The notes beneath the pieces are model-generated. The model made no database searches. It was not told the origin of the DNA and saw only the letters and a list, made by a program, of their open reading frames with translations. The position numbers were made by a program, and so were the translations under genes. DNA of 63,810 nt, the filler included, from Collodictyon triciliatum (lineage: Eukaryota): the NCBI GenBank assembly GCA_043381765.1. It is 3 parts of 3 records of this genome, joined end to end, with 100 filler letters (N's around TTAATTAATTAA, not from the genome) between each part and the next. Parts side by side here need not be neighbours in the genome. Positions count along the whole stretch, not along the records: positions 1 to 23,656 come from JBHJMP010001111.1; 2 more parts are not named here. One strand, given 5' to 3'. This document shows, piece after piece, positions 1-63,810 of the stretch. Numbering within the stretch: position 1 is the stretch's first letter; each line of letters starts with the position of its first letter.

Positions 1-771
1 TACTAATGTTGTTGCAAACTATAGAGCTAAAGGGAAAAGCAGAACAGCACAACCTAACACAAAACAAAAGAGAAAAAAAAATGCAAATCAAAACAAACTA
101 AAAAGGTAGAGAGGAGAACATAAACGGACAGATTTAAAAAAGCTTTTAAGAGAAAAAGAGACGAAAAATAAAAAAAAATAAAAAAATAAAAAAATAAAAA
201 AATAAAAAAATAAAAAACGAGGAAGGAAAAACAAAGCCTGTCTGAAGAGGCCAAACAAACACGAATGACCGAAAATAAGACACAAGCCAAGGTAAGAGCA
301 TATCGGCGCCTCGAAGCTGAAAGATCGATCAAAACCATCAGCAAACAAAGCGATTGCGTTTGATTGTAGAGAACCCACCGCACCAAAGGCATACAAAAGC
401 CTGCCCCAGCAACAAAAACAGTGAACTCCTTTGCAACGAGCCTAAAACGAAGATAATAAAAAAAAAATAGAAAAAATAGAAAAAACAGAAAAAACAGAAA
501 AAATAGAAATGACAGAAAAAAAGAAAGTAGAAATAGAAATAGGCTGGAAGAGACAGTTGTGATGGCCTGTGTTTATTGCTGTCGAAAGGTCTGGAACGAA
601 AGAAGCTGGAAGGTTCATGACAGGCCTCTGCGAGAGTAAGTTGTTGCGGGTCGCCTGAGAGCCCAGGTGGAGGCGCCCGAATGTGCAGAGAACGCGTAGT
701 GGCGAAAAGGGAATAAATGACAGAGGACAAAGACATGTTTCGTCCTTGGTAAGCAGCACTCTCGCCAGTTT

Positions 772-1257
772 TTAGCTCTCGTATTCCGCCATATTGAGGG
801 GTGTTGTTGGATGTTTCGCTTGGTAATGCTCTTGCAGTTGGGCTACAAACATCACTGGCGTCTGTGATAAACGGGCGTTTAGGAAAGGTTCTCGAAGCGA
901 TTCTTTTCACGAGTTGTTTGAATAAGCTCAGTTGCAGGGTTCCAAGGAAGGAGGCGAGGAAGCAGAAAACAATAGACACGGGCGGCATTGGGCAAAACGG
1001 TGGGGAGCAGATGAAAAATGAAGACCTCTGGCATAGGATCAAAGAGAGACAAACCAATAATGCACGAGTTCATTCTGGAGCATTATTGATCCTGTGTCTA
1101 CTCCTCGATCACAACAGAGACAAGGATCTTGACTTACGCGGCAGATCTTGCAGGTGAAGTTGTACTGGGTCTCCTTCCGGTCTCCGCCTTTCTTCATCTT
1201 TGCTTGTTTTGCAGCGTTTCTCTCGCGTGCTTGTTCCTTCTGCTTGCCTCGGGTCAT
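772..1257 (-). CDS. ZNF706: ZNF706/SERF-like small C2H2 zinc-finger protein (2 exons: 1257-1138, 861-772; 69 aa)
   Basis: Spliced translation MTRGKQKEQARERNAAKQAKMKKGGDRKETQYNFTCKICR|TPVMFVAQLQEHYQAKHPTTPLNMAEYES*. It has a 4F5/SERF-like N-terminus, CxxC...HxxxxH finger, GTAAGT donor and CAG acceptor. Confidence 0.9.
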
Positions 1258-1653
1258 TTCTTCTTCTTCTTCTTCTTCTTCTTCTTCTTCCTTTCTCTGC
1301 TCCTAGCAGATACTTTTGTTATTGGCCGACAAATCTCACCCGTCCAGTCGCAAGTGAATGGATCTGGCATCAGATTCATCTTGTGTTGTATTCTGGCGCT
1401 GCCCTTAACTAATGTACATTTCTGGAGATAGAAAGAAAAGGGAGGAAGCAGCCCGAAAGATTCTTTCGCTCAGGAGCTGCGCGCCACAAGTAGCCCAAGA
1501 ACTGGGGAAACTGGTATGGTGGCAAAGAGATGGAGACGGAGATGGGTGCTGATTGGGCGATGCATAGCGAATAAATGCTTAGAAAATAGAAGCATAAGAC
1601 CACTTGCTTTCCGGTGGTATTTGGGGTTTATGGGATAAGCGGGTAGTCTTTGT

Positions 1654-3243
<1,590 letters not shown>

Positions 3244-3913
3244 GATGAGAGCTGCTCTGTTTGGTCTGATTGAAGTTGAAACCTGTAGTGAGTAAAAAAG
3301 AAAAGCAGGCTCGAGTCCGCGGCAGACTGGAGGAAGGGCCAGGAGCGACGAAGGAGCGAAGGGTTTCGTTGATTGTTCTTCTCCTTTGCGCAGAGTAAAA
3401 GAGAGTTGGCTGTGGTTTGTACTATGCCCTTGGATAACCCTTCAGTGAAAGGAAGTGGAGCGCAGCTAAAGATTGCGTCTTGTGCGCACGGCTCACTCAT
3501 GGCGACCTTGAAGGAGTTTCTCGCGCGACTCGGCATGAGAGCGAATCGAGACAGGAAGCAGCACACACCCAGTCTCCTCGCAGCGGTGCTCGGCTGCAGG
3601 GAATTTGGGAAAACAGGGTTTTCGGCGCTTGGATAGTTTGTAGGATAAGTACGGTACCGCTAAGCGGCTGAGGGTGGAGGCAATGACTCGCGCCATCTTT
3701 TAGGAGACAGAGAGGTAAGAAAAAAAAGGAGGCAAAGGCGAAGGCAGTTTTCATCTTTCACTTTATTCGGTTTTCTTTTGATGATACTTTCTTCCAGGGA
3801 TTAACTCGATTTGAAGAGCCAGGAGGAAGAAAAAAGAGAAATCAGAGGCCACTATGTAATGAAAACAACAACATCATTAACAGGCTATATATGCTTTGTA
3901 TAATTATCGAATT

Positions 3914-3944
<31 letters not shown>

Positions 3945-3986
3945 GAGAGAAAGCACCTTAGTGTGTAGAGTCAAAAATTACCTCTT

Positions 3987-6900
3987 TTAAGCCGGCAGTT
4001 TTTGGTTCCATTGGTCCGCTTTGTCGGTATCCGTCTCAACACCCCAACCATTCTGGTAGCATTCCACAAGAATACGAACGGCCAGTGGATATTTTGGGAC
4101 TCTGCTCCAATCATACTGCTTCATTTCCGCCATCTCTTGCAGAGTCTTGAATGCTTGCGTCGAGCCGTCCATTGCAAGTTGTTTCAAGCCGTCAAAGTAT
4201 TCAGCCTTTCCATCGCCTATTATTCCCCATTTTAGGGACAACAGAGTATCCTTCTCAACACCCCACGCATTTTGATAGCACTCGGCAATCATCAAAACAG
4301 CCTCTGGGTAGCGGTGCCCCCCGTAATCCTTCATCTCAGCCAATTCTCTCAGGACCTTGAATGCTTCTGTCGAGCCTTCCACAGCCAGTTTCTTCACTCT
4401 GGAAAAGGTTTCGGCGTCCCCACCTCCCAGGATTCTCCATCTCAGTGACATGAGAACGTCCTTTTCAACGCCCCATCCATTCTCATAGCATGCAGAAATC
4501 ATAGGAACAGTCTGAGGGTAGCTATATGCTCCGTACTTTTTCATTTCCGCCATATCCTTCAAAATGTTGAAAGCCTTTTTTGAGCCATCCTGGGCAAGTT
4601 GTTGAAGCCTCTCAAAGTTCTCCGCCTTGCCGTACCATTCCACAGCTTTTTCATCATTCTTTTCAGTGCCCCATCCATTTTCGTAGCATTCAATAACAGC
4701 CGCGACAGCTTGCGGGTACTTACATTTTACATACCCATCTTTCATTTCAGCCATTCTTCTCAGGAGGTTGAATGCATCCTTTGACCCTTGCTGCGCTAAT
4801 TGCTTCAATTTATCAAAGTTCTCCGCCTTGCCATACCACTCGATGGCCTTTACGGTGTCTTTTTCGACACCCCATCCATTTTCGAAACATTCAGCAAGAA
4901 TGCCTACACATTGGGGATATTTTGGAATATCAATCCAATCGAGCTTCCTTGTCTCTGCCAGCTCTTTCAAAACATGAAAGGCCTCTCTGGAGCCGAACTG
5001 TGCTAATTGCTTTAATCCATCAAAGTCTAATAATAATTTTAGAACAATGGCTCTCCAGTGTGCAGCCTTTTGACTGTCTTTTTCAACGCCCCATCCATTC
5101 TCAAAGCATTCAGCCATCATCTCAGCCTGGAATATGGTAGTGTTACCATCCTCACAATATTTTGCAAAGTCTTGATCAAAAGAAACAGCGCCGATGGATA
5201 TTAAGAGCAGCTTGTTGTATTGACTCAGTCCAGTGACACTTCTCATTTGAATATTTCCCCCCTCCAATTTTCTAGGACCATCAATTCGTACTCTCTTCAA
5301 ATCTTTGATTCTGCCAGCACCAGTTTTATCCGTCTCATCTCCTTTATCAAAGACAGCTTCAAACAAGTCATCGATATTGCCTCCCTTGATAAGACATGAA
5401 CCTTGAGTGAAGGTCACTTCAACTTCCCGTGTGCTATATGATTGGTTTTCGTTTGATAAATCCCAAATACGAATTTTCTTATCACCACTTACTGAGGCAA
5501 ACCAACTTTCACCATTCGGGCCTTGAACATTACAAACACTGTGAACCCAACCAGCATGATGATCTAATTTTTTAATTTTGTTCCCACTAGAGTAATCAAA
5601 AATATGAATGGCATTATCACTACTTCCTGAGATTAACCACATTTCACCATTAGTTCCTCGAACACTGCATATACTACTGAATTCCCACGTGTGGCCCTCA
5701 AATATCTTGACTTGATTTCCAGAGGCTACATCCCAAATACGTATGGAGTTATCGCCGCTTCCAGATGCTAGCCAATTTTCGCCATTGGGGCCTTCAATAC
5801 TACACACACATTTGACATAATCCGTGTGTCCTTCCAAGGCTTTAGAATGGCTCTCAGCTGCTATGTCCCAAATAAGGATTGTATTGTCATCACTTCCAGA
5901 TGCCAGCCAGTTTTTTCCGCTCCGATCTTGGATACTACAAACACATCTGACAGGTTTTGAGTGCCCTCTCAAAACTTTGACCTCGTTTCCGGTGTTGATG
6001 TCCCAAATGCATATTAAGGTATAGCTACCAAATGCTATCCAGTTTTCTCCACTTGGTCCTTGAATTCTGCAAACACTTAACACATAATCTTCAGAGTCAC
6101 CCTTATATAGTTTTTTAATCAGATTTCCGGTCTTTAAATCCCACAGACACACTGTCGTATCTTCGCTACCAGATACCAGCCAATTCTGTCCATTTGGTCC
6201 TTGAACGCTACAGACACTCCTGATGGTTTTTGTGTGACCTTCCAATTTTTTAATCTCTTCACCAGTGACAAGATTCCAAATGCGAATTGTCTTATCATTG
6301 CCTCCAGTCGCCAACCAGATTTCTCCGTGCGGGCCTCGGACACTACAAACGCTGTGAATGTAGTCGGTATGTCCTTCAAGCACATCTTTACAAAATCCGA
6401 ACTTCACCTGGTTCATGTATGCATGATCGAAAATGCAACCACCCAATTTTGAATTTGTGAAATCCACACCTTCCAAGTTAGCGCCAGTCAAGTTTGCACC
6501 ATCAAAAATCGAATGGCTGAGATTAGCGCGAGGGATTTTGATGTTTGATAGGTCCATCCCACTGAATGATACATTCATAAAGTTTAAAATCGTAATCGCA
6601 TCGGAAGATACCCTGGATTTACTTTCGTCTGTCTTGGAAAAGTTGACTATATGTATCAGGTAAATCATAAAGTCTTCAAGGCTCCATTCTCCCTCTACCC
6701 TCGCGTAATCGATGTTTTCAACGATAAATTTTCTTGCTTCAGTAAAATGAACCGGTTCTTTGTCAACCCCCGTTTTTTTGGAATGGATTGACACGAATCT
6801 GCATGAATTTAAGGTCTTGACATGTGTCCAACCAAGTTTATCGTTGAATTTGTTCCTCATTTCTATCCAAAACATCAATGCCTCTCTGTGTTTCTGAAGG

Positions 6901-9900
6901 TCATTGAATATCTTTTCGATTTCCTCACAACTGTTCCATACACCGGCATTGTCCATACCATACAATTTATTCAGTAAGTCAATAAGGGTCTTGTAAAGAA
7001 AAATGCATATGACATATTGTTTCCTTTCTTTAGCAAATCGAATGATGTTGTCTATTTCGTGCGTATCGTTGATTGACATTAGCGACTTAGTGTCTTCTCT
7101 GATGATGGCAGATTTCTGAAAGCATTCAATTGCCTGTGAAAAACTTTAAAGAAAAAATAAAACGTAAATTTTAAACAATGAGGGTTTCATATTAACAGAG
7201 AACATGAATAAGGTTTTAAAATTCTCATTAATGACGAATATATTATATTTTATTTTTTACTTTTGTAACTTGACATTTGATCGCCCGATGTTTTCAAGAG
7301 AAGTTGCGATATTCACATGATTTTCACCAAGTGTCCTCTTTCCAATATCCAAAGTCTTTGTGTAAGCCACCAAGGCACTCAAATGACTGAGAATAAACAA
7401 TAAAGAAAAGTTATTTTTTTTTAAAAAAAAAAAGGCTAAATTGGTAAAAATCGATATATCAAGATCCAAAATTTACTCTTTCATATCATGATTGATGCCT
7501 CCAATCTTTTCGTAACAATTCACGACTTTCGGGTGGTTCTCTCCGAGTGTAGCAATCAAAATTTCAACGCATTCATTCAAGCATTCCAGTGCCTCGCTTT
7601 TACTGCAACACAATCATGTATTAATTGCCATATTTTCAATTATTATTTCCTTGTAAATTTAAATATCAGCGTCAGCTTATGGAAGGAAATGCTTATAATA
7701 GCTGGGTCCTCCTTACTTTCCTCTCTCCAGGTGAACCTGCGCAATATACTCAATGGATAGTCCGACAGATGCGTGCTTGCCTCCGAAAGATTTCTCGAGT
7801 ATCGATTTTGCTTTTCCATAGCTGTCCATCGATTCTTGATATCTGCTCAGTAAAGAAAATTTTCTCAATAAATCTCACAATACAATAATATCATATCATC
7901 TAGGATAGCAAAAGTCCAGACAATCCTCACTTCTTCTCAGCCAGGCGAACGTGCCCATAGTTCTGATAGCATGTGGCAACAAGAGGGTGCTCATCTCCAA
8001 CCTTCTTTTGTCGAATCTCCATGGACTTCTGGTATTCAGCCATAGCTTCCTCGAGTCTACAGAAACCGTTAATCACTGTTTTTCCTCTTTTCTTCTTTAT
8101 ATTGATACAACTTTTGGTGTTTGTTTGGTAACACATTCACATAATCTGACCCTCATCAAGTTGCATTTGACCACAAGAAATGAGTGCTTACTTTGCTTGC
8201 TTTACATAGACGTCCCCGAAGCGGTCAAGAGATTGAGCAACCTGCAAGTCGCTTTCACCAAGTTGTTCGAGTCTCAAATCCAGTGACTTTTTGTATTCTT
8301 GCAGAGCCTCATCAACTCTGTAAATAACACTTCAGAAATCGGTTCTTTCCTTCCTTTTTTCTTTATTTGAGCTTCGTTTTTCCCTCATTTTTTTAAGCAG
8401 AAAATGATATGTTGGTTCATGGGACGTATCGCTAGAAAATACCTGTTTTGTTGATGGTAAATAAAGCCCAACTCTTCGTGAATCGTAGCTAAACTTGCAC
8501 CGTCCGACTCATCGTGCCCAATCGAATCCAAGCATTTCTTGTAGTATATCATGGATTCAGTCCAACTATGGAATGGTTCCTTTTAGTAAACCAGTGATGA
8601 AAATAATTACGCATTTCTTTCCCTTATTACTATCTCATTTTACATACTTTTGAAGATTCTTGTGAACACGGCCTAGATTCAAGTAATCTGCGACCTTGGC
8701 TTCTGATCGTGTGGACAATTAAAAGAAAAGTGAGAGCATGAATAAATGTAGAAAATGGAAGCTACAGAGAGCAGTTGGCTATGCATAGATTACTAAGTAG
8801 TCACTCACTTTCATTCTCCTGCTTTCCGAGGCGAACATTGAGCACAGATAACAGGAATGAGTTCTCAAACGACTCCAGGAAGAAACCAACAAGCAGCTCC
8901 CCTACTTTATCGAGGGTCTAATCCCCAATGTCATTAGCAATCATACTGTATCTATGCATCGACAAGGGGAAAGAGCAATCATACAGTATCACACGCCTCC
9001 GCATTAGTAAAGTCTGGATTGGACCACGAGGCATACCTTCACCATAGCTCCGTAAGCTTCTATGTAGTTGGCTGCCCCACTTGCGTTGATAGCTCTCCAG
9101 CACGTAAAGAATTCATAGCGATACCGGCCACCAAGCATAATCCCGATTACCTGCGACACAAAAGGAAAATAGGGTCTGTAACATTAAGCTGCATATTTGC
9201 ACGAAAAATACATCCGTGGATGTCGCGTGTAAATTCTTTTTATTTACGTGTTTTTGCTTCATATATTCCACTAGGAGGTTGAACGATTGTCCCTTCCATA
9301 GTTGGTGGCATATCTCAGCAGCGAGCTCTTCGTCAACATCAGCAACCTCCAGGTACTGACTGCACAGCCAATTTCCGTACTCTGCGTGTACCTTGGTCAC
9401 CTCTTGGTCCTCACCAAAGTAGAAACTTTTCGTTGTCTCCATAAGCAGTTGGTGGAAGTACATGTATCTATGAGGTAAAAATATTCATAAACTATGACAA
9501 CACCACCCTCCAGAAAGTATCATATGATACTGTATAAAAAAAATCAGATGCGAATATACCTTCCATTGCGAACAAAAAGTGATTCGATGAGTGTGTAAAA
9601 GAAAGATTTCCTGGCAATGGCGTAAACGTCAATACAGACACAGATTTAGTGGAGAATATTTTGACATGTAGTTAATAGCCTTTCTCGTCTCAAAATAAAT
9701 ACCATTCGCCCACTTCAAATCCTCTTCCAATAATATCCTTCATGTACTTGTCCAAATCTCCCTCGCTTAGACCGATGCGAGATACAAACAAAACCTTCAT
9801 GCAGGTGGACACATAATCCACACCTGCCACATATAAGGTAAGAAAACAACCCATCCCCGCCAAATATTGCACATTTTATATTGTTCTCATTCCGTTTTGA

Positions 9901-11239
9901 AGAAAAGAAAGAGGGGGAAATTGCCTCATTCCATTTTCCTACCTTTTCTGTCAAACTTGACCTTCCAGCGCTGGATGATGAGGGTGTAAAGCTCCACCAC
10001 ACCATTCGTTGATAGCAGTGTGTTCAATTCGTCATCCAGCTTCTCGTATACGCCGAAAACTCGGATTTCATCCAACACGATACGAAGGTAGAGTGGATGA
10101 CCTAAAACAAAAAAGATAAGAAATAGGTGATTTCTGTAATATATATTAATCGTCGCTCTCTGTCTGCAACAATTCCTCACCAGTGTCTTCCAAGTCATCC
10201 AAAATCATCCCCACTTGCTTTTCGTTCAGAGTTTTGTCATAGCGAGTCAAGAAAGACTCGACACCATCCTGAACTTCATCTTTGGTCAACTTGCTGACAG
10301 GGATGAGCTCCAAACCGCTTTCCTGCGCGGACTATTAAAGAAAAAAGGACAAAATTTCACTAGACTCTCTAAAAATAACCATTTGTACTTTTTTTTTTTT
10401 TTTTAATAATTGCGTCGAAATTTTCATAGAATGTTGATTACCTTTGAAGATTCGTGAGTATGAATCGTGGACACAACCATCGCAACGTTGGGTGGTGTTT
10501 CTTTAGGCAGCCAAGTCAGCAAGTGCGGCGCTGGTGTTCCTTGCGATGGGTGGATTTGGTTGATGGCGTCGATGAGAAAGACAAACTTGCCATCCCTTTT
10601 CAAATAAAATCGTCAGTTGACTGCACAGAGATTGTACAGAAAGATACGAGTCTAAAAAATGAGGCACATATGCGAAATACCAGGGGTGAATCTCACGTGT
10701 TCGTATCCTGAATCATACGGACCAATCCCTGAAGTCCCTCTTTCTCGTAATCTGGTATTTGTTCGAATGTTATAATCAAATGCTACCCAAACGGAAAACT
10801 ATCATAAATAAAAGTTACAGACACTATAAAAAACTACGTAAGAATATAATAAACATATATGCCCTTGACTCACCAGCTTCTTGCTTCATGTCCACAGAGC
10901 GACTGCAGTTCACAACCAGAGTCCAGAAGCGTGTTGATATGCTGTGAAAATGTAATATGTGACAAACTTCACAGCACCAGCGTGTTGTCAAATATCAGTG
11001 GAGCCGCAGATAACTTTATTTTTTTTAAAACAACATATGAATGGGACAAATCAGGCAAACCTTTCCACATAATTGCTAAGGTTGGTACACCCAACAAAAT
11101 GGAATAGAACATTCCATCCCGGATGCTTCATTTCACCGACGTCTCTCGCCACAGCGGCCATGACCGATGACTTTCCAATCCCGGACTCCGCCGCAAGAAT
11201 AGCAATTTTGGACTTGTCCGTATCAAGCTGCTTCGTAAC
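3987..11239 (-). CDS. STAND/NLR-like protein: NACHT-type NTPase (NPHP3/TTC41-like) + TPR array + pentapeptide repeats + 7 WD40 + 6 SEL1-like repeats; 5' end lies in the N gap at 11283-11828
   Basis: Walker A exon 11239-11137 (IAILAAESGIGKSSVM); Walker B FVFLIDAINQ...WLPKETPPNVAMVVST (~10600-10442); GHPLYLRIVLDEIRVFG (10101-9943). Further in-phase exons: 10322-10181, 9823-9703, 9610-9560, 9467-9248, 9150-9037, 8917-8809, 8702-8648. TPR exons: 8565-8443, 8317-8192, 8056-7931, 7842-7717, 7602-7477, 7386-7261. Terminal exon 7143-3987 contains the 1030-aa ORF. Exons between 11137 and ~10650 are not fully resolved. Confidence 0.85.
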
Positions 11240-11907
11240 CTGAAAGCAATTACATGAGATGGATATTTTCGTTTTGGTGTTGNNNNNNNNNNNNNNNNNN
11301 NNNNNNNNNNNNNNNNNNNNNNNNNNNNNNNNNNNNNNNNNNNNNNNNNNNNNNNNNNNNNNNNNNNNNNNNNNNNNNNNNNNNNNNNNNNNNNNNNNNN
11401 NNNNNNNNNNNNNNNNNNNNNNNNNNNNNNNNNNNNNNNNNNNNNNNNNNNNNNNNNNNNNNNNNNNNNNNNNNNNNNNNNNNNNNNNNNNNNNNNNNNN
11501 NNNNNNNNNNNNNNNNNNNNNNNNNNNNNNNNNNNNNNNNNNNNNNNNNNNNNNNNNNNNNNNNNNNNNNNNNNNNNNNNNNNNNNNNNNNNNNNNNNNN
11601 NNNNNNNNNNNNNNNNNNNNNNNNNNNNNNNNNNNNNNNNNNNNNNNNNNNNNNNNNNNNNNNNNNNNNNNNNNNNNNNNNNNNNNNNNNNNNNNNNNNN
11701 NNNNNNNNNNNNNNNNNNNNNNNNNNNNNNNNNNNNNNNNNNNNNNNNNNNNNNNNNNNNNNNNNNNNNNNNNNNNNNNNNNNNNNNNNNNNNNNNNNNN
11801 NNNNNNNNNNNNNNNNNNNNNNNNNNNNATATCAAAATCACTTCACAACATATCATGATTTTGCTCATCCCTTGTTTTAAAGTCATGAATTGCTAATACA
11901 ACATTAG

Positions 11908-14900
11908 GCAGCAGTGATGTTGATATACTCCCAGCAAGAAAGCATTTCGATCCCGATAGAAAGGTGGTTCTCTGTCCTATGGCAAGATACCACCGTGTAC
12001 GAAGGGATACACAAAGAATTAGGTGTTGTAGGTAAAGAAACCAAAGGATTCGTGCATTTGTTGTTTTTCCCCCTATTTTTCAACGGCAATATTTGATACA
12101 AATACACATTTATTTCTAAAATAAAATGAAAGTGATGACAACAACTATAACTGCAATCATTTGTTCAACAGAAGTAACCTTCACACCATGGAGTCAAGTT
12201 GACGACCGAACAGCAATAAAAAGCTTAAAGAGATTAGTGACGTTTCGAAAAGCATTTCATGGAAACGAATTCTTACGCAAGTTGGCAGGGCTGGGTAATT
12301 AATTATGTCCTATAAGTTTGGACGCTGGGCTGTCCTAAAAGAAAAATTATTACCTAGGCAAATCCACGTTGATAATTTGCACCGAAGAACAAAAATCAGA
12401 GTGGTCTGCGAATGGGTAATTATGAATAAGTTCCCTGCCACAGAGGTTCAAAGATAAATATCTAAAACGAATAAATGAAATAGAACTATTTTGATAAAGT
12501 GCACAACAAACGTTTTAAACCTTACATGGGCTCAACAACTCCGGGTGGAGGGTCTTTGGAAGGCAGAGAGTTTCGAGCCTGACAAAACACAAATCACAGT
12601 TTCCTGGGAAGTTGAGTATATTGGAGGCATAATAGGAGCCAAAGGTAGGTTTTATACTTTTATCCTTTTACTTAAAAGAAGTCCTCAAATTAAATTGTCT
12701 TCAATGTGCTCTCTTGTAATAAAAAGGAATATAGTCAAAAGTAAAATATTTTTAAGGTATCATAGAAAAACAAATGTTTCGAGATTCAGAGCGTTTCTGC
12801 AAGAGATACTTTGAAAAAGTGAGCAATATTTTGTCAAGAGATGGAGGCTCCTTCCCTGTAATTCAGTTGTCGCAGGGTCTCATAAGTGCAGCGAAACAAT
12901 CAGGTAATAATGAGAATACAAGAGAAAATGATGAGGAATTTGCCGAAATTTTATCCCCAACAAGCGAAACTGGGGATATTAAAGTCCCTCCAGAGTTACC
13001 ATTACCTCTTTCACACGACGAAAACGAGCCCACTATCGCCTCAGTTGTGATTTTTGATGATTCTGTGAATTTTTTTCTCAGTGAAAGTGCAAACAATCCA
13101 TCAGAAGAGGTTATTTTAGTCCCCACAGCATCACAAACTCAAAACTCCAAAGATACCGAGGGAAATTTTTTGGGAAAATCACATACTACAAAAACTGGAT
13201 ATCATAACAGCATAGAAGAAGCCCTCCAAATTAATTTAACAGGCACTTTCTTTGAGGAAGATGTTTGCAGTGCCATCGAATTCGAAAACACAACATCATT
13301 TTCCCTGGTTTCAGATGGAGCTTCAGTTTCAAGTCTCTCTCAAGAGAGTTCTCCTGTCGCAACGCCAATTATGCAATCTAGTAGTTTTGTTGATGGATAT
13401 TATAAAAATACGCAGTTAAATAGCGTCGTTGTATCTGGATTCGAGACTTTACCTCAAGGCCAAAGTGAATCTACCACGGTATAAAGACTTGGAGACTTTT
13501 CTAAAAACAATATAAAAATTAATGTAAAACTATTGATTACAGCTGAACAATATAACAAATATACCTACGTGCAGGAACTTTTTCTTTTTCTTTAAAAAAT
13601 TTTTTTTATCACGGTTGACCCATTTTGAATGAATTTGGGTCCATAGATATTCGTGATTGAACTGAGAAATCAGGAAAACTTGTGGGTGGTACGAAGGAGA
13701 TTCAGCGAATTATGGGCATCTCACTGTCAAGTACATTTTAATTTAATATTTACAATATATAAAAAATACCTTTCATGGGCAGACTTATTTAAAATAAAAA
13801 AGTTACAAAAAATCCAGCAGCTGCCCGAGTTTCCTCGAAAGAAATTTTTTAGCTATTCCGATAAGGATTTCCTTGATAGGCGAAAAATAGAGCTTCAGGG
13901 CTATTTGCAGGTAAGTCCCTTTCGATTTAATTGGCTGCTCTTTACTGTTCATTTACATTTTCGTGAGAAGGTAGTCTATTACTTTGCTTGTATCCATGCA
14001 CAAAATGCTCGAAATAACAAAGTACAAAAAGGAGGTACTTTTATCATCTGAAGCCACGAATGCCAACAGGACTGGTTTTCTTCTGAGATTGTTGCGTATG
14101 GACGACATTCACGAGGCTGTGATGAAAAAGGTAAGCATGTCTTAAGAGTGTTTTTCATAGCATCGGGTCAATATTGAATACATTAATCCACCAAACCTAG
14201 GATGCAAATTTGGTCAAATGCATTCTGTCACATTGTGATGGGAGTTTGCTGGTGTGCAAGCAAAACAGTCTAGGGGAAACCCCTTTGCATATAGCAGCAG
14301 CAGCGGGCTGTATTGACATAGCTAAATTGCTTCTAAAATATGGACCAGATGTTAATTCCAAAGTAAGTGTAAATTGCGCGCTGAAAATGAAAAGTGAAAA
14401 CTGTTACATTCCATAACATATTCTCCATTCATTTATAGGATAGGGTAGAGTGTTGTCCCTTAATATACGCTGCAAGCCATGGGGACATTTTGATGAATCA
14501 GTTGTTGATTCAGTATGGCGCGGTTGTGGATTCCTCAGACCCCAACGGAAACACAGCGTTGCAGGTCACATTTATATCGGAATAATGATTTATATCTGAG
14601 ACACTGAGAACCCGAATATTCAGCGTGATTTTAGATTACAGCTACATTCGATGAAAACACAAATAATGTTAACAGATAGCCTGCTTCTCGGGAAACAAGG
14701 AACTGGTGCAATATCTTGTTGGAGAGTGTGCGAATATAAATTCAAGGAATAAATTTCATGAACCCATTATCTACACTACAGCACGGGCTCTTTCCCTCCT
14801 ATTTCAGGTTCTTAATAGTAAATTAGCCTTTAAAATACGAATATGAATTATTTGCATCAATAACTTATCGTGTAGCCAATTCGAAATATCTCACAGAATC

Positions 14901-17413
14901 CCCCAAAAGAGAGCAAAGAGAATCAATTCCTGTCAGATAGGATACAAGCATATTTGGATATTCTTTACACTCTGCTGAATAGAGGAGTGGAGGTCACAGA
15001 TTTCGTGCACGACTGCCACTTTATGTTAACGAAGTCTGTTTGTCAAAGCTCACCATCACTTCATGAGAAATGGGCTAAAGAAATCGCCAAATTAGAGCTC
15101 TCTATCAGATTGGCTGCTCTAAACTCGGATATGCACCAACTTTGTGAAAATTACGCTGCAAGAAATGAAATGGTTGGACGTCCAGAAAAATTTGTAGAAG
15201 GTAAAAGAAGCTTTTAAAGTCTTTAATTTCCTCACTCTTTATGAAATTTTCATCAATTTATACAAATGTTTTTTTTTGAATTAAAAAAAAAGGAGAAATA
15301 AGGAAATTGCTCACATTATATCCCACCACAGGCCAAGATACGGGGATCCAACGTAGGCTTGGTTCTGAAGAGCTGACTATTCAGAATTGCAGGCTTATCG
15401 ACCGCTTTTTGTTCTCAGAAATAGATAAATTGAGGATGAAATCAGGAGAGATGTACGAATATACGTTGCAGAGGATACAAAATCAAACGTCAATAGACTC
15501 TGGTTGTATGGCACACACATTTGACAAGGAAAGTGCTATTGAGCTAATAAATGATGAAGACGGATACTTTGCACCAGCGGGTATGTCTCTGAAGTTTGAT
15601 GGCAAAGGTATTAGATAAACGAATTTCATCGCTATAATTTTGAAGTAAAAATGTAAAAGGGGGATAAATTAATTGAGTACTTTACGTAATATGTTGCCCT
15701 GATTATTTTTTTTTGTATTAACCACTTTGCTTTTATTTTGATTTTTTTAAGTCACATGCATGAAAATGAATCACCGAGGGGATGCTCTGTTAGCGGTAGC
15801 ATGTTCAGATAAATCGATAAGGATATTCAAAGTGTCTCAAAGAGATGTCCTTGTACAGATGATTCAAGAGAAGATTTGTCCTTGGGGCGTTTTGACAGGT
15901 TATCCATTTTTCTTGTTCTTTTTGAAAAAAAAGAAAGGCCATAAGTGTTTTTTATTTGAATGCGATAATATCTCAACAAATGCTATTGCAAATTTTTGTA
16001 TTTCTTCTTTCAGATCTGGAGTGGTCCTCAGTGTATCCAAAAATGTATGGGATATGCGGCAGCAAAATTTGTTCTGTCGATGTAAATAGTGGAGACTTGA
16101 GGCTTGAATGTGATGTCGGCATCGAACTAAGACTAATAAAAAGCCATCCTTTTATGAGCAATATGTTGATTGTAAGTTGAGTCAAACGAAATGAAGATTT
16201 CAAATAGTCTTTCTCTTCATCCTTTTATTATGGAGAAAATTTAATTTTTTTTTTAAAAAAAATGACTTTGTTGTAACTTTTAGGTCGGTAACTCCCAAAA
16301 TATTGTATCTTTGGTCAATGTTGAGACTGGGAAGATAATACAGAGGTCAGAACTGGCCGGAACCTTGAAATCCGTTTGTTTTGACGTCACAGGGTCTTCC
16401 ATGTATTTGGGTGATGCAAAGGTATAGATGGAATATTATAATTAAAAAAAATTTAAATGCTTTCTCTTTTTCCGGAAAGAATTCATTTCCTTCATTGTAA
16501 AAAAAATAATTAATTGTAATATGTAAGTATTTCTCTAACGAAACAGGGTGTTGTCTACCAAACGAACCTGAATATTAGTGATGGCAGGTGGAGAATTAGA
16601 AGTAAAGCAGTTGTTAGCAAAGGCTATCCTGTTACATCTCTTGGCTTTACCGCGCCATGTCCGTCTCTCGGGTCAAAACTGCCCGTTCTAATGACCCATT
16701 CTGCCGACAACCGCGTGCGTTTATTCAAGTAATGAACTCAAAAAACACACTGTCCTCATTAATTTTCATGATAAGTAACATTTTGTATTCACAGTGTCAT
16801 ATCAAGACCATTGTTTTTGCTTCATCCAACTGTGGAGTATCCGGTTGTTTGTAATAGAATGTACCCGAGTTTGAGTGACGAAATCCTAGTTCAAAGTCAA
16901 TTTTGTCAGGCCCCAACAGCACACGGAGGTATTTCCTAATATCGCTAGTTTTCATTATTATTATTATTAATTTTTTTTTTTTGTTTTTTCTGTGCTAAAT
17001 CACCTTCATCAAAAAGAATATCCAATATTTGAGATACAATAACAAAAGAATTTAATACTGATCGGCGCTTGGTATCATTCGTGCTCTGCATGAATGTGAA
17101 AAGGCAAGTTGTTTGTCATTTCTGGCAGCGAAAACTCCAGTGTATATGTTTATGACGTTGGTAAGGGAATGTGTCTTGAGCTTCCCAATCACATACATCC
17201 GGTTACACAAATAGCCTGGAGTCGCCAGATGAACCAATTGGCCACACTAGGTGCGCTTTCACGATTTCATTTAGTTATATAAAGGCGTGCAATTTCATTC
17301 TTTTGAATGAGTTGTTATGTCAACTATATGATTGAATTGCAATACCCATTCGGTGTTAAACGATGTAAATTATAGATAGCAACAGCAACATCTTTTTCTG
17401 GTTTTACAAGTAA
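11908..17413 (+). CDS. Multidomain protein: VASt (StART-like) lipid-binding domain + low-complexity linker + PX domain + ankyrin repeats + WDR13-like WD40 propeller; first exon probably in the gap
   Basis: VASt-like EVTFTPWSQ...LRVEGLWKAE...TQITVSWEVEY...GIIEKQM. PX-like WVVRRRFSELW...LPEFPRKKFF...FLDRRKIELQGYLQ. ANK GETPLHIAAAAGCIDIAKLLLKYGPDVN. WDR13-like CMAHTFDK...VTCMKMNHRGDALLAVACSDKSI...VISGSENSSVYVYDV...HPVTQIAWS. Stop TAA at 17411-17413. The VASt-linker, linker-PX and ANK-WD40 junctions I checked are in frame. Confidence 0.72.
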
Positions 17414-18009
17414 ATCATCACAAGTGTGTTATCGGCACTCGCTCAGGATTGTTGCATCTTGAAGCCAGAATCTGCAAATATAATCCAACGTGTACATTCA
17501 AATAATACCCTTCTCCTCTCAACGCCAACTCCACATATTCCTTCCTTGCCTTTATTTCAGACTTTTGCTTGTGTTAAGACAAACGGATATGGGAGGGAAT
17601 AAATAAATAAAAAAAAAAAGACCATCAAGTATAAATGTTGTTTAAAATACCATAAATAATATAAGATAGAAAGGAAAGGCGATGAAATCGTAAACACATA
17701 TAATATATATTAAATGAATATACTTGCATAAATATCAGCTATTATATCGAGCTTTGCATTCAATCTAACTCTCAGCTTAATTGGTTATTTACTGGGTTTA
17801 TCGTTTCTATAACTGATTGTAACCCATAGCGGAGTCCTTTTTATTGCCTGCGTTGGAGTCCGATTAAAAAAACAATAGCAGAAGAGAAAAGGATTTTGGT
17901 TAGCCATATTATAATATTCCTTTTTTTTTTCACAATATTAATCGAAAAGACTTTGGGAATGTTTCTTTATTTTAGCACAATACCCTCTCAGCAACGCAGT
18001 ATCAATTTT

Positions 18010-19079
18010 TCAAACATCCAACCAACGGTGGAACTTGACAAACAAAACATAGATTGTCGTGAATATCAAAATGACCACAGTAATCCTAGAAAAATACCAC
18101 TTAACAAAGAATGTTTTTGATGTCGAAGAAAAAATCTTCTAAAAAGGCATGGAAAAAAAGGGTAATATAATAATAATAGAAGATGAAAATAGAGCAAAAA
18201 AATATTTAAAAAAGAAACAAACCACTCTCCATATTATAAAAATATGATATCGTCAACTTACGCAAAAACCAGCCAGGGGAATTCGTCTAAACTACTGAGC
18301 TTGATTGTCCACCCAACCATCACAGTCCAAAACATCCAAATGTAGTTTCTTTGCAATCGAATCAAGCAGCTTTTTTGGAAGGGAAGAAGTCTCGGATGTA
18401 TTCCATAGGCCTCGCCAAGTTTATGCTTCCACGCCAGGTCCGGGTTTGGGGAGTGCGTGATGATTCCTATCCAGCCTGTTTCCACAATCCTGCAGCGACA
18501 CAAAGCAAGCTCATAAAAAGTATACCTTCTCGTCTCCATCACAAGAAACAACACATTCAGCAGTAAAATGACGACAAAGAATGTGTGTGGAATCGTTTCG
18601 CGTGCCAGAGTGAAAGTGACCAAAAGACCAGTCAGGCTGATGGCCCAGTTTGTCACCGTATCAAGGCGCTGTCTATACGCCGCCACTCGGCCAAGCTCTG
18701 CCCTATACAAATGGACAAACGGAGTATGCAGGTTATCGGGTACATCGCCGTCTGGAAGGGCCGGGTTGCTTGCGCGTGGACTCGGCGCTGTCAAAGAGAC
18801 GCTGCGAGACATCGGACTGGCCGAAGGCGAATATGCGACAGGATTCTGCTGCGCGTGAGGTTGACTTTGCTGCTGGGCCATGGACGCGAAGCTGGTTGCA
18901 GAAGCTCCTTCTGGCTCGGTCTGATCGCGCGACAAAAGACTGGACGCTGCATAGGCCTTTGTTGCTTTTGGTGTTGGCTGTGGGCTGTCTTGTTCGTCGT
19001 CCAAGGCAGGCTTTGACAGTTCCGTCAGAATGATGCCTGGTTGCTCATTCCTCGCGCCGGCTTTTGATGATGTGAACAT
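18010..19079 (-). CDS. DUF2270-family integral membrane protein (exons 19079-18262, 18085-18010)
   Basis: HLYRAELGRVAAYRQRLDTVTNWAI...ETRRYTFYE...R...RLQRNYIW matches the DUF2270 pattern as I recall it. Disordered N-terminus; GTAAGT donor; last exon ITVVILIFTTIYVLFVKFHRWLDV*. Confidence 0.8.
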
Positions 19080-19308
19080 ATCACCAAGATTGCAACCTGT
19101 TATGTACCTGACAGGACGAGGAATGAAAAGTGTGCGCGTATGTATGTGAGTGCACAGGCGCTGAGCGGGTACGACGCTGTGGAATGTTTTTTTTTTTTTT
19201 AATTTTGATTGGCAATTGAAAAGTTGTGTATATTTATAAAGGAGCATTATTCGATACGATGAATCATAATTTCTTTCTTTCCATGAACATTCTATTCTTT
19301 TGGTGATT

Positions 19309-19694
19309 ATGACTGATGACCTGATAAACCGGGAGCAATCAATACGAGCATATGGCTCGTGAACAAGGAATACATGGAATATCAAGTCTCCAAAGACCCA
19401 CGCACCATAGTATTCTACGACCTTGAAAAAGCATATGATTATGTGAACCATGAAGCCCTAGAAATCATCTTAAAAAAGCGAGGATTCTGCTCAAAGCTCA
19501 CCACACTTATCAAGAAGCTATACGAGAACGCCGCAACTAGGGTTCTGACTGCACACGGCCCTACCGACATAATCCAGAGACAAAGCGGCGTCTACCAAGG
19601 GTGCCCTCTGGCGCCGCTTCTCTTTAACTTTGTCGCCGACTGCCTTGCAATCCACTTCAGAGACAACAAAGTTCGCAACCAATCATCGTATTGA
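19309..19694 (+). mobile_element. Degenerate non-LTR (LINE) retrotransposon reverse-transcriptase fragment
   Basis: IVFYDLEKAYDYVNH and QSGVYQGCPLAPLLFNFVAD are non-LTR RT motifs. An upstream MTDDLINREQ lies in another frame (deletion/frameshift). The ORF stops before the YADD motif and there is no endonuclease. Confidence 0.85.
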
Positions 19695-20007
19695 AGACAC
19701 GCACAACATTAATTTCTTGGTAGAAACAGCAACACAGGTACATATAAATGCATAAAGTGCTAATTTTTTTTTATTTTTGCTGATGGGCCCGGCGAATCTG
19801 TGCCTTGGGTCTCAGGGAGACGATGGAAATGCCCTGCATAGATATAGTTTAATGCATTGTAAATGCGTTTCAATAATAATAGTAATAATAATGATAATCA
19901 AAATCAAAATTATAATAAGAATAAGAATAGTAATAGTAATAATAATAGTAATAAAACTTTTGGTGGCATTGACTTCTGATTTAGCACAATGAATCATCTA
20001 ACCCATT

Positions 20008-23000
20008 TCAAGCCACGACTTTTTGTCTCCACTCAGCCGCCTTCTCCACGTCTCTCTCGACTCCCCATCCATTCTCATAGCACTCTGCCACTATTGCGAC
20101 CGCCTTAGGATGTTTTGGTGATTGGCCCCATTCCCTCTTCATTTCGGCCATTACTTTCAGCGAACGGAATGCATCTTCCGAACCTTGCTCTGATAGCTCT
20201 CTGAGTTTCTCGAAGCTCTCGGAAGCCCCATACAATTGGATGGCGGTGGTAATGCTTTTTTCGACACCCCATCCATTTTCATAGCATTCGGCTGTCATCG
20301 AGACGGCCTCAGGGTATTTATACTTCTCACCCATTTTTATGCCATACCTTACGAGATCCTCTTTCAACTCTGACGTTTTTTTCAATGCACCAAAAGCTCC
20401 TATCGACCCCTGCTGGGCAAGATGTTTTAATTTTTCAAAGTTTTCTGTTTTTCCGTACCATTCCGCCGCTGCGTTAATGTTGCTCTCAACACCCCACCCA
20501 TGTTCATAGACTTGGGCCATCAACTGGGCCTGGAACTTTGAGAAACGACCCTCCTCACAAAACTTCACAAACTCTTCATTAAACGTGACAGCACCGATGG
20601 ATAGCAGAGTCCTCGCACAAAAATTGCTCAATCCAACTGCACCTTTCATTCTTATATTTCCTCCTTCCAGTTTCCTCCAGCCGGCCACTAGAACTTTCTC
20701 CTCTCCGAAACTAGGATTGGTATCAACCAGGCTTAGTGAGATGCCCGAGGCAGAAGCTTCGGGCACTGGCGAGAAGGCACCAATATTTCCTTTTTTGAGA
20801 ATGTGTCTTCCGCACATATATGTTTGCTCTGCTGTCTGTATGTCATGAAGTTGGCTCTCAGGTACTAAGTGAGATAGACGAATTACTTTATCCTCACTTC
20901 CCGATGCTAACCAGTTTTCTCCGTTCGGGCCTTGGATAGTGCAAATGCTTGTAACTGAACCAGCATGCTTCTGCCACAGTTTTGTTTGAATACCTGTTTC
21001 AACGTCCCAAAGTCTTATTGTTTTATCGCTGCTACCCGATGCTAACCAGTTCTCTCCGTTTGGTCCTTTGACACTGCAAATGCTCCATACAGTGTCGCTA
21101 TGGCCTTCCAATGTTTTTACTTGAATTTTTGTGTCTATATCCCATATAATGATTGTCTTATCCTGGCCTCCAGATGCCAACCAATTTTCCCCTTTTGGTC
21201 CTAGGACGGGGCAAACACAATGGACACCAGGACTTTTATGACCGTAAAGATCTTTGACTTCTTTTGCACCATCAATATCCCATAGCCGAATGATATACTG
21301 ACCAGCAGATGCCAACCATTTTTCGCCGTTTGGACCTTGAACAGGACAAATGCACAAATCAGTTGCGCGACCCTCTAGTGTTTTGAGATGATTTCCTGTG
21401 GCTACGTCCCACAGAAGAATAGTTGCATCAAATCCTGAAGACGCTAGCCATTTCTCTCCGTTGCGACTTTCAATCACACAGACACTTATCGCAGGATTCT
21501 TGCTTCCGTTGAGCCATCTGACCAACTTACCCGTGGTAACATCCCATATCCCAACCTTCTTGTCGTCACTTCCGGATGCCAACCACTTATCTCCATTTGG
21601 CCCTTCAAGTGTACAAATGCTTCTTATCCAGCTAGTATGGCCCTCCAATTTTTTAGTTCGAACCCCTGTTGCCAAGTCCCAAATTCCTATGGTGTAATCT
21701 CGGCTTCCTGACGCCAGCCATTTTTCACCATTTGGTCCTTGAACGTGGCAGACAGATAGAATCTCTCTTTCGTGTCCCTCTAGTTTATCCCTGGCGATGC
21801 CAAACTTGACTCCATTCATATTTGCATCGTCAAAAGTAGAATCTCCAAACGTTGCGTTGGCGAAGTTAACACCGGTTAAGTTAGCACCTGTGAAATTGGA
21901 ACTGCCCATCACTGATTTTGAAAGGTTAGCGTGTGGAATTTTTACATGTGATAAATCCAATCCGTTGAGGGAAACTTTCATAAAATTTAGGAAAGAAATC
22001 GCTTGAGAACCAAGGACGGCCATGCTTTCATCCGTTTTAGTTTGGGCAACTATCATGAGTAAATAGGACGCTACTTGTTCAAAATTCCACTCTTCATCGA
22101 GGCATGCGCCTTTAATATTATCGGAAATGAAAGCCTTGACGTTTGTAAACTCTACTGGCTCTTTGTGTATCCCGATGTTTTTCGAATTGAAAGATATGTA
22201 TTCACAGGAATTCAATGTTCTCTCATGAACAAAACCAAGTTCATTCGAGAATCTATCTCTCATACATGCCCAAAAATCCACTGCTTCCATATCATATTTG
22301 ACGCTTTGGCAAAGTCGTTGGACATTTTCACAGGCTATCCAACAGTTCCAGTTTTCATAGGTCGAAGTTTCTCCATATCTGAGCGCTGCACATTTGTACA
22401 GGTGAATCGCAACCTCTATCTCCTTTTTGTTCTCCATAAACTTAGCTATCTTCACACACAGCATTCCGTCTTCGAGAGACATAAATGTTTTTGTCTCCTT
22501 GCGGATACCAGCCGATTTTCGGAGCATTTCAATCGCAAATGAGTGTCTAGATAAACAATAGGGAAATCAGGAATTTTTTAAAATATTGTTATTTGGAGCC
22601 TTTCTTACAAAATTATTTCTTTTTTATAAAAAAAAAAAACACCTGTTCGACTCGTAATTTAATTTCCCAATTTTCTCAAGCGCGTTCGCATTCTCTACTT
22701 CTTCTAGTTTGAATCCTTTCATTTCAATATGGAAATCCTGAAGTAATCCTTGGTAGCTAAGAACATAAATATTGGCTAATCTTGTCCTCTCGTGTTTTAA
22801 TCCAAGGTTTTCAGTGAATCTTTCTCTCATTTCTTCCCAAAATTCGACACCTTCTTCATATAGCTCGTTTTCCTTACAGTATTCGTCAGTGTTCTCACAA
22901 GCAATCCACGTGTCTATGTTGTCATATGCGGATTCTTCGCTGTATCTTAAAGCAGCGGTCTTAAGAAGCTGAATAACAATATCATGCTCTTTCTTTTGCT

Positions 23001-23615
23001 TCATCAGAGCTGTGGCTCTTTTGATTAGGGAGATGTTTCGTAGACTCATTATGGTCTTTGTTCTTCGTCGAAACTGCGCCGCATTTCGAAGGCAATCCAC
23101 ACACTGTGCAAAACTGAATGGATTTGATATTAGGCATTTTAAATTAGAGAATATACCATCGGCACGTACACAGGCGTTGAAATGTCGCAACAGTTAAACA
23201 AAAAAAAATACGTACCTCTCCAGCTCAAAGTTAATGGTCGCAACGTATTCAAGAGATAATATGTACTCGATGTGATGCTCGCCAAATGTTCTCTTTCTGA
23301 TACTCAGAGTTCTGGTGTAGGCATCAAGTGCTCCTTTAAAGCTAATCACAAATACTAATCTTAAAACTCAAGACCTTACGGGTATCTTCGAGCAAGAAGG
23401 CATATATCTTGATAATCAAGGGATTATAGTTTATTAAACCAACATATCAGATATTAAGATTCAAGAAGAAATCAAGAGCCAAAATTTACTCTTTCATATC
23501 ATGATTGATGCCTCCAATCTTTTCGTAACAATTTACGACTTTCGGGTGGTTCTCTCCGAGTGTAGCAATCAAAATTTCAACGCATTCATTCAAGCATTCC
23601 AGTGCCTCGCTTTTA
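20008..23615 (-). CDS. Paralog of the 3987-11239 gene (TPR + helical module x2 + pentapeptide + 7 WD40 + 3 SEL1-like), 5'-truncated at the contig end
   Basis: Exons 23615-23490 (126 nt), 23341-23216 (126 nt), 23113-22643 (471 nt) and 22546-20008, all joined by phase-2 introns. The 839-aa ORF aligns collinearly with the 1030-aa ORF. Confidence 0.85.
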
Positions 23616-23656
23616 CTGCAACACAATCATGTATTAATTGTCATATTTTCAATTAT

Positions 23657-23756
23657 NNNNNNNNNNNNNNNNNNNNNNNNNNNNNNNNNNNNNNNNNNNN
23701 TTAATTAATTAANNNNNNNNNNNNNNNNNNNNNNNNNNNNNNNNNNNNNNNNNNNN
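23657..23756. other. Artificial contig-join spacer
   Basis: 44 N + TTAATTAATTAA (stops in all six frames) + 44 N = 100 nt. Confidence 0.95.
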
Positions 23757-23853
23757 TTTTTTGTTTTTTGTTTTTTGTTTTTTGTTTTTTGTTTTTTGTT
23801 TTTTGTTTTTTGTTTTTTGTTTTTTGTTTTTTGTTTTTTGTTTTTTGTTTTTT
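23757..23853. repeat. (TTTTTTG)n repeat at the start of contig 2
   Basis: Direct observation. Confidence 0.9.
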
Positions 23854-24644
23854 TGGCGCCTAGTTTCTTCTGAACCAAGCAGATGCTGGGATGGATGCAA
23901 TCGGTAATATGACAAGTGCTATATACAATTATGGAATATAATTTTAAAATACTACACAAGCTTAAATGTGTGTTGATTGTGCACAAGTAAAAATTTTAAT
24001 GCATGAAAAATTATACTGATGTGAATGTGAAATTGTTCTATAAGCTGTGCAGAGGTAGACAAGATTGTTCCGGTTTCAAGGATACATTCATTGAATATTT
24101 CATGTGAATCAAGACCACAGACCAATCAAAATAAATCAACAGGCCAACCGCGCGGTAAATCCATGATTTTGGTCACAGCACACACAATGCGAAGAAGGAC
24201 AAAGCCCAGCGCGTCAGGGAAGACTCGCCCACTCGCGAGGACACGCCCATTCAACCGCATCTGTATTCTCCTCACGAGTTCTCTCCTCACCCCAACTATT
24301 CTGTCCAAAAAAAAAAGTTAGAAAAGCAAACTGCCGAGAGCGAAGATTCACTCCAACAAAAATCCTTTCTCGCCCAAACAACCCAGCGAACCTATCTCCC
24401 ACAAATATGTATGTTGCGTTTCTCAAACAAGCGCCAAGCATAGAAAGAAATAGAAAGAAATAGAAAGAAATAGAAAGAAATAGAGAGAAAGAGAGAGAAA
24501 GAGAGAGAAAGAGAGAGAAAGAGAGAGAAAGAGAGAGAAAGAGAGAGAAAAAATTAAGAGAGGAAATAGTCACCTAAAGAAATTACGCCTTAAAACACCG
24601 CCCTTACAGAACCACTTTATACGCATCAAACAACAGTTTGTAAC

Positions 24645-25756
24645 ATGTCTGGACGAGGCGGCCGTGGCGGAGGTTTCGGAGGTGGTCGAGGAGGTGGTTT
24701 TGGAGGTGGTCGAGGTGGAAGCGGAGGAGGCCGTGGCGGCGGCTTTGGAGGCGGTCGAGGAGGAGGCCGCGGAGGATATGGCGGAGGCCGTGGAGGATAT
24801 GGTGGAGGAGGCCGTGATCAGCAGCCGATGGGTCCGCCTGAACAAATCCAAGGTTTTATTTGTTATTTTTTTTTTATTTTTTCATAGTTTCTTTCACGCC
24901 TGAATATATGCGCTACTCTATTTTTTTTTCCCCCTTTGTTGTTTTCTAATAGAACAATCACTTTCGTCCAACTACAGTCTTTACGGTGCGTATTTGAAAC
25001 TGGAGACGTGCCCAACTCACACTCATGTATATCCTACGGGCAAGCTACTAACGGAATGAAACCATAGAACTCGGTGTCTTCTTGCACAACTGCGAAAAGG
25101 ATCTTGTCTTCCGGGTGACGATCCGTCAAGTGCCGCACTTCAACGCCTTTGTCTACCTCGAGAACAAATCATGCATCGGGAAGGTCGACGAGATCTTTGG
25201 GCCCATTAGTGAATTTGTAAGCCCACAGGAACCATTTCACACAGACACATTCACATAGAATAGAATAGAATAGAATAGAATAGAATAGAATAGAATAGAT
25301 ACCATGCAGTATAATTCGCACAGTACATAAGATACGATACACCCCTCCCTTATCGCGCAGTACTTCACGGTCAAGCCGGGCAGCGGAATCAAGGCCGAGT
25401 CCTTCAAGGCGGGCGACCGCGTCTTTGTGGCACCCGAGAAGCTGCTGCCCCTGGAGCGCTTCCTGCCGCAGCCCAAGAAGCCAAAGGCCCCGTCCGGCCC
25501 ACGCGACAAAAGGGGCGGCTTCGGCGGCGGCCGTGGCGGAGGCTTTGGCGGCGGACGCGGAGGCGGCTTCGGAGGAGGTCGTGGAGGCGGCTTCGGTGGT
25601 GGACGCGGAGGCAGCTTTGGCGGCGGACGCGGAGGCGGAGTCTCAAAGGGTGGCTTTGGGGAAGGCCGTGGTGGCTTTGGAGGAGGCCGTGGCGGCAGCG
25701 GAGGCGGCTTTGGAGGAGGTCGTGGCGGAGGCTTTGGAGGAGGTCGCGGCCGATAA
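24645..25756 (+). CDS. GAR1: H/ACA snoRNP subunit GAR1 (exons 24645-24852, 25068-25216, 25361-25756)
   Basis: RGG-rich N- and C-termini flank the core [21 protein letters not shown]...[26 protein letters not shown]...YFTVK...[10 protein letters not shown]. Intron 1 has a TACTAAC branch point. Confidence 0.97.
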
Positions 25757-26446
25757 GCGCGGCAGCCGAGACTCGCCTCCTTGGACTGGGCTCCTTTCGT
25801 CCGCCGTCTCCTGCGCATGCCTGTTGCCTTTTGCCTTTTGCCTTTTGCCTTGCAGTTGCTTGCCTTTTTGCTTCATCCTCAGAGTCTGATGCCGTCTTGC
25901 TTGCAGAGGGTGGGGCCGGGCTGAGCTCTTTGCGTTGGATTCGTCTCGTTATGATTGTGTGGATCCGTGGCCTCGTTCGGCTGCGAGGCGTTTGTGTGTG
26001 TCCCTCTCGCTGCTTCCCTTCTTCTTTTCCTTCTCTTTCGCACTCTCAAACTCTGCCGTCTCCTTTCTCTCTGTCTTTTCTGTCACCCACAAGCTTCCTT
26101 GGCTATGCCAGTTGACTAAAGATACACCATTAATTAACGCCCGGATTACCGTCTCTCTGTGACTCAGCCGTGACTCTTAAGACTTGTTCCGCTTTTTTGT
26201 ATCGAATAAATGGGAAAAAAAAAGACGTGTTGCGCTTCTTTGTTGACACACCAGAGCGACAAAGAAACACTGCTCGTTCGTATTATTCTTTCATGACAAA
26301 CTAGGTCTTGCTGGTCGTATATGAGCTCCACTTCTTCTTTACATGTCAGAATCCCTATTGTTCTTTTTTTCTCTCTCTCTCTTTCCCTTTTTCTTTGTTG
26401 ATTGTTCATTTTGTTGTGTTTTCATTTTCTTTCTTTTCTATTCAGT

Positions 26447-28120
26447 ATGTCAGGGATAAGCAGGGAGCTGCGCATCCGCTTTGGCTTGATCGGAGTTATG
26501 TCCACGGCCACTGTCTACACAAATATGCTCATTGTAATCGAAGGGCTTCTTGGAACCGGGTTTGGCGATGAAGATCACTCGAGACTGTATTGGTACTTGG
26601 GTGTTATTCCGGCAAAGGTTGCTTATTGTTTTCTTGTTTCCCTTATTATTTCATATTATTCCATATTCCATCTCTGCTACGCCCTGCTGCAGACGGTGTT
26701 CTTTTCGCCTCTTCTATCTTGTTCTTGATGGCATCCAAGATTTCATTTTAATTATCTCACTCGTATATTCTCCTCGCATAAAGCTCTTCTTAAATTATTC
26801 TGTGCTGTTGCTCGAGGAGAACAGAGATAACAAACGATTGTATGGTTGTTTGATTCCATTCCAACTTCATTATATTTATGACGTGTATCTCTCCCTAAAA
26901 AGAGACCGAAAAACTGACTCTATGCAGGTTAAATTATTTTTATTTTACTCCATTTTAGCAAATAGAAAAAGAGGAAAAAGACACAATTATGTACATGAAT
27001 ATCCACCGTAATATATGATGTTCTATCATTTGTTTTGATGTATCAAAAATTAAAACGATTTCATTAGGTCAGTCGATTTCTGCTTGTAGCATTCGAATGT
27101 GTCCCATTAACCTTGATTAACACTTACCTTGCCATCGAAAATGACGAGCTTTCTGCTAGGCGATTTGCGTCTATTTGCCTCTCTATCCTTACCATAGCAT
27201 TTGTGATCTCAGAGATTGAGCCATCACCACAATATGAAAGTGGCTATCGTTACTACATAAGCTTCTGCTATCGAATCGCAGAGGTAACCTTCTGAATAAT
27301 GTTTTTTTTCTTTCTTTTTATTTTTCAATTTATATATTGGAGAGTCCTTTATCGTTTTCTTCACCTATTCCAAACAAGTCCTCTTTACTCATTTCTTGAA
27401 AAAAAAAAAAAAAGAAAGAAAGAAAGAAAGAGAAGAAAAGCTATATACACACACACATCAAAATCGCTATATTAGGTTACTGTTTTTATATGTGTGACCT
27501 CACTATTTGCGGCCGAAGTTGGGTCTTATGTTTATGTGGCTTTGTCCATTCGATACTTGATTTTGGTGGGGTTCTCGATTACAAACCAAAAGGATGAATG
27601 GATGGAATCCAAATGGATCGAAACGCTTGCCGCTTTATTCTTTTGCTTCTGTGATGTCGGCTTGGTTCTTTGGACGGCAAAGCTCAGTAATCTCAACGAC
27701 CCTTCCATCCGTGAAAACTACTTTGTAATATACCGTTCATCCATTCGTTCGTTTTTGAAGGCTTTGCTCCTCCAAGATAGCTTCAACATCTGTATGTTCT
27801 GCCTGGGGTATTTTCTCGCCGAGAACATCGATTCGGACGTGGATACGTACCTTGTCACGCCTTTAATTGCAGCATTCATAGCCCAGCATTTCTCTATTGC
27901 CCTTGCGATTTTCATGCACCCGACTGTCCCACTCTTTGTGGAGGTGGAGCAAAACAGATACACAGCTTTTGATGATGTAATTTTACACATTATCCCTGTT
28001 GCACATTTAACACATTCGAACACCATTTATTTGCTCATTTCTTCTTTCTTTCTTTTTTTTTTTTTTAATGCGAAAAAGTATATACTGAGATTGGATGTAC
28101 AAGCAGCACATAGATTCTGA
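26447..28120 (+). CDS. Multi-pass membrane protein, XK-related (Xkr-like); exon structure approximate
   Basis: Hydrophobic exons with SRFLLVAFECVPLTLINTY (cf. XK E-S-x-P-Q-L), SICLSILTIAF and FCYRIAEV (cf. XK F-L-W-R-x-x-E). Confidence 0.5.
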
Positions 28121-28507
28121 ATTCAAGTCCTCCGTGCTGTAAATCTTAAACACCTCACTCATTACATAAAAATCCATGCAGGGTGCGGATACCTGGCGCT
28201 GGTCGAACGGCAGCGCGACACCTTTGCAGACAAACACGTTCAATTGATACCTGTTAAAGAAATTAGATCTACCTAAAGTGGAATAAATATATATCCCTAT
28301 CAGACAAAACGCTTTGCCTAATATAGCCATTTTCACCGGATGTTCTGTCTGGGCAACCCACCAACCCGCGCAAATCACCGCACAGAGTACAAGTTACACG
28401 CCACCAATCATTTCAATTTTTTTTTCCCTGTCGGAGGCAAAGATAAAAGCTTTATTGCTCGTATTCAATTCTCTCTCTCTCTCTCTTTTTTTTTTTTTAC
28501 CCCAACA

Positions 28508-35053
<6,546 letters not shown>

Positions 35054-35470
35054 ACTCTACCTGAATTCTTCACACACACAAAAATGCATATAAACCATAC
35101 TGCGTGTAGCTGCAAGCGGAACAAAATTTTTTTTCCATGTGCGCCGTCTTGACTTTCTTGTTCTTGTTCTTAATTGCTGTAATTATTATTACTTTGAATT
35201 GAATAAAGGAAATCATCATCATTATTATTAATTATTATTTTATGGATAAGTCCATTCTTGTTCGCTCTAGCAAGTATTCTCTGTCACGGACAATATCTGT
35301 GATAACGTGCCCTTCGTTGGGAGAGTGGGATGCGTAAGATACATGGGACATATATATAAAGCATTCACCTTTCCCATATTTAATAGATGTGGTCTGTTCT
35401 GTGTTTGCAGTATGTTGTTCAGTGTCTCTGTTTATTTGTGTTTGTTTGTTTTTTTTCTCCCGCTTTGTCA

Positions 35471-38400
35471 CTATTTCTGCATTTGAACTTTCAGCAAGCG
35501 GAATCGTGACCCCAAGTCACCCTCGTCGCCACCCTGTTCACCTCCGCGTTGAAGTTTGCGAAGCAGCAAGTCTATGTCGATGCCATCTCTGAATCCTTCC
35601 TGATACAAATCTGCAAGTGCCGCAAACGCTCCGGCCACTCCCCCTGTCATGGCAGACTTGTGGTAGTAACGAACAGCCGTCTGAATATCCTGTCTGCAGC
35701 CAATCCCGCGATGCAGAAACCGCGCATAATGATACCACGCGATTGGTTCACTCAACCCAGAGATGGCTTTTACCCACACAAAGGCTTTCTTTTCATCTTG
35801 GGACACCCCGACACCATTCTCCAAGCGCAACATGTATTGCAACTTGGCCTCAAAATGTCCCATAAGGGCACTTTGTCGGTACATTTCAGTGGACTTTCCA
35901 GGCGAGTCAGAAACCAAAAGTTCAGCTAGTTTGAAAGAAGCATACGGATTTCCATTCTCCCCAGAGTCTAGCAACAGCTTTCGTCCATGTGCCAAGGTAG
36001 ATTGGGTTGCATCCCTTCGGTCTATCAACAACAAAGCCAACCGATACATTGCAAAAACATGACCTCTGTCAGCAGCAAGACGGAAACAATTTTTGGGGTC
36101 TTCGTAGTCCGGGTCCAGACTTTGACCACTAGCGAGCACATCTCCAAGTATGTACGCTGCTGGAAGGCAACCTTCCTGGATGGCCTTCTTGAGTCCAGAT
36201 AAGTTTGGCGCAGTCATCCGGTCATATTGTTTGTGTAATTCATACTCGATTACCCACAAAAATGCGGCCATTTTGGAATCATGATTGGGTCTCGGAAACT
36301 CTGAAAATATATTTGTGCAAGAGACAACGTCAGCCTTTGAAACTTGAGATAGGCGCATTTCGATGTCGCGCAGCCTATCTTGTTCAAGCCCTGTCTCTTC
36401 ATTAAGTTCTTTTTTTAGGAACAATTTTGGTGATTGAAAGTATATTTGACGGAGAGCAATCAAGGACGGGATGAAACTGGGCTTGTGTTCCACGGATTGT
36501 TGAAAATTTTTTTGAGCTTCTGTGATATTGTCTGATGCGTAATGGTGTAACCCAAGAGCAAAAAGACGTAAGTAGATGTTTCCATCCACTAATTTTTTGT
36601 AATGTAGCAATCGGATGTCGATATCATGTCCTTTCATGAATAATTCATAGCTCTGCGTAAAGTTTTGTTGTACTCCACGGCCCATGTAGAGCGCCTCTGA
36701 TAAGACAAAATGACCAAGTGGAAATTGAAAATGAATGGCTTCTTTCAAAACATCCACACCTTTCTTTTGTTTTCCAACATCGAATGACTTTGATAGCAAA
36801 ACTCCATAATAAACCTTAGCTAAGGCATGCTCCTCCTTAGCAGCACTCTCAAATAGATCTATCAAATCCAGGGAGTAGGTTTGGTTCATACCTTTTTCTT
36901 TACAAAGTTCTGTGAAAAAGTAACCCACTTTAAAATCAACGAGCGGATGTACTTTTCTTTTGATATCATCAAAGAGAAGCTTAGCCTCCTCAATTGCACA
37001 GTTGACCCATACAAGTTGCTCTATTTTGAGGATGCGACTAATCATTCCAAAAAGGGATGGGCTTTCTGAATCTTCTCTCATCAAGTCATCCAGCAATCTT
37101 GCTACCCATATTTTGTCGCTATGGTGTGTCAAGCGAGCCTTCTCTCGTAGTGCCTCCAGGTATTGGTGTGGGTTACCGCTCGAATATTGTGGATCTGCTT
37201 CTATCACAACCATTTGGATGATAGCTGAAAACAAATAGTTTTGTGGTGTTTTTGAAAGATGTTCCAATTCTTTGTTTACTTTGAAGTATCTTTTGTTCAC
37301 CAGATGGTTGATAATGCTCAAGTATGGGAAATAAGGATCTGTCAAAATGGTTCTCATGTGTTGGTCTGCAGCTTTGTCTCCTTTTCTTTGCAGCTGTCCA
37401 AGTATGCCCATTGCCTTCTCAATGTCTCGGCCAGTTCCCAACCCTTTCAAAAGACATTGTGCTTGCTCAAATATATATTCTCCCATCCCGTTTTCGACAA
37501 TATGTTTTATATATTGATATCCTGTGCGCCTATATTCCACACTGTCGCTGTTTATCTTTGTTAAAGCCAAATAACGACATGCTGGTACATAACTTTTCTG
37601 AGCAGATATTTCCATCCACTCGCCAAGGTTGCATTCAGAGAGCAATAAGCCGTATCTAAAGCATCTTTCGTTGTATATTTGATATCCTTCAAATTGATGA
37701 CTGCCTGATAGTCCTGCTAATGCGCATTCATACATAGCCCCTTCATGTCCTAGCTTTGCTGCCTTCAAGCACAGGTCAAATGAGCTATGTATAAATTCGT
37801 CGTCAGGGCCATATGATACACAGCATTCGTATAACGCTACAGCTACATTTGCATTTGCAGCCTCTTCCAGATATTTGAAAGCCAGCTCTTGGTGGATATT
37901 GATTGTTCCGCCTTGCCATAAAGTATAAGCGATGTACTTTGCAAAAGGTTCGCCACGGTCTGCACAGTCAACCAAGATTTTCCCATAGTCAGATGTTGAC
38001 AGAGATGACTTCCCGTTTACAGGCGCATGCATTACCAAGAGTGCATATATGGTATTCACGCGGCTGATGTAGCCGTCGTTGCTGTTTTCGTGGCGTGTTG
38101 TGTCTTGATAAAATTTCTCGCATATTCCGAAACTTAGGGCTGTACAAAACCCTACTTTTTTCAGCAACGAATCGCAAGCATGGCGGAAGCCCTCCTGCTC
38201 CGACAAGAGAATGGGAGCTTCTTGGTACATAGCCCACAGGGTCATAATGACCATGGGATTCAGGTTGCGAAACTCAATCCAGAGGCGAGCGATACGATAA
38301 GCATCAGGGTAGTCACGTTTGGTGTATGCGAGCATAAGTTTAACGAGTCCTTTTTCCTCGTTCTCTATCTCCTTAAGAGTTGTAATAGCGGGTTTATAAT

Positions 38401-41400
38401 CCCTATGGATGAGTTCGACAAGAATTGAGACTGCCTCATAGCACTTCTGCTTTCCATCTCTTCCATAGAGCAGGGACTCACTTGTTCTAAATAGTCTCGA
38501 ATCTGAAGTCTGTGAATTTTTTTGAGAATTAATAGGTGTTCTTTGCGGTTCATTTGCTGATTTTTCGTATGACAGGGCCACTGGTTTATTCGCTTTTTCG
38601 TCGCTCCCTGCCTTTTCTCTATCATTTTGCCTATGATGCTCTCCTGAGATGCGTTCTAAGATATCTGCAAACTGGTCTATGAACGATTTGATATCACTTG
38701 TATTGAAATCCACCTCTGGTATTTTTAAAAGTGGACTAGAGATGCGACGAAGGCATTCTTCCGCTCGTTCTTTAGATGGGGAAACACCAATGCCATGATG
38801 GTAATGCCAAGCTAATCGCACCAATGCTTTTGGTTTTGTTGACAAACTTGACATCTCTAAAAGAATGATCTTTGGTATAAGTCCGAGACTTGAGTATAGT
38901 TCCTCGAAATTTCTTGATATTTCATCGATATATTTCTGGTTATCCCCACTTAAACAGTAAATAAATGGAAAAGCTTTCACTAAGCGGGCTTCATCAGTAG
39001 TGTTTGATAATATTGATTCGATTTTATCTGGTAAACCATTTAACAAATGAGTGCGCATTAATTTTTGGAATAATGGAATTTTTTCCTTGGATAGGCAATA
39101 GAATATTTTACCACTGTACTTCCATATTTTTTCTAACAAATTTTCATTCTGGTGATGAATTTCCAAGCAGTAGGATAAAATGTCCAATATTCGACCACAC
39201 GTTTCTCCTGACAGAGGCTTCTTTAGTAATATATCCATGTGCGCGCAGCATGCAAAAGGATGTCCTGTTGTGACCAGATACTGTAGGTACATTTGGTAAT
39301 CAGCAGGAGAAAGTTGATTGCACGATTTTTCGAAATACTTTCCCAGCTTCTGAGCAGACAGCACTATACCAAGTTTGTGGGATTCGTAAAGACACTTGAA
39401 GGAGTTTTCCAGGTCGAAAGTTATGTAATTGCCTTTATAAAGTGATAGACCGTGATAGTATAATGCTACTGGTATATTGAAATACGCACCAACTTTGTAT
39501 AATTCGCATAGTTCAACGCCTCTAATTAGCCATAAATCATTTTTTTCATGCAACATACCACTGGTACCAAGATCAGACTCAATTAGAGATTTAATTAAAG
39601 AGGTAAAATTTTTCATAAAATATGACAGAATCCTGGGGTAACTACAACACAGACCTAATTTAATAAGCTTCCATTTTTCTGAGGGCTTACTACTGTAATT
39701 TTGTATGGAACAGATCAATTTTTGTTCAAAAGATATACTCCTGTCTTCATTAGGGTCCTCTCCAACTAACTGATATAGATCAGATGGAATGTCCTTTATC
39801 ATAATGTCTTTAGATTTTCGATTCATTCCTCTAGTAAGTTCTGATGTACTAGTTGGTTCATCGGCTTTGATGGCCAAATTTTTTTCAAAAAATAATTTTA
39901 GATGATACACGCTGGCCAAAGAGGAATCAACTTTTTCCAATAAGCCAGTAATAGTTGACAAAATATCTTGCGTAGCAAAAGGATAAATATTCAAGGCCAG
40001 CACAACAAGTTTTTCTGGTGTGATTGTGGAAAGTAAAGAGAATTTGAATTTGTTGCTGTATTTTGAAACCAAAATACCAACCTTTTTGCAGCCGATAGAA
40101 AGATTTTCACTCAGTAATTTGAAGGCTTCGAGATGGTGATTGTCGCAAAAGAAATTATCAGCCAAGTCGATATTTGCTTCCACAACATTAAACTTTCTAA
40201 TAGACTCTAAAAATCTTGTTGGAACATGATGGACTCCGAGGGCTTCTCTATAAAGGATGTAGACACTAGAATTCATCACTTTACTGTTGCTTGGACTTAC
40301 ATGGTCAAAAAGAGAGATGACCCCTTCATGCAATCTATCAACGTCGTGATTTATCTCCGCCGACTTGTCATTCATCAAATCGATGAATCCAAATATTACT
40401 CCATTTCTTGCACAAAGCGAAATGTAATCATACAGCAAGTGCGAAGGGATTATACATTTTAACTTTTCATAGTTTTCCAACAAAAATTGAAACAGCTTTT
40501 CGTGTTCCAGCTTGTAGTTATTAACGAAATTTTTCCAATGTATTAAATGTGTCTCCTGAAAAATGACTCCAAACCGATTTTCTTCCAAAAGAACATTAAG
40601 GTATCTATACGAACTTATGGGATTCCCAACCGCACTACCAAATTCGTAAAATTTTACAATGAGGTGTCTATCATTCCATGATTTTGATGCTAGTTCGAAT
40701 TTATCAAAGTGTTGGATGAATAACTTTCTGGCTTTTTGTTGAAACATTTTCTCAATACCTATTATCCAGATGAAGCATTTAGTCACATCCAAGTCGCTCC
40801 TCATTAAGGCAGTTTCTGCGGCCATTAGCTGACAGTTTGGATCGCCTTTATCAGCAAAGAATTCAAGGTAATATATTTTTTCATCTTCGGGGAGGAACTT
40901 TGAGACTGACGGATAATGGGCCAGGAGCTCAGATAGAGCTGGAGTATAAAGACCTTCGACACATTTTTTAAGAAGGGATAATGCTACCACTTTCTCTGCA
41001 GGTGTATTTGATATAGTGAGGTAATACAAGGCCAAATAATAGGAGGCATGTAAATCCCCACTCGATGCAAGGTCACTTAGGAGTGGGAGATTCTCTAGGG
41101 AGCCCTTTTTTATGGACTCCCAAAATGACTCGGCAAGCGATTGGCCAGCACTAATGGCCTTGATTGGCAATACCCCACGAGGGTGAGACAAATCCGTGGA
41201 CGTATATGACGGGTGAGTTTTTATGTATGATTTCCAAAGTTTTCCATATGTAGGGCTCTTTGGTATGGTTTCTCCTTTCTCAAAGATAACAATCAATTTG
41301 CATTGGGCATCATAATATTTTTGTAACGCAGCCAACTGAAGAAGTTCGATTCCTCGAATACGCTTATCTAATTTATATTCATGGCTAGAGTGTAAGCACC

Positions 41401-43246
41401 GCCCATACAGCTCCTGGTGTATTGGGCTCCCAGATAACACTGCCTTTTCTAAATCTTCTATTTGAGATGAGGATAGGATAATGGAATCGTACTTTTTATA
41501 TTTTGCTTGCAAATAGTATGCATAAGGCTCCTCTCCTTCGATTCCAGCTCTGAGATAGGATTCTGCGCTCTTTAGATCAGAATCTGAGCTGGCATTCATA
41601 TAAAATTCTGCCATTCGAGTGTTTGAATGAGGGCTAATGAATATTCCAAGATTATACAACGATAAAGCTTTTTGAATATCCTGTTTTGTGCCATAACCTT
41701 TCATATAGCACCCCGCTAAAATATTTGTAAAGAATATAATCCCATGCTGACTTGCCCTCTCGTATGCTTCCAGATAATTTGACATTGAAGATTCATTAAT
41801 ATCGTCAAAAAAAGCTTTGAAGGCTTCAAGGGTATATATCCATGGTTCTGATCCACTGATATCCTTTGCATGCTTCATGGCTTGCATAAACTCTTCTTTT
41901 TCGCTGTAACTAGATGAACGAATTTTATCATATAACTCTCTGTAAATGTCTTTATCAAATGGATGCTTCATTACACTCGGAAACTCTGTGTAGACGAATA
42001 TTCGCAGCAGACATTGAAATATGATGTTGTATTTTTGTATCGGTGTTAAGAAAATGTAATTAGAAAAATCAAAGTGTGTCATCATTCGTCCTTTTCCTAA
42101 TGGTCTATTATAGTGCTGGTGTATTCTATTACACATAAACACAGCATGAAAAGAGCACCACTTTGAGATTTGTTGCGAAGAAATTAGAGTACCCGTTATG
42201 ATGCGTGCTTGATCTGCTTGGAATAGCATATTGGTTACATAACTCCGCAATATTTCGATATCCGATACTCTTTTTTCTCTATCGAATCCGAATATATCTA
42301 GCATGTAACATAGCTCATCATATGTAAGTATCTTGATGAAACTAGATAGGTCTGCTTGATCGGGATTTGAGGAAAAGTTACTTGTTATGCTATGTATAGA
42401 TAACTGAGTCCTTGTACCCGAAATGTACTCCTCCAACCATTGCAAGATGTAATGGGATGCAGAGAAGAGGTTACTATTCTCCCTCCAGCACATCTGTATG
42501 AAATTTGAAATGGTTTTGGGTGAATCGAATGGAATGCACCATTTTGCAGAGTCAAAAGATGTCATATTGAAGGGGTATTGGTGTTTGGTGTTCCATCCAG
42601 ATGTGTTTCCTGTAAGTAAAACCCAGGCGATACAACCCAATCTTTTAGTATATTCATGGTCAGAATCTTTGTAAATGTTGGCTTCATACCGCTCCCGTGA
42701 ATGGTGACTACACTTATCACTTTCAATAAGTGGGTAAAAGTCTTGGGATCGATCAATATCGCCTAAATAGATGGTGTTGTTCACTATATGAAGGTCTTCT
42801 ATGCCTATTTTCACATATGACATATTTTTCTGCTTGAGAACTGTAAATCCTTTAGCAACGGTAGAAAGGACATTCCAATATTCGTGCATTTTGTTTTTAT
42901 AATATGTTGTATTCAGATGGAGAAGCCTGGAGATATTCGGCACTAGATCGCAATGATAGGTAAGCGTCCACGATTCAAGCTCTGTGTTTGTAACTTTTGG
43001 CTTGTTAAAAAGTGCATCTGGTAGCTGTTTGATAAGAGAAAGTCTGGACTCCAAAGAGTAATTTTCAAGGTACAAATCTCGAGCCCTCGTGTGAAATCTC
43101 TTTTCAATCAATAGTGATTCATCTACAACTCTTTCAGAGACTCCAGTGTAATAGAACTTGGATGCACTAATTTCAAGGCCGATCATGACAAAAGGGTTGA
43201 TGAAGTACCTTACATATTTCAAAACATTAGTGGAGGCCAAATACAA
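35471..43246 (-). CDS. Giant pseudokinase + SEL1/TPR-like repeat protein; single 7.8-kb exon (2591 codons) with probable short upstream exon(s)
   Basis: Uninterrupted ORF beginning immediately after a TAG acceptor (first codon TTG). N-terminal kinase C-lobe remnants (YLGDIDRS, LGCIAWVLLTG, IPFDSPKTISNFIQMCW). Many SEL1 motifs (CYMKGYGTKQDIQKA, LENGVGVSQDEKKAF, LHRGIGCRQDIQTA). Confidence 0.85.
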   Translation of the reverse strand: MYLASTNVLKYVRYFINPFVMIGLEISASKFYYTGVSERVVDESLLIEKRFHTRARDLYLENYSLESRLSLIKQLPDALFNKPKVTNTELESWTLTYHCDLVPNISRLLHLNTTYYKNKMHEYWNVLSTVAKGFTVLKQKNMSYVKIGIEDLHIVNNTIYLGDIDRSQDFYPLIESDKCSHHSRERYEANIYKDSDHEYTKRLGCIAWVLLTGNTSGWNTKHQYPFNMTSFDSAKWCIPFDSPKTISNFIQMCWRENSNLFSASHYILQWLEEYISGTRTQLSIHSITSNFSSNPDQADLSSFIKILTYDELCYMLDIFGFDREKRVSDIEILRSYVTNMLFQADQARIITGTLISSQQISKWCSFHAVFMCNRIHQHYNRPLGKGRMMTHFDFSNYIFLTPIQKYNIIFQCLLRIFVYTEFPSVMKHPFDKDIYRELYDKIRSSSYSEKEEFMQAMKHAKDISGSEPWIYTLEAFKAFFDDINESSMSNYLEAYERASQHGIIFFTNILAGCYMKGYGTKQDIQKALSLYNLGIFISPHSNTRMAEFYMNASSDSDLKSAESYLRAGIEGEEPYAYYLQAKYKKYDSIILSSSQIEDLEKAVLSGSPIHQELYGRCLHSSHEYKLDKRIRGIELLQLAALQKYYDAQCKLIVIFEKGETIPKSPTYGKLWKSYIKTHPSYTSTDLSHPRGVLPIKAISAGQSLAESFWESIKKGSLENLPLLSDLASSGDLHASYYLALYYLTISNTPAEKVVALSLLKKCVEGLYTPALSELLAHYPSVSKFLPEDEKIYYLEFFADKGDPNCQLMAAETALMRSDLDVTKCFIWIIGIEKMFQQKARKLFIQHFDKFELASKSWNDRHLIVKFYEFGSAVGNPISSYRYLNVLLEENRFGVIFQETHLIHWKNFVNNYKLEHEKLFQFLLENYEKLKCIIPSHLLYDYISLCARNGVIFGFIDLMNDKSAEINHDVDRLHEGVISLFDHVSPSNSKVMNSSVYILYREALGVHHVPTRFLESIRKFNVVEANIDLADNFFCDNHHLEAFKLLSENLSIGCKKVGILVSKYSNKFKFSLLSTITPEKLVVLALNIYPFATQDILSTITGLLEKVDSSLASVYHLKLFFEKNLAIKADEPTSTSELTRGMNRKSKDIMIKDIPSDLYQLVGEDPNEDRSISFEQKLICSIQNYSSKPSEKWKLIKLGLCCSYPRILSYFMKNFTSLIKSLIESDLGTSGMLHEKNDLWLIRGVELCELYKVGAYFNIPVALYYHGLSLYKGNYITFDLENSFKCLYESHKLGIVLSAQKLGKYFEKSCNQLSPADYQMYLQYLVTTGHPFACCAHMDILLKKPLSGETCGRILDILSYCLEIHHQNENLLEKIWKYSGKIFYCLSKEKIPLFQKLMRTHLLNGLPDKIESILSNTTDEARLVKAFPFIYCLSGDNQKYIDEISRNFEELYSSLGLIPKIILLEMSSLSTKPKALVRLAWHYHHGIGVSPSKERAEECLRRISSPLLKIPEVDFNTSDIKSFIDQFADILERISGEHHRQNDREKAGSDEKANKPVALSYEKSANEPQRTPINSQKNSQTSDSRLFRTSESLLYGRDGKQKCYEAVSILVELIHRDYKPAITTLKEIENEEKGLVKLMLAYTKRDYPDAYRIARLWIEFRNLNPMVIMTLWAMYQEAPILLSEQEGFRHACDSLLKKVGFCTALSFGICEKFYQDTTRHENSNDGYISRVNTIYALLVMHAPVNGKSSLSTSDYGKILVDCADRGEPFAKYIAYTLWQGGTINIHQELAFKYLEEAANANVAVALYECCVSYGPDDEFIHSSFDLCLKAAKLGHEGAMYECALAGLSGSHQFEGYQIYNERCFRYGLLLSECNLGEWMEISAQKSYVPACRYLALTKINSDSVEYRRTGYQYIKHIVENGMGEYIFEQAQCLLKGLGTGRDIEKAMGILGQLQRKGDKAADQHMRTILTDPYFPYLSIINHLVNKRYFKVNKELEHLSKTPQNYLFSAIIQMVVIEADPQYSSGNPHQYLEALREKARLTHHSDKIWVARLLDDLMREDSESPSLFGMISRILKIEQLVWVNCAIEEAKLLFDDIKRKVHPLVDFKVGYFFTELCKEKGMNQTYSLDLIDLFESAAKEEHALAKVYYGVLLSKSFDVGKQKKGVDVLKEAIHFQFPLGHFVLSEALYMGRGVQQNFTQSYELFMKGHDIDIRLLHYKKLVDGNIYLRLFALGLHHYASDNITEAQKNFQQSVEHKPSFIPSLIALRQIYFQSPKLFLKKELNEETGLEQDRLRDIEMRLSQVSKADVVSCTNIFSEFPRPNHDSKMAAFLWVIEYELHKQYDRMTAPNLSGLKKAIQEGCLPAAYILGDVLASGQSLDPDYEDPKNCFRLAADRGHVFAMYRLALLLIDRRDATQSTLAHGRKLLLDSGENGNPYASFKLAELLVSDSPGKSTEMYRQSALMGHFEAKLQYMLRLENGVGVSQDEKKAFVWVKAISGLSEPIAWYHYARFLHRGIGCRQDIQTAVRYYHKSAMTGGVAGAFAALADLYQEGFRDGIDIDLLLRKLQRGGEQGGDEGDLGSRFRLLKVQMQK

Positions 43247-44008
43247 CTATCTTTTTTTTTTTTATCTATTTTACTTAATAAATAGACAACTTATTGAAAA
43301 TGTATTGTGGCCATAAAAAAAACTATGAACATGTAATGGCCTTGACAAAAGAACTGAAAATAAAAAGTAGACGATGCAAATATTTGAGATTTGATCCAGC
43401 CTAAGATGTGCGGAGAAAGAACATAGATTTTCTGAGGAACTTTACAGACGAGGTGAATGACAAAAAGTAAATGCACCGGGTGGGTCGCCCTCCCTCATAG
43501 AATCATTTTTAGGGCTGCGAAGGAGAAAAAACGATCTTTGCAAGCGTAATAAAATAGTAATTACGAAGATGAATCACAGAAGAAAATGAGAGAGGGAATG
43601 AATGAAAAAGTAAGAAGATTATAACTGTAGAAAAAAGAAAAAAGAAAATAAAAGGGAAGGAAAGGAAGGGAAAGGGCAAAAGACAGAGGCGAAGGAAGAA
43701 ACGAATGTGATTGTCTGCTGTGGTCGGTTCAATCAACACAGGGCTGGCTTGTGAAGTTTGCTTGAGCTAATTCATGGAAATATACCAATACTGGAATTTA
43801 GGCTAAGGGAAGAGGCTCAGTCCCTTAGAAGTCAAGGTTGCAAGGCAACGAATGAATCGAATAAAGGAAAAAAAATAGTCGCAAGGCAACACAACATCCC
43901 TTCGTTTTTTTTTGGGTCTTGCATTTCTTTTTCAAAAAAAAATATATGATGTAGCTTATGCATTTCATTTTTATCGGAGTATTTTTTTTCTTTTTATTAC
44001 CGGTCCAA

Positions 44009-46838
44009 CTATGATTTGGCGGACAAATTCATAGACACTGATAGCGATGGTTTTTGGAAAGGAACGAAGGATGCGAGAAGGGGAAAAAAAAAGTGTTAAA
44101 AATGGGCTGTTCCATCAGTCATATATATGTTATTAATAGCAAATCAATCAGAATGTGTTTCCTTACCAGAAAGAATATCACATGTTGCTTTTGTAGCGAT
44201 GTCGAATATTGTCTGTTTGGTCTTGCAAAGTTCGAAAACTTTTTTCTCTTTCATGCTGGCTATTTGGGCTAATACATCCTTTTCCTTTATCGAAACATAC
44301 AAACCTGCATCCTTATGTCCGTTTTTATGAAGGTACTTCAGCCTTGCAACTATATTTCATATATCAGATTATGACCTACAAAATCTTCCATCAAATTTAT
44401 TAGGGTGAATGTATTAGGCAAAAACTTTTGTATGTAGTCATTTGATTATAGCGACTAAAGTCATAAATTCAGGACATGAGTGTGGATTACGTTATGCATA
44501 CTTGTTTCATTCGGCTCGATGCCTGCATTTTCGCATAATGTAGTAACAAATAATTCACAGGCACGTGAATAAGCGAATATCACAGGCTTGTTAGTGGTAA
44601 AATGGTTTTAAACGAATGCGAAAAAAAAAAACATGGTTCGGTATGTTTATTGAATGGGAAATTCAAAATTAAATGCGTGAAACAAAAAAAAGAAAGAAAG
44701 AAGAAGAAAAGAACAGCTTGCCTGGATGATTTCTGAAGTTGACCTGGCTATCTGAGAAAGCTTCATGGATGCAAATATTTCAAAGGAACCTCCCCCACAC
44801 ATAAATTCAAAGGGCAAGGACCCCCAAGCACAGTTTGCTGATTTTAGTGCATCTTCTCCATGGCGTTTCAGTTCCTCGCATATGTGTTCTGTGGCACCGT
44901 GAAGGACTATAGTAACCTAAATATCGTATTGAAGCATGGACAGATTTCAATATCGCTCTTTTTATAGGATTATTGAAAACCTGAATATTTTCAAATAATT
45001 TTTGCCTCAGAGGGATTGGATGTGATTAATTTCCAATATATTTGATTTCCCATCTGAACTGTCGATGCCTCTTCAAATAATCCCAAGTCTATCCGAAAAA
45101 AATATTTTAAGCAGTTCAACTTTGGTTTGCATGGATTAAAAGTGGGCTTCAATTGTTATTGTTTATCAAGATTTCGAACCATTTACAGATATGGGTTGTT
45201 ACTTTTCCTTTCAATGTGCACAAGCACAAGTTAAGATGCGATAGTATACTAACCATCTTGAGTCGGCATCTGATGTGGGCTAAGGAAAGCTGCAGTCGTC
45301 GATTCCAAGATACGATTCATAAGAACCGGGGGGATTTCATGTATTAACATGATTCCAAAATTATTACATAGCTGCGTAAATTCATCAGAACACGTTCCTG
45401 TACAAGTAATCTAGAAAAGGATACAAAAATTAGACATCTAAAAAAATCGTGCAATTCATCTTCTTTTTTTCCCTTTATTCGATTCAAGGGTAGGAAGGGT
45501 TATCGTGCGATTCATTTTGATTTTTTCATCCTGTTAAATTTATAATGTGAGACTCGGTTAAATTATACCACTGATATTCCCATCTTCCTCATCATGTCCA
45601 GAGCACTTTCTACATACTGAATTTCTGATTTTTGGAATTCGCTCAATTCTAAAGGTGTTTTCAATATCACTTGAACTCGGTCATTTGCACTTAATCTGAA
45701 CGGTGGTCCGTGGAAGGCAACCAACTTACTCGATAACTTGTTCTGTTCGATGACGTTTAATTAATATCCCTAAATGAACGATAAATATCATTTAAAGTAT
45801 CTCATTCATATAGCTACTTTGCATGTTGTTGGAACACTAGATGCCCCCATAATTCCTGGTATAAGATGGGATTTGGAGACATCTTCTCCTGGTATAGGAA
45901 GCAGGACTATTCGACTGAAGTCCTCTGCAATTAACGGACTTTGTTTCCTATCAATTATGTAAGACTGGAAGGTGTTGAATTTACATACTAGTGCTTTTTT
46001 CCTGACATCATGAATTCAGAGAATATATCGAAATATTTCCGATAAATACCCACTAAAGCTGACACCAGTAAATTGCAGTAGAGGGACGGGTTCAGAATCT
46101 TTTTTGTGGACAGCGCACAGTTGAACAACTCTTCTATCTTAATCAAAAAAAACTTAAAAAAGTACTTTTTTATTATTACCTATTTTTGCTGATTTTAAGC
46201 TAATTAAACCATTGAATAGAATATAGGAGAGAAATTTAACCCCTTACTCTTTGAATTTCTGAAGTTTTTGTGTAGCTTGGCTCTTCTCTGTCGGTGGAAA
46301 ATGATGGTATTATCCCTGTAACGATAGCATGCGATTCTTGAAATCCCTGGATAACAAATATTTTATCAATATATGATGGTTGTGCTCATAATTATTTTTG
46401 GAATCGCAAGCATTAATTTTTTTTTAAAAAAAAAAAAAAGAATGATTAAAGACTTCGATGATTGTGGCAGCATTTAATCCCTGAGAAAGTAATTTTGATG
46501 ATTCTTCCCTTTTAGAATGTAAAGGATATGGCAGGTTTCAGGTTTTATAAACTTCAAGAAAATGAGGCATATTTTTTGCACATTTTTGTCATTCATTCGA
46601 TTCGAAGTTCTAGTAGTCGAGGTTAATTATTGTATATTTTTCATAACTCTGTGGGTTACGGAGTTTACGAATAAATCATCTTACAAAAGAGCGCCAATAA
46701 TCACGACCACAGATGTTGTCCCATCACCGCACACGCGATCTTGTAAACGGCTTGCATCTACAATGCTGATGGCAACTGGATGAGATAGCTTCAAAGAGTT
46801 CATGAACGTCGCTCCATCTCTTGTCACAATTACTCTGT
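44009..46838 (-). CDS. Divergent group II chaperonin (CCT/TCP-1 family, possibly BBS10-like); many exons, 5' end unresolved
   Basis: VTRDGATFMNSLKLSHPVA...QDRVCGDGTTSVVVIIGALL; VTIVLHGATEHICEELKR; GGGSFEI; AYSRACELFVTTLCENAG; KQTIFDIATKATCDIL; putative stop TAG at 44011-44009. Confidence 0.8.
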
Positions 46839-47160
46839 CGGGTGTATGGGAAGAAAATACAAGAGAACTTGAGATATGATCGTGGATGAGGCTTAATGAG
46901 AGATTCGTCAAAAGATGACAACCAGACGCTTGTCTTTATATATATATATATATATATATATTTGGTCGATTTGTAGGATTTTTTTTCGATAAAAAAATTG
47001 AGTAGTTTGCCTCTTGTTTATCATAATCGTGGCGTAAAGAAAAGGGCTCGAGAGGTTGGGCCTGGTTAATGTCTGCTTCATTTTGTTTTTTTCTTTTCTT
47101 TTTTTCTTTTTTCTTTTTTCTTTTCTTTTTTTCTTTTTTTCTTTTTTTCTTTTTTTCTTT

Positions 47161-47191
<31 letters not shown>

Positions 47192-47282
47192 CTTTTTTTT
47201 CTTTTTTTTCTTTTTTTCTTTTTTTCTTTTTTTCTTTTTTTCTTTTTTTCTTTTTTTCTTTTTTTCTTTTTTTCTTTTTTTC

Positions 47283-47382
47283 NNNNNNNNNNNNNNNNNN
47301 NNNNNNNNNNNNNNNNNNNNNNNNNNTTAATTAATTAANNNNNNNNNNNNNNNNNNNNNNNNNNNNNNNNNNNNNNNNNNNN
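47283..47382. other. Artificial contig-join spacer
   Basis: 44 N + TTAATTAATTAA + 44 N, identical in design to 23657-23756. Confidence 0.95.
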
Positions 47383-47810
47383 TCTTTTTTATTCTTTTTT
47401 ATTCTTTTTTATTCTTTTTTATTCTTTTTTATTCTTTTTTATTCTTTTTTATTCTTTTTTATTCTTTTCTTTCGTTTATGGCGCCGCGACCTCTGCCGCG
47501 ATCGGAGGAGAAAGGGAAGGGATCGGCCAAAGAAATAACGAGTTCTGCAATCCAAATTTGTTGCGAGAATCCCGACGCCGCCATAAATAAATCTCCGACA
47601 TTGTTGGCCGTTCAAAAACGCAGCACAACCTGCTTCAACCATGAATAGTCTGTTTCTTGTTGTTTTGCTTCTTCTTGCACAGGGTATATGTCCTTCACTC
47701 CACAATAACAAACAAAAAAAAATCCCACTCCGATCGTGTATTATTAGAATAATGTATAGATAATAACAAAGAAAAAATACAGAAAAAGAAAGGAAGGTTT
47801 AGGGACGGGA

Positions 47811-50120
47811 ATGAGCGACTCCTTGGCTGCGGCGATTGAGGTGGAGAGCGATTCTCCCCGCCCTTTGAGGCTGTCTAACTCGCGGGGTCGTTTGATGCCT
47901 GTGCTCGCCAGTTTACCCGCTCCTCGGCGTCGCAGTAGCTCCTCCAGTTTGGGATCAACTTCGCGAAGCAGCGCCTCAAACACGAGCGCCATGTCTCCGC
48001 CTCCTTCCGTCTCAGAATGCCCTGCTGAGGTGTTGTTTTTCTTCTTTTCTGTTTTCTGTTTTCTATTTTCTATTTTCTATTTTCTATTTTCTATTTTCTA
48101 TTTTCTATTTTCTATTTTCTATTTTCTATTTTCTATTTTCTATTTTCTATTTTCTATTTTCTGTTTTCTATTTTCTGTTTTCTATTTTCTGTTTTCTATT
48201 TTCTATTTTCTATTTTCTATTTTCTATTTTCTGTTTTCTATTTTCTGTTTTCTATTTTCTATTTTCTATTTTCTATTTTCTGTTTTCTATTTTCTGTTTT
48301 CTATTTTCTATTTTCTATTTTCTATTTTCTATTTTCTGTTTTTTTCTATTTTCTATTTTCTATTTTCTGTTTTCTGTTTTTTTCTATTTTCTATTTTCTA
48401 TTTTCTATTTTCTATTTTCTTTTTCTATTTTCTTTTTCTATTTTCTTTTTCTATTTTCTTTTTCTTTTCTTTTTCTTTTTCTTTTTCTTTTTCTTTTTCT
48501 TTTTCTTTTTCTTTTTCTTTTTCTTTTTCTTTTTCTTCGACTTCATAGCTATTACCAGACAAGCATTTTCTAAACACTCATCGCAGTTGATTGGTTCTGT
48601 GACGCCAAACTCATTCAAGACTCAAAAAGGACCGAACGTGAGGGAAACACAAGAATCAGAGGAAGAGCGTAGCCAAGTAAACCATTTATTTCAAATGAAT
48701 GAATCCCAACTGATGTAAGCTAATTTTACGGACAGGAATTGCCGCATGATTCTCCATTCAAGCCTTTATCAAGACCAGGCTCACCTCTAAACATGCGCAT
48801 TACTGATAATGCTCCGGTAAGAAGCAAATAAACATCCTATCGAATCCGAAATGTGCACATCAATACCTCAACATTTAAGAGTATATGAATTGTGGAAATC
48901 GATTAAATGGGTCGTAGGAAAAGGCAGCTGCAAAGAAAGAACGGTCTGAACAGGCTCGACCACGCTCTGCCTCTGATGCTGTAATTACTTCTATCATCGT
49001 ATTAAAAAGAAGAAGTAGAAGAAGAAAAAATTCTCTTGTTTTACGGTGTCATTCATTAGGGAAAGTTAACATAATGTGAGAAAAAAACACTATTTATAGG
49101 AATCAAAGCGCGCAAGCGATGAGTTCACATGGACCTCAGCGAAAAGCTTCAACTCTGTAAAGACATACACACAAAGCCACTATGGGCCAAGCAACCCTTT
49201 CAAGGTATCACTAAATCTTACTTTGCTTTTATCAATTTATGACCAATTATGTAAGTCATTTATGATGCACAGGAAATTCTTAGTAAAATATATATTGCCC
49301 CTGTAAAGTAAGCTTTACTATTATTGCTAATAAAGACAGGGAAAACTTTCTCTGCCAACTTTCCGAAAGATGCTCTCGGCCCATATTTTCCAAAGAAGGT
49401 TGAGTCGGGCTGTGAACCAAAATCAGAGTATAGATCAATAGAGATATCTGAATATAAGAATTTGAAGAGTATATCACCCTGGTATTTATTTATTAACATC
49501 ATATTCTGGCTGGTGTTTTTGTTTTTCTTTTTGTTTTTCTTTTTGTTTTTCTTTTTGTTTTTCTTTTTGTTTTTCTTTTTGTTTTTCTTTTTGTTTTTCT
49601 TTTTGTTTTTCTTTTTGTTTTTCTTTTTGTTTTTCTTTTTGTTTTTCTTTTTGTTTTTCTTTTTTGAAAAGAAATCAAGATGAGGATGAGGAATATGCAG
49701 AGTTTTTAACTCTGATTACACTTCGTCCGGAACCATGCAAGGATGCAAACTGTAACGTGAGTAGGAAAAATATGTTGCAACCTTATGGAAGAGACTCAAA
49801 TTTTCGTGCTCTCCTAGCTGGACTTTTAATGTCCGTTTTAAGAGGAAAATATTGGGCTTTTTCCTTCGTTTCATATTATATTCCCCTGGGCCCTGCTCTT
49901 CATCTCTTTTTTAATTCCTTTAAATGTATTATAGGCATCCAAGTGTCTGGAACGTCTTCAGTTGGGTTTGAAAGAAGCCATGCGCCTTTTGCAAGAAGCC
50001 AGGGAAGAGAAAGAACTATGGGAAACAAAGGCAAATGAACTCCATGGAAAGATGCGCGAGTCTAGACAAAAAGACAAGCGCGCTGCTCTGCACAATCTCT
50101 CTGCATCACAGGAATCATGA
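47811..50120 (+). CDS. Hypothetical Ser-rich protein with C-terminal coiled coil (multi-exon)
   Basis: First exon MSDSLAAAIEVESDSPRP...CPAE|GT; several small GT-AG exons; last exon ASKCLERLQLGLKEAMRLLQEAREEKELWETKANELHGKMRE...SQES*. No family recognised. Confidence 0.6.
48045..48537. repeat. (TTTTCTA/TTTTCTG)n grading into (TTTTTC)n, intronic
   Basis: Direct observation. Confidence 0.9.
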
Positions 50121-50669
50121 CTCCAAAAAGAAAATATAATGGAGAAGCGCAGCATCTAGCGCACTTGAGACTTCACTGATTTTACTTCACATAACTTTCT
50201 TGTTTTCCTGCTTGCGCATTTCCCTTCCTTTCTTTCGTTCGTTCATTTCCTTCCTCTGTTTGGTGCATCACATCGCTCTTCTTTTAAGATTGCTACTATT
50301 TCCCACAAGCCATACACAAACTGTTGTGTTCCTCTTCTTCGCTACACTTTTCATATTAATAATTGGACTAGAAAAAAAAGGCTAAGTGAGACTAAACCTC
50401 AAAAAAATAATAATAATAAACTGAAAATCTATTTCCTAAACTCATCCCAAAGCGCACTCTAGCGAAACATATATATACCCAACCATTATTCTCGACCCTA
50501 AGGAGCAAACGCAGGAGCACTGATTGGCCATCGTCAGTTGTGCTACGAATCAAGCCTTCTTTCTTTTCCTTTCAATTTTTTCTTCTCGTATCTAACAAGG
50601 CCTGAGAGATCTCTGATACGTCTTTGCTTCTCGCAACGATATGAAAAAAGAAAGAAAAATAAGATAAAC

Positions 50670-53256
50670 ATGACTCTGCTCGGCAACAGTAGTACTGCCT
50701 CTGACGGAAAAGACTCTCCTTCGAAGCAAAGATCCGCCCCTCCCAACAAGCAAGAGCAACAAAGACGGAAGGAAGCAATGAGCCGCCCACAACTCTTTGA
50801 AGACTCCGAAGGCAGTGACGACGAAGGAGGCGGTGTGCTGAATCGCGTGTCCAACAGGGACTCTGGCCTATCCATGTTTCAGCAACGTCCGTCTCGAGCC
50901 AGCAACTTTGAGGAGGCTGAAAGCTCGACAGGCTTCCACATGACGATTCAGTCCCAAAGTCATTCAAGCACCGCGATCTTTCCTGCAAACTCATATACCA
51001 ATGCATTAGCCGGGACAATCCACAGAGATTCAAAGGAGCTCTCTGCAAGAACGATGCCCGAAGATGAGTACGAGTATATTTCCCAGCCAACTGAAAGAAC
51101 TGACAGATATAGCGATCATTCAGCTTTGCCTCGAAAAGGAGGTGATGTTGTTGTTGTTGCTGCAGCAGCAAACTCCAGTGCAAATGTTAGCGTGAGCGCT
51201 GCCTCTGTCATTCACACGGAAGTCCAAGAAAACACTCGTTTGCTGCATCCGGAGATGGAGAAAGAACTCCGTCTAAGCCAAAGAGCCGTGACCCATTGGA
51301 GAGGCCTGGCGACAACGCTTCAGAAGGAGAACGAGTGGCTAAAGCAAGAGCTAGATATTACTAAGCAGAATGCAATAGCAGGCGAGAATACCATTATGGG
51401 GATGGCAACAGAGGTTTGCTTGTGTTTCTATTTTGATTGTATTGGTATATGCGGAAATGTAATCGAGTTTTTATTGCATAAATGAATGTAAGTATAGGAT
51501 AAATGAATCTGTGTGTAACATCCTCACACAATTGATATCACTACGTCATCACTTCTCCCTCTTTTTTTTTCTATTTTTTAGATTGAAGCCTTGCAACAAA
51601 AAATCACACTCATGCAGGTGAAATGAAAAATCAAAATCTACTTATTATGATAGCATAACCTTTTTCTCTTTATTCGACTCAAATTATCACTTATATGAAA
51701 GTAAGAGTTACTTTCGGGATAAATCAGTGCTTTGTAACCTCTTTGTTTGTGCTTTATTCAAGGGTGGCTCGAATCCCAACCTAAAAGTCCCTTTGGATGT
51801 GCTGCGTGGTGAACTCCTCTCTGATGCCCAAAAAAAATATGAAAAGAATAAGGCTGAATTAATGAGAATACAGACTGAGCACTTTGAATCAAGGCAACAA
51901 ATGCAAACAAAAATAGGTATATTGAATGTATTTGATAATTCATGTAAATATTCAACCAAATTGATATCGTCTATTATAGCCGTTTTGGAAAGCCAACTTA
52001 CTGGTCAGATCGCAGAAGTAGAGTACCTTAACGAGGAACTCTCCAAAACATCTATACTCCTTCATGCAAAAGAGAGATATGTTGCTGAACTTGAGAGAAA
52101 GGTGAACTTGACATTAAAATTATTTTATCTTCACAGTCGGGAGAGATTTTGGCAAATTAACGATGCTAGCTCACGCCATCAGAATTCATCGTGCGCTAAA
52201 TAATTGATCCAATATTTCATATAGATTGATGACAACGACGCTGAGAGACGGAGAAACGCAGGCATACTAGTTACCCGACTTGAAGATACACACGCAGACC
52301 TTATGGAGATGAAAAAGAGGTGGGTGGTCAAATATATAACGTGACATTAAGAACAACATTCGTTATTTCGTTCAAAATATTCTGCTCAGGTATGAGGAAG
52401 TAACACACGACCGGGATAAATTTGTGCGATTATACCAAGACGCCCACGCAAAAGATATTGAGAACGAAGAGAAGATTGTTGAACTAAATGCTATGAATGA
52501 TTTAAAGTATGGCCCAAATTTGATTATTGATAAGATTTGTATTGAATCCTTTTTAGAAAAAAAAATATTGAATTGAAAAATATGTTTTTGTTACCCCTTA
52601 TAAACAAATAGGAAAAATGAGGTGGAAGCCTTGAGTGTAACTGTCAATTTACAGACCAAGCGTATCAAGGAATTGGAAGGTAGTATACACTCCACGATGC
52701 AATATCATCTTAATGCCACCTTAAATCTCTACGCACTTTTTACTTAATATCTGAACCATTAAGCTTGAGATAATATATTTTTCTAATTCATATAGAGCTT
52801 GATGCCAACCAGGCAGCAGAGCGCTATGATAGAATGCTTGCTGGAAAGACTGTACTTGTTCAATTATTATAAATATACTCACATATGTGTATATAAGAGA
52901 ATGTCGACCTCGTTCGAAAACATCGGAACTTGATCTTCTATTTTAGTCGTTACATGTAGCAATCGAATCTCATAATTGATCATCCTCTACCAGGCATCTT
53001 CATAATGATTAACTTAAAACATGGTGATGGTTTCTTTCTTCTCATTTTACTTTTTAACTCAATGTAGGAAGAATTCAATTCAGAAAAACAATGCATGATG
53101 GAACAAATAGACGCTTTGACAAATCAGAATAGTATGATTCAATTTTTGTGCTTGAGTAGTGTAGTTGTAATGCTTATCGCAGAAAAATGTACCTCTTTGA
53201 CATGTTTTATGTTGTAGAGGACACTAACAAGCAGCTCGAAGCGATTCGAAATCAGG

Positions 53257-53335
<79 letters not shown>

Positions 53336-55646
53336 TTTCGGTTGATTTGATAACTTATAGTGCACTGCATGAAAAAGTATGAAATAAAAAAATGAGTGAC
53401 ACGCTCATTTTTCAATCAAATAGATCATAGAGGAAAGGAGGGACTATGCTCAACGAGAACAATCGAAGGCTATGGTGTGTTTGAATTGAGCGCGATTGGA
53501 GGCAAATATAGTATTTTTTATGAATTACCTTCATTTAGGTCTCTCTAGACAGCTACAAAACTCTTCAAAGTGAACTAGATATGGCATCAAATGAGTGAAG
53601 CTTTACATAATACATCAATAAAACAAATCGACATTTAAAACAGAAAAAATCTCATATAATATTGAAATATTATTAAAAGAACTCTACATAATACCACTCA
53701 GGAAAAATTTATTAGAATTAAAACTCAATGAGGCTATTTCTGGGCACGAAGAACTCATGAGGATGTACAATCAATTGAAAGAAGCTAATCAGAAGCAGGC
53801 AGCGATGATTTTAGAGAAGTAGATAAATAATAGTTTAAATTGTTGTAATGATTACCTTCTTTCTCAGTTTTTATGATTCACTCTTTTCTTAAAAATGGCT
53901 AGGAATCGAGAAATAGAAGAGCATGCAAATGCTATCCAGATTATTCAAGCAGAACTTGTACAACTACGTGGTAATCTATTCTAACTCAGAACATCTATTT
54001 GAAATATGTTTGTTTGTTTGTTTTGCTATGATTAGCCATACTCTGTTATGTTACAATTTATGTCTAGTGAAAACAAAATTTCGTCAAAAGAATCGAAGAA
54101 ACGAAGGGGAACTCATCAAATGGCCCAGACCGATTTCCATCTCATGGTTGCCAATAAAGTCACACAAACACTATCAAATGTTCGGACGGAGGAACAATAT
54201 ACCCAAACAGACCCAATACCACTACAAGAAGCACCCCACCCAGAACACCAACCTGCTATGTATTCAAAGCATAGCTTACTTAATCAGGTAATTTTACGTG
54301 TTTTTTTTTCTGGGAAAGAATAAAAGGACTAAAATAATATCATGTGTGTCTATTATCCTATGATTAAAGAAAAATAGTACCGATGAGGAGTTGGAAAAAA
54401 TAAGAACTGAAATGCGGATAAGGGCTCAGCAAGATAAGAGGGCTCTTTGCGCTCAATTTGAGGAAGAGAAAAGCAAGATGAAGTCTGATTATGTAAGATG
54501 ATTGCTTTTGTATTATGAGTGAAGAGCTCTGACATTGTATGTAGTATCGTTTAAAATATTCATAAGGACATGATATGTATGATTACTGTCTAGGAATCCA
54601 AGATTGCCAAACTGAAAAAAAATTTTGAGCAAAAGCAGACACAGTTGTTGTCCGAGGTTGTAACGAATTCCCTACAATCCTCATAAATATTGCTGGTTGT
54701 ATACGTACATATATCATATATCATATATTTGAAGGGGCAATTTATCTACCTTGACCTTTACCTTCGACAATTTTAGTTGGAATCTGAGATTGTTGCCAAA
54801 CTCCGCGAGTCAATCATCTACGAAGTGGAAGGAGACCCAGAGAATCGCGCAGCTCCAAAGAAGGTATTAGATATGAATCTATGATTTTGCGATTGTCAAT
54901 ATATTTGGGGTTCGGGTTAGACCTAAAATGGCATCCATCTTATTGGAGCATGTAAAATAATACATATATGTAAAGATTGGGTCTTCAAAAACTCCTATTG
55001 ATTGGATTGGAACTGTGATTGAGAGAGCGAAATCTGATGAAGTTCAATTTACCCTTCAGGTATCCCTATCAGCTTACACTATCTATATAATTTATTTGGT
55101 TATTTGGTTATTTGTTTATTTGTTTATTTGTTTATTTGTTTATTTGTTTATTTGTTTATTTGTTTATTTGTTTATTTGTTTATTTGTTTATTCATTTATT
55201 CGTTTATTCATTTATTCATTTTGGTATTTATTTATTTTTCCTCTTAGTTTTTTCCCTTTATTCGATTCAAAGTGATTTGTTCCTTTTAGTTAGTGCGAGA
55301 TAGTGGATAAAAGTTTACACCATCTGCTTATTTTTTTTTTAATTAGACAATTAATTTGTTCTCATTTGCATTTATATGCTCCTAAATCCACTGCAGATGA
55401 AAGGGTCTCAAAAACAAGAGAAACTTGCGGTCACCCTCGGCGTGGTTCGAATTGCCAATATTGTCAAGTATTCAATACAGGATAAGTCTCTCGCAATATG
55501 GGTATTTTATTATTATTTTATTGAGAAAAACTTCGTCTTTAGGATACGAATGTATATTCAGGCTCACTCACGAAACTCCTGCCATATAATCACTATTCAG
55601 GAAAGTACAAGGGCCTTGGCTGAAAATCAGAGTCTGCTCCAGAAAG
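50670..55646 (+). CDS. Long coiled-coil protein with disordered N-terminus (many small exons); 3' end uncertain (~55650-56100)
   Basis: MTLLGNSSTASDG... exon to ~51413, then many heptad-rich exons (e.g. LQKENEWLKQELD, VLESQLTGQIAEVEYLNEEL) with GT-AG boundaries. Confidence 0.65.
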
Positions 55647-56886
55647 TTGGATCTGTATGTGTACTTTTTCCTGCTCTTATTCCCCACCACAAACCTAACC
55701 ACCACAAACATAATGATAGGAGTTGATACTACTAAACAAACAGCGGACTTAGCATACCTAATGCGGAATATAATGTATATCTACCATTTTTCGGCCACCG
55801 ACTTTAGTAACCGATTAAAATGTAAAAAAAAAATACTTGCAGCAAGTTTGTATTCCTGCAGTGATGTGCCACTTATGTACGATACCAATCGAATGTTCGA
55901 GAGCTCAACTTTAAGCGGAATTAAGAGCCAGTATAAATCGAGGTCTTTGTTGCTGTTGAAACTTTAATTGTTCAAGCCGAAAATATGCGCAAGGCAACAA
56001 CAGGAACGAAAAGAATGTACCTGCTACCCCAAATCTGGACCCCAACTGCGGAATCAGCCGCGATGCCTGAAGAAGCGCGCTATTGCGCAGTTTAATGCTC
56101 GCACCACCCCCACCCGAAGGCCAACAGGAAGAGAGCACCGAAGAAGCCAATCTGCCGGCCTCAAGACTGAGAAGTACAAACAGTTTTCAACAAGTTGGAC
56201 TGCCTTGCGATGAGGACAGCAGCTTTATTTTACCGTGCCGTGGATCAGAGAAAGTTACCACTTAATGGCCTTGACTTTGTTATTTGCGGGTTGTTTATGC
56301 TGACTCATCTCAAGCACTCGTTTGGCTATTCAAATCCAATCTGCCCACTTTCTTTCATTCCACCTTTACTTGAATAATCACATTAGCAATATTAATCTCG
56401 GGGCGAAAGGGGATTGGCTGATTTTCAAACAAGTTGTAATGTGTATTGTAACAAAGGTTTCGCCTTAGTCTCGCATCTACTTAGTTTATTATCACCCAAC
56501 TCCCCCCAATAATAACCTTTTATAAGGATCTGACCCGCCGAAAAAAAAAATGAACCCCTTCTTTTTCGCATATATTTCTTCTGTTATGACAATCATGAGC
56601 CGATCACTCAATAACCTTTTTTCTCTTTTTTTTCTCTCTTTTTTCTCTCTTTTTTCTCTCTTTTTTCTCTCTTTTTTCTCTCTTTTTTCTCTCTTTTTTC
56701 TTTTTTAACAGCCAGTATAGCTTCCTCGCTACCTGGAGTAACTACGGAACCCCAATCAATCTCACGAGACCCAATAGGTTAGTTTCACTATGTTGTAGCT
56801 GATCATTCAAATCCCCTTGATTTTTTCCTTTAAGTTCTTGACTTGCTTGTTACTTATTCGCACTGTGAACTCCTAGGTTTTTCTAG

Positions 56887-58091
56887 ATGTCTCAACCCCC
56901 GTATTACAACCTAAACGCACCTGGTCAACACCCATATTGGTATGGATGGCAAAACGGCATGCCTCAAATGCCACAAGTCCCTCAAATGCCTGCAATGCCC
57001 ACACATGTACATCCCTACTATGCTCATTACGATATGTCAGCGGTTTGTGCTCCAGGAACTGAACTTGTAGCACCAGGTATTGCTGTTGCTGCACCGATAG
57101 CCACGTATGCTACAAGTGGCACACAACCTATCACCGCACCCATCGTGCCTGTCGTTCCAAATGTACCGGGCTTTCCTAGTACGATTTCAGCATCACAGAC
57201 AGCCTCAGTTGAAGGCGGTGACGGTGATAACTCTGTGGATGCCAATGGAGATGATGCCAGCTCTGCTGCTGAGAAAGCAAAAAAGGAGAAAAGCAAACGA
57301 CTAGAAGTCCATGGAAACGACAATATGAACTTGAATCATATCCTTATATCAAATATCAAAGCTTCAGACTACTTCAAGTCTCTTTAGTAAGTATATTTAC
57401 GACTGATATTGTCTGTGATACCATTTGCATTTTCCCTCTATTATTCAAAGAAAGTCTTGACCTCTATGCCCATCACTTCTGTGAGTCGAGAACCTATCTT
57501 TGCAATTTTTTTCTAATTATTTTTCTCTGAACCCCCCACCCCCACAGCATATATCCCACCTATGAAGAAATTATTCATCTGATTTCCGAGATAACCTATC
57601 TAGGTGAGTCAAGTGCATGAACGTTACAACATTTTCACATCAACACCACATATATGTTTTATCATCTTACCGTATTTATACTTCATTGTAAGATACCTTT
57701 CATGATTTTATTAATTTATTTGGGTTAGATCCCTGGGTACCGAAGACCAAAGTGCCGTCCAGTGCGTTTTGTCTTTTGTTCAAATTATATACTCTGAAAT
57801 TAACCGAGAAGCAAATGCGAAAGATTGTCGAGCATGATTGCCCGTAAGTCGTTACATTCCATGTTTGTATCAATTCGTTTGGATTTCTTTACTTTTTTTT
57901 TTTTTGGTCTAGAAACAAAAATCAAGGAAGGAACTGAAAGTATTGGTTAGCGGTAGAAGAACATCAGCTATCGAAAGAGATACCAAAACATATAATATTA
58001 TTTGTAATAGAATGGTCCGTGCCACTGGCTACTTGTATCTCCGCCTTTGCTATCCTCCAAAGAAGCTCTGGGAAGATTGGTTCCAGTACTC
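56887..58091 (+). CDS. PRP38: Pre-mRNA splicing factor PRP38 family (PRPF38B-like); 3' part lost in the gap
   Basis: HGNDNMNLNHILISNIKASDYFKSL, PSSAFCLLFKLYTLKLTEKQM and MVRATGYLYLRLCYPPKKLWEDWF over four exons. Confidence 0.88.
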
Positions 58092-58623
58092 NNNNNNNNN
58101 NNNNNNNNNNNNNNNNNNNNNNNNNNNNNNNNNNNNNNNNNNNNNNNNNNNNNNNNNNNNNNNNNNNNNNNNNNNNNNNNNNNNNNNNNNNNNNNNNNNN
58201 NNNNNNNNNNNNNNNNNNNNNNNNNNNNNNNNNNNNNNNNNNNNNNNNNNNNNNNNNNNNNNNNNNNNNNNNNNNNNNNNNNNNNNNNNNNNNNNNNNNN
58301 NNNNNNNNNNNNNNNNNNNNNNNNNNNNNNNNNNNNNNNNNNNNNNNNNNNNNNNNNNNNNNNNNNNNNNNNNNNNNNNNNNNNNNNNNNNNNNNNNNNN
58401 NNNNNNNNNNNNNNNNNNNNNNNNNNNTTTCAACGTGAAGATATAAAAAGTTATAGATTCTTACTCATCCTCTGAATGGTGACAGGAAAAGGTACCAATT
58501 CACACCGGCCGTATTGAACGATGTTTGTGAAAATAAAAAAAACTATGTATTAGCTCATATAAGGCGGTAATTTTGTGTCCATGACACAGTAATTCCTTTG
58601 TCAAAAATGCTTGGTTTTCTCAC

Positions 58624-59559
58624 CCTCAGCCAAGTATCCAGTGAGGGTGACGGTGTCAGCACCTTCAACCGTGAATTTCTGTCGGACGAAGCGAAAAGTT
58701 TTGCATGAGTTTCTATCTCAAAAGCGATTTTACAGAAGCAGAAAAAGCAGAAAAGGAGAAAAAAAGGAGAAAAAAAGGAGAAAAAAAGGAGAAAAAAAGG
58801 AGAAAAAAAGGAGAAAAAAAAGGAGAAAAAAAGGAGAAAAAAAGGAGAAAAAAAGGAGAAAAAAAGGAGAAAAAAAGGAGAAAAAGGAGAAAAAAGGAGA
58901 AAAAAAGGAGAAAAAAAGGAGAAAAAAAGGAGAAAAAAGGAGAAAAAGGAGAATAAAGGAGAATAAAGGAGAATAAAGGAGAATAAAGGAGAATAAAGGA
59001 GAATAAAGGAGAATAAAGGAGAATAAAGGAGAATAAAGGAGAAAAAAGGAGAGCAAGAACAAAAGGTGGTCAGTAGAGGAACAACACGCACCAACTCAAG
59101 GTCCGGTGTAAAGACATGGTCGAGTGGGACATTGTCGATGCGGCCGGCGTCCAACACAGCCAATGCAATCTTCTTTCCTTCGACAACAACGTAGACAACT
59201 GTGCGGCCGCCTTTGCTGCTGCCTCCGACAGTGGCCTGTGCACAGCTTCTTTAGTCTTTCACAAGGGCTTTTGCTTTGTGTAGAAACGGGTGGAGAAAGA
59301 AGGAGAAGAAAGAATGCGGCTCCGAACCTGAGAGACGTGGAGAACACGCTCGAGAAGAACCTCAGATTCTTTGCCGGCTTGGATTTCGATTCCTTTGGTG
59401 ACATTGAAGTATCGTTGGTGCAAAGCATGTGAAATAATAGTGCAAAAGACTTTCTTTTTTTCTTTTTTTTTTTTTTGTGAAGTGACTTTAACAGAATATG
59501 CCGGCATAAGGCAAGGTGAATGTTGTGTGCGGTGGGTATGAAAGGGCGTGAGTCGCCGA

Positions 59560-59616
<57 letters not shown>

Positions 59617-59690
59617 TAAAAATAATAATAATAATAGTAATAATAGTAATAATAATAATAATAGGAAGGGGCCAAACCCCAGAAGGACAT
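58624..59690 (-). CDS. Nucleoplasmin-like (NPL) domain protein (HD2/FKBP-type histone chaperone N-terminus); exons 59690-59678, 59392-59328, 59235-59092, 58678-58624; continues toward the gap
   Basis: Spliced MSFWGIEIQAGKESEVLLERVLHVSQATVG...TVVYVVVEGKKIALAVLDAGRIDNVPLDHVFTPDLELKFTVEGADTVTLTGYL shows the NPL pattern (FWG, LHxSQA, LDxVF, VxLxGY). Confidence 0.85.
58741..59050. repeat. (A-rich GGAG)n and (GGAGAATAAA)n tandem repeat in an intron of the NPL gene
   Basis: Direct observation. Confidence 0.9.
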
Positions 59691-60409
59691 GCTGCACAGG
59701 CGATGAGTTGCGCGTTGGCTTGAAAACAACAATGGTAGAGGTCAGTAAATGTGCTTCTTCAACTGGCTCCTTTTCACGGCAAGAACGCTGCTTTCTGCTT
59801 CATCTTCCTGGTTCGTTCCTCTCGCGATTACGCATTCTTGTTGGCACTTTTTCAAGATTTTCGCTTACTTTTTTCTTATTTTTTTTTATTTTTGGTTTTT
59901 TGATTGTGGCTTTGTCTTTGTGGGTGTTTGTTGCTGTGGTTGATTGGTTTGTTGCTTTGGGAATGGGCTGCAACCCAGGCAGACCACACTTCAATATGTA
60001 TGCGGAATTTATGTATATATAATGATTATTCTCATAATCAACCATCTTTTACTTTTTCCAGTATTAAAAAAATATTATTAATAGAATATGTATATAATAT
60101 GTGGATATAGAATACACCGCACTTACCGACGCGGCCAGTTGACGTTTCTTTACAAGTTATATACAAGTCCCGGCCTTACCCTTAACAAGCGCACACAACT
60201 TTAAAGCCTTAGGATGCAGGATAAGATTCAGACGCCTCAAAGGAGACATGCAACTAACACTGGATTTCCTTTCCTCTTCATTTGGTCGTTTCTTTGCTTC
60301 TTTGTTCCTTTGTTTCTTTGTTTCTTTGCCTCTTTGCTTCTATGCTTCTTTGTTCCTTTGTTTCTTTGCTTCTTTGTTTCTTTGTTTCTTTCTCTTTTTC
60401 CGTCTTCAG

Positions 60410-63173
60410 ATGTCCCTCCAGAGTCGCCTGCCAATGTTCCCGCTGCTCAAGCAGCTGATCGACATCCAATCGATCTCCGGGGCAGAGAAAGGGATGGCCG
60501 ATTTCCTTCAGGTCTTTTTCCCGATCTTTTTCTTCTCAAAACCGTCTTTTTGGCAATATGGACAATAATACTATGTTATTTTTTCTTGATTCCTCCCCCT
60601 TTTTTTTTGTACCCGCGGAGTTGACGCAGGAGTGCATAGTTTATCATAATCGATTCACATGATACCAGAAGTGACTTGTTTTTGTTACTTCCTCTGATGA
60701 AAGGATAAATGTGAAGTGAATGAAGCACAAAGAAAAAAAATATCCGTCCTGCTCTTGGCTAAAGACGAATAATTTCCATATTGCCACCATCACGGGCCAA
60801 GTCTAAATCCTCTCACCCTACACAAATTGAAAAGAATTATTGCATGAAAATGATTGTGATACCGATTAATATTGTGATGTATTCTTACCACCTGAATATT
60901 CGCCTCCGTGAAGGACTACCTTGCGAAGCGTGGCTGGACAGTGGAGCGCCAGAACGTTGTAGGAGACCGCGACAACATTTATGCATACCGGGGCAAAGAG
61001 CGAGCAACAAAAGTGCTGATGAGCACACACATCGACACTGTTCCGCCCTTCATCGCCTCAGGAGAGGATGAGGAAAAAGTACTTTTGCCAGTCAACACAG
61101 CCGATTATTCCTATTTATACTCTGCAAATGCGTCCGTGTTTGATTTAATTCAATATGAGAATAGATTACAGGGAGGGGTGCCTGCGATGCAAAGGGGAAT
61201 CTCGTGGCCCAGCTCTTTGCGGCTCAAGAGTTGCTTGAAGAAGGGAAGATTCAAGAGGGAGATGTTGGGTTTGTAAGATGTGCCGATTGAATGATGGAAC
61301 GAGTAACTAAATCAAATTATCCCTCAAAAATAAGGTTGTTGTATGTCGTCGGTGAGGAGGTCGATGCAGTTGGCATGAAGAAGGCGAATGAGGTATTTGA
61401 ACTCTTCGTATATTAAATAAGGGGTGGAAAGTCTATTTGTGTCGGACTTTATTCCCTGATTACAATTGAAATCATATGTCGCAATATCGCCACGATTCCA
61501 TCCACCTCTATCTCTATCTCTATCTCTATCTCTATCTCTATCTCTATCTCTATCTCTATCTCTATCTCTATCTCTATCTCTATCTCTATCTCTATCTCTA
61601 TCTCTATCTCTATTTCTATCTCTATCTCTATCTCTATCTCTATCTCTAAATCTAAATCTAAATCTAAATCTAAATCTAAATCTAAATCTAAATCTAAATC
61701 TAAATCTAAATCTAAATCTAAATCTAAATCTAAATCTAAATCTAAATCTCCTTCCAGCTTGGATTGAAGCCTGCATTTCTAATCAACGGAGAACCTACGG
61801 AATCCAAAGTAGCCACAGGGCATAAGGTAGTTTACTTTCATTCATTTGAATAGTGAGAAATCCAAAGCGAAAAATGTGCCACTACACTTTTTTTTTTTTT
61901 TGGTTAAAGCATGATGTTTATTTTCTCACATCTTCCCAAGCTTTACATTTCCTGTTTAATTTATTATTTAAATCTTAACCTGAGCTTATGACGAGGGAAA
62001 TATGTCCATCGTTCAGGAGAACCACATGTATCTTGACCTTGGTCTAACACCTCCACGTTACCAGGGTATTGTCGCATTCAAACTCGAGACCTTCGGTTCT
62101 GCAGCGCATTCGGGATATCCAAGGCTCGGTGTCTCTGCTCTCGACCCGATGATTGAAATCTTACATGACATGTTGCATCAGGTCACAACTCTCCCAGAAT
62201 AATGTCTTTCCTTGTATTTAAGTATTAAGTTGTAAAATATCTTCCTACGCATCAATTTTCATTTTCATTTTTATTATTTTATTGATTCTTTATCTCTCCT
62301 ATCAACAAAAGAAAAACTGGTGTCAAAGTTAAAATGTATGGCTATGAACGTGCATCATTATTAGTTCGAATAAAGGAAAAAAAAAAAAACGTGCATCATT
62401 ATTAGTAATTACCTTGTATTATATATTTTCCCAATAAAAAGGGAAAATATTCACTTATATCTCATTTGGACAGGAGTGGCCCACGGATGCGACGCTCGGG
62501 CCAACAACACTCAATATAGGACACATCAATGGCGGTGTTGCCGTCAACGTCATCCCTGCGAGCGGACTCGCCACGGGTTCTGTTCGTATTGTCTCCAACT
62601 ACAAGGAAATCTGCCAGAAACTGGAGCAGATTGTGGGGGAGAGGTGAGCAGCACATCCTACACCACTCCCACCAAAGAGAACATTAGAATCGCAGCGAGC
62701 ATAATGCCAAGCACACACACATACACAGCGACTGCATTGCATAAGAGGGATGCAAAAGACATCCACATCTTGCATCTTTGTCGAACTGCAATGCCGCCCA
62801 ATGTTGTTCTAAACGCGCGCTTGTTATTTCAGAGCAACCATCACATACTCGTCTCTCAGCGACCCCGTGCGGTGCGAATCCGTGCCCGGATTTGATTGCG
62901 AGCCTGTCGCCTTCGGCACAGACATCCCGCACTTTCGCTTTGACGGGAAGGTGAACAGCATTTCCCTATTCTCTCGAGATTCAGTACTCAGAGTCTGAGC
63001 ACAGAGGAGGTTAGAAAAACCCACAGTCTAAACCGGAAATGCAGGTCATCCTCTTTGGACCGGGCTCCATCCATGTGGCGCACACTAGCCGCGAGTTCAT
63101 CAACAAGGCTGAGCTCGTTGCTGGCGTCGATGCGCTGAAGACGCTGGTTGGATACGCCCTCTCCAACTCGTAA
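60410..63173 (+). CDS. Peptidase M20 family (ArgE/DapE-like deacylase), ~9 exons
   Basis: [53 protein letters not shown] and [10 protein letters not shown]; stop TAA at 63171-63173. Confidence 0.93.
61507..61748. repeat. Compound (TCTATC)n-(TCTAAA)n microsatellite in an M20 peptidase intron
   Basis: Direct observation. Confidence 0.95.
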
Positions 63174-63348
63174 GTGCACACGCTCATAAACCCGCACGCC
63201 TTTTAAAAAAAAAGACAAACAAACAAGCGGAAAGATACCCATGGGAATGTACGGGACTGCAAGAGGCGGCGGGGTTTGTTCATTGTATGGGAGAGTGCAC
63301 GAGACAAAAGACACAAACAGTGGAAATAGAAGAAAAAANNNNNNNNNN

Positions 63349-63418
<70 letters not shown>

Positions 63419-63506
63419 CAAAAGAGAAAATAATGGAAGAGAAATGAAAACAAGGGAGGTTAACTGGGCGCAGTTAAGTGTGCCCTTCATCATTCTCGCC
63501 ACATAG

Positions 63507-63643
63507 TTACGATGTCTTCGCTTTGGTCTTGCGGATTCCGTAGTAGTAGACAGCCCACAGACTCAGGAGGGCAACAAAGCCTGTCCAGGACCATACAACA
63601 ATCGGCGGGTGCTCCATGGGGAACATTCCTTGCGAGTACTTGA
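63507..63643 (-). CDS. Last exon of a small single-TM protein (partial; upstream exons outside the window)
   Basis: CAG acceptor, then KYSQGMFPMEHPPIVVWSWTGFVALLSLWAVYYYGIRKTKAKTS*; GC-rich codon usage like the highly expressed genes here. Confidence 0.5.
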
Positions 63644-63727
63644 CTGTGCTCAGACGGCGACGGATTAGAACAGTGATTTGATTATTGTGTGGTGTGGTGA
63701 AAAGGGTCTGCGATTGCAAGTGAAAAA

Positions 63728-63770
<43 letters not shown>

Positions 63771-63810
63771 ACAAAAACACAAAAACAAAAAAAAAACAAA
63801 TCAAACAAAC

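Follow-up and report, generated by a model that had tools for sequence, protein, structure and literature searches.

A Collodictyon triciliatum gene with TPR, pentapeptide, WD40 and Sel1-like repeats stacked behind a NACHT-type NTPase, and its diverged, truncated paralog

The window, by which we mean the whole stretch of DNA analysed here, covers 63,810 nucleotides from Collodictyon triciliatum (assembly GCA_043381765.1) and contains 2 related genes on the minus strand, which we refer to as gene A and gene B (Table 1). Gene A runs from 11239 to 3987 and was modelled as 19 exons with GT-AG introns of 79 to 135 nt, which together form a single open frame of 1781 amino acids that ends with a stop codon at 3989-3987. 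The encoded protein contains, in this order, a NACHT-type NTPase, a helical domain, a TPR region with about 6 canonical and 3 degenerate units, a pentapeptide β-helix, a 7-blade WD40 propeller, a linker, and 6 Sel1-like units. In gene B, the TPR part comprises 2 exons and a TPR-tail module that is present as a tandem duplicate; it is followed by pentapeptide repeats, 7 WD40 units, as in gene A, and 3 Sel1-like units, with an open frame of 1086 amino acids across the modelled exons.

Table 1. Positions of the genes, exons, domains and assembly features in the window.
Feature	Coordinates	Strand	Remarks
Gene A, 6 Sel1-like units	3987..5135	-	about 65-73 aa each, ECYENGWGVEKD motif; Pfam PF08238
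Gene A, post-propeller segment	5136..5450	-	disordered stretch, then conserved motif
Gene A, seven-bladed WD40 propeller	5451..6395	-	P0001 residues ~251-565; Pfam, AlphaFold, Foldseek
Gene A, pentapeptide-repeat β-helix	6396..6575	-	P0001 residues ~191-250; Pfam PF00805
Gene A, start of terminal exon	6576..7143	-	3 degenerate TPR-like units and helical linker
Gene A, exons 12-18	7261..8702	-	TPR_12-type repeats; 126-nt exons at 8317-8192, 8056-7931, 7842-7717, 7602-7477, 7386-7261
Gene A, exons 7-11	8809..9823	-	helical domain, NTPase-TPR interval; 9823-9703, 9610-9560, 9467-9248, 9150-9037, 8917-8809
Gene A, exons 5 and 6	9943..10331	-	10331-10181, 10101-9943; distal NTPase and winged-helix part, including GHPLYLRIVLDEIR
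Gene A, exon 4	10442..10595	-	Walker B; Pfam NACHT and alignment to relatives
Gene A, exons 2 and 3	10697..10941	-	10941-10874 and 10751-10697, or 10941-10914 and 10782-10697
Gene A, first visible exon	11061..11239	-	Walker A P-loop; acceptor AG at 11241-11240
Scaffold gap, 546 N	11283..11828	.	gene A loses its 5' end here
Gene B, 5'-truncated	20008..23615	-	exons 23615-23490, 23341-23216, 23113-22643, 22546-20008
186-bp tract like gene A 7643-7458	23471..23656	-	98.4% identical; intron end, TPR exon, intron start
Artificial scaffold joiner N44-TTAATTAATTAA-N44	23657..23756	.	scaffold ends here, within gene B

The sequence-only reading of this DNA had joined the NACHT-TPR exons in frame to a terminal exon encoding pentapeptide, WD40 and SEL1 repeats, and both the 19-exon frame and the homology data bear this out. 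The terminal ORF (3987-7145; protein P0001, 1052 amino acids) is long and intron-free, whereas the 5' half of gene A is intron-rich, a pattern that would also fit 2 adjacent genes, one with the NACHT-TPR exons and the other with the pentapeptide-WD40-Sel1 ORF, artificially merged in the model. However, the terminal exon opens in the middle of a TPR, at the same repeat position and in the same phase 2 as the upstream TPR exons, 5 successive ones of which are exactly 126 nt long and encode one 42-amino-acid unit each, and no in-frame start lies upstream of the terminal ORF apart from the TPR register. Furthermore, the spliced gene A protein aligned with the Diphylleia rotans transcript protein P0123 in one BLAST HSP that extended from Walker A to the WD40 region, with 44.5% identity over 1306 amino acids (P0123 residues 640-1943, 1144 bits, 7 gaps), and with P0129 at 39.5% identity over 1212 aligned amino acids. 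The junction of exon 18 with the terminal exon was bridged by a single collinear HSP in each of the transcript-derived proteins P0123, P0129, P0281 and P0282. Separate NACHT-TPR and WD40-SEL1 genes had been named beforehand as the finding that would speak against the proposal; the transcript proteins of the relatives instead span both parts. The alignment with P0123 thus backs the one-gene model with independent evidence at the mRNA level, taken from a relative; the Diphylleia evidence consists of Trinity transcripts, which can be chimeric. We conclude that gene A is one gene, from NACHT through Sel1; on these comparisons a split into 2 genes appears strongly disfavoured and would be highly improbable.

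All 3 NTPase motifs quoted in the earlier reading were located on the minus strand within gene A, namely the Walker A motif AESGIGKS at 11191-11168, the Walker B motif FVFLIDAINQ at 10585-10556, and HPLYLRIVLDEIR at 10099-10061. In the Pfam searches, the first visible exon gave weak matches to NACHT (profile positions 4-42, E 0.058) and to NPHP3_N, and exon 4 matched NACHT at profile positions 82-128 (E 0.026). The 2 NACHT matches occupy profile positions in the proper order but score 13.7 and 14.8 bits per exon, below the cut-off of 26.7, so that it is collinear homology that supports the assignment to NACHT. The first exon was 58% identical to residues 639-698 of P0123 and the NTPase region was 50% identical to the NTPase of that protein, with exons 5 and 6 as the most conserved stretch, and exons 7 to 11 showed gap-free collinearity with P0123 residues 900-1110. 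Both boundary choices for exons 2 and 3 are in frame, and homology to P0123, P0281 and P0283 cannot separate them (147 vs 146 bits).

Searched against 5.8 billion sequences, residues 640-1110 of P0123 found mammalian TEP1 with an E value of 1.7e-8, gene A itself aligned with TEP1 (P0286) with 62.4 bits over 297 columns, and P0283 scored above the NPHP3_N cut-off (29.3 bits vs 24.8). Judged from these similarities, the NTPase of gene A is a member of the TEP1/NWD/NPHP3 (TeTIR-NACHT) family of STAND proteins. The branching in a tree of the family members came out without resolution. The NACHT models among the PADLOC defence models gave no match to P0001, P0123, P0283 or P0186; P0001 and P0123 matched only a WD40-containing model (HEAT-ARM_XIII), with an additional weak match of P0123 to a TPR model (17.4 bits), and no PADLOC model of any sort was recovered for P0283 or P0186.

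Among the repeat domains, the TPRs gave a match to Pfam TPR_12 (PF13424) in exon 14 (E 5.3e-5). With the exons scanned singly, TPR_12 reached 23.8 bits on a single 41-amino-acid exon, below the cut-off of 30.1; in the alignment with P0123, these exons run collinearly with the part of that protein that scores 136.5 bits for TPR_12. The segment with degenerate TPRs and the linker is conserved with P0123, P0129 and P0124, and is modelled by AlphaFold as helices at P0001 residues 2-189. The 3 repeat types previously read from the terminal exon, including the 7 WD40 units, all passed their Pfam cut-offs: the pentapeptide repeats (PF00805) scored 58.8 bits in P0001 and 38.2 bits in P0002 (cut-off 20.2), WD40 scored 144 bits in P0001 (cut-off 27), and Sel1 (PF08238) scored 89 to 97.7 bits in P0001, the latter value for the tail, and 51.5 bits in P0002 (cut-off 30.7). 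In the AlphaFold model of P0001, the pentapeptide part is a regular strand ladder (residues 198-250), the propeller has pLDDT values of 80-93 and the solved WD40 domain 5yzv_B as its top Foldseek match (TM 0.89), and the Sel1 part is a helical solenoid (residues 642-1047); according to these models, the repeat domains would fold as predicted. After the propeller, residues 565-630 are predicted to be disordered and are followed by the motif PRKLEGGNIQM...SIGAVSF, in a segment that is conserved in P0123, P0124, P0128, P0129 and P0186. The stacking of repeat types behind one NACHT is real, but their number, first given as 3, is 4 (TPR, pentapeptide, WD40 and Sel1). No LRR was present among the Pfam families listed for P0001 (best 25 of 43), P0002 (best 25 of 39) and the exons, so that gene A is not, by its sensor, an NLR in the strict sense.

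A tblastn search with gene A identified gene B at 22554-20020 on the same strand, with 41.5% identity over 901 amino acids (677 bits), and the diverged paralog previously proposed is thus real. Position 23656, which had been taken for a gene boundary, is in fact the end of the scaffold, adjoined by an artificial linker. Since the scaffold ends inside gene B, the NACHT of this gene lies off the assembly. A second joiner, identical to the first, is located at 47283-47382. Outside the 186-bp tract at the scaffold end, the protein identity between genes A and B is 39-56%, domain by domain. One or both copies could in principle be decaying, or be assembly chimeras, for instance a truncated duplicate or repeats that collapsed where a scaffold ends, given that the 5' half of gene B is absent from the assembly, that the gene ends in a tract nearly identical to gene A, and that gene A is itself without a 5' end. 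However, long frames are kept open across every modelled junction (1781 and 1086 codons), conservation between the copies is domain-wise, and the truncations fall on assembly breaks rather than on stop codons, which makes decay or chimerism unlikely. Gene B is probably likewise a STAND switch protein of the TeTIR-NACHT family.

No exons homologous to the N-terminal parts of the relatives were found anywhere in the window. In all 3 relatives that reach further upstream (P0123, P0281 and P0283), a DUF4062/TeTIR-like domain is located directly before the NTPase, with scores of 43 bits in P0123 and 43 bits in P0283, and 3 of its sites line up with TEP1, namely SSTFRDM, the RWG loop and the SVTExE glutamate. 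The TeTIR domain of TEP1 is reported to act as an NADase, with the SVTExE glutamate required (bioRxiv 10.64898/2026.09.21.753143). The presence of such a domain in each of the 3 relatives suggests that the likely effector is hidden in the 546-N gap and, by analogy, that the missing N-terminus of gene A is likely a DUF4062/TeTIR-like domain with a TIR-like fold. The gap and the approximately 650 bp to the next ORFs are too short for about 640 amino acids, unless the gap size is underestimated.

TEP1, NWD1, NWD2, TTC41 and NPHP3 have already been described as the TeTIR-NACHT family, a grouping of STAND proteins bearing a TIR-like NADase effector that was recognised very recently. The C-termini of its members are described as either WD40 or TPR (bioRxiv 10.64898/2026.09.21.753143); the words "pentapeptide" and "Diphylleia" are absent from the text of the preprint. 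Gene A resembles this family in its NTPase clade, in C-terminal repeats that include TPR and WD40, and in having relatives with a DUF4062/TeTIR-like domain before the NACHT that carries the RWG loop and the glutamate. Unlike the members presented there, it has TPR and WD40 together, separated by pentapeptide repeats, and a Sel1-like solenoid follows the WD40 part. Of the 152 best database proteins examined, not one had the full TPR-pentapeptide-WD40-Sel1 stack behind a NACHT. The suggestion that the architecture was undescribed holds for this exact stack but not for its parts, as sub-architectures are present in Diphylleia and bacteria and the NTPase family had already been described. On the sequence evidence, gene A represents a new architecture within the receptor-like TEP1/NWD/NPHP3 family, placing all 4 repeat types behind such an NTPase outside animals, fungi and plants.

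The Diphylleia rotans proteins P0123, P0129, P0124, P0201, P0128 and P0186 are transcript proteins from EukProt EP00002, none of which contains all 4 repeat types. P0123 has a NACHT-TPR-pentapeptide-WD40 architecture and is collinear with gene A from the P-loop through WD40, but differs from it by having about 3 propellers and no Sel1; it also carries CH domains (44.5 bits). P0186 has a NACHT-pentapeptide-WD40-Sel1 architecture and shares the post-propeller motif, but its NACHT belongs to a different clade and it has no TPR match to gene A. Another relative, P0283, has TPR only. The Diphylleia relatives are just 27-45% identical to gene A, and orthology is not demonstrated. At the level of homology, these alignments establish gene A as belonging to a multi-member Diphylleia rotans family in which the C-terminal cassettes differ between members. 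Gene A and its relatives with shuffled ends widen the known design space of NLR-like switches.

Our main reading, to which we assign a probability of roughly 0.6, is that the product of gene A is a large, cytosolic switch protein of the STAND class and belongs to the TeTIR-NACHT family. The C-terminal repeats would keep the NTPase inactive up to the binding of a ligand, which could be a protein, possibly from a virus, bacterium or prey. Nucleotide exchange after ligand binding would lead to oligomerisation of the NACHT modules, which would gather and activate the N-terminal effector domains and result in NAD+ cleavage together with either cell death or signalling. With its repeat types in series, a single switch would offer several independent surfaces for binding. 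A role in immunity or nonself recognition would be plausible.

In animals, the family also includes proteins that function outside immunity: NPHP3 acts in cilia, and TEP1 is a part of vault and telomerase particles. Gene A may similarly encode a structural or housekeeping protein rather than a receptor, in which the NTPase serves as an assembly switch and the TPR, WD40 and Sel1 surfaces assemble a ciliary, cytoskeletal or ribonucleoprotein complex. The animal roles fit such a protein, as do the NTPase clade shared with TEP1 and NPHP3 and the generic use of WD40, TPR and Sel1 as protein-interaction scaffolds. The CH domains of P0123, the nearest relative in full length, may likewise indicate a scaffold of the cytoskeleton. 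A structural or housekeeping protein is less easily reconciled with the relatives retrieved, which form at least 9 distinct clusters at 90% identity and have shuffled C-terminal cassettes, with 2 copies within 20 kb that are just 41.5% identical, or with the retention in the relatives of the RWG loop and of the glutamate at the catalytic position of the NADase domain, which fits an effector more than a passive scaffold. We regard a scaffolding role as possible but not probable. Extending the switch reading, we suggest, as a rather doubtful proposal, that a deep-branching collodictyonid-like lineage has an NLR-like repertoire built on a constant TeTIR NADase-NACHT-TPR chassis with swappable sensors, the chassis being homogenised by gene conversion. 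The sensor cassettes (pentapeptide-WD40, extra propellers and Sel1 solenoids) would diverge while the chassis stays near-identical, and the 98.4% tract at the scaffold break of gene B would be the edge of the homogenised constant region, with the 39-56% identities downstream of it. Gene A presents a tractable case for the gating of multi-sensor STAND proteins and for the antiquity of NADase-coupled NACHT receptors in eukaryotes.

Fungal NACHT-WD40 proteins of the HET-E/NWD type and animal and plant NLRs follow a tripartite STAND logic and form lineage-specific multigene families with variable repeat ends. Gene A shares with them the tripartite logic and a lineage-specific multigene family, but has no LRR in the Pfam matches listed, several repeat types and an NTPase of a different clade; it is known from sequence, with no known incompatibility or immune phenotype.

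A pentapeptide block directly before a WD40 propeller was present in 44 of the 152 best database proteins. The bacterial proteins P0208 (Sorangium cellulosum) and P0162 (Mycoavidus cysteinexigens) share this cassette with gene A in a NACHT-pentapeptide-WD40 architecture, P0162 being named a NACHT-domain protein by NCBI and P0208 having weak matches to NACHT antiphage models, and the pentapeptide-WD40 cassette was also found in the ciliate Paramecium (P0133 and P0134). Unlike gene A, the bacterial and ciliate proteins have no TPR_12 array, Sel1 tail or spliceosomal introns, and membership of their NTPases in the TEP1/NPHP3 clade is not established. The pentapeptide-WD40 pair is a recurrent cassette that occurs in bacteria, in ciliates and in the lineage of gene A.

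The minus-strand gene at 11239-3987, here called gene A, was modelled as 19 exons separated by introns of 79 to 135 nt, in a frame that stayed open over 1781 codons and was incomplete at the 5' end. The TPR exons were placed with a program based on codon usage and splice sites, while the 5' exons were placed by hand and checked against P0123, a Diphylleia rotans transcript protein. For exons 2 and 3, an alternative in-frame solution was also found (10941-10914 plus 10782-10697), and homology favored neither. All 3 motifs quoted in the sequence-only reading (AESGIGKS, FVFLIDAINQ and HPLYLRIVLDEIR) were recovered on the minus strand, and the in-frame connection that it had drawn from the NACHT-TPR exons to the terminal exon was reproduced.

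Coordinates of the modelled exons and other features in the window
Feature	Position	Strand	Remark
Gene A, exons 1-6	11239-11061, 10941-10874, 10751-10697, 10595-10442, 10331-10181, 10101-9943	-	
Gene A, exons 7-11	9823-9703, 9610-9560, 9467-9248, 9150-9037, 8917-8809	-	
Gene A, exons 12-18	8702-8648, 8565-8443, 8317-8192, 8056-7931, 7842-7717, 7602-7477, 7386-7261	-	
Gene A, exon 19	7143-3987	-	terminal
AESGIGKS	11191-11168	-	gene A
FVFLIDAINQ	10585-10556	-	gene A
HPLYLRIVLDEIR	10099-10061	-	gene A
Gene B, exons	23615-23490, 23341-23216, 23113-22643, 22546-20008	-	in frame, 1086 aa
TPR-tail module, 2 copies	22643-23113, 22546-22100	-	gene B
DUF2270 gene	18261-19079	-	
Sel1-rich open frame	35471-43246	-	second scaffold
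ORF piece	2245-3441	-	
ORF piece	56887-58500	+	
Low-complexity region	24600-25900		start of second scaffold
Spacers	23657-23756, 47283-47382		
N gap	11283-11828		546 N
N gap	58092-58427		336 N
N gap	63339-63348		10 N

Five successive exons of gene A, all in phase 2 and exactly 126 nt long, each encoded one TPR unit of 42 amino acids. The start of the terminal exon fell at the same repeat position and in the same phase, and the exon continued with 3 further degenerate TPR-like units ahead of the pentapeptide block, which ties it to the TPR exons. The 18 introns were spread across approximately 4 kb of the 5' half (7261-11239) with none in the 3.1-kb terminal exon, and the same distribution was seen in gene B, the diverged paralog at 23615-20008 on the minus strand. 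The intron-free terminal exon might reflect the later acquisition of a sensor cassette.

The product of gene A was itself absent from protein collections. A full HMMER pass over 1.84 billion representative proteins with P0001, the terminal open reading frame of 1,052 amino acids (3987-7145), gave 2 top matches of 989 and 915 bits, both from the transcriptome of Diphylleia rotans according to their source label (Trinity assemblies, EukProt EP00002). Residues 1-1301 of the spliced gene A product aligned with residues 640-1943 of P0123 (2,619 amino acids) in one BLAST HSP (44.5% identity over 1,306 columns, 1,144 bits, 7 gaps), which started at the P-loop, spanned the helical domain, the TPR array, the linker and the pentapeptide block and reached into the propeller, and thus crossed every modelled junction. 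Identities were 39.5% over 1,212 columns to P0129, another Diphylleia protein, and 37.7% over 1,368 columns and 38.9% over 1,264 columns to the relatives P0281 and P0282 (source label for P0281-P0283: EukProt, Trinity). These collinear transcript proteins indicate that one mRNA carrying NACHT, TPR, pentapeptide and WD40 regions exists in a relative, and it is therefore very unlikely that gene A represents 2 adjacent genes. In a search for homologues of near-equal length to residues 1-260 of P0001, only pentapeptide proteins were recovered, and a word-filtered search of longer proteins with residues 1-200, in which P0123 was missed by the filter, yielded no match.

The 3 repeat types claimed for the terminal exon all scored above the Pfam cut-offs in P0001: Pentapeptide at 58.8 bits (cut-off 20.2), WD40 at 144 bits (cut-off 27) and Sel1 at 89 bits for the whole protein and 97.7 bits for the tail alone (cut-off 30.7). 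We counted 7 WD40 units of about 45 amino acids each, as had been proposed, and 6 Sel1-like units with the motif ECYENGWGVEKD. In an AlphaFold model built from a 6-row alignment (mean pLDDT 73.6), helical pairs (residues 2-189) were followed by a regular strand ladder (198-250), a confidently predicted propeller (255-562), a low-confidence linker (565-630) and a helical solenoid (642-1047), with a pTM of 0.42 that makes the packing of the domains unreliable. A Foldseek search with this model returned WD40 propellers only, with 5yzv_B on top (TM-score 0.89 for the target).

The NACHT domain of gene A was matched weakly in single-exon Pfam searches (profile positions 4-42 with an E value of 0.058 and 82-128 with 0.026, in the correct order), and the classification of the NTPase therefore rests on its relatives. 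The NTPase region of P0123, searched against 5.8 billion sequences, matched the mammalian telomerase protein component 1 (TEP1) with an E value of 1.7e-8; gene A itself matched TEP1 with 62 bits, and the relative P0283 exceeded the NPHP3_N cut-off (29.3 vs. 24.8 bits). These similarities assign the gene A NTPase to the NACHT clade of TEP1, NWD1, NWD2, TTC41 and NPHP3. None of the PADLOC defence models was matched, except for a WD40-containing one and a weak match of a TPR model to P0123 (17.4 bits).

A search of the whole window at E values up to 1 recovered no exons resembling the N-terminal parts of 8 relatives. In all 3 relatives that extend upstream (P0123, P0281 and P0283), a DUF4062 domain was located directly before the NTPase, with 43 bits in both P0123 and P0283 and with 46% to 59% identity of P0281 to these 2 proteins across the region; P0123 additionally contained CH domains. 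When aligned with 3 mammalian TEP1 proteins, the DUF4062 domains of the relatives had SSTFRDM-x-ERD, DLRWG and S-V/I-T-E-x-E in common. In a 2026 preprint, the domain before NACHT is named TeTIR and reported to contain an RWG loop in a fold resembling TIR, the TeTIR domains of human and mouse TEP1 are reported to cleave NAD+ and to require one glutamate for this, and members of the TeTIR-NACHT family, a few of which are from protists, are described as ending in either WD40 or TPR repeats (10.64898/2026.09.21.753143). Homology thus makes a TeTIR-like domain our best guess for the N-terminal effector of gene A, for which the 546-N gap as drawn is too short.

A tblastn search with gene A identified the paralog at 22554-20020 with 41.5% identity over 901 amino acids. 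The structural part of the earlier proposal, an NLR-like STAND gene pair consisting of a NACHT-type NTPase with a repeat stack and a diverged paralog, is supported. The open reading frame P0002 of gene B (20008-22566) had the same domain order as P0001. The full model comprised two 126-nt TPR exons, a TPR-tail module of about 155 amino acids in tandem duplicate, the pentapeptide block, 7 WD40 units and 3 Sel1-like units; the extra copy of the module is a 471-nt exon that has no counterpart in gene A. The scaffold ended at 23656, within the intron preceding the first modelled exon of gene B, and the sequence past 23756 belongs to a different scaffold, so that the absence of NACHT is a limit of the assembly and not a property of the gene.

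Domain-wise protein identities between genes A and B ranged from 39% to 56%, with the exception of the first visible TPR exon of gene B, in which 41 of 41 residues were identical to gene A. This exon was contained in a 186-bp tract (23471-23656 vs. 7458-7643) that was 98.4% identical, intron ends included, and that was located exactly at the scaffold end. It could have arisen by gene conversion over a short stretch, by a mis-join or as a collapsed repeat, or it could mark the margin of a longer near-identical sequence at which the assembly broke. At a protein identity of 41%, the synonymous sites are saturated. In a tree of 10 family members, genes A and B were mutually nearest by path without forming a supported clade, and only 1 of the 7 inner branches was supported (P0128 plus P0186, 99/98), so a recent local duplication is neither supported nor excluded.

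The sequence-only reading had not recognized the architecture as a described one. We compared the regions of gene A with 152 proteins, the best 150 representatives at 50% clustering plus 2 cluster mates. The propeller was covered by 151 of these, and in 44 the pentapeptide block directly before it was covered as well, including proteins from Sorangium, Mycoavidus, a Ktedonobacteraceae MAG and Paramecium; the TPR region was also covered in 5, all from Diphylleia. Pentapeptide, WD40 and Sel1 were covered together in a single protein, P0186 from Diphylleia, which had a NACHT domain of its own (28.4 bits, cut-off 26.7), and all 4 repeat types in none of this limited sample. A metagenome contig scan with P0001 gave 148 pattern matches, none of which was confirmed, and the protein atlas returned generic WD40 clusters only, all with scores below 0.8. 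Literature searches did not find the architecture described, nor a relevant pairing of the protist name with NACHT, the single match being on a plant genus; judged by title and abstract, the 5 papers combining NACHT, "pentapeptide repeat" and WD40 concerned prokaryotes only. The claim of novelty thus stands for the 4-type stack, seen so far in gene A alone among the proteins examined, but has to be narrowed, since the pentapeptide-WD40 pair is a common cassette and 3-type stacks occur in Diphylleia. Within the TeTIR-NACHT family, gene A is a variant with a new architecture.

It was also noted that P0186 and P0128 represent a second NACHT clade in Diphylleia with the pentapeptide-WD40 cassette, P0186 with a Sel1-like tail as well, so that the sensor cassette is common to different NTPase chassis.

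With its domain order, family and multigene, modular character established, the product of gene A is best interpreted as a putative STAND switch. By extension from the family, the repeat region would keep the NTPase off and bind a ligand, nucleotide exchange would then lead to oligomerisation, and proximity would activate the effector at the N-terminus, which is probably an NADase of the TeTIR type. NPHP3 and TEP1 have scaffold roles, and a similar role for gene A, which the CH domains in P0123 would fit, is the main rival to the STAND switch. The immune or nonself role proposed for genes A and B is a candidate function of such a switch.

The window consisted of eukaryotic DNA with about 38% GC, short GT-AG introns and numerous microsatellites, and gave no Rfam matches over its whole length. 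It contained 2 spacers of the form N44-TTAATTAATTAA-N44, where 0.03 12-mers of this type were expected by chance. The spacers look like artificial joins between 3 scaffolds, so that neighbors across them are not necessarily physically linked; the modelled parts of genes A and B are located entirely on the first scaffold (1-23656).

Between the 2 copies we noted a gene for a DUF2270 membrane protein (Pfam, 123 bits), the exact product of which was absent from the protein collection. By eye, the minus-strand ORF piece resembled an isopentenyl-diphosphate isomerase, and the plus-strand piece a PRP38-type splicing factor. The second scaffold contained a single open frame for a giant orphan Sel1-rich protein of 2,591 amino acids. 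Its Pfam matches were limited to Sel1 repeats (67.5 bits) and a weak one to TPR_27, and BLAST did not align it with the Sel1 tail of gene A. The same scaffold started with a GC-rich (51%), low-complexity region, one frame of which translates into repeats of proline, lysine and arginine (PPPKPPPR) and other frames into alanine-serine runs.
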